Positions 1 through 64,000 of a stretch of DNA of 64,000 nt are shown one piece after another. The notes beneath the pieces are model-generated. The model saw nothing but the letters and a program-made list of their open reading frames with translations, did not search any database and was not told where the DNA came from. Origin of the DNA: Raillietiella orientalis (taxonomy: Eukaryota); the NCBI GenBank assembly GCA_036172245.1, contig JAYWIR010000024.1:2294001-2358000 (forward strand), in the 5' to 3' direction. Positions within the stretch are counted from its first letter, which is position 1, and each line of letters opens with the position of its first letter. Position numbers and translations under genes: made by a program.

Positions 1-645
1 TTCTTTGTCAACTTATGGCTTGTTGCCAGAACTGGGCTTTCCAGTGCTTTGTCATGTCTTAACACGATATAATAAATGGACCATATGAATACAATTTTAT
101 TTCGGTACACTTACATATTGTATCCAAATGAATTCTCGAACAAGCACTAATTTGTTTTTCGCTGCATCAAGGAGGTAATTTTTCTCGAGCTAACAAGAAA
201 TGATAAATAATATTCGCTCCGTATAGGTCTAGCAATTAACAGCTCCAACATCAGAAGGCAAACCAAAGGTTAATACTTAAGCAAGGGCTGCCTCCTTCCA
301 ACAGCTGAATGCATCACTCTGAACTAGCAATCACGTGACATAAATGATTAAAGATTCTAGTGTTGATTACGAAAACTCGAACAGCTCAAAACTGACCAGG
401 TCAAACTCATTATTTTGTGATATTTTGATTTGCTTGCTACTGAGGTGGAATAAGAGATTCACAATAACTTGCATGTCTTTTAATTTGCTTGTCACACTTA
501 TATAATAGATGTCTATATCTTGAGAATTCTTCACTTTGCTTCTGTGTGCGCAAAGCAGGTTTCATAAAATTCAGCATTTATGAAAATCATCCATTCCAGT
601 ATTTACATAAGTTTTATTGGCATCATGCTAAGCATCCCCAAAAGT

Positions 646-2287
646 TCAGGATGTAGATTTCGCCAATCCAACAGATGCTGGCCTAATCGTCCTGTTATGA
701 AGTTTATAACCTATTTTGGTAACAACAGCAACAGAGCCTGCAGGTTTATCTGTACATTCCTGATGGCACATTATAATAGAATATGAATCAGAATTAGTGC
801 AAGCTTACCACTTCAAACAAGGACTCATGTTCATTGGGGTCAAATTTTTTTCCTAATGCATCTATTTGCACCAATCCATGTTGTTTAAAGACCTGAAAAT
901 TTCAATAAAAAAAAAAAAAAACACCTTGAATAGTACAAAATTAACTTACCTGGAGGAGTCGGGCTTCTGTCATTATAAGGCCCTCTTGATATGCTTTTAA
1001 ATGTTCATTTTTCTCTAACTGATCTGAAGAAAGACTCTCCTTGGCTTTATGTAATATATCTGCAACCTATTGGCAGAAGAGACATTCAAGATATTAACAC
1101 TTAAAGGTGACTAAGCATTCTTAAATGAAATGACTAAGTAGTTACTTCAACTTGAAGAAGAATCAAATATACAGAATGATAGAAAAAATGGACTGTTTTA
1201 TGTGACACTAACTTCTAATAAATCTTTACAAAAACTCTGAATTCCAAATATTTTTGCATCCTCAATTTGCCTTACTAACCGCTGTCTGGTATTTTCTGTT
1301 TCTGCTAAAGCTCTCTTATACTTATCCTAGAAAAAGAAGGAGCCAATTAGGTTGCAAAATTCATTGAAGCATAGCAATCCAAGCTACTTCTGGAACCAAA
1401 TTACAAAAATTAAAGAGCATTTGGTGCCATTCAGTTGCACTTTACAGGAGAAATTAGCCAAGAGTTAAAATATAATTACTATACGTCTACAAAAGTACAA
1501 AGATAAACTTGAAGAGATATTCTGATCTAGCAGTAATATATGCAGTGATGTGATAACCAAATAATAATAAATCTCTGAATAAAAAACTAATTTTAAATAC
1601 GCAATACAATTAATATGAGTTAGAATAATTGATTTCGTTAATATTTTAACAACCAATTGAGAAATTCAAAATAATATTGAAAAAAGTCTACAAAATGAAA
1701 CCCCATTGAATAATCAACTATACTTTAAGGTAAACAGCTTCGCTCCGGCTCCACTTGTCTCCTGAATACTTGCATGTCTACTCAAATAATATAACATTTA
1801 TTACCTAAATTGTGAATTTTCTACAGATTCTTACTCATCCCAATATACGAGTGTACATATAACTATTTTCCGAGTACTCCAGTATTACTTACCTCTAAAT
1901 CGGTAACTTTTTCAAGCAAACTGTTGATCTGCGCATCTTTTTCGTTATTTTCTGGAGTGGTTTTACTATCAGTTTGCTCAGAAGCACTAACTGTACTTTC
2001 AGTGGAAGCCGTAGTTGAAAACTTGAACGTACTGCAATAAGAGATACAAACATTGCAATAACATAGCAGATAACGGGGCAATTTTACTGTCTAAAAATCA
2101 TCACATTATTACGGTAATAAGGGATATTACTATTCACTTAGTAGTCTGCAGTTGATACAACTATGTTACTTGTACTAGCTCTATTTATTATATTGTTTAT
2201 ATACTACCTTGGCGTTTTATAAAAATTGTTCCACAGGATGCCAAATGAATTATAAATCGCTAATTTTCTATTCCAAAGTCTATTCAT
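646..2287 (-). CDS. GRPEL1: Mitochondrial GrpE nucleotide-exchange factor (GRPEL/Roe1 homolog), 6 coding exons, ~215 aa
   Basis: Manually spliced exons 2287-2208, 2031-1893, 1326-1213, 1066-950, 892-809, 759-646, all GT-AG and in frame (648 nt). Translation includes DKYKRALAETENTRQR..EDAKIFGIQSFCKDLLEVADIL, EGLIMTE, FDPNEHESLF, GYKLHNRTIRPASVG. The N-terminus is basic and presequence-like (MNRLWNRKL..). Exon 1 is the least certain. Confidence 0.93.
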
Positions 2288-3109
2288 TTTTACATTTCAT
2301 TTTAACAGACCACAGTCACGATTACCACTGCGTCATATCAAAGCACGTGAAAACTTACATCCGTTTAAAGTACCAAATAATAAATCGAAATTTTCTTTAA
2401 ACGAATTCCATAAAATACTTTATGAATCTAATCCACATTGATACCATGAGGTTATGATTTTTCATTTTAGTAAATATGACACTGCGTTATAGTATCTATA
2501 CATACAAATGGTGGTTTGTAAATTAATGACTGTAAAACACAAGCGTTGCAGAATGGTTTCAATGTCTTCACTAGTACTTTTCATGTATTTATTCCGTGAT
2601 TCCAGTACTTTTTACGAGATTCGTTTTGACATCATATAAACAGTATGATTTCTAGCTTTTTGTAAAGTAGTTATGAAGAAATACAACTTGTTTGTGTTCA
2701 GTTCAACACGTTAAGCAACATGTGATTCAATGAAAGGATACCGATGAACTCTGAATGACTTTACAACGTCCACAGTTGCATCATTCAGCAAGTTATTTTT
2801 TAAACACATCCGATATATGAGTTGTTGAATTAATACCTTCCGAAGCTATTATATTTTAACAATTAACAGCAATTACATCACATACTCTACTAAAATTAAT
2901 GTGTGTATTTCGGTAATTTTATTCATTGTAAATGATGTTTATGAGATTAATTATAAGTATATAATCTTGAAAATAACATTTATCCTACTCTTCCAACTTT
3001 GTACAATTTATGCTTATTATATCTATAATTAACGGTATTTTGTGTCTGCTAATTCTTAAGGCAAGTCCTTGAAAGCCATCCCTTTTTCTTCATGTGATCT
3101 CTTTAATAA

Positions 3110-4450
3110 TTCACAAATTTAGCATCTTGAAATCTACTTGGGGATTCACATTTTTTGGTCTCCAGAGATGATTTAAAACAACGTCTAAAAGCACATAGTA
3201 TGTTTCCTGTAAACGCAGAAAAACAGAAACTAAACTCTCCATTGGGAACGAAGAATATATCGTCGAATGCAAAGCATTAGTATTAAATTGGCAAGGGACA
3301 CAATCTTCACCGACGACCCTCACTATGTTTGCACAACTCCAATTACAAAGTATAATCTGGACTAGTTTATTCAAGTTTGAAATGTTTAATTAAATAAATA
3401 TTCGTCGAACTTTATAGAGAAATAATGGTATCGACATTAACGTTATTTTATCTCAATGCTTAAAACCAACACATGACTATAGCTTACAGAGAAACCATTC
3501 CCTCCTGAATTAATTTCAAAAATTCTGAAGAATTTCGTTTTGAGGAACAAAAAGTCATTAAAATGGAATCCGGAGTAAGGATCTCGAGAAAATGCACTGA
3601 CATTTCGTTCGAGAAACACGTCCAGGAATATGTAATAGAACAGAACTTCCGTAACAGAACAAGATCTTGTCAAGTTCTGTCGACAGCATGGAGGAGAGAG
3701 AACTTATTGCTTTTCTGATGTAATTATAATAACCTGAAGCTTCATATACTGGAACTTGTATCTGTTTTTGCCCGGAATCGCAAAATACTTATAGATATGT
3801 GAAAATGCTTTGTGAGTTTGGAAAGGAAGGAACACCTTTATGGCCGAAGTACTTTTGAACTCCACAGGAATCCATGAAGTATACTGAACTCTGTATAGGG
3901 TTCAGTATACTTCTATGTAGAGTTCAGTATACTTGAGCAATGTACTTCGATAAACTTGAATGTAATTGAACTCTATGTAGAGTAGTCTCAGAGTTTTGCA
4001 AATATTCAATTATTAAGATGCAGCTGTTAATTTTGAGAACATTTTCTTCGAGCATCGTGAAAAACTTATGGACATAGAATCTCCACTGACTATGTGGAAG
4101 GACTTAGGATCTTTGAGATTTGAGCACATTGCATAGTATTCTATAATTTTGCCTCCCATGTGCACCGGGTATTGGAAGAGGGGCGTTCTTTCCATGAGTG
4201 CATGAAGCGTGGGCTCTGCTGAATGAAAATGAGACTTCACAATGTCGACTGCACATCTGACAGATAGAAAGAGAAGAAAAGTCGAAAGGTCTTTATGGAC
4301 CATTAATCTTTGGAGCTTGGTGGATGGGGGAAATCCAATTTTTTGTTTCAAATGGTAAAGAAGGTATTCTCCATACGTAGTTATGGAGAAGAGTTTATAC
4401 GACCACCATACTCCTTGAATCCTCCCAAATCGCTTTTCTACTTTCAATGG
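3110..4450 (-). mobile_element. Degenerate Ty3/Gypsy integrase remnant
   Basis: Frameshifted minus-strand translations resemble the HHCC region (HFHSAE..ALMER..YPVHMGGKIIEYYAMC), the core (FCYG..) and the C-terminal 'NALHSTIYSSFP' (HSTT.SP). Confidence 0.45.
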
Positions 4451-5299
4451 ACCATTTCATTCCATTTTTTAAAAACAGATAATGCGTAATTAATTCAAAA
4501 TACATGCAGGATTGATGGAGAATTCAAATTTTGAAAAGGACTTGTCAATCCATTAGGAATCGGAACTCAGAATATAAGAATCAACAAGTGCTAAAGAAAA
4601 TTAAAGTATTTGCGAGGAGTAAGTAGCACATGACTGGTACCAAGCCGAAATGGAATATTTCCTCATATTATAGGAAACGTGCTCTTCTTTGTGTGTGCAC
4701 TGAAAATTAATGAAGAGTGATGCGTTTTTGTTGTCTGCCGTTGTTATGGGTAGAAAAGCTCACAGATGCATAAGGCATAGTGGCGAGCATGCAACGGACA
4801 CACGATCGTGATGATGCACGCGAAAGGCCTTTTCTCGAGGGTGTGAACAAAGAGCACAGAAGAACATGTGGTGCTTCACATTTTCACTGTGTGAGATTCA
4901 AGGAATACGAAGATTCTCAGCGAGAATGAGTTTGTAGTTCTGTGGCACGTGGGGGATCCGGATATCTCACGTGGTGAAATCAGTACGTGAGACATCGCGA
5001 GGCAGACGGGAATCGATCTCCTTCTCGTATTCAGTTGTGTTTGGCAGGTCATCAGGAAGGGGCGGAAAGCAATTACTTTTCAGCATTCCGAACTGATCCG
5101 AAATTTGCGAAGCGGAAGCACCAGGAAGGAGCAAGTTGGCGAATGGTGATTGGCGTGGGTCTCTGACAGGAACAGCAAGGAAAATTTGCTTTTCGAATCC
5201 GTTGCAAGGAGAGGAGTTGGTGAGCGTGGATTCCCGTCTGTTGATCTGTTTCGGTAGGATTCGGTTCAGTTCGAATCTTCCGCAGCAACAATTCCTTAC

Positions 5300-8030
5300 C
5301 CACCGGTGAAATCCCTCTTTGCCCCAGCGCTGCCCTCACTAGGGGAAGCAAGGGACAGTGACAATAAGGGCAAGGTGGGAAGTCGCAGCAAAAAAGAAAC
5401 TTCTGGGTTCGTGGACAACAAGGGAGCTTACGGAAGCTGCGACCCTGAGTGTCCAACCCACAGAACTCACGCACTAGGGCGATTCCTCCAGAAAACCTAA
5501 AGTGGCCCCCAGCGTGATCGAACAACGGCATCGTCCCCTTTAAGTGGCAGGAGTTGGCGTTGCTGGTCTCCCATGCAAAGTACGCCTCCACCATTGGACC
5601 CAGGGGAGTCTGGATGCAAATTGTGACAGGTGCGGAGAGGGAGGACCCCCTCACACCTGCTTTCAGACTGTAATGCCCTTCGACCCCTTTGGAATCTTTT
5701 AGAATCTTAGAATCCTTGGAATCCCGGTGGGTGACCCCAGGAACATTTTGAAACGCCTCTTCGTGCGTGTTACGCTGCCGCCAGCAGCGACCCTCGCAGT
5801 CCTCTGCTGTCTTTGAGGGTTGATGGCGCCCTGAAACGTCACCAGAAGTGGACAGTATGGTAGGTACGCCATCCACTGGTCGAGAATCTTTTTTTGAGAG
5901 CCGCCGCGAAATGACTCTACCTGAGAAATATCCGAAACAAACTTGCCCAGCACCCTGGATAGGATGCAGAGGACGCCTGGCAGCAAACTGCGATCCCTTC
6001 CTCAATCTTTCCTTCCTTTCCCCCCCTCCTCCCCCCGAAAAACTTTCCTGCCCTACTTTTGTTTGTTTCTTGTTGCTTGCGGTGCTCCCATTCCCCTCGC
6101 TGCCGAAACGGATACGTCGCCGCTCTGCGCGCTGGAAATTTGGCAGGTCCAACGTCTTTTTTTTCTTTTTTTTAGGACGTGGTAGCAACAACAGGTATAC
6201 CACAAGAATGTATATTATTTTTATAACAAGTGCCTCGGCCAATCCGGATGAAAAACCATACCGGGAAACCCAGCGCAGCACCGGTAAAGTGGGATAAAAA
6301 CGTTTTAGTGGGTGGTTGTCGCGCGAATTGTCGCGTGGGACCCTGCGGCCTCGAGTGTCTCACCTAAAGGTCTGCCATGCTGGATCCAGCTCCTAGAGAT
6401 TCCTCCAGAAGCTATGGTGTTTCCGGATATATATACGGACCGCTCTACTTTCCCAGTAAAGTGGCAGAAGTTGGCGTCGCTGGTCATGCATTGGGGTCTG
6501 CTATGCAAAGCACCCTTCCATCATTGGATCCGAAATGTGCAAGATGCGGGGAAAGAGAAACTTCCTCAGCTGCTTGTCCATTGTGCTGCCCTCAAACTCT
6601 TCGGGAACCCTTTGCGATCCCTGAGAGCAGCTCCAGAGACGTGATTATACGCTTCTCCGTGAGTGATGCACTGCAGCCAGAGGTGCCATTTGCTGGGCGA
6701 AACTCATGAGAATCGTCGCGAGATGGGTCAATCTAGGAAGTAATAGGGACGAACTTGTTCAGCATCCTGCAGAGGATGAACGGGACGTAGCGGGGCACAT
6801 TGAGATCCCTTCCCAAACCTCCAAACAAGCAGCATTTCTAACTTTTTTTTTTCGTTTTATTTTCCATTTTGTTCTTCTTCGTCCCCCGTCCCTTTGCACC
6901 AAGCTCCAAATGGCAGGTTGAATGGAGCTTCCGCACGCTGTAGGGCCAAGGGTGCTTGCTACCAAATTCGTGTATTTTTTAGAATAAAAGCCACGGAGTA
7001 GCGGGGTGGAAAACCTGGCTGCTAAACCGAGGGATAGGAGCATTCAGTGAGGGCAGCATCGGCAGCGTTTCTTCACTCCGGATCCTGGGATTCTCCAAGC
7101 TCCCTTGCTCGATGCCGCCCTCTTGGCGGGGGTGCCCGTGTCCTCCAAGAGGGACACAAGGCGACAGACCGCGCTGCGGGAGTCTGGGAGACTTCTGGAC
7201 CCAAGGAGACACGGCATTCTGGAATGAGGGTGAAAGATTGTCTGGGGGAGAGAAAAGGGAGAGCCGTCTTTCTTTTGTCTTAGGATGAGAACCAGCGTGT
7301 TGCCAACTGGTTTATTTGTACTAAATAAGCGCCCTGGCGTGACCGTGTGAAAGAAGAAAGGACAGAAAAAGAAGGGGTAGAAGGGAGAAATCCATGCCAG
7401 CAGGGACCCAAAGGTGTGGGCGCGCATTCAGCCACAGGAGGTCCTCCTCCTTAGGTGACGAGACCTGGTGCTCCTCTTGGGGCTGGGGCCTCCCTTGCGA
7501 CGAGTGTCTGCACCAAGTGGCGAGGGGATGGCAGATGTGTGAGGCAGATGCGGGGCAATCGAATCGCTGCGCACCTGCCGACGAACTGCGAAGTCCTCTT
7601 TCGTTCGCGGGAGCGGCTGGCTTCAGCTCTCCTGCATCCCGAGGATTGCGACGGCTGGATTTGCTGCGCCAGCTTCCTCTCGAGAGGGAGAAGTTCTCTC
7701 CCGCCGCGGTGACTGAGACGTTGCGTGCTGCTGTATCCGCAGCAGCATGCTAAGGGCCCCGCTGCTCGCCGAAACCCCCACCAGCGGCAACAGGAACCTA
7801 TCCGCTTAGCAGTCTCTTTGATGAGGAGGACACGCGGGCGAAGAAGTCAGCGAGGAGAACGCCAACGTCTTGCGGAGGCTGTAAGAGAGAAGCAGCAATC
7901 CCGGTCTTCCCATCCCTCACCCACCAACTATTTATTCGTTTGTCCTTCCCCCTTTCCCACCTCACGCTTCAGGCAATTTCTTCAACCGACCTGCGGGCAG
8001 GCGAGCCCTCCCGACTGAACTTTTTTGTTT
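5300..8030 (+). mobile_element. Cluster of Tx1/L1-clade non-LTR retrotransposon 3' fragments (~5300-6290 +, 6300-6920 +, 7040-7250 -, 7380-8030 +)
   Basis: Mutually similar segments (PFKWQELALLV / PVKWQKLASLV; C-x-RCG..E...HL...C zinc knuckle). The plus-strand copies end in a C-rich then T-rich tail. Homologous to 22330-23770 and 59200-63800. Confidence 0.6.
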
Positions 8031-8217
8031 CTCCTTCTTTTTGAGTCACAAGGGACGCAGTTCTTTGTTCAATGTTGCTTCCCATCCTATGGCTGCTGGC
8101 TCCCGCGCCGCCGGGTGGAAGGCCACAGGAAGTCGTGCTTTGGTCGGGAGATCCCCTCCTTCGAGGCACGTTTCCCGAAGGTCCAGAGTCTTTTTTCCGG
8201 GAGCAATGGTTACGGCC

Positions 8218-9124
8218 CTACCAGGAGGAGTCTCTTGGGGAGAAGAAAGTCGGATGAACCGCTCCTTGAGGAGAGTCGGCGGCCGCAGATGTTCTCAGGC
8301 TGATGCCAGGCAGTCCCCCGGCGGAACGTTGTGACTCCTTGGTCCGCACGTCAGCAGTAATCCGGAGTGAGCGCTCCAACCTCAGGGGGATGTCCGGGCG
8401 CAGCCTTCCAGAGGGATTAGGCGCCCTCTTCTTGCGTCCGTAGGAGGCTTCCCGCAAATTCGCGTCGGAGCGGCCGGCGCCGGCGGAGCTGGCCGCCAGG
8501 CACATTCTCTCGGCGCACCTCCGAAGGCAGGGAGTCATGAGGGCGCGGAAGAGAACGACGTCCGAACCTGGAAACCGGAAGGCCGCAAAGTGAAACTCCA
8601 GGTCCTTTCCCCTGGGAGTGGCCATCCTGACGGGCGTCAGGGCAGCTCCCTCGACGGGGCAGCCGTCCTCGTCTATCAGTGGGAACTCCGGCGCGCCAGG
8701 GTCGTCCGAGCCGTCCGTGGCCACCAGGTTGCTCACGAAGATCCCGTAGGGAGCGTCCCTCCGCGCGACCTTGAAGTGGATGCTCAGCAGGTCGCCGACC
8801 CTTGCAAGGGAAACCGGGGCACCCTTCCCGTCTCGGATGAGCATCACGACTCGTGGCGGGGAAACCACAGTCTCCTCTCCTTCCCTTAGTGAGGGAGGAA
8901 ACGGAAGTGGGCACCTGATACCGAGGATCTCCAGGTCATCTCTGGAAGTCTCCCGAGCGACGGCGATGCTCTCGGTGAAGCGACAGCCGGTGACCGCCCG
9001 AGCGCAGTTGTTCTCCAGATAGATCGCTCCTGCTCGTGTCCCTAGGCTCCGGGGCGGACTCTGAGCGTGCCGGTCCATGTCGGACAGCTGGCATACTCCC
9101 GTGCGTTCTTCGTAGTTCGCAGAC
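8218..9124 (-). CDS. Paralog A coding exon 3: end of PAN2, ZP-C, furin site
   Basis: Acceptor cttcccttcAG|G; SANY..CQLSDMDR..YLENNC, VGDLLSIHF, LIDEDGCP, FAAFRFP, TPCLRRC, YGRKKR; stop TAG at 8220-8218. Confidence 0.88.
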
Positions 9125-12100
9125 CTGAAGGGAAGGCGAGGCTGCGTGATGTCCCCAAGATCTGAGTTGTCCCTTGTCCCGCGAGCGAGCAAGTGGGAGA
9201 TCTTTAGCCCCCACGCTCGACCCTCTTCCCTCCCTCCCTTCCTTCAAATCACCGTGACGCTTTTCCCATCTCTGATCAAATGAAGACATTGACTGAACGG
9301 GAGGCGGCAGATCAGAAAAGGCTCTCATGGATACGGCCGGAAGGGGACACTTTTCTGAGGTTCCCCAGTTTTGCCGAGGGAGCAAGAAGGGACCCATTTT
9401 CTCCTCACCAAATGGAGGGGAGAAGGAAATCCCCCAGGGGGATGAGCGCATCTCGATCTCTGGCAGAGGGAGGAGCGCAAGGCAGTATTGTGCGCCCCTC
9501 TGGTCTTCCACGTGCATCCTTATCCTTTTACCTCTCACCTCCCTCCCTTCGTTATTTTCCCTGGAGTTCCTCATGGCAACTAGGAAAGAGAGAGACGTTG
9601 CTTCCGAAAGACGCGCGAAAACCAGGGAACCATATTGGCGCCCAGACCTCCTTCACTACCTACATTGGCCACGATCGCTTCCTTGGGAAGATTTGCCATG
9701 CCTTCCCTCTTTCCAGGAACCTATTCCCATCCCACAGTCAAGTGCCGGAGCGGCCAAGAAGTCACGGACTCCCGAAAGGGAAAGGAGGAGGTACTGAGAC
9801 GTCCGCTGGTACTCCAAAGTGGGGAGCCACCCTGCACTTCTATCCAAAGCACCCAAAAAACAGGGTGGGTCTCCTGCGGACCACACTGAGAAGGTGCTCC
9901 CCTGTAGGAAGATGCTATTCTCGCGCTTTGTATTCTGTTCCAGGTCCTCGGCTCTCCTCCTGCGAGGAGAAATGCGGCTGGAGATATTTCCCCTGAAGAT
10001 CGTCTTTGACGCTCAGCGAGGAGCGGTTCGCGAGCAACATCCCCCCCCCCTCCTTACTGGAGAGTAGGGCGCGCGAAGACCTACTGCTCACCAAGAAGGA
10101 ATCGCGTCTCATACGCGGGCCCTCACATGGCCGGACGTTCTTGGCCTGTGCGCGGGCGCCATGTCTCCAGGTTGCGCACTTCTGGGACAAGCTCTAAACA
10201 AGCCCTGCTGCAACTTTTGCGCATGTGTTCCCCACGAGATGCCATACGCTTCGGGTTTAGTGCATGTACAGTCGGAGCATGTACCGTGAGTTTGCAAGTA
10301 CGTGCGGGCATACCTGCAGACAAACGAAGATTCTCGAAGGCACGCTTCGATGCACCTCTCTGTGGATCGCTCGACATGCGACTTCCTGACGAATCCTTCG
10401 AGTCGATGCCCGGAAACCGCTTCGAACGCCCACTCCCGGTCACAGCTGTACAAACTGTCCAGGCACAGCTTCTGAGCGTAGAGATTAAACCCTGGACGCT
10501 GTGATGGCGATAGGAGATCTGAAAGAGAAGAATTCGGTAGACAGTGCAAGGAAAAGGTCAGCGGAATGTGGAGAAACTTCAGACGAGGTTTGGCGTACAC
10601 ACTTCTGTGTAGACAGCATGCTCATGACGTCCAAGACAAACGCTTAAAAACAAGCATCCTCTTTTTGATCTCTACATGTCAATCAACTGAGTTCCGTCTA
10701 CCCATCCTTGTCTCAGGAACCCCTGAGGTAACTTTTCTGAGAAGACGGATTTTATCTGTGGAAATCAGAGGATAACTGACGGATTGCATCTTCTGCTGGG
10801 TGTCCAGAAACCTCTGGAAAACTGGTTACTCTGACAAGGACCTCCTGGCTGCCGAGCAAGAACGCGAGCAACTTTTTAATCGTGCAAATATACAGCGACT
10901 GCAGCACGGCCAGCTGTTTTTCTTTTGCTAACGCCCTCTTCCTCTTTGAAAGGAGTGATTTGGATAAAAGTTCTTTTATGTGAGAAAACAGAGCTGCCAA
11001 GAGTGGCCTCTCAGAGCTGCATGCCAGCGTGTCACGAGCGGTCCCTTCTCATGTTTTCTTTTGGAAGTTCCTCCTGTCGGCTCTCTGAGAAGCAGAGTAC
11101 GAGAAGGTTGAGGACCTCGTGGTAAGCAAGCGTTCGCAGAACGGAACCGAAGTACAGTGATGCGGGGTGCACTCTGAAGGCCGTGTTTCCCAAAACCTAT
11201 GCAGAACATCGGAACCGAGGAAACGAGGTTTGCGGTCAAAACCTCCTCAAGGAAGATGCACCCTTCATTCACACGGGAGACAGCGAAAGCTCTTTGCACA
11301 GCGAAAAAGCATGCAGACTTCAGAAGGTTTCATCTGCCTTTTCAATCGTTCTGGGGTGTTTCAGCTCTCGTTACGTCTTCCGTCTCTGTTTTCAACCCAG
11401 TTGGGGAAATGTTGCTTCTGTGCTTCCTTTGTCTTAATTTGTCTGTCCATTACATCTGCCACAGGTTCAGTTGGATGCAGCGGATGTTTCTCAGATTTGC
11501 AGATCAAGGAAAACACCGGGAAAAGATTTTTCAAGATCCTTCGAAGGAATAAAAGACCTGATGTCGACAGGAGTCAGGGTGAAAACAGAATGCAACAGAG
11601 AGAAAAAGACGTGAGTCGGCACAGACGCGGAACGCGCACATCAAAGAACAGCCCTGTGCGTATGAACAGAGGCTGCAACCAATCTTCATCCTAATGGGAT
11701 GGGGGAAGCTGCAGCAACTCTAGCCCTTTTCTATCCAGGCATTTCCATGTAGGTTCTCGTTGAAGCGCTTACATGAAGGAGGAAAAAGGAAACCAGTAAG
11801 CCATTTTCGTTGAATTTGAACTCAATTACCGACCAGCCAAAATCAGCAATCGGAATTTTCAAAGCGCCCTCGGCTGGTGAGTTCGCACGTCCGACACCCA
11901 TCGCCCAATGTCGCGCGGATCGTTTCTTGGGCTCCTATGGGAAAAGATCTGGGATATTCGACGAGACGCCTCCCTCTCTGGAAAACCGACGTTCGGTCGA
12001 AGGGGGCGCGATAGAGCCACACGCGATGGTTCGCCAACGGCACGAAGGCGCTTCCTGATGCTAGAAACAGGTGTCCTGAATCCTTCAGTTCTTCATTCCG

Positions 12101-15100
12101 AGCCCAGGTAGACCACAGTGTGGGTGGCGAGCGGCTAAACAGCGGGTGGTGTGGTGCAACCCAGAAGGCTCACCAAAGTGCAAGTGGGAGTGTGACCAGA
12201 CGGCTTTAAGTTTCCCTATGGGTGCAAAGATTTAAGCCATTTATTCCAACACCAAGTAATTTTGAAAGGCAAAGAGCTCAGCATGCGAATGGGATGAAGA
12301 CATTCATTCACCATTCTGCAGTGATTACGCACAGTGGTGCATAATCACTGCAGATACTGCACCAAGGGATTCCTGATGATCGAAGTCAAAGATCTCTGAA
12401 TAAATATGTCTCTGAATCGATCTCTGTGTAGCAGGTAAAAATAGTCCCGAAATGAGAATTTTCACATAAGACCGACGTTCCTGAAAGGACGATCCTTCTG
12501 AAGAAGGAGAAAGTTACATCTCTTTGTTTTGAAGCATTTTCGGAAACTCAGGGTTCAGTCCGGAAGACAACGAGGGACACTCAGATTCAATTTTCGGGTT
12601 TTTGGGTCGAAATCTCGAACGATCAAAAGCACGAAACATCTTGAGGATATGCTCGTTTTGTATATTAGGACACATATTTATGTATAGATTCATGCGCACA
12701 GACATTTTAATATACAAATTAATAATAATTATTAACAAACACGTTGCTGACATAGTCGATAATGTGTACTAATATATTATTAATATATAATGAACATTCT
12801 AAAAATAAACATATGCTAAGATTGTGATCAAGACGTATAATAAATATTTGCTAAATGAATATGTAAATATCGAATTATAAAGAAACAAAAAACAACGGTA
12901 ACAACTAAAAGTAGTGTGTGTGTCTGTGTGTGTGGGGGGGAGCAAAGGAATTGAACAAAAATAAAAGAAATTTTTCGTTTCATTTGCCCATCATTTCCAT
13001 CATCCAATCAATAAAATCAGCATTCTCAGTAACAGAATCCTGAATGAATTTTCGGATTTCGGCGTTCGGGAATTTGATCATCACCGCCGATTTTTCTTTG
13101 AACGAGGAAGACGTTTGGATCAACCGAAATAAACTCGAAGGAAGTTGAGAAACTGCCTTGCATTTCGAGCCACCATTACATGTGTGGCATGCGTGATTTC
13201 CGTGTTGGATGATCCGCACATCTTTCAGGCTTGAAACGAGTAAACTATAGAAAAGATCCACTTATCCAGATTCAAGGTCAAGTTGGATTCCGTTAGCCCT
13301 GGAAGCTGCCCTTTCCGCTGTTTCCCTGTCTCATGAATCATTGGAATTGTTAGAGAACCCAACTGATTCCATCTCTTAAGAACAAGGAGTCATGAGAACT
13401 GAGAGAAGCCACGGATAATGCTTCATGTATAACCGAAAGTAGATCACCTACCCATGCCGAGCAGCAGTGGGGCTGAAGGCATGCGGATCTTCCCAAAGAT
13501 GCCCTCCATCAAAGCGATGCTAATGGGTGAGAAAGAAAGGAGAAACACCCAGAGACCCAGAAGTTGAGACAAGTGGAAGGCTGCGTTGGCGGCCGTGTGG
13601 CTACGGCCTCCGCGTGTGGCACCAAGCGTTACAAGTTCGATTGTGTTGCGATATCTCTTTCCTCATATGGGATTTACCCATCCGAGGAAGTAAGAGACCA
13701 AATGAGTGCGCCGTGAGTTTCGAGTTGGCCCTCAAGATGACGCTGGTTGTCACATTGGGGTGCAGCACTCGAAAAAACCGGAAACCGGATGCCCCCGTTG
13801 ACTGGCCGGGATTTGGAAGTTGACCCTTTGGGGTCCTTCCAGGAGTCAAGGAACCTTCGGGATTCACTTCCGGTTGTGAAAATGGATCTGTCTTCCCCCT
13901 CGGAGGAACCCTCTATCGAGTACCATGGAGCTGGTTGGTTTGATTCTTTCCCAGATTGTCAGGAGCGCTGTGCACCCTTCAGGGTTCTCTTTTCAGAATA
14001 GTAAACGAGGAGCGGTTCCTTTCGGGGTTCTCTTAGGAGACAACTAAAGCGAGGGTTTCTTGTGCTCGGGGTCCCCTACCAAGCGTAAGAGGAACGGATT
14101 CCGGAGCCACCCTCGGGTGACGTGGACAGTGTTAAAGAGCTTCGTGAGCCTTAGGCGCACTGTTCTTCAGTACGTAGCGAACCAAGGGTTAGAGAAGTGG
14201 AAGTCCTGAAAGGGTTATGCGGTCAGTGTCAGATTCGCTATTTCGGAGGAAAGAAAGCGGGGGATTTGAATCGAGTATTTGAAGATCAGTTTCTTATGGT
14301 TTTCCGTTCTTATTCTCCAGACCAAAATATCTGCTCTTTCTCGGGTGTCTCAGGTCGAGCCTCCCGGCTAAAGTTTTTGAGAGATCGCATCTTTTTCGAG
14401 TTCTTTATGCGGAAGGGGAAAGTGGCAGGCCTCCCATTGAAGCAGAGAAAAGAAGAACCAGTTAACTTTCAAGAAATGGGATCTGAATCCGAAATATTTC
14501 TAGAGTTGAGTCCCGAATTAATTCAAGATGAAAAGGGGGAAGGGGGAAAGGAAAATTGGAGACACCCAATGTATCGTGAGGATCAACTTATTGAAGAACT
14601 GATTCTACCGGGAAAATACCAAGCACGATTCGGTTAGCATCGGTCGTCATGGCACGTCTCTACAGATGAGCCTGTGGTTGGTCATGAAGAGCGTTCATCC
14701 TGGAATCGAAGAAGACCAACAAATATCGCCTCTGCTTCCTTACGAAAAGAAAGTGATGCCCTTGTGCTAACTGCACCAGAAACCAAAAGCTAAGAGCATT
14801 TCCAGAGGTCTAAGGCTTCAGCTCTGGGTGGCAGCTTCAGGAGAACATGGCCACAGCACAAAGAGGAGAAGCAAGACAAGGAATGGGGGAGGAGGAGGCG
14901 TTCTTGTGTGAGAAGCAAGAAGGAAGTTCTGCATCTCTTAACAACGTTTGGGGTCAACTAAAATTCATACATCATTCGAGTGGAGCCGAGCAAGAGCTTG
15001 CCGAGGGAAGAAAACATTCCGGCCACGAAATAGTGCCTCGCAGAGACAAGAAAACGTTTCGATGCTACAGTTTCCGCAGATGACGTTCTGTGATTTCAAA

Positions 15101-16584
15101 CCATGAGTTCCGCGTTTCCAGAGCTCAGTGGGAGAGGAATTTGCTGTTTTTCTGCCAAGATCGACGAGCTCCAGAATAGGCAGAAGAAATGTACCCTTCC
15201 GCCTCCTGAAGATCGGAGAAGAAACAAAGTATCTTGATCGTCCCTCAGAGAGCTATTGGCATCCATTTCTTCAAAGCACGTTTTTTCTTCGAGGGAATCT
15301 TCTGACGTGAATTCGTGTAATAACGGTCCAGTGCGAGAAGCTGCAAGGGTAGTTTATCAGAGTCCCCGAGTCGTCTTCCGTGCTTCCAAGAGAGGACATC
15401 CAGTTCTTCGATCGGATGCCGCTTCTCCCCCATGCCAGCCACTCGAAATCTTTTCCGCAATTTCCTGATTCGCAACTCTGACAGCCAAAGATAGGCCAGC
15501 AAGGAAGATGTGTCCAATGTGGGATAACCTCCCGGGGCGCCTAACTTCGCTTCTCAACACGGACACCTGCATGAAAAATTTAATTTCGAGTCTTCCCGAT
15601 GTCTTCAAAACTGCATTTGCGAGGGATCCTCACCTGAACTGCAATCTGGGGGACCTACAGAAATCTGGCACATCTTCCAGTCTTCTGAAGACAAGAAGAC
15701 TCGATAGATTCCTGGAAGAAGGGCTAATTGAAAGTCAACTGATCCTCTTTCGTAGGTTGAGATCTTCACAGACACGGTACAAGACGTGTCCAGTGTTTCT
15801 GATTCCGTGAGATTCCACCTTCTCTCTTTACCTATCAGCCTGCCCCTGTTGCTGTGGCTGCACATCTACCGAATTGGCAAATTGGTCCGGCAATTGTCCC
15901 AGAAACTTCAGGATTGCGCAATGCTTCTTACGATCAAGATCTGCTATTGAACAGGGCACTCTTACGAGGAAGATCATCAGCCAAGTCAACTCTTTGGTGA
16001 TGAATGAGAGTGCCATGGTTCAGTTAGTCTTCTGGATCGCCGGCTGCTTAGAAACCAAACGCGCGTTCTCTGCTCGACGAGGACGAGAAGTGATGAAAAT
16101 GAACCGCATGAGGAGCGCCTGGAGTCTCAGGTTTTCCGACTCCCGAGTGCAGCTCCGGAGCCAAAAAGACAGAAAACAAAAAACCGCTCATGGAAGCTCT
16201 AGTGCTGCCATGACGTGCAGCAACAGTGGTCACAACCGGTAGGCTCTGCTGCTCTTCGCAACAACGCGCGTTTCCGACGAATGCTTCAGCGAACAAACCT
16301 GAATTCTCCCTGAAGCTCGACTTGTGTAGGACGCAAGACCCCGCCTCGAAATTCACAGCAGCACAACCCGTTGTCCTCCTGCAAATGGCCAGGCATTCCG
16401 GAAGAGACAAAACTCCCCAGTTCGATCCAACGACGTCGTCGGTAAACGAATACTGCGGACCGACTTCCAACAGGAAGGTCACAGTGGAATTCTGGGGGCA
16501 TTGGCACTCGGTGAGGGCGATCACGTGGAAGAGCAAAACAGCGAACGTGATCCGAGGAGTTTCCCGCAGAGCGTGTCTTTTCAT
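8218..16584 (-). CDS. PAN/Apple + ZP-family secreted protein (neyo/nyobe-like paralog A): signal peptide, 2 PAN domains, ZP-C only, RKKR site, no TM; ~465 aa
   Basis: Exons 16584-16299, 10518-10314 and 9124-8218 splice in frame via GT-AG sites (phases 1 and 2; 1398 nt) with no stops or frameshifts. Intron positions and the 205-bp middle exon match paralog B. Confidence 0.85.
9640..9960 (+). mobile_element. Tx1-like fragment in intron 2 of paralog A
   Basis: Nucleotide similarity of ~9820-9940 to 22980-23100 of the Tx1 copy. Confidence 0.4.
10314..10518 (-). CDS. Paralog A coding exon 2 (PAN1 end / PAN2)
   Basis: Acceptor ttcttctctttcAG, donor GTATGC; DLLSPSQRPGFNLYAQKLCL..CDREWAFEAVSGHRL..CIEACLRESSFVCR; 205 bp. 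Confidence 0.9.
10700..11700 (-). mobile_element. Degenerate Ty3/Gypsy RT-RNase H remnant
   Basis: Minus-strand KEKQLAV..IKKLLAFLLGSQEVLV resembles the RNase H E.LA..KF..YL.G motif, with weak RT motifs upstream. Confidence 0.35.
13530..14110 (+). repeat. Copy of an unidentified dispersed, formerly coding repeat (also ~19500-20190 +, 48130-48630 +, 54750-55430 -, weaker 29130-29400 and 38830-39170)
   Basis: Shared sequence and peptides: GAALEKTGNRMPPLT / GAALAKSGNQMPPLT; CQERCAPFRVLF / CKKRYAPIKALF; FAWQQ in the 19.7 kb and 55.1 kb copies. Confidence 0.6.
14150..16030 (-). mobile_element. Degenerate Utopia/NeSL-like non-LTR RT region in intron 1 of paralog A
   Basis: Decayed motifs in the expected order on the minus strand: IQ.LYR, WMPIAL (NWRPIAL), EG..H.F, YIG (YLG.P), GGLD. 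Confidence 0.45.
16299..16584 (-). CDS. Paralog A first coding exon: signal peptide + PAN1
   Basis: MKRHALRETPRITFAVLLFHVIALTECQC..TFLLE..ECLAICRRTTGCAAVNFEAGSCVL; donor CAG|GTTTGT, phase 1 as in paralog B. Confidence 0.88.
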
Positions 16585-17069
16585 TCTAGTTGCCAGTGGA
16601 GGCGGACAGTTTTCTGGAACAACAGAGAGTGCATCAGCCCGCGTGTTCTGCTGACGGGAATCGATCCCATTCACACAATCCGTTCGGCATATTTCTTTCC
16701 GCGAAGATAGAAAGCTCTCCTGTTGAAGAAGTCAAAGCCCGATTTATCCTAGGTGATCCTAAGATACACCCAAACCATTGATCCGAGTACCCCAAGGATT
16801 TACAAACTCAGCGGAGGTTGGTTTGGAGCCATCAGAGTCTCCGGTCGCAACGTAGGTTTGTTCCGGAAGAGACGATCTCAAAAACCACCGACAACCAGAA
16901 CGACCACGAGGGCACCCAGGGCGATATTGGATTCTGGATGGAGAATCTTCTCGAATTTGAAGATGGATTCCGGAGTGAAACAGCGTCCGCCCGGCTTTAG
17001 CTCGAAGGAACCCTCGAAGGAACCTCATTCTCCTCGAAGCATTGGTACATTTCTTGGCTCTCCTCCTGC

Positions 17070-17377
17070 ACTGTCTCGGTGAACGGCACACGGTCCATCC
17101 TTCAGCCGCTTCACCTCCTTGATGGGGTCTCTAGGGACGGACCGCGAGAGGGTGGCTGGGTGGCCAAATTCGACCGCCTGAGTCTGGGATTCCGCTGTGA
17201 CGGTCGTCGTAGTCTCCATCCTCGCCCCGCCGACGGAGTTGGCGACGCTGACTGCGCTTCTCGGAATCCTCAACCACCCCCGCCTCCTTGACGAGGAGAG
17301 TGTTGCCGATTATTTCGATGCGATCGTCGGGATGCGTGAGGACCTCCTTCCTGCTCCTCTCGTCGACGCGATACCAC
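17070..17377 (-). pseudogene. Dscam: Dscam exon fragment (C-half Ig3 + N-half Ig4), degenerate
   Basis: WYRVDERSRKEVLTHPDDRIEIIGNTLLVKEAGVVEDSEK (frameshift) VANSVGGARMETTTTVTA..QTQAVEFGHPATL..DPIKEVKRLKDG matches recalled arthropod Dscam WYKF..TLIIKDAVVEDSGKYLCVVNNSVGGESVETVLTVTA..QTVDFGRPA..NPIKTVSWMKDG. It is preceded by a cgcAG| acceptor; the Ig Cys/Trp residues are lost. Confidence 0.8.
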
Positions 17378-17449
17378 CTGCGACCGCCATCAGCTTGCAC
17401 CCGCGGTGGCACCCGAGACGGATCTTCCCGGTCAGTTTGCTCGGGCCGT

Positions 17450-17900
17450 CCGGCACCGAAAGGACTTGTTCCCGTCTTCTGGGGAAGATTTTTGACAGCC
17501 GCCCCGTGCTGGCCGTTCGAGCAGTCCATCAGGAGGGGACGCGCAGCCCGTGGATTCCGTCCCACCGAGCGCTCGCGGATCCAAATGCATCGCCTCTTCA
17601 TCCTCATCCCCAATGATGACGTTCTTCAAATCCCGAACGGCAAAGACGTCACCTAGGCCCCTACCAAACGACCGAGGAGTCGAGAAGTCAGAACACCAAC
17701 CCTTTTATCCCCGAGAGAACCCCGAGTGTGGAGCATCTTTGCCACACCCACCCAGTTTCCATCCGCGCGAGCCGGTCTCTGCAAGTCGGTCATCCGAAGA
17801 TCCCGAACTCTTCGCCTGAGAAGTGCGAGAGTTTCGCAGGCGACAGTGTCGAAATTCTCCGACCTCCGTTAATCACCGTTGGCTTATGCACCGGGAGCAA
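17450..17900 (+). mobile_element. N-terminal zinc-finger region of a Utopia/NeSL-like element (inverted copy at ~20400-20830; related pieces ~42150-42490, 45800-46200, 49950-50320)
   Basis: Both copies encode ILIPNDDVL followed by a decayed CP/H pattern. 17692-17720 is an exact reverse complement of 20599-20627. 42.2 kb and 50.0 kb are direct copies of each other. Confidence 0.45.
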
Positions 17901-20900
17901 AGCTCAGACCGAAAAGAGAAAAGATTCCGTTGTTACGCCACCGCTTTTGAGCGGTCCACGGTTTTCCCGAGAAAAAATTCAGCGTTTCGAAAATTCCGTT
18001 TCCGAAGAAACGCTAAGCGCATTACGAGGAAATTGGGGAGGGGAACATTTCTCAGAATTGGCCGCCTCGTGAAGAAGTCCGTCCTCTGCACGATCGCAGT
18101 TCGTTCTTTGGCAACGATCTTTCAACAGAGATGGATGAATGAAAGGCGACAGACGGCAGCAATTTCTAAACTGATACAAGGAGAATCTCCACTTACTTTG
18201 CCTGCAAGATCAGCATCATCCTAATAAACTTTGCAGCTCTGGTGGTCACGATAAAGGCGCTCTGCGAGGCGGAACCCTTCTGTGACCAAAAATCAGGAAT
18301 GAGGACTGCTTTTCCAGGGTTGCCATTATAAATTCATAAGGTAACGCGAAGTCTTGGTTCATTGAACGCCAGAGCATGGCGAAATCACGAACACCCCGAA
18401 AGTCTCTGCCCCTTCTTCTTGAGGGTCGGATCAAGAAATTGCCAAATCGTGTGCTAAATTCGCAGCGACTGTTGGCACCAACCTAACAGTTCGTGGTGCC
18501 GGCGATCTGTCTCGCCGTTGCGCAACAGCATCTTCGTTGTCGTTTTCCGTCATGCGTTCCGAGAGGGATGGAAAAATTCCGCCGGATGCGAAAAAAAGAG
18601 ATTTCCTAGCCGTCGAAAGCTGATGGAATGCAAGAGCAACTGCTGGGTAAATACCGATTCGAGCAGAGGTCGAGCAGTGCTTTGCTCCGAAACCTCCTAC
18701 GACAGGCGGGCAAGAACCTGACAGGACCGTCAGAGCGTCCGATATTCTCTAGAATCCTCCCGGAACCCATTAAGCAAAACGCAGGTTCACCATCCACCCA
18801 GCAAGAGTTCTGACAGTCCCTAAGAAAGATGAAAGGGAACGGTACTCTGTGTTGGCAGCTGTCCGTCTTATCGACGGTCGTGCAGCACCCAGCGGTCCCG
18901 TGCAACTGACCCAGATACCTGACGAAGGAATTCTCTTTGCTAATCAGTACCGTTTCTGAGATAAACAGCAGTTTATTTTGACTAATTACGTGTCGTGTAT
19001 GTTGGCTCTCAAATTTCGTTACTCCAGGCGCGGACTCGGTTTCTCGAATTCATCTCCTTGATGCGGGAGATAAGAAACCAGCTGCCAGGATCCTTGTTTC
19101 GTGCGATCAGCCCCTGAATCGAATCTCGCATCGGTCCGAATTCAAATCGGACCGATCCACAGTAAATCAGCTAAGGACTCCGACTCTTATGCTCGAGAGC
19201 TCGAGCACTCGAGTTGCAGAGGATGCTCCAGAGATCCGTTTCCGTTGATTCAGCAAGCAATGATGGCAGTTTCTGAAGCAAAGAGCGTAACCTCGGGCTT
19301 CAGCATCCTCCTCTCAGGGATGCAGTGCCATCGTTTTTTCCCTTGCTCTCCGTTCGAGCATCCTTTTGTGCTCGCCGCTGGAATGCACGTGGAAAGATGC
19401 CGTCGGCGTGTTCGTTGCGACCGTGGCATGTAGCAGGAAGAGGCGATGTTCCCGGTCGTGGTCGTGGAATCTTCTCCTTGGCAAAAATCAAATGATTGTC
19501 CGAAATTCTTGTTTGCCTTTGCTTCGCATTTCTCTCCCCCGCCGTGCACGTCATCCAAATGCAGCGTGCTTCTTCGGGGTGCTCAGGTGCTCTATATGCA
19601 AAGGAGGTTTCCAGAAGAAGCAAAGATAATTTTCTTTGCTTCGCATGTGCACGAGAAAGTTCACTTGTCCCATTTACCGCCCTTGACTGTCCGCGTCGGA
19701 AGCCACGTGGTAGCAATCTCTTCGCATGGCAGCAAGAGTCGCGGGTTCGAATACTCGGAAAAAAATCGACGCCAGGGGAATGGGGGTGCATCGTGGGTTG
19801 GAGTTCTCTCCTCAAGATGGCGCTGGCTAGCCTGCATTCGGCACTGGTAGCGGTTCAAACCAGACGCCCCCGATCGAGTGGCCGGGGTTAGGAGTCGACA
19901 TCCGAGTCCTTCCAGGAAACAGGAGTGGATGTTCTCTTCCGGTTGTGCCGGACCTCCCCTTCGGAGGAAACCCTCCGTGTCGTCTATGAAGCTGGTGTGG
20001 TACCTCTCCAGGGCGCAAAGAAGTGTGCTGCTCCCTTTGGGAGGCGCCCTTCAGAGAACATACGGAAGCGTTTCTTCGGGGTTCTCTTCAGAGGAGGAAA
20101 CAAGGAGCGATTCCCTTGCGGGTCTCTTTCCGGAGAAGAAATTCCTAATAGCGGATCATTTCCGGGTTCCCTTCAGGGAATAAAGAATGAGGACCCTCCG
20201 GAGACAACCAGGGTGGAGGGACTCCCTTCGGGGATCCCCTCTCCGAGGGGTGATTGCGTCCGGCGAAGGTACTCCAGAACAACCGGTTCGCAATTTTCCC
20301 ACCCTCAGTCCTTGGTTGTTTGAAGCCAACCGTTCCAGCCAGAGGGTTCAGTTTTTTTCTCAGAACACCAGCAGCCTGCTGTGGAGAGGAATTCTCCGAT
20401 CCGTCCACCCTTGTACCGAGGATCGTTCGTCGTGGGAGAAGGGTTGGTGTGCGATGGATGACCGAGAATGTGGAGGTGACATTGCTTGTCGAGGAGAGGG
20501 ATGCGGGCCCACCATCTCCTCAGTTCGAACCCGTGGACTTCCGACTGGTGCCAAGGGGTTTTCGTCGTCGGTCCAAGCCTGCTTGTCTGGTTTTTTGAGT
20601 TCTCTCGGGGATAAAAGGGTTGGTGTTTTGACTTACCGGTTCTGTCCACGGTCCTTGGTAGGCGCCCAGCAGATGTCTTTGCCATGTCGGACATCGAAGA
20701 ACGTCATCATTTGGGATGAGGATGGAGAGGCGAGAGCTGGGGATTCCGTGGTCAATGAAATGAGGCCTTCAATACAGGCGCGATGTCTATTGGAATTACG
20801 GACTGGAACATCCTCCCGATGAAGGAATCTCCTAGACATCGAAACCCAAGAAAAAGTGGTCCTAACCAGTGCGGCCGCGAGAGGAGGATTGTTGGAAAAA

Positions 20901-21164
20901 TGGCATAACTTAATGTGGATGAGACAGCAAAATGGACAGAACGAGAAGATGGTTGAGAATGAGAAAATCCTTGAACCTTTCTTTACGATGGCCTCCTCCT
21001 TTGCGGTCCGCCAGCTTCTGAGCCACGGCCGAGAGGTGTCCGGTACACTTCCCCTCCGTTTGACCCGTCGACCCCTCCACCAGACGGGGAAGTGCAGTAG
21101 GTCCGGTTGGATGCTGCGACTCCGTTCCGATGATAGACTAATTGGAAGGCACGAGTCGCCACCA

Positions 21165-21667
21165 GTTCACTGTCCTGGGTGTTTCTCTAGATGCCGTCGT
21201 CCAGGATGGTGACCACTACTCCGCGTCCCGTGATCCTGCGTTTCCAGGCAGGGGTAAGTTCATGTCCGTGCTGTCAAAAGACTCCATGGTTCAGGCACCA
21301 CTCATCGAGGTAGTTGGGGTCGTTGAACCACCAAGGCGAGTGCCTCTTGAAGGTGGAGAAGGGATGAGGCTGGTAGAAGGTGAAGAAGTTCCTCTTCATG
21401 AGCTTGAGCTCCACCTGCTGCTCCACCGAAGGTTCCAGCTCCAGCTTGTCCAGGAACACCCTGCTGGACGACATTGACAGCCGATGGACGTGCTGGTGCT
21501 CGAACAGGAAGAAGCCTTCCAGGCTGCCGATCTGCGCCAGATTCCTGTACCCGTGCCGAGCCACTACGAGGTCGGCTTCCTGGGAGTCTGCCGGGATGTC
21601 GAAGGCGAACCGGTTGGACCGCCAACGAGAGGGCCAACGCCTTGAGTGCGTCTCCAAGCAACGTCAT
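21165..21667 (-). pseudogene. Fur2: Furin2/PC5-like proprotein convertase 5' fragment (signal peptide, prodomain, start of S8 catalytic domain), disabled
   Basis: MTLLGDALKALALSLA (fs) SNRFAFDIPADSQEADLVVARHGYRNLAQIGSLEGFFLFEHQHV..EPSVEQQVELKLMKR..FNDPNYLDEWCLN (fs) DMN (fs) AWKRRITGRGVVVTILDDGI* - the classic kexin GxGVVVxILDDG motif, with frameshifts and a TAG at 21189-21187. Confidence 0.88.
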
Positions 21668-22329
21668 TTCTTGCAGAGTTGGTCTGTGCATGTGTTCCTG
21701 GGGTTTTCAGCTCTCTGCGCACCTTTCTTCCACGAGCTACTTCCGGATGACGCAGGTTCCCGGGTGTATCCAGAAGGACAGACTCCTCTCAGCTGTCGAA
21801 ACAGAGGTTATGGCATACGGGCCATCACATGGACGGATGCATATGACAGATGCACAAGCAGAGATTTCATTTCTGATGCCTCGTCATTTTACTACCCGTT
21901 CTTCGATGATGAGATGCCAAATGAGGGTGGCATTTGCTTCTCCTATGAGTACTGCTCTTCCTCGAGAAATTCCGGGGTTCAATCCGTCCATGTAGTAACA
22001 TGCTGCTAATAAGCGATCACCGGGGCTTTATCTTCTATTAATATTTATTTATTTACATTTTATTGGAATGGTAATCTGCCAATTCTCCCCTAGGAAACAG
22101 CCACACGGAGGAACAGATTCTGTTTTGCTCGTGAATCACAGGGTGACTAACATCGGGGTTGCCATCTCGGAATACCAAGATTTCCTCGCTACCTCTTATG
22201 TGACGTCCGAAAACGGAAATAGTCATCCGCAGCAGAAAGAATGTGTCTGTCGAGTTATTTAGTGATGCAGTGTTGGTCCGTTTAAGCCCTAGCAAGCAAA
22301 CCGGAAGTTCGCTTTCATCCTCAAGAATT

Positions 22330-23770
22330 CCCTTTCCCGAAGCTTTGTGGGGCTCTGAAGGGTTCTGTATCCGCCTGAAAGACTTGTTGGCCCCGCCCAG
22401 GACTCTGGCTTGGGCATTCTGACGATTGAAAAGATCGGAATGCAGACGAAGTTCTAATTCCTGTCCCTGTGTCGGAAATTGTGGTCTTCTCATTGGTGTG
22501 CTCCGGCATGCCACAACCTTGGGAGATACGCTGGACTTCTTTCGTTGCTGCCGCGCACCTACGTCGAGGGACCGGATTTGGCTACCCCCTGAGGCATCTG
22601 TCCTCTTTACTGGCAGCCCTCAGATCCCTGTAGATCTCCTGCCTCCTCATAAACTGTGACGCTCGGCGGGAGGAGGCACTGGAGTCCTGGATTGCTACTC
22701 TGGGAGTGCGCCCAGAGGAACTGCGATTGCAATCTCTGCAGAGTCTCCTACGCAAACTTCTGGAAGATCTCCTGCAGGACTGGACTCAGTGGTCCCAGAT
22801 AGCCGTCACATCCCTTGCTACAGCACTCTCTGCCCTCAGGGCAAGCAACGACAGCAGCCAGCCAGCGGGGTGGGAGTTGTCCTGCAAAACTGCAGGAGTC
22901 GAGAAACTCCTGGACGACTGCAAGACGAGCGGGTTGGTGGACGGCGCCACTCCTCGTTCCCAGAAGAAACTCCTTCGATGGAGCACACTTTTGAATGTGG
23001 TCCCAGAAAAACTGATAGTCGCTCCCATGTGTGCTGACACTACAGTGCCATCTCCGCATAGGAAACGGGGAGTTCTGCTATTTCTGCGCTGGGGATTGCA
23101 GTGCAAACCGGCGCAGGCACTTGGTTCCCGGGGGATTTGCCTCCCCTAACCGTTCCAGGTGCGGGGCGGCGGAATCGTTCCTGCACCTCCTGTTGGACTG
23201 CAGTGCCCTGGAGGACAGGTGGCGGAAACCGGCCTCGGTGGTCTGCCATCCACAGGTCACTGCCTCGAACTTGCTGCTGCGCTTCTTCACTCAAGGAGGA
23301 CTGACGGCGAGCGCTGTGATGGCAACGATCTGTTGCCTCTGCGCCATGGTCACAACCCTCCATGTGCTGGAGTCACGATCGCAGCGAAAGGAGGCCACCA
23401 CTATGGCAGCCGCCTTCATGAGGACAACTGCAGGATGGCCTCATCTGCTACAAGAAGTTGCCAGGGAGATCACTACCATCCAAAGCCTCTTTTTGAACGA
23501 AAGGAACGATCGACACCAAAGATCCCCAAAGTCTCTACCCTCCCGCCTTTTTTTATTTTTCTTATTGTTCCCTCCCTCGGTTCCCAACTTCTTGGAAGCG
23601 GGCGTGCGTGTCAGTTGTCATCCCAAATGAACTTCTTTTTCTTTTTCTGGCATTTCTTGTTTTCAAGGGGATATTTTCTTCCTCTAATTTGCAGTTCGTT
23701 TTAATACATAAACGTCCCGGCGTAAGCGGGTAAGAACCTTTTGTGAATTCACGCGCGTGAGCCGGGATGT
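22330..23770 (+). mobile_element. Tx1/L1-clade element, RT thumb to 3' end
   Basis: Decayed GLG.P motif, then SRCGAAESFLHLLLDC zinc knuckle and a C/T-rich 3' tail at ~23530-23740. Confidence 0.65.
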
Positions 23771-23779
23771 CGGAGATCA

Positions 23780-26250
23780 TTGGGATTTTCCTCGCTTACC
23801 GCAAGTGGCTGCTACGCCAACGTGTTCTTTGCTACAGTTTCCTTCTTTGCTTGCTTTTTGTGTCGGATCCGGGAATTTCGCGTGGCGGACACATCCTGTA
23901 AATCGTTCTCCGGATCGTTTTCGATCTGGAAATTTCGATTCCCTCTTCAAAGGAGAAATTTCATGATCGTGGGACCGCGGGGTGAGAGGTTCAAAGGTCA
24001 TCCAGGATTTCGAATTTGAGTGGATAGACGCTCGGCGGGGTTGCCTGGCTGGTGAGGACACGGAATTCCTGTGGAGGACTTCAGTTTCCACCAGTGACTC
24101 TTTAGTTCGAAGCAGAAGACGAACCAAATGTAATTTCTCCTCCTCCAAGGAATATGTCTGGAAGGAAACATCCTGCGTAGGAGGGAAGTTGTTATGGAAG
24201 TTCTTTTGCCGAATTTTTAGTTTTTCCATATCGCATTCTTCAACTGTGCCGAGTGAGATGAATTAAGTTGGTATCCTTTAGAGGCTTCAGCGGTGGTGTG
24301 TGCTTTGACCTTTACAACGATCAAGAAGGACTTCATTCTCATAGAACTTCCGCAACAGCGATTTCTTCCTAGAGAGGCTGTTTCCATCCTACGTGCATCC
24401 AAATGTCGAAGATCGGAAACCTTCGTTTTACAGTCGGCACGATAAACGCATTTGGCGAATTCGGGAAGGGTTACGTGCGCTTCCAGTTCCCTGCAACGGA
24501 TGCTTGTTTACTCAGAAAGAGAGAAAACATGAGATTGACGTGTCAGGGGCAGAGCGAAAATTTTCAAGTCTGCTGGAGCGTGTTTTCACTTCTCATCTAC
24601 GCACCAGACTCCTCCATCATCTGTATCTTTGATAACTCCTCTATTAACTCTCCTCCGAACGTCCGAGCAGTGCTAAACTGCTTGAGATTGATGCTGTGCA
24701 GATGTAGCTGAATATCAACTTGAAATTCACATTTGTCGTTACCACAACGCTTTGGTTCTGTACATGGCAACACTTTGGATCCTCTGAAGTGTTCGTTGCA
24801 TCAGAGATTGCGAGGCTCCTGAAACAAATGGGTACAATCTACAACCATGCCCTGGTCATTCCACCCTGAGTAACTTGGAGCAGCCTGTAGAATTTTCTCG
24901 AGATCATTTTCGCAATCCACGGAATTCAAGCCCAAGGCAGAAAGAACTCAACATCCACGTGTTCCTGCGGGCAGCCGAACTGGAAGAAAGGTCTCTTGAC
25001 ATGTTGTTACGATGGTACGGATTACTGCTGGAAGAAGATGAGATTCCGGGTTTCCAGTGTTTCGCGAATTCCATCCAGGGAAAAATGCCACGCCCACGTC
25101 ACTCTGCGCTGCTCTACGCGCGTGTGCGTACTGCTCCCTGCGCATCACCCCTCCGAGCGGCAGCCAGCGCCACGTGGCATTGGGAAACCGCAACGCTCGA
25201 TAGCCGGTTCCTCAAGCGCACCAGAAGCATCCTCCACACACCCCCTGCCCGGCTTTTCGGCTTGACGTGGCTCATCTGCTTTGTATCAATCACGTTGGCT
25301 AGAAGGGCTCGGATCAGAAGCAGCACTGTTTCTGCGCACAAAGGTAAGAAAATGGCATGAGCGTGGAAAAGACGAAGCAAAAACCAGAAAGGGCAAGCTG
25401 CAATGCCCCGGCGCGCAAGTCCCGGGGCAGAGTTGCGGTACAAAAAAAACATGAAGCTCAAAACAGACATCAGACCGTGTTTTTTTATTATCGTGAATAA
25501 TGGAACATCGGAAATCCCTCAACTTATCCGGAAAATGCTACTCGCAAATATTATGAGAGAATCCTACAGAGATGCTACATCCGATTCTGAGTGGCAACGC
25601 TCCAAGCGTGCAGTTCTAAGCAGCCTGTGATCTTCATTCCCTCGAGGATCGCTGTTGCGTCAACTGCCTAATTATTTGTCACAGGCACGGATGCTCTCCA
25701 GAGCCCATCCAAAAAGCTACGTGCAGAAGTTCCTCCGCCCGTCCCTGACTTCACCATCTGTGGCATCCAACGTTTTTGTTATCCTAGGAAATGCGCGCGG
25801 TGGTATGTTCGTGTACACCACTGCTCTCTTCATCATGTTTTCTGCTCTTGCGTGGGAGATTTCGAGTTCTTGGAGCACTCCGTCTTACTCGGCTCTCCCG
25901 GTCCTGTTACTTGTGATCTCAGCAGACACTTCTCTCGTGTCGAGGAGAGACAGTTCTCAGCATTCTTTCTTCGTTACACTTCCTCCAGAGTTGCTACCAT
26001 AAGTTGTCACCAGGGCTCAGGCAGCATCGAATGCGATGACTGGATTCTCTTCTTTGGAGCAGCAGATCCGGGAGGACGTCTCCATTCCTTTCCCGGGGCT
26101 GGTTGGCTTGAGGTTGCCCAAACGATGCATCCTGGAAAAGAAGCTGGAGTTTCTCGCTCAGTGATACGGAATTCGCGTAGGGGGCGCTTCCCACACCTCC
26201 TGCACATTCGATCCGCACCGCTAATAACGCCACGCCCTCTGGCGATTGGA
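23780..26250 (+). mobile_element. Highly degenerate Utopia/NeSL-like RT region with an internal foreign segment (~25085-25400)
   Basis: Weak ordered motifs (I.N..L.IP, EWQR..A.LSSL similar to PWQR.DA...PSL). Confidence 0.35.
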
Positions 26251-27250
26251 TTTTAGGAGGTTAGACTGGTGATCGGAGGATCGCAGGTGATTCCTGGTTT
26301 CGAGAAAGTGAGCAAAAGCTGGAAAAGCCTCATACTGGCTTCTGATCTATGAACCTCGCGTCTTTGAAAGACTTCTCTGTCATCTCTCGTGTCTGATTCT
26401 CGGTCCCTCCTTCCTCCGAGATGCTGAAGCACGTTTGCTCGGCAGCCGAAGAACCATTCATGGTTCTTCGGCATCAAAGTTGCGAGATTAAAAAAAAAAA
26501 ATTCACCAAATACCGTGGTATCTCGGTACTCGTCGGCAATTCGTTCCATAACTCGCGACGTGTGCTGAAACCGGAGAGTACCAAACGAGTTGCTTTTTGG
26601 TCTTTGTGGTATCATTTTTAATCATTTTAGGACCCATAGTTCACGCGCGAAATGCACGCAAAGTACACAAAAGGGGAACGATTTGGGAGGCACTCTATGG
26701 AAGTGTTCGTCACTCTTCGCAAGCTACTAGGAGACGAAGGCGTTCGCTTGTTTCATCATGAGAGTGGGGTGTCGAGTTCCGAGCATGCGTGAGAATGTCG
26801 AAACACGTTTTTCTCGTCAAAATGCGACGAATACCGAGTTTGACGAGCTCCAACGCTGTCGAGTACCGAGGTACCACTGTACATCGTTCTATAACTAGGA
26901 AGCTCAGAGGGCACATCTGCTTGCACAATAAGAGATCAGAGAATCCTTAAGAGGGAGGAATCCCTACGAGGTGGTGGCGGTTTCGCGTTCTTCTAGGAGA
27001 ACCCGTGCGGTGAAGTGACCTAGAGTTTTGACCTTGTGCGCTCTAACTCTGGTCGCGTAATGGAGTCAATCTTGCTTGGAGGGAGCAAACCGAGCTCGTC
27101 CAGAAGAAGCGCAGGGTGGCGGGGGGGCATGGTACCCGACCAGCTCTTAATGTCTCGAGTGGGGTTTTTTTCGTTTGGGGAAACGGGACCACGATTTGAT
27201 GTCTCATCCTGCCCGTTCATAAAACGACCAAAAACTCGGAGTAAGTCACG
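26250..27250 (-). mobile_element. PIF1-type helicase remnant (Helitron/Helentron-like), interrupted by a MITE
   Basis: LLLDELGLL (Walker B), a GD motif, then FFFFNLATLM..ANVLQHL..TRDDREVFQRREV, similar to the PIF1 F..L...MRQ..F...L..L..G..T..D...F..R motif. Confidence 0.45.
26513..26879. mobile_element. Tc1/mariner-pogo-type MITE (367 bp)
   Basis: TIRs CCGTGGTATCTCGGTACTCGTC and (rc) CAGTGGTACCTCGGTACTCGAC match at 19/22 and are flanked by TA at 26511-26512 and 26880-26881. Confidence 0.78.
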
Positions 27251-29519
27251 AGTAAGGAATGAGGCTCACATAGGAAAAAAAAGAAGAGAAAAAAAAAAAA
27301 AAACAAGGGAACAGTAACTTAAGGTGAATGAACTGCTGGTGACACATTGATGCAGACGCGAGGACCGGCGTGCTCACGGTTGCTCGTTTCGAAACCAAGA
27401 AAGGCGAATTACGTCCGAAGCTGGCGTTCCACTGCTATCTGATGCTCTCCGTGCAAATACGGAATTGCACAATGATTTCAGGAATTTCCCGTTTAGTAAA
27501 TTCTCCGGTTTTTCCCTCCCGAGCCTCGCAGGAACAGGGTCGCTTTTTGGGGCTGGGGGGAAACCGGCTGCCGAGTCACGTGGCTTGTGCCGACGTCGGA
27601 AGTGCATGTCGCTGGACGCGTTCCCTCCTCTCCCTTTCTCATCCGTTGCTCCTGAAAGATCGGAACCAACACCGAGTTCCCTCGCTGTGGTTTTCATCAA
27701 AACTGGGGGTGCAACGGAGTCTTTTCCTGAGAGTCGTTCTTCCAGGATTTCAGGGAGACGACTGAGATACAACCAACCCTTTCGTCTCTTATTTGCATAA
27801 GGAAAAGCAAAATACCTTCTGGGATGTTCCTCAGTGCCTTTTTCCACCTTCCTATTAGGAATGTCCTCAAATTCGTCTCTCGATCTGGATGCCCAACTTT
27901 TCTGTCTTTCCGAGTTCAGTTCTCAAGAAGAAATTAAATGAAAGGAAAAGAATAGCCATGAAAATCTGATCTTTCCTGTTCAACATTTTCGAATGAAACA
28001 GACCTCTCTTGATCAAAGGCATTCGGTCTCTCTAATGATGATGATTCAAGGAGACTCGGTTTGGAATCGCCTCACTGATTCCAAGTCCATTCTTCAGTGG
28101 TCACGAGAGAAGAGCCCGAGTTCAACTTCTATGGTTTCAGAAGAAGCCACCAGAGCCTTACCTGCTGGAAGATGCTGTCCAAGACCTCGAAGGCAGATCC
28201 TTCAGTGAGCACAATCCGCACATTCCAAGAGTGACTTTTATAACGACAGCGATCGCAACATCGACAGAAACATCAGTTGTCGTGGTAATTTTAGCAACAG
28301 TGTTGGCAGGATCAATCCCAGCAACAAAGACGACTGATCCTCCACGGGAGCGAATGCAAAGGAAATAAACAGTCTCTTTCCCATATCTACTTTGAAGATC
28401 GCTAAACCGTAGGCGTCTGCACCACTGCAGGATGGAAGGTAGTCGCGAATAATCAACGTGTCCTTGGCACTGAATCAACACTTCGTTTAGACCTCGTATT
28501 ATCTAAGGACAAAGGAAGTAACACTTGTGCATTCGAAAACGGAGAAGATGCATAATATAATGCAAGGAAGCAGAAAGAGGACGGAGATACAGCTCTCAGT
28601 TGGCGCAGAAAGGTCCGCAAGTGAAGGTTCATGCCCTTGTCGTAAGATCTCTTGGAGCATGGGATTCTCGAAATGATGGAGTGTCCGAGATTTCGGCATT
28701 CCCAGGGTGTACTCCATGGAGATGAGGGAATTGATGGCTGCTTCCTGTATCAGCCGGGGTATACGTTGGGCGCATCGACTAGGCCATCGGCTGGACGATG
28801 AGGTGAAGGAATACCTCCTAGAAGAAGAATGTTGCTGCAGCAGCTAAATCGACATGAAGGCGGGAGATGCAACTTGTCCTCAACAAATACCAAAATCCGT
28901 GGCCAACAGATGAAAACAGAGGAAGACTGGCGACAGCCACCCCGTTTATAATCTTTACTGTACCCCTTTTCTTTCTTTAAATATATGCACCGCGTCAAAG
29001 GCACAGTGCTTCAAAAAACCTGTCCGAGTATCAGAAGCTCACAAGGACGCGGGAAGAGGCTTCGATTCGGAGGGCGGTCCACATCCTGCAGCCATCAGCT
29101 TTTCATTAACTCACCCCTGCATTAAAAACGGAAGGGAACCAGCTCTCCCTCCCCCTTCCAGGGTTTCGAACGCGCCTTCCTTGTGCTTGGGCGAGTCGCA
29201 CGGCTGGGACGGAAGGACGGAACCGGAGCGCAGTTGCGCAAATTTGCACCTTTCGGAGGAAGCAAGAAGCACTTCCTGAACGGTCCCGTTTCGTATTTCA
29301 TCAGCCGCCCAGTGTTCTCTGGAGGAATGCGAAAGCCCCTGTTATCGAACGTGCGGGAATCCATTTTGTTTCCTCATCCAGTCCACCTGGAGTTCTCCCA
29401 AAGCGGGAAAGCCCACTTTTAACCGCCCCATTGTTCTCTGCTCCACTTTCTTGATTCTGACGAAAAGGTACCGTTCCTTCAGTCTAGGTGCAAATTTGAA
29501 GGAGGGGAGGGGGAGGCTC

Positions 29520-29727
29520 CACGAAGCAGCATCTTTTCCCGCTCGAGAGGATTCATGGGGATCGCCCTTCCATCCGAGGGCTTGATTCCAATCTGCTGAG
29601 CGCACCTGTGGATCGCGTTCATCCTTGTCACTCTGTGAAAGACAGATACAGATACAACTCCTCCAACAGCTTCCGTCTGCAATTTACCTTCCAAAAAAAG
29701 CATCAGGACACCGAGATGCACAAATTC
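29520..29727 (-). pseudogene. Degenerate EGF-repeat (MEGF10/Draper-like) exon
   Basis: Strong acceptor (CTAAC branch point, T-rich tract, CAG|), then ICASRCPDAFFG (fs) NC..SC..C.C..RDP..ALGWKGD, resembling C..CP.G.FG.NC...C.C...CDP.TG.C.C..GW.G. Confidence 0.45.
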
Positions 29728-29825
29728 CTGACCAAATAAAAAGAAAAAAACACGCTAAGAGTTAGCTGCATCCCGAGTGGACCATAAGTAACAAATAAGG
29801 GAAATTTAAATGCTAAATTTCGTTA

Positions 29826-29893
29826 CAAACATACATAAATACATATATGTGCGTGTGTGTGTGAGAGCGTCTAATATATACATATATATATAT
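29826..29893. repeat. Mixed (TA)/(TG)/(CATA) low-complexity microsatellite
   Basis: acatacataaatacatatatgtgcgtgtgtgtgt..atatatacatatatatat. Confidence 0.7.
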
Positions 29894-29949
29894 CGTGATA
29901 TTGAGAGAAACTATGCTTATTAGCACGCTGCTTATTCGGATGAGACAAA

Positions 29950-31800
29950 GTTCCAGAGGAACAACCCCATGAATCCAACGGGAATTCGAAGAGGAGCCAC
30001 GCACCAACTGGAACCCAGATGGAGATGAAGCATGAATGCACGTACGTGTTTATGCCCTCTTTGAGAAGTTCCGTTTGTAAAATCTGCAACCCCGCACGAT
30101 CCCCTGAATACAAGTTTATCTCTGGAAATTATTTTTCTAGCATCGAAGTCCGCCCACATCCTTTCCGGTGAGATTTTTCGGGATTCAGGGAGGAATCCAC
30201 GCTGACTCGAGCACGAGATCCCATCTTCCTCGTTCCGATACGCGTGTCCTGGGAGTGGAATTCTCATGCTTCGCACGAAGCTGCACGGGTCCTTCGCTAC
30301 CGCCATCTTCCAAAATCAAGGAAACTCCAAGAACTCCCAAGTAGATTGGGGAAGAAACCGGAAATGACCACTGGAGGCGGACACGAGTCAAACACCCTTG
30401 GTTGTTTTGAAAAGAGACTACGGAGGCGGACGTGAATAGAGGGTGTTTGAGGGTGTACGGTTACGGAAAGCCGGCACAACGCTCCTCAGCTCGGTGACGC
30501 ATCCCACTCCTCTCTACGGCAGCAAGGGTGGGCGCGCGCGAGCTGCACGAGTGGTCTTCGTCGCAGGTGCTTCCAGACGTGTGCTTTGCCACGAGGACCA
30601 AAGGACGGACCCCTTCCAGCGTTTTGTTGCCTCCGGCATGCGGAGGGGGGCAAAGTCTTACTTAGACTTAGACTCGAGGTTTTCGATATCGACTTTTATC
30701 CTCGTCAGCATCCCTTCATTCCAGCTGTTTGAATAGCGTGGATGCTTGTTCTCGATGACTCAATTCGAAGACTCACTGCCTCGTGGTGACCGCGACGCAC
30801 TCCCCAAGAAGTGGAGCCTGAAAGGGTTTCCATATCCCTCCTCCAGAAACCTTCTCCTTGAAGTGGCAAAAGTCCAGAGTTGCACAGGGAAACGTTTCGT
30901 CATCCTTGCCTTTGCAGAGGCTTCTGCTAGTATCGTGTGGTACGCGACATCAAGAACGGAAGTGCAATTCAGGAGATGGAGAACGGAAAAAATGATTATT
31001 CGCATCTGTCTTTGAAATTTCTTTTCGTTTCCGAAGAGGTCTTAACCTCTGCTATTTCCACCTTTCAGTCCGTACGTTCGAAAATTTCGCGCTCACTTAT
31101 TCACCTCACGTCCCACTGAGTCTTCAGTCTGCCAATATGCAATGCTCATCTCTTTTCATTAGACTTCCTGATGGGATGGTGGCTCGATGAGGCTGTGCCC
31201 GTTTCTCCACTTGTGAGTGCAAATCCATTACACCGGCGTGCACTTGATCGATTCTGAAAACTCGTGTGCATCTCCCTGAGATTCTTGCAGGCTGCAGATG
31301 TTGTCGTCACATCCGGAGGAAAGCTGCACCGTACGCTTGCCGTGCGTTCCTTCTAGCAGAAAAGCGAAATTCGCGCCAATGACGGATTGGAATGGTTGAG
31401 ATGTGATGGAAGCAGTAAAAAGGAATGATCTCCGAGGGGCGACTTCACCTGCACTGTTCCACATCACGACTGAGCCTCCATACTTCTCAAATGCTACTTC
31501 AAGAACTGTTCACTTTCACCCAAGGAAAGAAATACTGACACGATTGGACTTTGGCTTTATGGTACATGAGATGAGGAGAAAATCCTTTTTTTCTCGCATG
31601 AAGAAAGCGTTCTTCTAATGGCTTTCCTGCGTCAAAGGTTGCTAGTCAGGAATGCTTCATTCGGATGCAACGGCCGTTCGACTACCGTGGACAGCGGCCA
31701 TCACCTTTGAGTCTTCACCCCACGAAGCAATCAAAGCCAAGGAAACTATTCGCTTATCCTTAGTTTCACGATCACGAGGGGCGCTTTATTGAAAGATGAT
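29950..31800 (-). mobile_element. Degenerate Ty3/Gypsy pol remnant (protease-RT-RNase H)
   Basis: Ordered minus-strand motifs: SVIGANF (ILG.DF), SVLDVAYHTI (S.LDL..AY.QI), WDAS..GA, and PG...N..DGIS. Confidence 0.45.
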
Positions 31801-33499
31801 ACAGTAAGTTGCTGTATCATCCGATGGCCGGCAAATCGCTCATGGCTGGCGAGCGAAATGAGAATGGCTGATCAAATCCGCAACTTTGAAAAAGCGTAGC
31901 GAGAATAGAAGTGTTTTACGTGAGGGTCGTTCCGCACGATCTTTTTTTCTAGGCAAATACGTAAGCACTCGTGTTGAGTTTCGCCCAAGTAATCCAAGAG
32001 GAAATCAGCCTCCTCTCCCATTCAAAAAAATAAAAGGGGGAAAGTTGGGCAAGTGCACTAAAGATATCCTGTGGCGAAGATCGCAGTGAGGACCCGGAAC
32101 GAGAGGTAATCAAGAGCAGAAGTGAAACGTCCGTAAGAGTGCCTATGAGGGGCAAAGGATGTGCCCGTGGTACATAGGTCGCAACCAGGTCTGAACCACC
32201 AAGCAAAGAAAAACACATTTTTTCCAAAGGGTGGGATTTGATGAAATTTTCGAGAACAACGTCCACAGTGTGCTGTGGAGGAGAAATGGCAGCATCAAAA
32301 AAAGGGTGGTCCTGTGAAATTAGGGCAAAACTAAAGAGCTTCAAAGATGCTGAAACAGATTTAGTTGGAATTTGAAAAGAAGTTTCTTTTCTGTCAGAGG
32401 TCAATATAAAGGAATTCCCAATGGTTGGAAATTCATTTGATAGACCAGTCGATATTTCAAGATGGCAAAAGATCGTTCAAGCAAATCCATCAACGAATAT
32501 CCTTTCTTATCCTTTCCTATGGAAAGCAGATGCGTTTAAGACGATCTCTGTATCTCAGCTGGGGAGTCTGGAGCTCTCCAAATAGTAGTGTGGGCCTTGG
32601 ACTTCTGACGCCTGTTGCAAATTAGTTCCGTTCCGCAAACAGCTTCAGGTCGGAGAATTCTAGACAAAGAACTAGAGAACTGCTATGCTTCCGCAGATCA
32701 CTACTACTGGGACCACAGAGAACGGTAACAAGCAGAGGATGTTGCTAAATCTCGTATTGCAGCACAAGACACATCATCATCAAAAGGATTTCTCAACGTA
32801 GCAAAAAATTCAGTGCTTACGGGAACACTCCGAGGCAGGAATTCGGGTTCTGTCCGGAGAGGACATTCATTTCGGACACTTCACCTTTTCCACTTACCAT
32901 TCAATGTAACATTGCTTAGGTGCTCATAGCCAACTGCCGCATTCCTCCTGCTGCCAGGAGCTCGAAAGTCACAGTCTCAGTCCTGGTTTTCCTCGACGAA
33001 GAGAAACTCATTAACCAATGCAGATTTTGTTTCAGGGCTGCCACATCATTTCAGTGTTAGCTGTAAATATTGAGGTTTCCTTTGCTTTTTGAGAATTTGA
33101 AGCGTTGAGTCCTTCATGTTCTAAAATCCGAGCTGTAGTTAGTTGCGAGTTCATAGAGATGGAAACCCATGTGTGCATTTGGACGTCAAGAATCTGCTGT
33201 TCATCTATTGTCTTTGTTCGCGATGTTGTCTTGTCATGGATCAAACATTTCCTAGGGTGAATTTGGAACATCTGCTATGAAGAGTGTGATGCACACTCTG
33301 CGTAAGAAGCTCACAGAAAACTGACTCAGCAAGGCTCTTACTTTCGAGGTCGCTTCCATTTCAAGATCTCCTCAAATCTGCATTTTTTTAATAACTCAAT
33401 TCACGCATTCATTCCAAGTCCTTTCATGGGGTAACCTATTTGGGAGGTGTAGAAATGAAGGAAAGAGAGAAGAAGGTTACGGAATAGGGCAAATTCCTG

Positions 33500-35250
33500 T
33501 GGTCGTCTGTAACTTCCCCAAACGAGAACTCCTGGATGCAGGCTTGCGACACATACATCAGCTCAGGAAACCAGGAAGAGTGTTGGCCTGGAATGCTGAG
33601 CGAACGAAGATAGCTGATTCGCTCACCTTGAAAGACGGACTCATTCCAGCGATGGACGTTGGTCCAGGGAAGAGTAGATGCCTATCGTTCGCTTCTGGCA
33701 TAGATTCTCGCTTACTGGCCGGATCTGCTTCTTCGTTCCTTTTCCAAAATAAAGTCCGAACCGTTGGAAAATGAAGTCCCCATTTTTTTGCATTCGCTTC
33801 CCGTCATTTTTCAAAATCTGCCTTTTCTTCGTTTGTGGAGAAATGGTCTCTGAACCCACGTCGTTTTGTGCTTCTATCGTACTCTTCAGATACTTGCCTC
33901 TGGAGAATCCGAGCATTTTCTAAAGTTCCATGGAATCCCGAAAGAAACTAATCTAAACCAGCCACACCACCCAAATAGAGAGATTGCCTATTTACATGTC
34001 TCTGCCGAATGATAATTTACCATTATCGATGCACGGTTATTCGACAGAAGATGCAAATCTTTCAGGAGTGTTTCAACACACAAAATTGGTCGGTCAATGA
34101 ACTAACTGTGCTCTAACCGAATCTTATAAAGAACGGACAGAATGGAGCAGTTCACTAACTTTGTCCAGTGATCTCAATCAATGAAAGTGATCTCTCGTGC
34201 ATTCGGGCCTAAATGAAATCACCAAAGCTACCTGAAAAGCAGCAGACATGCAATTTGAAGGTAAGCTACGGGTAGACTTCTTGGTCTGTGAGGAAGATCG
34301 GATTGTCTTTTCGCTTCTTGGTATGTGCGATCCTTTGGAAAAGGTGCCACTGATGATCCGATGGAATTTCTGGTTCGTCCTAAGAAACCTTCCAAGGATG
34401 GAAACTGCGCGAGATCGACGCGTTGTCGAATTTCTAATCCTTCATCACTTCGTTTCCGTTGACTACGCCTCCCGCAACGAAAAACAAAGATCTCAGTGGA
34501 AATGCCTGTGGGGAATGCGCAGCCACAACCGGTTTTGAAGTAGAATTTGCGAAAATTGTAGCGGAAAAAAATGTACTCGCGCTTTCTTTGATTTGTTGCA
34601 TTCAGATAGATGAAGAAGATAAGGAGTATTGAGTCTAACACTTCCGCGGGAAATTAGAAATCCATCAACGCTCGTTGTTAGGAGGTGTGCAAGTGAAAAC
34701 ATGGCTGCCGTTTTCAACATTTTGTCAGTGAAGAGGAAAATTGACAATCCTATAAGATCGTTCCTCCTTGATAGTAGGGAATTGAGACCCATTGGAAATA
34801 GACGATGTTCTGAAAGGCCGCGAAAGCCATAGTCTTGGAACCCCATTCGTCTAGATGCAGCATCTTGACTTCGATAAGATGAATTGGGAACCTTATTTGA
34901 GTCTTGAAATTGGCCAAATTTCTTAGCCTCGACGCGATTTCATTCGGGTTGCATAGGATGTGTTGATCGCTCGCTTTAGCGGAAGTTGACCTAAGAGTTT
35001 TGTTCTCAATTAAACAAATGCTGCCATCCCTCCCTAACAGTGATATTTCGAAATCACCATTTCGCTCGAAGATGTTTGCGAGGACCTGTTTTGTCCATTC
35101 GTTCCAAGAAGGTGCGACATTCCATCGCATTTCAAGGAGAATGTCGGTGACACCTCGTGCACCTGAAACCACCTGTAAGCAGGAAAGTTGCACGGAAGGA
35201 CTGAAAGGCAGTGCTATCACTTCAATCTCAGCTGGGATGGCTGATGGCTT
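33500..35250 (-). mobile_element. Degenerate RTE-clade non-LTR RT
   Basis: W......IF.RNGD, YGFRG..S, F.D..K, and KYLKSTIEAQND...I (FKYLGS.I..ND..EI). Confidence 0.5.
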
Positions 35251-35437
35251 TCGTAGAAACAGTGTTGGAGGACCGAATCGAATGCTTCCTCTTCAAATAC
35301 TCCCTCTTCATTTCATTCATCTAAAGAAGAGAATGCTTGCCGCTTCTCCTCAATTGGTATAATCGTTGCATTTTGCATTTTCAGGTACCTTCTTATTGAT
35401 TTCCGGTGTAAGGAATCGAGGCATTGAAGCTAAAACC

Positions 35438-35693
35438 ATGATTTTAGTAGTGATGCTTTTCTTATCACGCATCAATCTGAGCAAAAGCGAATGTGCTCCG
35501 AATTCAACCTCCGTTTTCCTGCTGGAAAGTGGCTACATGTACGCGTCCCAGGAAGACATCATAGGTTCGCATCCAGGGATGCTGGATATAGCAGAATGTC
35601 TGGAGAGCTGCCAAAAAGCACCGGCCTGCGCATCGGTTAATTATGAAACGGGATTATGCATGCTGTACAAGACAAACTCCAATGATCATCCAG
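35438..35693 (+). CDS. Paralog B first coding exon: signal peptide + PAN1
   Basis: aaaaccATG; MILVVMLFLS..ECAPNSTSVFLLESGY..ECLESCQKAPACASVNYETGLCMLY; donor CAG|GTTTGC. An upstream acceptor at ~35383 implies a 5'UTR intron. Confidence 0.9.
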
Positions 35694-38600
35694 GTTTGCC
35701 ATCCATTCCATTCACGTGATTTCTTGTGACTGTTCGCAAAGCCCGTCCTCATAGTAATTCCTTTCAAACAAAGCAAAAAGCGCCAAAAGGGTGCTTCACT
35801 CGTATGAGGGGCCTTCCCTATGAGACATCTCGGAACAGGGATTCAGGAATTCAGCAGCAGAAGTGTTCAAGTTTATGGGAAGGGAGGGAAATTACTTATC
35901 ATCTCCTTCTGTGCAGAACTCAGTGAGCTTTCACATTCACAGATTCCGACCTTTGAGATCCCTTCCATTGTCCTCAATCCCATCCATGTTCCCTAAACTC
36001 CGACTCCTGGTCTGACGGTTCGTTCTGTCAGTTCCTGCTGTTTTTCGGTCCCATCTGCCGTTCTCGTCAGGGATCAACAGCCGGATGGGCTGACTTTCCT
36101 CTTGAAACGTGCACTGAAGTGTGGACATTGGCACACTTCTTTATGTTGGTTTTCCAAAATGGAAGACCTCAGACTGCGAGGTGTTACCGAAGGATGAAAC
36201 AGCACTCTTCAGAAACGTACTGTTTTTACGACTTATTTATTGCCGTTTTATCTGATAAAGAGTCAGTAAAAATGGAGGGAGACCACAGTAGGATTACTCG
36301 GTTCTCATTTCACGAATCATCTACTTATGTGCCAATGTGCTCGGGAGTGCACCGACTCAGAGCTCAACCCTTTACTTCCTGAGACGTGTTCAATGATTTG
36401 GAAGTGGATTGCAGCTGCATGGACTCTTAAATGCCTCCTTTATTTTTTGAATTCTTCCCTACTGAGTTTTTAGTCCTGAAGATTTCCGTTTTTTCCTGGT
36501 GCTCTCTAAAAGCGAACCTCCAGGGAACGATTGAGAAAAAGATTTCCAAGGAAGCTTCTGTTACATAGAACCATCAATTTTCATGGTAGGAAGGCATTTC
36601 GAAAATTTTTTCCCCCAATTTTCGATTCAAGCTTCATTCTGAGAATGCTCTTCTTAAGGTGGCGATGCGGTTCGAAACGGATGATTTCATTCCCTCAATC
36701 AGTTAGACTGAGGCCGATGATCACCGGAAATCATAGAGCGAGATCGGAGGAACTTTGAGCATCTGAAATTCATGACCGATTTGTTTCTTGGTGATGTTTT
36801 TTTTTCCACATTGCAAAAAAGAAACGTTTCGTAGTGTTTTTATTACTGAAAAATACATAAAAAAAGGTTTGTAGTGACTAACTTGGAGGATTTCGCGTCT
36901 GTTCCCTCTGATGGTTTCCCCGCCCCTCGGATGCAAGGCGTAGAGAATCTCTCGAAATCCCCCGCAGTGTTTTTATTATTGAGAGTGAAATTGAATTTTT
37001 TTCTTGAAATCATAGCGGAAGTCCACCAAAAATTGAACTTTGAAGGTTTCCATAGTTTAAATATTTATGCAAAGAATTCATGCAATCCTCGTAAATTTGC
37101 AGATAAAAGGAAATCTTGTTTCTGCAGCGGGGGTGGGTTGGCAGAGAACGCCAAGGAAACTGACGTTGAGAGGAGGAGCTTCCATGGAAAGAGATGCATT
37201 CTTTTCAGATGAGATGCTGGACACAGAATATATCACGTGGCGCGCATCCGACGACGTTGCAAGTGGCACGCCCTGGAAAAAAAAAGCTGTCAGCTGATCT
37301 TTCATAACGAATCGACATCTCTCAAGCACAATCAACCTACCAACAATTCATCATAGCTGCTAATGCTGATCAGCATCCGCAACCTTTCTATCCTTCGAAA
37401 AGGGAATTTTGAAAGCTGCTACGTTAGACCTATGAGAAAGAGTATGTAATTGTACACATTTGGATGTATTGGGTTTGCGCAGAACTTCCCGAATGAGAAA
37501 ACCAAGAAAAGAGATAGATTTCAAAAAGAAGTGTCTTTAGTACAAGAGTGGACCTACACGGGTTTGTAACCAGAAATACACAACATGACCTTGTTGTTTC
37601 CCTGCCCCGTCCTTGTAGCAGTGTGTTTACAAATGCGTTCTTTGATATGTATGGCAGCTTCCAAAATAATAAAGAATTCCTGAAGCAGGTGGAAAAACGC
37701 AGAGGTGTTACGACACAAGACGGAAGAAACAAGAATTTCCGAACGAAGCCCCGGAGGCATAAATATGTAGACATTGCTTGCAGTTGACTTTACTTGTCCA
37801 TCCGTCTTGAAGAGTAACCACAACTGCAGCCTAAGAGAAGTTTGAGCGGACAGGAAAAGCATGGTCTCGTGAAGGATACGGAAGCGGTTCGAGAATATCG
37901 GTCATGACAGCCATTACCACAATCTAGAAAGCCACCAGGCGTAAGCCAAGTCTTCTGTGCAGGAAGAGCAGTTTGCATTGCAGTGAGGCATTTTCCAAAC
38001 GATGCCTGCGTCATCCATTGAACACGTCAAAGCCACTCTTCCTCTTTGCAACCATATCTCTGCATATTTTCCTTCTACGATTGAGGAATTTATCTTGAAT
38101 TCGGGATCGCATCAAACAGCAAAGGCGTACCAAAAACTCGGATGCGCGCCACGTGACACATTCTGTGTCCAGCATCTCATCTGAAAAGAATGCATCTCTT
38201 TCCATGGAAGCTCCTCCTCTCAACGTCAGTTTCCTTGGCGTTCTCCGCCAACCCATCCCCTCTGCAGAAAGCGTCTTCTTTGCAATGATCAAGAGAGACC
38301 CACGTGGCATGAGCGTTCGCTGCCATAATTTATATGCAAAGTCCACTTTGGACTAGAGCACAGCATTCTGAAATTGTCATCAATGGTCGTCAATTTGGCG
38401 ACACCATCGTACAGACAAAAAACGACGCCCAAGCGGAATGTGGAGAGACGTGAGCAGAGTAATTGGTGCTGCAACATGGAAAAAATATGCTGAGGATTTT
38501 TCGAAAATTTCTCCCGGATCGGACGTTTTTTGTTCTTCCTTTCTCGACTACCCGAAGTTGATCTTAAGACAAATGGATTGTAAAAATGGTACATGATCTT

Positions 38601-41600
38601 GAATATCTTAACAAAAGGGGACTCCATGAATCCTTTCCTTGCTTCTGAAGGAGAAAAATGTGCCTTTTAAGTATAGGAGTAGAAAAGGATGTGAATTCTC
38701 GAGAATATCTCTCAAGGTTTGTAAGTGTTGTGAATCCAAAGGGAACAACTCGTTCGCTCCTGCTGAAGTAGCAGGAAGCGTGTGATTCCTGAATTCGAAG
38801 CAGAAGAATTTGCAAGGAACCGGATTTTCAAAAGACATTTCTCGAAGAAAAATGAAATTCTTGCCGGAGCAGCCAAGAAGGGATAAAAAGAAGGCTCAGC
38901 GCTTTTCTGTGAGCTGCACCGACCACGGAGGGACTCCTTTCAATGGGAAGAGGTCGGAATATTTCGTGCCTTCCAGCAATCTTTTCATTCCTCATCATGC
39001 TCTGATTCAAACGGGAGTTTCAGTGCCAGCTTCAAGGAGGTTCCAAAGTTTCGGCTCCCCCGTTTCTGGGGGGTACCTCCTTTGGGTTATCCGGGAGCGA
39101 CATCCAGACTACCACTTTCGCCGTGGCAAGCAAAGTGTCGGGGGTATTCCTAGGCGTGGGTTCTTCCCCTGTTGTTGCGCCTTTGCAGTTCGGCAAAGCA
39201 AAGTCTCTTACTTGAAATTCAAAGAGCTACAGAATGCTGCGTGCCATTCTCAAGCAGCTTGTCTGGAGCTCTCCTTTGCAGTGACCGTGGCGTTTGCTGT
39301 CCGAAGTCATTTGAAAACCCATTCACCTGATTCCGGAGCAGCAACACGGGTCGGCTTTCGTCTGACTTGAGATGTGAATCGGTGGATCAGATCTGGTCGC
39401 GAAGCAGTGGCCATAAAGATCCCGAAAGATCATAAAAAGTGCATATGTAAGTGTGTGCCTATGTATATATATGTGGCATACATGCGTGCATATATATATA
39501 CATACATACGGTATATATATATCATCTGTATACATATGTGTGATATACACGAATATAGTTCATAATATGTTTATTATATCTGCTGATATCTAAATTTTCA
39601 TATAAATTAATCTACAACTTCATAGATACAATAAAAATTTTAAAGATAAACCTATACGCTCATTGTATATAGATTTATATATAGTAAACCTATCATGAGT
39701 TATATCAATGCATACCATCAAATTATCAGCTTTCATGATGTCTATGCAACGTGCGAGTGTCTTCAAACCCGTTGTAAAGATGGTCGAGAGTTTTAGAGAG
39801 AAGCCTTGCAGAAAGAAGGTCGCAGGTCGCACGTCCTGTGGTTGCAAGAATGTGACCTATGGGAGCTGTGTGGAGGGCGAAACAGTCGGGTATCTATCTA
39901 TTCTTCAAGTTGAACGGCACGATTTCCTGGTGACACGTGGGAGGCTTCAGCGGAGGGCGTTACAGCCCATTCGGTGAAGTTGCTAGGGAGAAACATGGCA
40001 AGCAGGAGAAGAGGCTTCTTCTCGAAGGAAAACTTGAGGCAACGACCAAGCTGTTCCAGCAAGGTGCAAATCTTCGTCTAACAGTGTACGGGTTGATTAG
40101 CGTACAGTTCTTCACTTTATAAGTCTGGAGAACTCCTTCCTCGTGTGAAGGATTGAAGAAGGACCCGAAAAGTGGAAATCACGGGGAATGGTGGGCCTCG
40201 ATCGGCAGTGGCCGACGAGTCTCGAGTTTCACGAGTGCGGACCCCTTGCAGCAGCACCCCAGTTTTGTTCGCACTTTTTGGATGCTGCTTATCGGCAAAT
40301 ATACGAGCAGAATTTCTTTTGCTCAGAGTGCCTCGCCAAGACGAATGAGCTTTTTCTTGAGTTGTACTGCTTTTGCTCGTTGATGAAGCGACGTTCAAAA
40401 GGGTTTGCATGCACCTCGGGGCAACATTTCCCCTCCCACCAGCTTCGAGCCGACAGAAATTGAAAGTAGAGAGAGGGAAACGCGAAAAGAATACTTTGCG
40501 GCACGCAAAGGTTCGATGAAAGCCGAACCTTTTTAGGCATCCGATGGTGTATCCGTGGTCATTTCCAAAGATGGACGAGGAAGGAAGCTTCGCTGGCAGT
40601 CCACTCTTGGCTATATTTGCTCTTTATTTCTTTTTCGAAAAAAGGACAGGCTGTTCACGAGATCCCTTTCGTTCAACTAGCTGTTCCTGATGTCACTCTA
40701 AAATCATTCCAGATCTCCTCGTCGTGTCTGAATACCCTATCTTCACACTGTACGCTCAGAAAATATGCTTGGATGAGTCCACGAGCTGCGACAGAGCTTG
40801 GATGTTCGAAAGAGTATCTGGCCATTTCCTCGCTGGAGTGATACGCAAAGAGTTCCCTGCTGAGTCCAAAGAAGAGTGCATGGAGATGTGCCTGAAGGAA
40901 ACGGAATTCATTTGCAGGTGGAGTGATTTTTTCTTTTTGTTTTTCCTTGTGCTCTCCCATTTGGGCATCTGTGAATCGATTTATCTAACGAACGGCACTC
41001 GGCGCGCTTTCCTTTTCTTAAGTAAAGAGATCAGGACAGGTGGATGGGTAAACGAATTTGTAAGGAGCAAAAGCTCCTGAACTTCCTGCCGGTTTCATCA
41101 AGCGAATCTCCTCCAGCTGACCTCTCTCCAGTTGCTCGCCTCTGGAGATGGTACATGCAGTCCGATGCGTGTTGTCCTCAGAGGCTATCCTTCTTTCTGT
41201 GAAGCAAGGGAAGCACCCAAAGGGAATACGTGCTCCGAGGAAGGGCTCCCATACCCGAAGACCTGCGGTTTTTGAACCCGCAGCACGACGGTTTGGCTGC
41301 AAATCCAATTGAAGAGGGAAGCACCGTTCTTTCATGCAGCTGCATACGTGAGGGCTCGCGCGAAGAGCTCCTGTGCATCCTTTGTCGATGGGCAATTTCG
41401 ATTCCTCATCCGAGAGAAAGGCACAATGATGTTCACAGTCTGCAAGGAACTCGGATCACACTTGGACGAAATTCGTGGCAGCTTCTCAGCGTCATTAGAT
41501 GGGGAAAATTTGAAGCGCAGCACGGTGACTTCAACGGCTGAACGCATGCTGTTAGGAAGGATTCGCAATGCACGTTTCGTGAAGGCGACCTTCTACCCTG

Positions 41601-44600
41601 GAAGTCCCTCAGAAGACTCTTTCATCTTCATCGGAATAGTTGCAGTGTGTTTATTGAGACGCTGATCTTTGATGATTGTGACCGGAATGACCCAGCTTGG
41701 TGGGTCTTGAGAAGGGCACACTCCATTCTTGTGAACCTGATGTCTTTACGTCTTTCTTCTCTGGGAAGCTGCCGAGTCGACCTGTCCGATCTGAAGGTCT
41801 CGGAGAGAAGACAGGAAATTGCTTGCATGTGGACCTTGCGGATTTGAGTGCACGGCAGGTGGTTCGGAATCTCAACTCAGGTGGACAATCCACCAATCGG
41901 ATGCGAAACGCTACCGCTAAACATTATTCTGTATTCTATCCCGCTCGTCAGTGATTTTGAAAGGCAATGTAGAAACGGTTTAGTCTTCGAAGGATTTCAG
42001 CAAGAAGAAAGAGAGTACTAAGAAAGAATTGAACCAAACTCATGTTCCCCGTACGGAATCAGGTGCGATACGGATAGGGGAGAGTTAATCTACCAATTTC
42101 ATGTGGATCTTCTGGCTCGAATTGTGATCAGAGAGAAGCCTTTTTATCAACTGAGGCTGGTGAGCATTGACCATCAAACTGGAAAAGGGGTACATGCTAG
42201 GAGGAATCTCTTGACTCATCTGGCCCCCACAGGAACAAGACGCCAATCGAGAAAAGCGAGGACATTTGAAGGGTCAAAGAAGATTGTGAGCACCTACCAA
42301 CCATGGGCTCCAAAGTCCCTGTGCGACTATGGTTATCCAGGAATCCTTACGACATAAGCACGGACGTCACGGAGAGCAAGAGGGAATCCTTTGTCTCGGT
42401 GGCAAAACGATGAATGTGGAGACGAGGAGAGACGCTTTGGTATGAGATCATTCCAGGTCACATCGCATCCCTCGTGTCTGTTGCTTGCAGCAGCATTCTT
42501 CGAAAAAAAAAAAAAAAGAAATTCTCCGTTGGAAGATGTTCTGCTCACTGCCAGGATCAGATCTCATCCAGCATCTCTCGCACCGCAAAGGGGAACTTAA
42601 ACGATAAGCACGCAGTCAGAATCCTTAAATGCTTGAAGAAGATTGAGCATTTAAGGATTGCCACTTGCCTTTTTATGGTAACAGCCTTCTTGGAAAAGGA
42701 AGCTCAATGAATGAGGACTCCAGACTGCTGCCTGGGGCAACTCGATAACATGTTCGAGAGACTTTCTTTCAGAAGAATGAAGAAAATAAGAAAAGAAAAT
42801 CTCTCTAGCTGGCCTAGTCAAGCCCTCCTCCTCAGAGAAAGAATCGCTAGTTGTATTTCGGAATATCCTGCTGAAGTGGAGCACACCGGAGAAGATGTGC
42901 TTCGTCTGGAAAACCGAGTTACATATCTGCTTTCACGTACGTTTTCCCTCTCACTTCAGATCAGAGAACCATTTGTCCTCGGATTGAGCAAGAGCTCACG
43001 TTCAGGAGCTTTTCCTTCGTGCTGGTGTGTGCTCTTCTCGATTCCCTCTTTGTCCGAATTAGTTCGGTTCGTTCCTTTTGGGAAAGACTCATAGGATGCA
43101 AACAGCATCAGTTGCACGGAGGCTTCCTGTGATCCGTTCACTTTGCTGAAAGGCGATCCGTGTTGGGAAGTCATTGTTTTTTCATGGGCTTCAAGGTGGA
43201 GGGCAGGATGGCTTTGCTCAAAGGAGACACTGTGGACATCCAAGAAACAAGAAAAGGTCTTGGACTTTTCTTTTCTTCGTGATTCTCTGCTCGATCGAGG
43301 TGATGGGTTCGTTTTGTTCGTCGACGAATCCATCCAGGTTTTGTTAGAACATCGGTTTGCATTCCTGATGTAACGATTCCTATTGCTCGTTGAGTGACGT
43401 GTCCTTTTTTATGATGACTGGATTCTTATTGCGGATGGATTCTTTCCAGATCGGCGAACTTCAACAGCAAGGATCAGTCGTGCAGCATCTCGGATAAGGA
43501 TCGTCACACGCACAAGTCTTTCGTCGGACTCGAAAAAGGAGAAGACATCGAATACCTGGAGAACAACTGCGTCAGGGAGCCTGTGAAGAAGTGCCGCTTC
43601 CAGAATATAATCGGGAAGATCATAAAGACTGTGGACTCGGTGTTCACTAACGTGGACAGCTTGGACCTGTGCCACCGACTCTGCATGACGGCACCTTACA
43701 GATGCCACTCGTTCGACTACAACGACACGGACTTGAACACCTGCAGGATCAGCCACCACTCGGAGGCCACGTTGCTGCATCTGAAGCAGCCCTACCTGGA
43801 TATCCCGGAATCCTCAACGTACGAGCTAGGGCCTTGCTACAACGTGAGCGTCCACTGCCATGACACGAAGATGCTCGTGAAGGTGCTGAGCAGCAAACTG
43901 TTCAACGGGAAGATCTATGCACTCCCCAACCCGGAAGGATGCGCCGTGGACGTGGACCAAAGCCTGGAGTTCGAGCTGCACATGCCGTACGGCAGCCCGG
44001 ACTGCAACGTGAAGCAGGAGCTGGAAGGGCTGTTCAGCAACGAGATCGTCATTCAGCACCACGACGTCGTCCTGACCGACGAAGACCTGCAGCTCATCGT
44101 GAAGTGCCACTACCAGCTCTTCAACACGACCGTCACCAACGGCATGGGTCTGAAGGTGAGAGGGGTCGCTGCCACCCTGTCCGAGGAGAAGTCGGCGCTG
44201 CACTCGCCGAACGTGCTCATGAAGATCTACGACCTGAAGAACAATGAGGTATCTGCAGCCGAAGTGGGTGACCCTCTGCTGGTGCGGTTCGAGATCCAGG
44301 ACGAGGGTACTCCGTACGAGATCTTCATCAGGGACATGACAGCGGTGGACGGCCTGGACTCGAGAGAGATCCACCTCATCGACGAGCACGGATGCCCCGT
44401 GGATTCGATCGTAAGCCCGCTCAAGCGGTCCTCTGGCAGCCCAAGGGATCTCGAGACGCACTTGACGGCCTTCAAGTTTCCCGCTACGGATGTGGTCCAG
44501 TTGCGCGCTCTAGTGACCCCATGCTTTCCCAAGTGCAAGCCAGCGATGTGTCAAGTGCCAAGCCATCCTGAAGGCACAGAAATCTCTCTAGGCAGGAGAA

Positions 44601-45001
44601 GGAGGAACCCTCCGGAAGAAAAGAAATCCAGCGAATTCCTGGTCGTGAATTCGATCCGCATCACGGATGGGCAGAACCCTCCGAAGGGAGAATCTGCCCT
44701 GGACCCGGCTGCTGCCATAAGAGAAGGAGAAAGGAGGAATTTTGAGGAAAAGGCCCGCAAGTACGACGGCGGCGCAGATAGCGCGGAGGTCCGGCAGTCC
44801 TTCGCGTCCACGGAAGGAGCGTGCATGGGGCTCGCGGTCCTGGCAGCGGGAGGAGTGGCTCTCCTGGTCGCCGAGTCGGTCCTCGTCCTGCTGACTTACT
44901 GCCTCTGTGTGAGAAGAAGTAGGCTGATCCAGGAGCGGCAGAGCAAGCAGCTCCTCTCCCGGATCGTACACTCGAATTTCTCAGGAATGCCCGGGAGGTA
45001 G
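35438..45001 (+). CDS. PAN/Apple x3 + ZP-domain transmembrane protein (neyo/nyobe-like paralog B), ~670 aa
   Basis: Exons 35438-35693, 40713-40917 and 43450-45001 splice in frame (2013 nt, GT-AG). Encodes a signal peptide, three PAN domains, complete ZP-N + ZP-C, GRRRR furin site, TM helix (LAVLAAGGVALLVAESVLVLLTYCLCV) and a short tail. Confidence 0.93.
37119..38270. repeat. 133-bp inverted repeat (37119-37251 / 38138-38270)
   Basis: The arms are reverse complements with 5 mismatches by manual alignment; spacer 886 bp; no TSD seen. Confidence 0.92.
37119..38600. mobile_element. Rearranged hAT transposase remnant
   Basis: Minus strand 38560->38138 has AYFFHVAA (A.F.HC.AH) and a TRW-like motif. 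Plus strand ~37815-37910 has VTTTAA.RSLS..LVK (P.TTA..ERSFS dimerisation motif). Confidence 0.5.
39440..39560. repeat. (TA)/(CA)-type low-complexity tract
   Basis: Alternating purine-pyrimidine run: tatgtatatatatgtggcatacatgcgtgcatatatatatacatacatac.. Confidence 0.7.
39740..40260 (+). mobile_element. RTE-like non-LTR 3' remnant
   Basis: VTYGSC...ILQVERHDFL (L.YG.E.W...L...E...LR) and a terminal W...R motif. Confidence 0.33.
40713..40917 (+). CDS. Paralog B coding exon 2
   Basis: Acceptor cattccAG|; DLLVVSEYPIFTLYAQKICL..CDRAWMFERVSGH..CMEMCLKETEFICR; donor AG|GTGGAG; 205 bp. Confidence 0.92.
41100..41600 (-). mobile_element. Possible piggyBac transposase remnant
   Basis: LRF..ND..K, LPIDK (SIDE) and AKPSCCGFK (KP.K.G.K) occur in order across frameshifts. 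Confidence 0.3.
43450..45001 (+). CDS. Paralog B coding exon 3: PAN2 end, PAN3, ZP, furin site, TM
   Basis: Acceptor ttctttccAG|A; SANF..YLENNC..IIKTVDSV..CHSFDY..CRISHHS..CYNVSVHC..IVIQHHD..VGDPL..LIDEHGCP..AFKFP..TPCFPKC..GRRRR..TM; TAG at 44999-45001. Confidence 0.95.
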
Positions 45002-46849
45002 CTGGGATCTTGCAGCTCGTTCCTGCGCCCCCAAGCGGGAGCGCCTAACCGGTGCCATATCACATTAACCAAAAAGAAAAACCTAAAAAGAGTAAGAAGA
45101 AGAATTCTCGCCCTTTCTCGGACCTCCTCTTTGCTTCCTGAGGGATTTCCCAAACGACCCCCTAGTCCGCACCGTTCCTCTCAGAGGAGTTCGTCTGGGA
45201 ATGCATCCCACTGAAAATGAAAAAACACAGAAGAAAAAAAAAAGGATGTCAAGACGGAAGCAAAGAGAAGGAACATAGAAGGGTCAACATGTCGGTAGGA
45301 TCATCCAATGCCCGTCACTCCCAACGGAAGGTGTGCTAATACACCACTCCAGAGTGCAGTCACTTGAAGGGAACCACTGCGGTGCACATATCTCAGATGG
45401 CCCAACCACTTGTTTCCGCATGCTGGAGAGAAAGACCTGCAAAACTGCAGAGAAGGCTCACTTCTATCCCTCACTCGTTCCTGGAGACGAAGACAGTGAA
45501 AATACCTGAGAACTGAGAAGAAAAGGAAGCTGCGGAACCGAACCTTCTAAGACGGGGAGAAGTACTCCCCGTGGAGGAATATCCTTTGCTTTGCCTTTGG
45601 TGGTAACCTTAAGGACGAGGTGCCACCAGGTTGACTGCACAAATTCCTCCTATCTAGTCTGGGTCACCTTGCGAATGGTCCACGGAAGGAAATTCACCAT
45701 AGAGGAGGGACGCAGCACAAGAACAGTGACACCAAGGATGCAAGGAGCGGAGCAGAGCGACCGCGACTCCGCAACTTCCGAATTTCCATCTCGAGGCATG
45801 GTGACTCCGTCCCCCAGCGAATTAGCGGATTGGCGTCCATCCGGGAGAATCACGGACTCCACCTTCCGTCTACACCTTCAAAGAAAAAGTTCTTTAAGGA
45901 AGTCGTGGGGTGGTCGTCGTCATGGTCATGAAACGAAGACAAACTCGCAGGGGAAGTCTCCAGAAGAGAGTGGGCTGATCCACCGTCGGGAGAAAGGAGA
46001 GGGAAAGAGACCTCTGGATATCTTCGGAGACGAATCCCGCAAGATGTGTGCAGCAAATCCGCGCTTAAGATCTCGTCCTTCAGAGTCTTCCGAAATCGGC
46101 ACCAGAGCGGGTCGAGAAGGTGACCTTAAAGAATGGCAGGAGATTTCAAAGAGGAAAGCCGGGAGACGGGTAACAAGACATAGAGTCGATAGCAGAGGAT
46201 TCTGATGATAAAAAGTTCGGGGTTCTTCTTGTGCTGCAAATTTGGCTTTCTCGCTAGCTCTTTGGCTGCTATCGTCCCTTTTTCGATTTTCAGATAAGCG
46301 GTCCAATCGATTGCTCTTTCAGAATCCTGAAGAGTTATCTGCCTATTCCAATTTCATTTTCTCAGATCAAGCGCGACATGAAGATGGATCAAGAGGCATC
46401 TTGTGCTGCTTGTCCTAATCATGCAAGAAGCGAAGCTCTGAACACGTCCGAGAGATGCCCAACGGCGTACTCCAGGTTACAGATGGAGCACGGAGATTGA
46501 GCCACAGACAAAAAACACGCACACACGCATTAGACAAAAACCCCTTTGAATATTCAGATCGCTAAAGGGGGGGGCGACGGAACCTCCCTTTCCCCCCCTT
46601 TAGTGATGAAGGTTATCGAAATCCGAAGGAATCCGGAGGTTATCCTATGTTTTTCATGTTCCACCTTGGGATGGCACAGTCTGAGGATGACCCGCTAGAT
46701 GTCAGAGAGCTTCCATCGCCAACTTCGGGATGGTGCCTGAAAGCGAACTGTTCCGTTTTCAGACTGTGTGAATCATTGAAGAGGAAACAGCAATCTCTCA
46801 TCCGAAAAGGCGAACGCAGTTCTGGAGAGAGACAACCAAGCGCAGACAG

Positions 46850-48050
46850 CAGGAAGGGCGGGTGGGTGCTGGCAGGAACCGGGTGGGGACATCGTCCGAT
46901 GGAAAGAACGCCCACCCTCGGACCGTTTGGGCTGACCTCACGCACGCAGGTCGAATGCCGACATGCACGCACAGGGCTCGTTTGACCTGAGGTTGTCTGA
47001 GGAAAGTGGCGCGGGTGTGGTTCTTGTCTTGCGCGGTCGCTCCACTTGTTGACCGCGCATCAGCTCGTGGCCAACACGTCCAACTCGCGGATAGCGCCGT
47101 TCTTTGAATTCACTTCGAAACCGAACCTAATTGAGCGCTGCATGACCGCGATGGGGATCACGTCTGCTTTACCTGATGGAGGATGCTGTGCAAGGCTGGC
47201 GTTTTTATCGAGACCATATGGAGGGCAGGGATAAGCTGGGATAAGTCGCGGTGGTCACCAGACTGCCTCGGAACCGCTCGAGAGGCAGTCAGCCATCTGC
47301 ACTCCGGAGAACCGAATAGGCAGACTATCTTTCCCACCTTCGCCTCCTTCATCCCGAGCAAGCAGCGGGCTAGGAAAAAAGTCGATTGACAATTCTCCTT
47401 GCTTTATTGCCGCTTTATTTCCTTATGGGTGTGCACCCAGCATGCCGGAGGTAAGAGACGTACAATGTCCACTCCTTTCGCAGCCACACGATGCTGCGGG
47501 TGACGTCCTGTAGTTCTCGGCACAGCTTGTTTTCGACGTCCAATCAAAGTTTCAGCTTATATCCCGCAACCCCTGATGCATTCGTGCACGCCCTGTCCTT
47601 CCTGATATGCTGAGCCTGCGTCACCTAGCGATCTACGGTCCTTACACAGCCTAGTCGTTTGCTGGATCCCGAGCATCCAAAGAGGATCACCGCCACCGAG
47701 CATGCGAGGCGAAGCAAACAGCCTGTCCTCCCTCCAGGCTTCCCTCGTTTCATTGCCAAGACTCTTCACGGGCCACCCTTGCTTCGTTCGTCTTCTCCCT
47801 GGGGCCAAAGCCAGGTCGAAGAAGCTCAGGGTCCGTAGCAGAAATGGGATGCTTGCGGGTCCACCTTCATCCCGTCCACCAGTGTAACAAGCGTTCCGGC
47901 AATGGGGAGCGAATTGCCTGAGCTGCGGATGGAGAAGCCAAACGTGAAGGACCTTCTCACTCCGTGCGTCTGCTGCGCCTGCGGTTGCTGGCCATTCCGG
48001 CGTGGCTCGCACAGGGCGGCGTATTCAGCTAAGTCTCGTGGTCAGAACTG
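46850..48050 (-). mobile_element. Tx1/L1-clade RT remnant
   Basis: 47600-47800 is a direct copy of 50750-50950 (KQGWPVKS.G.ET). Downstream are LLDVENKL and decayed VKQ..P and ADD-like motifs. Confidence 0.5.
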
Positions 48051-48649
48051 CAAATCGTGAACCTCGGATGTGTTTTACGGAGAAAGCAGAATAGCCTCCC
48101 TTTTGGAAGCTGAATTCTTATGACGGGCGACAGCATGTGGCTTAGGATCGTAAGGAATGCTGGAAACAAAAAGCATCCTGGTGTTGATTGAACGACGCCG
48201 CTTCACCTATTCGGGTGCAGCACTGGCAAAATCCGGCAACCAGATGCCCCCGTTGACCAGACGGGATTGCAAAATGACCGTCCAAGGTCCCTCCTGGAAT
48301 CAAGGAGCGCAAGATCCCTTAGAGGTTCCTCTCCGTTTGGAAACATCGAGCGAGTTGACGCTCCCCCGGGGAGCGTCAGCTCGATCTCCAGAATGTAAGA
48401 AGCGCTATGCTCCCATCAAGGCTCTCTTTAGAGAAGGAAGCAAAGCACCGTTTCCTTTTGGAATTCCCATCCGGTAGTAAAAGAGGAGCCATCCTTCTCC
48501 TTGAAGGGGCACCCTCCATCGCACAGATCTGGTAGAAACCGACCTCAGAGGGTTGCATCTTCAGACTATAAGAAGGGCCTTGCTCCCATCGGGACTCTCT
48601 TCAGAACAGGGAGCAGGCATGCCGATCCTTTCTTGGGAAGAGTTGGAAT

Positions 48650-51600
48650 CTCCGGTTGTGAAAATGCACTCGAATTTCTCCGGAATGCTTGGGAGACAGC
48701 TGGGATCTACATGCAGCTCTGCAGCTATACTATAACGACAGAGACTTTCGACTACTGGAGAAACTGGAAGACATCGGTCCGCAGTTCCCCTGTCGGCCCC
48801 ACTTTTCAAGCGTCTACTTTCGGAGTTTCGAGCGCCGTGGTTTCAGGGTGGAGTGTGGCTCACCGTTCTCTTGCATCGAGATCGAGGTGGCCGGCATTTC
48901 CAACACCAGACTGCGTCGCGAGAGTGCGTGTCCAACTCTTGGACATTTGGAAGGGTGGAAGGCAACAGGTGCAACTCCATCTGCGACATCCGATATCGTG
49001 CACGCTGTCGCAGAATAGGCGTAGAAAATCTATCGAAATCCTTGGCAACACCCTTTCCAGCATGTCACTGCGTCCTTGTTTTAGGGAACCCACGTCAGAC
49101 TTTGGGACGTTGATGCAGCCATAGCACCTTGGTTGGGGGGTTCGTAGGGTGGTTGCAGCAGGGCCGCTTCAGAGAAGCTGGATGATGCGCCGCTGGATGC
49201 TCCTTGAGGACATTCAAGTAACTCCGATGCATGCTCCCTGCTTTTCACCCACGCTGACCGTTCGATTCATCTCTAGCGGATTCCGCTGCATCCTATTCAT
49301 AGTGTGCGTTCAAAATACTCACCCTCTCGCTCTGCACCCGAGTGGCTTTCGTCTCTGTGTCATAGGACTCTTTCATGCTCCCGCGGTCAGAGGGATCATC
49401 GAGCACGGGTTAGCAGGAACACACGGACTCCTGCAATTCGCATTCTGCACTTTCGCTCCGGGATGTCTTCCTCGGATGCTTTTTCCTTCGATTCCTGCCG
49501 TACGCGTGCGCGAACGGAAGAGGGTTCTCCTCCGTTTCTTGAGTGGGCGCGATGTCGTGCTGGTAGATCCACTGAAAAGTAGATAGACGGCGCAGGAAAT
49601 CAACTGCTTTCGCGTTCGGATGGGTCGGGTGGAACATTCCTGACCATTGCGATGGAGGAACTCCCATGAGGGGAACGATGGCCACCTCGTAGCTATCGGT
49701 GGGATCCTCAGTGAAGACCTGGCATTCTTGGTGGTCGCAAGGGTCAAATGGCTTCCTGCGAGTTATTCTTCAAGCAGCATGGTCGCCGAAGAGAGCTGCA
49801 GGTTTCTCTTTCCTTCGGAAAGAACAAAAACAGAACAAGAGGACCAAACAAGATGAGTTCCAAACTCTTGTTCTCCTCAGGGAATCATCTGTGATGCAGC
49901 AGCAATCTTAATTTACGAGTCTTTCGTGGATCTTTTGACTCGGGTTGTGATCAGCGAGCATGTGTTATCAAGATCTGAGGGTGCTGTCCATGCACCGTAA
50001 ATTCGGAAAACTGGAACGAGCGAAGGGGGGATCTCGTGACTTATGTGTTCCGCACAGAGACAAGAGGCCAAAGTTGCCATGCGACGACATTTCAAGGGTG
50101 AGAGAAGGTACAGATCACCTTGCAACCATGGGCTCTAACGATTGTGTGCGGCCATGGTTTTCCGGGAATGCTTACGTTGTGATATGGGACAGCAAGGAAA
50201 GCGAGAAGAGGGAATCCTTCGTGTCGATGAGAAAACAAAGAATGTGGATACGAGAAGGGAGAATGGCGAGAGACGCTTTGGCATCAACTCTTTCTCAATC
50301 ACATCGCATCCGTCGATTCTTTAAAGGATTCCCGTGCAAGCGTTCCAGGTGTGGAATCCTTTCCCGTCACCTTACAGGAGGGACGCTGCCCATGAACAGC
50401 GACACGAAGGATGCAAGGAGCGGAGTGGGGCGATGCGACTCCGCAGCTTCCGACTTTTCATCTCGAGACACTCATCCGGGGACCCGAACGGGCAGAAGTT
50501 CGTTTCTGTACAAGATTCCTGCATCCAGAGCAAGGAGCGTACTGGGACGAAAGTCGAGCAACAATTCTGCTCGTTTTATTCCCGCATTATTCGCGTGCCG
50601 CTGTGCCAGTGGGAAAAGGAGCGCAACGTCCACTCGTTTCGCAGCTGCGAAATGTTTCGCATCCTGTTCCGTTGTTCGGGAGCAGCTGGTTCCCGACAGC
50701 TGGTCGATGTCCCAGCACATATCCCACATTCCCTTTTGCAGTCGGGGACGATCTTGGCTTCCTGCGCCTGCTTGATCTAGGGATCTTCGCTCCTTGCACC
50801 GCCTGGCCGTTTGCGGGATCCTCAGCATGTTAAAAGGATCGCCGTCACCGAGCCTACGAGACCAAGCGAACAGTCCGTCCACCCTCCAGGCTCCTTCCGT
50901 TTCTCTGCCAGGACTCTTCACGGGCCACCCTTGCTTCTTCTTCACCGCACGCGCCTGTTGCGCATCCGGCGCTACAGTACAAAACTGCATCCGGTCCGTT
51001 CCTGCTGAGCAGGCAAACCTACAGATTCGGCATTCGTGCATGGCGAGAGCCCTGGATGCATCCTTCGGCAAACTCTTCCTCAACTTTCATCGATGTTGTG
51101 GCCTTTTCTTTTCCAAGATTTGTACTTTGATTCTACCGTCCCTGATAATCCTGACTCTTAAGTCTTTGTCATGGTATCCAGAAGACGCCCCATTGGGTAC
51201 ACTTTGTTCCAAGAGAGAGGAGAGAGAAAGCTTTCTCTTCTCTCACTCGAAAATAAATTACTATAAGGACAGGGAGTTTTGACTGACTCTTTCGACCAAG
51301 TGCTTGTTACTGGTGTTTGCTGGTGTTTTCACCAAGCAGCAGCAGCAGCAAGCACATGAAACATTAAAATCTGTTCCAAGGTAGCTTGATCTGCCTTGCT
51401 TGATTGCTGCGTCGAATAACCCCTTACGGTAGACCCGCAACTTGGCTTCCTGCTCACTCGTGTCTTTCGCAATGTGGTCCTCATTTGGAGGGACACTGTT
51501 GGAAGGCTGTTGGAAGCTTCGAGTTGCCACTGAATGCCAAGTAAAAGGACACACAGCAGGAACAGTGTTCTTTAATCACGGATGCAAATCATTGACCACT

Positions 51601-51850
51601 GACAATCCGAGGATGTCAATGTCACTTCACAAGAATCGTGAGGGTGTCTTTTTTGAAATCGAACTGCGTTATCAGGTGTGTCATCATGTTCTGAGATATC
51701 GTCCACAGTTCCTTCTTCGACCTCAATCCGGTTGCAAACCCCAACGTAGAGACAAGTGCTTTGTTCACCTGGAAGGAAAAGGTGATTTTAATCTCTCATC
51801 ACAATGGTTGAGGATTATGGCCACTCTTCCGATTTGCAGGTGACATGAGG
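48650..51850 (-). mobile_element. Tx1/L1-clade ORF2 remnant (APE-RT), interrupted by a Utopia-like piece at ~49950-50470
   Basis: TDFN (APE), KSPG..DGL, RPSTLLALDAGIL, KPFDPCDH (KAFD), GQECS, IYQHDI (YADD) and IQRRIIQLL occur in the correct order. Confidence 0.6.
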
Positions 51851-52379
51851 AAGGAGAAGACAGACGTGTAAACAAAATGCGACGCGATTTTCCGGTTCCA
51901 ACACTCTAAAATAGTGTCATGGACCGTTCAGATGGAAATTTATAATCTGGGGAAAAGGGAAAGTGACTCTTCGGTAATAACTCTTCGGAACATGCAAGCA
52001 CGTTGGTGTCAAGAAAGAGTGAAGCTGATCCTCTTTGCTCGCCCTCTTTGCTTTTGTCACTTCACTTGCCGTTTGGTCCAGTCTAACCCTTTATACGATT
52101 CAGTGGTTTGTACGATCGGAAGCGGATTGCTTAGTCTAATGGTTACTCACAAGAATCGGTTGAATGGTTAGTAATTAGTTGGGTAGTTGCTACTACAATT
52201 GGTTCAATGAATGCTTATTTATTCGAGTAGAAGTTTGTGGATTTTCCTACTCACCACGATATTGAAGACATAATCCTGAGGTTTCATCTGAAGCTTTGCA
52301 CCATTCATAAAGGTGTAGGTTACACTGGGCAATGAACGCAAATTCGTCGTAGGCTGTTCAATAGGTCGACGCTGTTAGG

Positions 52380-54750
52380 AATGGGAACTGATCTGAAGAC
52401 TCACCCCGTACAAGTGGTCCACACTCAGTGGTTCAATTTTCTTGTCGAACTGCTTCATAAAATTGTCACTAACTTGGGCGACCGGAAGGGCTGTATCCAA
52501 GTAAGCAACGCATGTCCCCTGACACATTTCTCGTTTGCCGACCTTGATGCTGGAAAGAAGTGAACGCAGTGGCCATTGCTCTTGGACATTCATCGTTGCT
52601 ACGGCATCCTGTCGTCGCACCAGCGTTGCGGGTTCGAACATCCATAAAAGCGATCGATGTCGAGTGGGTTTCGCGGTTTTTCGCAAGATTTGGCTGTGGT
52701 GGGATCAGGATTGGGGAATGCGTCGGTAGGGCGCCCTCACGTCCGCGGTCGGATATCCCATTGACTAGCATTCGGACATCGTGAATGAACCCTTCGGGGG
52801 CCTTCCTATCAAATCTCCCAGCCACTGCGAAAGTGGTCCGTTTGGATCCCCGATCCCTGCTTCACCCTTACTTCGGTCAGTCTAGTGACAGTAGAAAAGT
52901 CTTGTGAGCATCCATACGGCGGAGTTGACCAGCGGTTCCGATGACTTCATAGTGGCATCGGAAAGGCTCCTTCTCGGAAAGGACGAAAAAATGAAAAAAA
53001 CTAAAAGAACTCAGAGAGCAGCGAACGAGGATGCTAATTTGTTTCCCGACTGCTGCAGTCAGGTGCGGCCGTCCTCTCTCGAATCCCACGTGTTCGCACG
53101 TCCTTAAAGAGCGAGATGCATCCCTTTAGACAACGACGAGGACGACCCCTATTTTGCAGAATCCTTCAAATCTTCAATCCGTTGAAAGCTCTTTCTACAC
53201 ACGCTACCATTCGAGCTACTGTCATCGATTCGCACTTAGGCAACGAACATCGAAGAGACAATTCCGATTTCAGGCTGCATGGAAGTGGGCACTTACCTGC
53301 TGAGCTCAATCTTATAGAGAGCTTCAGTTTTGTTCATCGGGTAGACGGCACAGAGCTTTGGTTTTGGAAATGGGTACGATTCTCCCAAAACAAAAGTCCC
53401 CTTCTGCTCCTTGCTGGATCGAGATGTTGGACATGTTGGCAATACTTTCGAAGGTTCGCTTTACCGATCGAACTTCATGTAGGCAATTTGCTCCAGTTTA
53501 TTGTCCCTCAGGAGAGAACTCAAAGCTGGCGGATTTATGCCAAAGAATCCGTCGCTTACTAAACTAAAAAGGAAATTGGTTGGCTTCGGATCTATATCGA
53601 AAAACGATACAGATCTACTAAAAATCCAGGGATCAAAGTTCTGGAAAGGAATCCATATCAATGCAACGTGGGCGCAGATCATCCACGAGAGAGGCCTCAT
53701 TTCGGTCCTCCCTCACGGAATTTCAACTCGGCAGCCACAAACTCACGAAGTTGAAGTTGAATGAGAGTCGCTTTCCTTTCAAGTTAACATCCAACAAAGA
53801 ATACTCCTGTGGGCTTGTTAAAGGGTTTTTTGGCAACCTTGAAGCATCGTATCTGCATCGACGTTCTGGAAAGAAAGCGAAGTCGTCCTATGTTCTTCCT
53901 CCCTATCCAATCCCCATTACTGCAATAATCCGAGGAGCATTCCGATGATGGAAGCCACACGATGTCAGTCCAGCTATCCAGAATCTGGAAGTATTGGATG
54001 CGGTTGGTCGTCATTTCCACAATGTACTCTCCCTTGAAAAAAAAAAAAAAATCCTGTAATCTTTCTGCATTCCTGAGAAAAATGAGTCCCACATTGTAGA
54101 ATTTCTGGGGTATTTCGAAAGCTCCTCCTTCTTCAGGAAAAATCGATCTGAAAGAGAGAGGGAGAGATAGAAAAATGATGGTACGAACAGAGGAAATTGA
54201 ATGGAAGGAATGCTCCAACATAGTTGTTGGAAAACTCACAGCGTTAGAGCCAAAAATGAAGCCGCGAGTGCCTTCGAAGCCGCCATCCCGCTCGCCTGAC
54301 CTATTGGCCCGCCAAAGGTTGCTTTTATGTCCCCAAGGCCACCTGTGGAAACTTCGGAAAATCAAATTTCAAACGGCAGCAGGCGTTTCTTGTTTCAACC
54401 TGAGCACACCTGAGCTGTGCCTTTGCATATTGATTCCCAGATCGCGTTGCGGTGCCCGGGAATTTCTCAAGACGGAGGAACGTTTCCCTGGGACGATGAT
54501 CTCGCCAGCGCCGAGGTGCCTCGAAAGAGGATCGCGTTCGCTTTGAATGGATGCCCTTCGGAGCCGATTCTTGCGAGACGGTGAGGAAACACCCTTAACA
54601 ACCTCCGAAGAACTCAGGAACACATTCCCGGGTGGAGAGCCGCGTGGGATGTCGCGCCGTTGGGAGCGGAGTCTCATCGCGAGCGCTGTCGCACCACGAG
54701 CTCTATGCAAGGTTTCCCTCGAAGAGATCAGCAGCATCACCTGATCGTGA
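52380..54750 (-). mobile_element. Degenerate Utopia/NeSL-like RT-REL remnant
   Basis: Weak ordered motifs (WLD..GS, LVDDL, TTF..RF.RKA, PLRS.L..YLDTALP). Confidence 0.4.
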
Positions 54751-56799
54751 CCTGCCCAGAATTTAAACTGACCATATTAGTCTCGTCTCGCTTCACCGGA
54801 GGGAGCAGCAAGGAATTGGGGGCCCCTGCAAATACAGGCAAACTGGAATGCCGAGAGAACAAACCCTCGCTCTCCAAGGAAATAAAGTCCACACGAGGGT
54901 TGCTTTTGACTGTCCGTTGCCGCAAAGCCTTCTTTTCCCGAGATCCTTAGAGTGCCCGTGCTCTTGGAAGGTGTGCACCCGGAAGTCAAGGTCTGGCGTG
55001 GTCATCCTTGACAGGTGCTTTACCAGCATCCCCCTCTCCCGGTGAGCTCTAAGTCAGGATTTTAGCAAAACCGCATGATGATCCTCTTCCCGGGTCAAGG
55101 ACTGCTGCCACGCAAAAGCGCCTGCTTGGTGTCCTTCGACACCAAGCAGGCGCTTAAATAAAGGCAGAGTTGCTGTCCTCTGTGAATGTTCACATAACGC
55201 AGAAGTGTATTTGTAGCGAAGATCTCCGAGGGAAGTGTGGTATCCGACTGATTCCTCCTCGAACGGGCAGCGGGTTCGAAATCGCGAAGTGACCGCGTAG
55301 TTACTTTGCAAGACCACACTGCTGCGTCCTAGATAGGCGAAGAGCTCGGAGGTTGGCAGCAGAATTTTCAATTGCAGAGAACGCGAAGCAGAGCGTGACG
55401 TCAGAGTAAGGCATGACTGCCTTATCAACAGCCAATCTGCAGTTAGACTCTCGCCTGCAGCCGATTCTGAGGAGACACGTGTGTTATATATGCACAGAAA
55501 GACGGAACACTGCTAACGACACTGCAGGGGAGCGCCTGTCGTCCTTCTCCAAGGGAACCTGAGGAAAAATAACAGTTTGATCTAATGGTCGTGCTGGCAG
55601 GAAGCACACTGTTGCCTGGACTGCAGGCATGATTTTTGGTTCTTTCTTGCCCTCGTTTCCTTGGGATATGCTCAGAGGGGGAACGGAGAAAAATTTCGGT
55701 ATTCAGCTACCGTCTTCCGAGGCCCGTCTTTAAGCGTCCTGCAGCTGTCGAAACGCCCACTCTATCCGGATGTCGCGCCAATTTCCGGAGCAGATGTTTC
55801 CGAAGACGGCCTCACAGGTTACTCGAGGGTGGACGGAAAGAGACCTGGTAGCGAGCATTGCAGAGAAGCTTCCCGGCATGCCAATGCTGGGATCACAGCG
55901 CTGTCGAGAGAGCACGTGCCAGCTTTTCAATTGACAGTTGCATAATGACATGCAAAACTGCTTCTGGCTTTCCCGTTAGTTAAATCGGCTTGCAGCCAAA
56001 ACTTTAGGAGAACAAACCCAAAGCCAAAACTGGATCCAGTTGCTGCAGAGAGACGAGCAATTAGTCACGCTGGATACTTCTTTGTTCTTACGTAGTTCCA
56101 CCAACAGCATCAGAAGAGGAGAGGCGGAAGAGGAGACAGTGACGTCGAATTCGGGAGCCAAGGGATGGTCTCATTCACATCCGTTCCGTTAGGACAATAT
56201 GGGATATGCGATCATCGGGAATCAGGATCGAAGGACGAGGAGGTGGGGAAGTTGGAAATTCCCAAAAAAGCAGGTGGAGTGCGTCGGAACGGGAATGGTG
56301 TTCTCGCACATACTGCATCCCCGAGGTGGTCTCTGGAAGCGAAGGATGGAGGAACGTTCGAACGTTTTTCCGATGAGGTTGGAGAGGGTAGTGTGATGCA
56401 AACGTGCGCAATGGTAGTTCGAAGGTGAATTCGCTGAGATAACGAATGCAGGTTGGATTAGAAGCCTCGTGGTATTGAGGGATGGTGCGAATGGCGGGTG
56501 CAAGGAAGGGAGATGGTTTTTGGATTTTCTTCTGGGAGTCGAGAAAGTGCGAGGAGTGGTCTTGAAAAACTCATCAAGGGGTGACGAATAAGTGGGTTCT
56601 AACAGTTGTGCTCGGGAGAGGGAGAAAGTCAAACGGAGAAAATGGGAACCGATGTTGGGCTGTATCGCGCGAATCCTTCATCGCCTTCGTCTCTTCGCTT
56701 TCATTCTGCTCCACCGAGCTGCAGATTACTGAGCCAAAGACAGTCGTCCCTTAGGAACCCTAGTAAAACTCGGAAAAGAAGCCATTCAGGTTTCGAGTC

Positions 56800-57110
56800 T
56801 CGGCAAAACACAAAATCGCGTCCGCCTCGTGATCCCTCTCATGGAATACTACCGTGAAAGAAGATTGAGGCCCCGTGGTCTGAAGCTGCATATAATGCAA
56901 ACATCGCAGGCAGGAAATCCTGGAGAAGGGGAAAGCGCTACAACTGCTCGAGACTCGGGCTGCGGTGGCAGAGGAACACTGGAGAACCGCGGATGCAGAA
57001 ACGGTCGTTCCAGACTCCCGACAAACTTGTGGGGGAAAGGGCAAGGCGGTTCATCTGCATGCAGTGGCTGCAACGACTTCGCCTCTTCGCAGTCTCATCT
57101 GAGAACGGAA
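56800..57110 (+). mobile_element. Possible gag-like ORF1 triple zinc-knuckle remnant
   Basis: RYNCSRLG..RGC..NLWGKG..SSAC resembles decayed CCHC knuckles. Confidence 0.28.
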
Positions 57111-57139
57111 CGGTAATAACGGAACCCGATGGTTTGACA

Positions 57140-59100
57140 TGTTGAGTTCAACTCGGTCTCTTTCAAGGAAAGAGAGGATACCAAGAGTATTCTTCACTTG
57201 GAGAGAGTGGAATAAATTCAACACTCTCGGAGTGTCCTGCCTGAGAGTGCAGCTCCCTGTGAAGACTTTGGTAGGAAGAGCAATATCAAATGGTGAGGGT
57301 TGTTCGTGGAGTGCTCTACTAGTGGTACTTGAAGAAAAAATGGAGGAATGGGCAAATGTGGTCTGCTGATCATAAAACTCGACTCATCTCGCTGACGCAG
57401 CACTCGGAGGAGACTGTCTCTCAGAGCAATGAGACCGTGAAAAAGCCTCGAGAACCCTCTCGGTTGTGTTGAAGGGAGCCAACATCAGATTGCTGAAGCG
57501 AAGCTTTCTGGATAAACTCCAGCACGTTACTTTCGTTCGGACATCTAGATGACAGTGCATTTGCCTTCAGGGTTGATCAAAAAGTTTACAAATGCGCAGA
57601 CTTCCATGGACGACGGTGTCTACAAGCCCTGTTGGCAGTTTATCGGAATGAGACATCTTTTGCCCTTGCCGTTGCTCATTGACATCCCGAATCTCGTGGA
57701 ATATGGAAGAGAGGTAATCCTCAACGTTTTCCTGAGAGTCAGTGGCAAATCCAAAGGATTGATCTTTGCTCTCTAAAGGAAAGAATAACGTCCAAGAAAG
57801 GGAAACATATTCTTCGAACAGACACCTCGAAAAGCCAGATGGGTCATATCTGAGCGGGGACCTCGCTCCACCCCTGCATCATCCAACAAGGGGTGCTGCA
57901 AACTTATGGTCCCGTGCCCAGAAATCCTCGAAGAGACTTGGCATTCAGTGGAAGTACTCCCACAGTGCAGTGACGATCACCCTTCTCAATCGGACTCTTC
58001 GCGAGAGCGATCGGAAGGTTGTGACCCGCACCATACGTGGACTTAGGCGCCTCAACAGAAGCGAGGCTTTCCGTGCGATGTCTGATCAAGGCCGCACGAT
58101 CGATTGCGTGGTGGTCCAGCCTGCATCCATGTGCCTCCTGGAGAGCAGTGAACTATTACTCTTCAGTGACTGGCGGTTCATACACCGCGTCGGACTGAAC
58201 CAATTGACACTGAACGTCAATATTAAGCTCCAGGGCTTTCACGAGGATGCCCGCATCCAAAGGAGACATTGGCCCATGTACTTTGCCATTGCAAGTGGCA
58301 AATACCAAGGCTCCATTGCAAGCGGCATCTAGGCACTAGGATAGTAGACAGACACAATGTGGTGTTAGGCATCCTTGAGGCAAACGCCCGTAATAAATGG
58401 CCACAGCTGGCAATCGGCGTTCCGATTCCGAAATCAACAGTGCCCTCCGTTCAGACCTGGTGGTTTCTGATGGGCAGCGTGTCCTCATGATCGATGCTAC
58501 GATCCCATATGAAAACAGGAAGGAGTCATTAGAGGCTGTTCGATCCAAGAAAAGTACCAAATACCAAGCGCCGCGGAGGCTCTGCCGCTCGATTACCGCG
58601 CGCTGCTGGCGGGCGGCAGTGCGGTGAGCGAGATGCAGTTCTCCTGCGTGGCTGGTTCGCTGCTGGGCAGTCAGGATGAGCACACGACATACGAACGCGG
58701 TTTCGACAAGTTCCTCACGACCCTGGCCATCAACATCGATCACATCCAGTGGAGCCTCGGCGGGGAGCTTTCGGAGTGCTGAACACACCGGCGAGGTTGC
58801 CGCCAGCGGTCGGCTGCGGCGGGGCCGACTTCGAGAGCCCTCAGGCTCCCATGAGCTCCCTTCCTCAAATCGTAAAGCGGGACTACGAGGCACAGGGTTT
58901 CACGGTCAAAAGAGATGCGCTCGTTATTGGGTCACTGGGAAGTTGGCACCCAATACCGCTGCCGTCCTGAGCTTTCTCGGACTGAACAATCTCACCATGA
59001 AGGCGGTTCGCCCTGTCATGATCTGCTCAGTGATCCGGGAGTACCGCGATATCTACTTTGACCACGTCTCCAGCCGGCTCTCGGGACTCTCCAGGGAACC
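57140..59100 (+). mobile_element. Utopia/NeSL-clade non-LTR retrotransposon 3' half (thumb, CCHC, restriction-like endonuclease), frameshifted
   Basis: NLWSRAQKSSKRLGIQW, DQGR, FSDWRFIHRVGLN, LAHVLCHC, RHN, LRSDLVV..IDATIPYEN..KKSTKYQ, ALVIGSLGSWHP, RDIYFDH. Confidence 0.8.
58568..58865 (+). other. 298-bp GC-rich coding-like insertion within the REL domain
   Basis: Removing it and one of the two flanking CAA copies restores KKSTKYQ-IVKRDYEAQG. The insert reads AAEALPLDYRALL..HTTYERGFDKFLTTLAINIDHIQWSLG with mostly G/C-ending codons. Confidence 0.7.
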
Positions 59101-59199
59101 AAATAGTTCCAGCAGACACTCGGATCCTTTCCCCCAGCGGCAAGCCTTCTTGTGCGAGGACCTTATCTCTGGATGCCGATGATCTTCGCTTCCTCTTCC

Positions 59200-61400
59200 A
59201 GACGAGGCCTCCTTGCAGCCTCCTTGATGTAGATGGATGCCATCCTAGTGACCTATCTTCTCTGGGTGGTGATTTGTAGCGCCTTTCGGGTCCAATCGAT
59301 GGTGCGGATGCAAACCTTGGTTGCATTAATTGCGCCCGTCGAGAGGTCTCTCGGCGCGAAGAGACGCCGCAGCACGTCACGGGCGGTGTCCTGGTGCAGG
59401 AGTGCTGTTTCCAGCCTCCACCACAGTTTCTGTAGGGCGCCGCAGTCCAAAAGCAGGTAAGGCGGGGTCGACTCCGTGGACCCGCACCTGGCACAGTTTG
59501 AGGATGCAACCCTCCGGAAACAAGATTCCGTCACTCGTTACACTTGAATCCCCAGTGGATGAAGAGAAGTACGACAAACCGCCCAGACAATGGGGAGAGA
59601 CTGCAAGCTCTTCGGAGCAAACATTCAAGAGGTCTCTCCTCCGAAGGAGTCCTTCCGCCAAAGCACGCGGAGTGGCAGCATCCTAGAGCTTGCCCGTCTT
59701 CCAGCCGCCGAGGAGTCCAGTTTTTCCCGAGGTTGTTCAGGAAAGCTCCCATCTTGCAGGTAGACTACTGTTATCTCTTACCCTGAGACACGACGGCGCT
59801 GCGGCGAGGGGTGTGGCTGTCAGGGTCGAAAACTTCACCGCGTCCTGCATCACTACTTCCAGCGGTCGTGGCAACAGATGTCGCAAGGAGTGATCTTCGG
59901 AGCTCATTTCCTGGAACAGGATTCAACAGCCTCCTGCCGCCAACCGTTGTAGTTCGCCGGGTGGCAGGAGATCCACGGCTGGGCTTCCACAAGTGAGGCG
60001 AGTTGCCTGAGTAGGAAGGAGAATCCTCGCATCTTGTAGTGGGTGCCCGGCAGCAGCGAGAGCAGTCCTTCGCTGCCGGCGCATCTCCATAGGATGATAC
60101 GTGCAGGCACACACATCACACAGCTTGGCGCAGAGTATCGGCATTCCGAAGTGCACTTGCAGTCCTATTCATTCCAGCGTTAGGATGCCCAATCCGGCAT
60201 CCTGCCACGGAGCCGCCAAGTCTTTGAGGCGGATCCTGGACCTCGCAAGTCCCCAGAGAGCGTTCCTCAGCAGACACTGAGCTTGTTGCTTCATCTCTTA
60301 GGGGACGGAGGAGGAAGAACACAAAGGTGTTCCAAATAGCTGCCTGTTCCCGCAAGGTGAACTTGCCATGAAGAAACGGGTTTACTGTGAACTATGCCTT
60401 CTGAAGGCAGTCCGACCACGTTTCGGCAGTGCAGAAGATGCCCAACGAAATGCCAAGCTATTTGAAATACCTGCCCGTGGGGATTGGCAGACGGATCCAG
60501 TCGGACTGTCCTTCTCACTACGCATTCACAGGAACAACCACGCTCTTTCTCCTGCTTACTTTCATGCCCGCTTCCTGATGAATCAGCTCGAATGAACTCT
60601 CGAGGAAGGAAGCCGGGGCGGACATGGATAAGGGGAGAAGCAGGTCATCTGCATAGGCGTCCACGGCTGGCGTTCTCGGGCAGATGCTTGGCAGGTCAGC
60701 ATGAGCCTGCTGCCGCCAGAGATTCCGGCCACTCTTCCGAGCCTGAGGCAATGATCCTCGGCTCCGAGGATCCAGCCGAAACCCAACGTTCACCCTATTT
60801 CCGAAGAGAGATGCCGCCTGCGGGAAAAGCAGCTAATGAGGGAGGTGTGTACGTCCGTGCACACCGAAAACCTGTTAGTCGACGAACCTTGGAAGCAGGC
60901 GTGGCCGGACCACACGTTCCTCAACGAACACCTGCTCTCTCGAGTGGGTCGATGAAGTCGGTGCCGTCCGTGCTCTCCGACCATCCGAGGCTGAAGTTTG
61001 AGTTTCTTGCTCCTGGCAAGGTGACTCCGACGCACGTCTGCAGGATGTCGGCCGACTGGCTTAGCCATCCGGAGGCGGTGGAGCACCTTCGTGAACTCCT
61101 CCACGGCTTCGTCATCAGGGAACTAGCGGACTGGGACGATCTGAAAAGATCGTTCCGTAAGTTCTGCTGCCGTTTTCTCTTTCACTTGCTTCCCCGAGGC
61201 TTCGCGGAAGGCGTGGCCTCAGCAGGGCGTTTCTGCAGTTCCGAACTTTTTCCAGATGCCCGGACGTCCGGCGCCTGGTGGAGTACATGGTGAGGGCCTA
61301 GCGCCAGGTCTGGCAGTCTGAATCGGCTTGTCTGCTCTACGACCAGGGCAGGAAATGCTTGGCCGCGGCCGACGATTGTCTTCCGGATTTGACATAATAA
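59200..61400 (-). mobile_element. Tx1/L1-clade RT to C-terminal zinc knuckle
   Basis: VDAYADDLLL at ~60650, GCRIGHP (GLG.P) and NCARCGSTESTPPYLLLDC. Confidence 0.68.
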
Positions 61401-61499
61401 AGTCGTCATTGTTTTCATTTTCGTGGTCGAACACTTGGTTCTACCACGCACTGAGGACTTGGCATAAACCGGTACGCATACCGGTGAGGTCCGCTCCAG

Positions 61500-62400
61500 C
61501 GACTAAGGGAAAGGGAAAACCAAACAAAAATAAACAAAAAATGAACGGTGGTGGGAGGGGAATGTTTCTAGGGTAGGGAGGGCGGGGAAGGGATCACTGC
61601 TCGCCTGGAGACGTCCTCTACATCTTCTCTAGGATGCTGACAGGTTCTGTTTTGTTTTCTCAAGTTGGAGCCATCAAGAAGCGGTCTTTGAAAAAATTCC
61701 GATCCAGTGGATATCACCCCTGCTGTCTTTGCCTCTTTTCGTGTTCCACCTTGCCACGATTCCGAGCACACAGCAGAGAAATGCTTGAGACGCGGCGGGG
61801 GAAGAGCATCACGTCTGAAAAGGCGCCGGAAAATATCTTTAGGGTCGCCTGGCGGAAAATTCAGAATCGACGAGAGTCGATCCTAAAGTGCACGGAGGGC
61901 GACTCAGTCAATTAAGAGATGCGGGAAGGTTTCCCTTTCACCGCACTCTGCACAACGGGCATCCACACTCCCTACTGTCAAGTGCGAGAGGCGTGCTCCG
62001 CACAAGACTCCCTAATGCAAGAACTGCAACGCCATCCCTTGCCACTTCATGGGAAGGGTGCCACTGTTCCAACACGCTGGGGGACACTTCACCTCCTCCG
62101 AAGGTATTCCGAGTAGCTCGCCCCAGAGCAGAAATCCTTTAGGCGGGACACTCGGGGTCGCAGCGCCCGCTAGCTGCCGAGTAGTTGACTCCTTCAATAG
62201 TTTTTTCCTGCCTCCGATGAGGCAGGATACTTCCCACAATGGTCGTTCGTTGCTGTGCCTAGCGTTCCTGAGGGAGGGCAGCACGGGAGCAAGGGGGGTA
62301 GAAGAAGCCCTCAGCAACTTGCGTGGATTGTTTCCAATCTCCCGCAGGGGGTGTCGGGCGTACGTTCCTCTTCGGAGGCAGTCATCTTCCGCGTCGCTCG
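61500..62400 (-). mobile_element. Tx1-like 3' fragment
   Basis: 61980-62120 is the reverse-strand homolog of 5480-5680 (antisense frame PLF.HAGGHF in both). C/T-rich tail at 61500-61590 on the minus strand. Confidence 0.55.
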
Positions 62401-62449
62401 AGCTCGAGCTGATCTTTCCCCATGCGGAAACTGCTCCTGAAGCCAGGCA

Positions 62450-63800
62450 GTGCAGTTCGTGGGGAGGCAGGAGATTCAGTTGTTATCTTGCACCAGGGCA
62501 ATTATGTGGAGCAGCTGACGGCTACAATGCCTCAGGCTGTGGTTGAAAGACACGAGGATCGAAGTCAAACCTTCGCAGCCGGTCGCTCTGCTAGCGAGGA
62601 GTTGTGCGGGTTCGCACCATGGCGTTCTCCGGAATTTCGCCACAAGGGCGAGTGTTTGAAATTGGATCTGCCTCTTCATGCGTTCAAACGTAAGGAGGCC
62701 CAATCCACTGTCCCTGTGTGGAGCTCACGAGTCTTTTAATCGGACAAGGGACCTCCCTGAGGGCTTCCCTTAGGAGGCCCTTGGTCCGTTTTTTGATCAT
62801 GGGTGGGGCGAGGCAACCAAAAAGTAGGGAAGGGGGAAGAGGGGAGCCGCGAACGCGTTTCACACCTTGCAAGTAAAACTTGCCGTTGCGGAACCAGCCG
62901 AGCGTCCTCTGCACCTTTTGGAGACGGTTGGACGGGGATCCCTTCGACCAGGCGCATGAAGTACCTCGGCGTGCCGTTGGGCGACTTCAGTCCAGTAGAA
63001 ACGGACTGCCTTCGGAACACAGAGTGCTCTTGGCCCGTTTCACGGTGGCACGTTGTTCTTGCCGGAGCGGGTCTCCGTCTGGAACACCCTCGTTGCTCCC
63101 CTCCTCCCCCCCTCTTTTTTGTTTGAGCGTCACCCTACTCGGCCAAGCTCCAGGAGCGACGCTTGTTGAGGAACGTTTTGCGGGGATCGGCGAGGTCCAG
63201 CATCCGCCTCAAGGACTTGACGGCTCCGCGTCGGAATGCCGGTTTAGGCATCCCGACGTTGGATAGGACCGGGCTGCATACGCAGTTCCGGATGTTGGCA
63301 CTACTCTGTGGTGTGCACTCGCGCGACTGCTACTGCGACGTTGCACCGTCAGCGAAGGACTGTTTTCGTTGCTGCCGCTTGTCCAGTACGCCACGAGAGA
63401 ACTCGGCTTCCCGCTGAGGCAGCTCGTCTCGCTCCTGGAAGCGCATTTGTGGATCTGCTGCTGCCGAACGAACTTTAAGGCCTGGCGGCAGGAGGTGCTA
63501 TCGTCCTGGGCATCAGGAAGTGCCGCTCATCGAACTTCGGTGCGTGCACTTTTCCCTCTATCTGCCGTTTGAGGATGTGATGCAAGGCCATGGCAAATGG
63601 ACTAGCCTGGCCGCCACGCCCTTTGCCGCAGCGTTGTCTTCCCTGAGGGCTGGCAGACGCCGCCACTCGTAATTGTGTGCAGGAACTCCTTCGGTGGTGC
63701 AAACCCTTGAGTATGCCCCCTGAGGATCTTGTGGGCCCTATCACTTGAGAGGGCACGCCTGTGCTCTTCCATCGGTTGAAATAAAACGTACTTCTACTAT
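62450..63800 (+). mobile_element. Tx1/L1-clade RT thumb region
   Basis: MKYLGVPLG and RNAGLGIPTL; 63190-63500 is an inverted homolog of ~59930-60250. Confidence 0.65.
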
Positions 63801-64000
63801 TGCATTGGAGTTTGCATTGCAATCAGCGCACCCACCTCGCACTTTCTGGAGGAGTTGCATCCCGGAAACGAGGTGGGTTTTGTCTGTATGAGTAACTTAT
63901 TTTTATATTGTGGAAGTCCTCTCACATTCATTACAGTAGGCCTTACCAGCACTCAAGTCGGTATACAAGTGCAAAACAATACGAAAAATGTGTTCCGACA

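What the first reader, a model, noticed from the sequence alone, without database searches (positions are those of the whole stretch)
8218..9124. Intact ZP paralog with an in-frame loss of PAN3 and ZP-N: a ZP-C-only protein
Seen: between YLENNC..CRF and the ZP-C entry (PPRVVM vs SPNVLM), paralog A has 39 residues where paralog B has ~201. About 160 aa (PAN3 and essentially all of ZP-N) are missing inside one contiguous exon, and the frame, ZP-C cysteines, RKKR and the post-furin hydrophobic patch are all kept. The junction looks like the PAN3-start Cys fused to the last ZP-N Cys strand (VTGCRF..DLEILG vs IVKCHY..GLKVRG). Established: ZP-N is the polymerising half and can occur alone, whereas isolated ZP-C is unusual. 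Inference: this may be a non-polymerising, chain-capping or dominant-negative modulator of its neighbouring canonical paralog in cuticle/apical ECM.
Basis: partly seen in the sequence, partly recalled or inferred. Interest (0 to 1): 0.8.

Follow-up and report, generated by a model that had tools for sequence, protein, structure and literature searches.

The report
PAN–ZP paralog lacking its ZP-N half
One of two neighbouring cuticle-matrix (PAN + zona pellucida) genes has cleanly lost the polymerising ZP-N half, one PAN domain and its membrane anchor. The rest still looks selectively maintained, a kind of "ZP-C-only" protein so far described only in nematodes.

Summary
Gene A (minus strand, exons 16584-16299, 10518-10314, 9124-8218) and gene B (plus strand, exons 35438-35693, 40713-40917, 43450-45001) are head-to-head paralogs of the neyo/nyobe/NOAH-type PAN+ZP family. 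They share the same three-exon structure.

Between CRF and the ZP-C entry, A has 39 residues where B has 201. PAN3, ZP-N and most of the interdomain linker are gone. No trace of them lies elsewhere in the window.

A's 465 codons are open and its splice sites are canonical. AlphaFold models its ZP-C at pLDDT 91-97, with the post-furin strand docked. At family-conserved positions in the retained domains A keeps 60 of 83, against 65 of 83 for B. In the junction remnant it keeps only 7 of 21. This suggests an old deletion followed by continued constraint.

No ortholog with this architecture was found, and no sequencing run was listed, so expression and assembly could not be checked.

Standalone ZP-C proteins (nematodes) and ZPc-driven function (LET-653) are already published, so this is a new variant of a known kind. 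The capping or dominant-negative idea remains untested.

The parts
16299..16584 (-). Gene A exon 1: ATG (16584-16582), signal-peptide-like N-terminus (MKRHALRETPRITFAVLLFHVIAL...), PAN1; donor GT at 16298-16297, phase 1
   Evidence: Sequence read. Pfam PAN_1 E 2e-05, 24.8 bits against cut-off 21.4. tblastn HSPs from 8 of 8 homologs. The signal peptide is judged by eye; no predictor was run.
10314..10518 (-). Gene A exon 2 (205 nt, same length as B exon 2): end of PAN1 and first half of PAN2; acceptor ...ttctctttcAG, donor GT at 10313-10312, phase 2
   Evidence: Pfam PAN_1 profile positions 1-37. A keeps 22 of 29 conserved columns against B's 24.
8218..9124 (-). Gene A exon 3, which is the finding: PAN2 second half, unalignable spacer, ZP-C, RKKR, EHP-like strand, hydrophilic tail, TAG stop at 8220-8218
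9004..9123 (-). PAN2 second half (exon-3 residues 1-40, ends ...YLENNC)
   Evidence: Pfam PAN_1 profile 39-76. 12 of 13 conserved columns kept.
8881..8976 (-). Junction spacer (exon-3 residues 50-81) standing where PAN3, ZP-N and most of the interdomain linker (about 194 residues in B) should be; holds one Cys (C71) and follows C47
   Evidence: Profile homology ends at residue 49 and resumes at 82. AlphaFold pLDDT is below 50 for residues 40-76. No remnant in any frame.
8440..8880 (-). ZP-C domain (exon-3 residues 82-228) with four conserved cysteines
   Evidence: Pfam PF00100 E 3.3e-09. Family profile 5.3e-42. AlphaFold pLDDT 91-97. Foldseek top hits are ZP-C domains: 5bup E 5.2e-06, 4ajv, 3qw9, 6tqk_B.
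8425..8436 (-). RKKR consensus furin-type cleavage site (residues 230-233)
   Evidence: Read. It aligns with RRRR of B and with the homologs' sites.
8356..8385 (-). EHP-like beta strand (residues 247-256, ...LRLERSLRITAD...)
   Evidence: Strand E247-256 in the model; the 10-residue blocks covering it average pLDDT 80 and 88. It aligns with LLVVQSIRITD of the family. Only 4 of 11 conserved columns in the CFCS+EHP segment are kept.
7931..7936 (-). AATAAA, a possible polyadenylation signal about 280 nt after the stop
   Evidence: Pattern scan. This is a motif only and no evidence of use.
35438..35693 (+). Gene B exon 1: ATG, signal-peptide-like start, PAN1
   Evidence: Pfam PAN_1 E 1.3e-06.
40713..40917 (+). 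Gene B exon 2 (205 nt): end of PAN1 and first half of PAN2
   Evidence: Pfam PAN_1 E 4.4e-06.
43450..45001 (+). Gene B exon 3: PAN2 second half, PAN3, ZP-N, linker, ZP-C, RRRR, EHP, TM helix, short tail. This is the canonical paralog (670 aa in all).

Best explanation
What it is: gene A is a real, long-maintained paralog of the neighbouring canonical PAN-PAN-PAN-ZP-TM gene B. B belongs to the neyo/nyobe/morpheyus/trynity and NOAH-1/2 type of apical-ECM protein. The duplication probably happened within this lineage.

What was lost: an old in-frame loss inside the last exon removed PAN3, ZP-N and most of the interdomain linker. The transmembrane anchor and cytoplasmic tail are gone as well.

The predicted product (465 aa): signal peptide, PAN1, PAN2, a disordered spacer of about 32 aa, ZP-C, an RKKR furin site, an EHP-like strand and a short hydrophilic tail.

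How it most likely works (inference):
1. It is secreted as a soluble protein.
2. It is cut at RKKR.
3. It cannot build a filament of its own, because it lacks the ZP-N domain and the linker.
4. It enters the apical matrix through its ZP-C domain, with the two PAN domains giving further matrix contacts. This is how C. elegans LET-653 localises and functions through its ZPc alone, without a membrane anchor.

Shown here: the architecture, the open frame, the fold and the pattern of conservation.
Inferred: secretion, cleavage, matrix binding, and any effect on B.
For: Gene integrity:
- 465 codons are open across three exons, with GT/AG at every junction.
- A and B have the same intron positions and phases and an identical 205-nt exon 2.
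- GC3 is 0.70-0.73, against intron GC of 0.47-0.56; B's GC3 is 0.77.

Conservation:
- All PAN1, PAN2 and ZP-C cysteines are kept.
- At columns at least 80% conserved in 59 homologs, A keeps 60 of 83 in the PAN2 tail plus ZP-C, against 65 of 83 for B.
- In the junction remnant A keeps only 7 of 21, against 16 of 21 for B. Fisher p is 0.0017 for A and 0.78 for B. The remnant has lost constraint while the retained domains have not, as expected if the deletion is old and the rest stayed under selection.
- Exon 1: A keeps 15 and B 18 of 34. Exon 2: A keeps 22 and B 24 of 29.
- End branches under LG+G4 are 2.02 for A and 1.74 for B, so A is not running away from B.

Fold:
- AlphaFold gives ZP-C pLDDT 91-97. 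The post-furin strand 247-256 is modelled as a strand (block means 80 and 88).
- Foldseek finds ZP-C domains first.

Precedent:
- LET-653 has PAN domains, a ZP domain and no TM. Its ZPc is sufficient for localisation and rescue (PMC7665627).
- Nematode standalone ZP-C proteins arose by ZP-N loss and evolved under stabilising selection (PMC7456536).
Against: - No expression data could be obtained.
- No ortholog exists in 1.84 billion representatives. The best hit is 44% identical and the highest identity listed is 47%. Conservation of this architecture across species is therefore unshown.
- Among the hits that could be judged, 0 of 49 lack ZP-N.
- A's amino-acid make-up is skewed (chi-square p<0.001). 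GC2 is 0.53-0.56 against 0.39 in B. Both fit relaxed constraint under GC pressure.
- The CFCS+EHP segment keeps only 4 of 11 conserved columns, and the tail keeps 0 of 4.
- Placing remnant residues in alignment columns is uncertain, which could inflate the contrast.
- dN/dS between A and B is saturated.
- The signal peptide was judged by eye only.
Confidence: 0.5

Rival explanations
1. Decaying duplicate. A is a non-functional or dying copy. The internal deletion and the loss of the TM anchor disabled it, and the open frame simply has not yet been broken.
For: - Three modules needed by canonical family members are missing.
- No ortholog was found, and none of the 49 relatives that could be judged shares the architecture.
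- Composition is skewed towards GC-rich codons.
- The EHP segment and tail are poorly conserved.
Against: - No stop or frameshift in 465 codons, and all four splice junctions are canonical.
- The retained domains are almost as conserved as in B: 60 against 65 of 83.
- The remnant is strongly degraded (7 of 21). This points to a long time since the deletion, during which a neutral sequence should have been broken. That last step is my inference, not a computed test.
- No TM remnant lies in any frame after the stop, so the TM loss is not a fresh nonsense mutation.
Confidence: 0.28
2. Chain-capping or dominant-negative modulator. After furin cleavage and EHP release, A's ZP-C accepts the linker strand of a B-type subunit. 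Having no ZP-N or linker of its own, A then ends the filament or thins the matrix.
For: - ZP-C, the furin site and an EHP-like strand are kept, while ZP-N and the linker are lost.
- A sits next to its canonical paralog.
- Uromodulin filament structures involve both ZPn and ZPc contacting the linkers of other monomers (as summarised in PMC7665627 section 12). The detail of strand replacement is recalled, not read here.
- Weadick proposes 'free-agent regulators' for standalone ZP-C (PMC7456536).
Against: - Nothing here shows contact between A and B.
- It is not known that neyo-type proteins form uromodulin-like filaments.
- A and B share only 39% identity in ZP-C, so hetero-assembly is not a given.
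- LET-653 shows that a ZPc can act without any filament role.
Confidence: 0.15
3. Assembly or haplotype artefact. The true locus holds a full PAN3+ZP-N segment that was collapsed or dropped.
For: No reads were available to check the junction.
Against: - No direct repeat lies in 7000-17500, and neither of the two inverted pairs found touches the junction.
- The join is in frame.
- The flanks of the join are themselves strongly diverged rather than cleanly truncated.
- The separate loss of the TM anchor shows independent remodelling.
Confidence: 0.05

Closest known systems
Drosophila Neyo / Nyobe / Morpheyus / Trynity and C. elegans NOAH-1/2 (PAN + ZP apical-ECM proteins)
   Same: - B's best database hits are this family: 345 proteins at E<=0.001, the best 7.9e-130, several named neyo, neo or nyo.
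- A hits the same proteins.
- Signal peptide, PAN1, PAN2, ZP-C with four cysteines, a tetrabasic site and an EHP-like strand are shared.
- The family is described as SP + PAN + ZP + CFCS + TMD in PMC5769628 (passages).
   Different: A lacks PAN3, ZP-N, most of the linker and the TM helix. 0 of 49 relatives that could be judged lack ZP-N.
C. elegans LET-653 (PAN-PAN-ZP, no membrane anchor; functions via its ZPc)
   Same: [quoted passage not shown]
- The ZPc alone localises and rescues; the C-terminal tail is needed for secretion (PMC7665627).
- A looks like a natural LET-653 lacking ZPn.
   Different: - LET-653 still has a ZPn-like domain and an 8-cysteine ZPc; A has none and four.
- Orthology is not shown. 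An Atlas feature match to a nematode LET-653-like cluster scored 0.85, which is a lead only.
Nematode standalone ZP-C proteins (T01D1.8, F46G11.6, CUTL-19 subfamilies; Weadick 2020)
   Same: A ZP-C without a ZP-N, derived from a full ZP module by ZP-N loss, with the signal peptide retained (PMC7456536).
   Different: - Those subfamilies mostly lack R/K cleavage sites. They end before the EHP strand or carry GPI signals. They are conserved across nematode clades.
- A keeps RKKR and an EHP-like strand and two PAN domains. It has no known ortholog and lies in a neyo-type family whose nearest relatives are arthropod.
Uromodulin / ZP1-3 type polymerising ZP modules
   Same: The ZP-C fold. Foldseek hits include 6tqk_B, 8bqu_B and 28yj_B.
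   Different: There is no ZP-N and no recognisable linker, so the elements contributed by each filament subunit are absent.

Membership tests
ZP module protein (ZP-N + linker + ZP-C) | ZP-N domain with its four cysteines | tested here: not met
   No CUT_N or ZP-N hit in Pfam. The family ZP-N profile finds nothing in A at E<=10 but finds B at 5.3e-48. No remnant in other frames or elsewhere in the window.
ZP module protein (ZP-N + linker + ZP-C) | ZP-C domain | tested here: met
   PF00100 E 3.3e-09, above the cut-off. Profile 5.3e-42. pLDDT 91-97. Foldseek finds ZP-C structures first.
ZP module protein (ZP-N + linker + ZP-C) | Consensus furin cleavage site followed by an external hydrophobic patch | tested here: inconclusive
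   RKKR is present and aligned with the family site. A strand at 247-256 is modelled. Only 4 of 11 conserved columns are kept, and the patch is partly charged (LRLERSLRI). Cleavage cannot be tested here.
ZP module protein (ZP-N + linker + ZP-C) | C-terminal TM helix or GPI signal | tested here: not met
   No hydrophobic window in any minus-strand frame between 8500 and 7797; the nearest lies at 7796, about 420 nt past the stop. The B control was found at 44810. Alignment A1 shows the same absence.
neyo/nyobe/NOAH-type PAN+ZP family | Sequence homology and shared gene structure | tested here: met
   tblastn from 8 of 8 homologs hits all three exons. Intron positions and phases are the same as in B. 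phmmer best hit 2.3e-31.
neyo/nyobe/NOAH-type PAN+ZP family | Third PAN domain directly before the ZP module | tested here: not met
   Only CRF, the first-Cys motif, remains. Homology stops at residue 49. Pfam finds PAN3 in B but not in A.
Standalone ZP-C proteins (Weadick 2020) | ZP-C present, ZP-N absent, signal peptide retained | tested here: met
   As above. The signal peptide was judged by eye, with no predictor.
Standalone ZP-C proteins (Weadick 2020) | Architecture conserved among species under purifying selection | not testable with these tools
   No ortholog in the libraries. No genome of this or a sister species is held.
LET-653-like (PAN-PAN-ZP, soluble, ZPc-driven) | Orthology to LET-653; 8-cysteine ZPc | tested here: not met
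   A's ZP-C has four cysteines. Its nearest relatives are neyo-type arthropod proteins. The likeness is one of architecture, not of descent.

The most novel reading that the evidence does not exclude
Gene A is a dedicated, genetically encoded terminator of neyo-type ZP filaments. It would be a soluble subunit that accepts a neighbour's linker strand in its furin-activated ZP-C but cannot extend the chain. It would set filament length or mesh size in the cuticle-forming apical matrix, paired head-to-head with the filament-forming gene it regulates.
Probability: 0.15. Interest if true: 0.75.

Novelty: new variant of a known kind. Interest (0 to 1): 0.42.

Why it matters
Whether a ZP-C domain can act without its ZP-N partner is a live question in apical-matrix biology. 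Published cases are the nematode standalone ZP-C families and the engineered LET-653(ZPc) fragment. A full-text search for 'standalone ZP-C' returned 8 papers; I saw titles and the start of each abstract only and checked none for cases outside nematodes.

This locus would add a natural case in a neyo/NOAH-type family whose closest relatives are arthropod. It keeps the furin site and EHP strand that the nematode cases mostly lack, and it keeps two PAN domains. It also sits beside its full-length paralog. That pairing offers a clean comparison for asking what ZP-C, the cleavage switch and the PAN domains do on their own.

If it is only a decaying duplicate, it is of little interest.

Tried and rejected
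- Whole genome: none is held.
- Sequencing runs for exon 3: none was listed and no RNA holder was listed. Expression, splice junctions and the assembly at the junction could not be checked, and read laying was not used.
- The search for homologous proteins with A exon 3 at near lengths: 3140 candidates, none at E<=0.001. The word filter was probably limiting; the full phmmer scan replaced it.
- A-like architecture among relatives. Pfam was run on 20 of the 150 listed hits, chosen for length and match position. None shows PAN followed directly by ZP-C: nine carry CUT_N, and most of the rest are short, N-terminally cut fragments. Profiles were then run on all 150. 49 have at least 130 aa before ZP-C, and 0 of these lack ZP-N. 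The other 101 are too short at the N-terminus to judge.
- Missing PAN3/ZP-N elsewhere in the window. tblastn of the missing segment from B and 6 homologs gave best E 0.16 outside B exon 3. Three frames across 8800-9060 gave only negative scores. 64 minus-strand ORFs in A's introns gave no Pfam hit.
- Tree. A and B are both long branches in an unresolved polytomy outside the pancrustacean clade (61 rows). After dropping P0213, P0217 and P0199, an A+B clade is not rejected (p-AU 0.459) but not shown either (58 rows).
- dN/dS of A against B: dS is undefined for exons 1 and 2 and above 1 for the PAN2 tail and ZP-C. It is saturated and not usable.
- Complex prediction, mature B ZP module with mature A ZP-C: no verdict. 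It counts neither for nor against binding.
- ESM Atlas: the best scores are 0.83-0.86, below 0.9, so leads only.
- The search of earlier findings by place and by sequence: nothing was held.
- Homologs of the S8 pro-domain ORF: none found.

Full report
THE LOCUS

The window is eukaryotic. GC ranges from 0.32 to 0.59, introns are multi-kilobase, and no whole genome is held.

The plus-strand ORF (gene B) finds 345 proteins at E<=0.001. The best is 7.9e-130, and identities among the 120 listed hits are 39-51%. All the named ones are arthropod, and several are labelled neyo, neo, nyo or cuticlin-1.

tblastn of eight full-length homologs lays out two genes with the same three-exon plan. Reading the splice sites gives these models:
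- Gene A, minus strand: 16584-16299, 10518-10314, 9124-8218.
- Gene B, plus strand: 35438-35693, 40713-40917, 43450-45001.

Intron positions and phases are the same in both genes, and exon 2 is 205 nt in both. The genes lie head to head, about 18.9 kb apart. The finding's coordinates are exactly exon 3 of A.

Between CRF and the entry to ZP-C, A has 39 residues and B has 201.

Pfam finds the following in A:
- PAN1 in exon 1.
- The two halves of PAN2, split over exons 2 and 3 (profile positions 1-37 and 39-76).
- ZP-C (PF00100, E 3.3e-09, above the cut-off).
- No third PAN and no ZP-N.

B has PAN3 and CUT_N (the latter at 25.5 bits, just under its 27-bit cut-off). A ZP-N profile built from the family finds B at 5.3e-48 and nothing in A at E<=10. 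The ZP-C profile finds A at 6.4e-39.

Profile alignment places the edges of homology at residue 49 (CRF) and residue 82 (envelope 75). About 194 family positions are therefore replaced by about 32 unalignable residues.

The missing part is nowhere else:
- Best tblastn E outside B exon 3 is 0.16.
- Nothing appears in the other frames at the junction.
- No Pfam hit in 64 ORFs inside A's introns.
- No direct repeats lie in 7000-17500, and neither of the two inverted pairs found touches the junction.

A ends 68 residues after RKKR, about where B's transmembrane helix begins. No hydrophobic stretch follows in any frame until 7796, about 420 nt past the stop, whereas the control scan finds B's helix. 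A has therefore lost PAN3, ZP-N, most of the linker, the membrane anchor and the cytoplasmic tail.

The external hydrophobic patch is kept only in outline (LRLERSLRITAD against the family's LLVVQSIRITD). In the cleavage-site-plus-patch segment, 4 of 11 conserved columns are kept.

IS IT A GENE OR A WRECK?

For a working gene:
- The spliced frame has 465 codons with no stop, and all junctions are GT/AG.
- GC3 (0.70-0.73) stands above intron GC (0.47-0.56), as in B.
- All cysteines of PAN1, PAN2 and ZP-C are in place.
- At columns at least 80% conserved among 59 homologs, A keeps 60 of 83 in the PAN2 tail plus ZP-C, against 65 of 83 for B. In the junction remnant it keeps 7 of 21, against 16 of 21 for B. 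Fisher p is 0.0017 for A and 0.78 for B.
- Exons 1 and 2 show A 15 and B 18 of 34, and A 22 and B 24 of 29.
- An earlier, smaller count gave A 59 and B 70 of 88 invariant columns.
- The remnant has lost constraint while the retained domains have not. I read this as an old deletion followed by continued purifying selection. It is an inference, and it depends partly on how the remnant is aligned.
- AlphaFold2 with a 61-row alignment models ZP-C at pLDDT 91-97. The post-furin strand 247-256 is a strand (block means 80 and 88). The spacer (residues 40-76) and the tail (266-301) are below 50.
- Foldseek finds ZP-C domains first: ZP2 5bup at E 5.2e-06, betaglycan, and uromodulin filament chains.

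Against a working gene:
- No ortholog. The best of 349 library hits is 44% identical and the highest identity listed is 47%. The architecture is unique among those that could be judged, with 0 of 49 lacking ZP-N.
- A's composition is skewed and its GC2 is high.
- dN/dS against B is saturated.
- No sequencing run was listed.

RELATIONSHIPS

A and B are both long branches. They sit in an unresolved polytomy with chelicerate and mite sequences, outside the pancrustacean clade. Names for some long-branch neighbours come: Halotydeus, Panonychus and Lepeophtheirus.

An A+B clade is neither rejected nor shown (p-AU 0.459). End branches are 2.02 for A and 1.74 for B.

A and B share states that differ from the family consensus. 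Examples are NST and FLLE at the start of PAN1 (printed), E to R at alignment column 324 and T to V at column 602. This suggests a duplication within this lineage.

MECHANISM

The product should be a secreted, soluble PAN-PAN-spacer-ZP-C protein with a furin switch. It lacks ZP-N and the linker, so it cannot contribute what filament subunits contribute. Uromodulin structures show both ZPn and ZPc contacting the linkers of other monomers, as summarised in PMC7665627 section 12.

The best-supported model is LET-653-like: matrix incorporation through ZP-C, with the PAN domains adding contacts. LET-653 has PAN domains, no membrane anchor and a cleaved C-terminus. Its ZPc alone localises and rescues (PMC7665627, passages and section 12 read).

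Weadick proposed 'free-agent regulators' for standalone ZP-C (PMC7456536, passages read).

KNOWN OR NEW?

Standalone ZP-C proteins that arose by ZP-N loss and were kept under stabilising selection are published for nematodes (PMC7456536, abstract and passages). That paper notes they might exist in other phyla.

A full-text search for 'standalone ZP-C' returned 8 papers. I saw titles and the start of each abstract only, and I checked none of them for cases outside nematodes. Supplements of these papers were not read.

A differs from the nematode cases in keeping RKKR, an EHP-like strand and two PAN domains. It also belongs to the neyo/NOAH-type family, described in PMC5769628 (passages). It is a new variant of a known kind.

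VERDICT

My odds:
- 0.50: a maintained, secreted, non-polymerising ZP-C protein acting in a LET-653-like way.
- 0.15: a filament capper.
- 0.28: a decaying duplicate.
- 0.05: an artefact.

Interest is moderate, because nothing on expression or orthologs could be obtained.

Noticed in passing
window 21277-21663 (-): An ORF of 129 aa matches the Peptidase S8 pro-domain of furin/kexin-type proprotein convertases (PF16470, E 1.4e-12) and ends in an FNDP...WCLN motif. It lies between two genes whose products carry furin-type sites. No S8 catalytic domain was found among the minus-strand ORFs scanned (35 aa and longer below 16.3 kb, 40 aa and longer from 16.7 to 23.8 kb), nor among ORFs of 110 aa or more in the whole window. 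It may be an isolated fragment or a first exon of a gene that runs off the window.
   Followed up: partly
window 649-1326 (-): Three short ORFs match consecutive parts of GrpE (PF01025, E 1e-08 to 3.4e-06). This is a small-exon GrpE-type co-chaperone gene in the first 4 kb, where GC is 0.32-0.33 against 0.47-0.59 further on. The sharp change in composition near 4 kb is unexplained.
   Followed up: no
window 5073-6359 (-) and 62016-62546 (+): Two long ORFs without Pfam hits share a similar stretch when read by eye (...PLFDHAGGHFRFSGGI... and ...PLFQHAGGHFTSSEGI...). This suggests a repeated element near both ends of the window.
   Followed up: no
gene A CDS (16584-8218, -): A's protein is rich in residues with GC-rich codons. 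GC2 is 0.53-0.56 against 0.39 in B exon 3, and its composition is flagged as unlike the family's (p<0.001). The local DNA (8-10 kb) is the most GC-rich 2-kb bin of the window, at 0.594.
   Followed up: partly
gene A exon 3, residues C47 and C71 (about 8983-8985 and 8911-8913, -): The partners of the first PAN3 cysteine (C47) were deleted. One further cysteine (C71) sits 24 residues on, in the disordered spacer, so the count of cysteines in exon 3 stays even (8). Whether the two pair is unknown; the model is not confident there.
   Followed up: no
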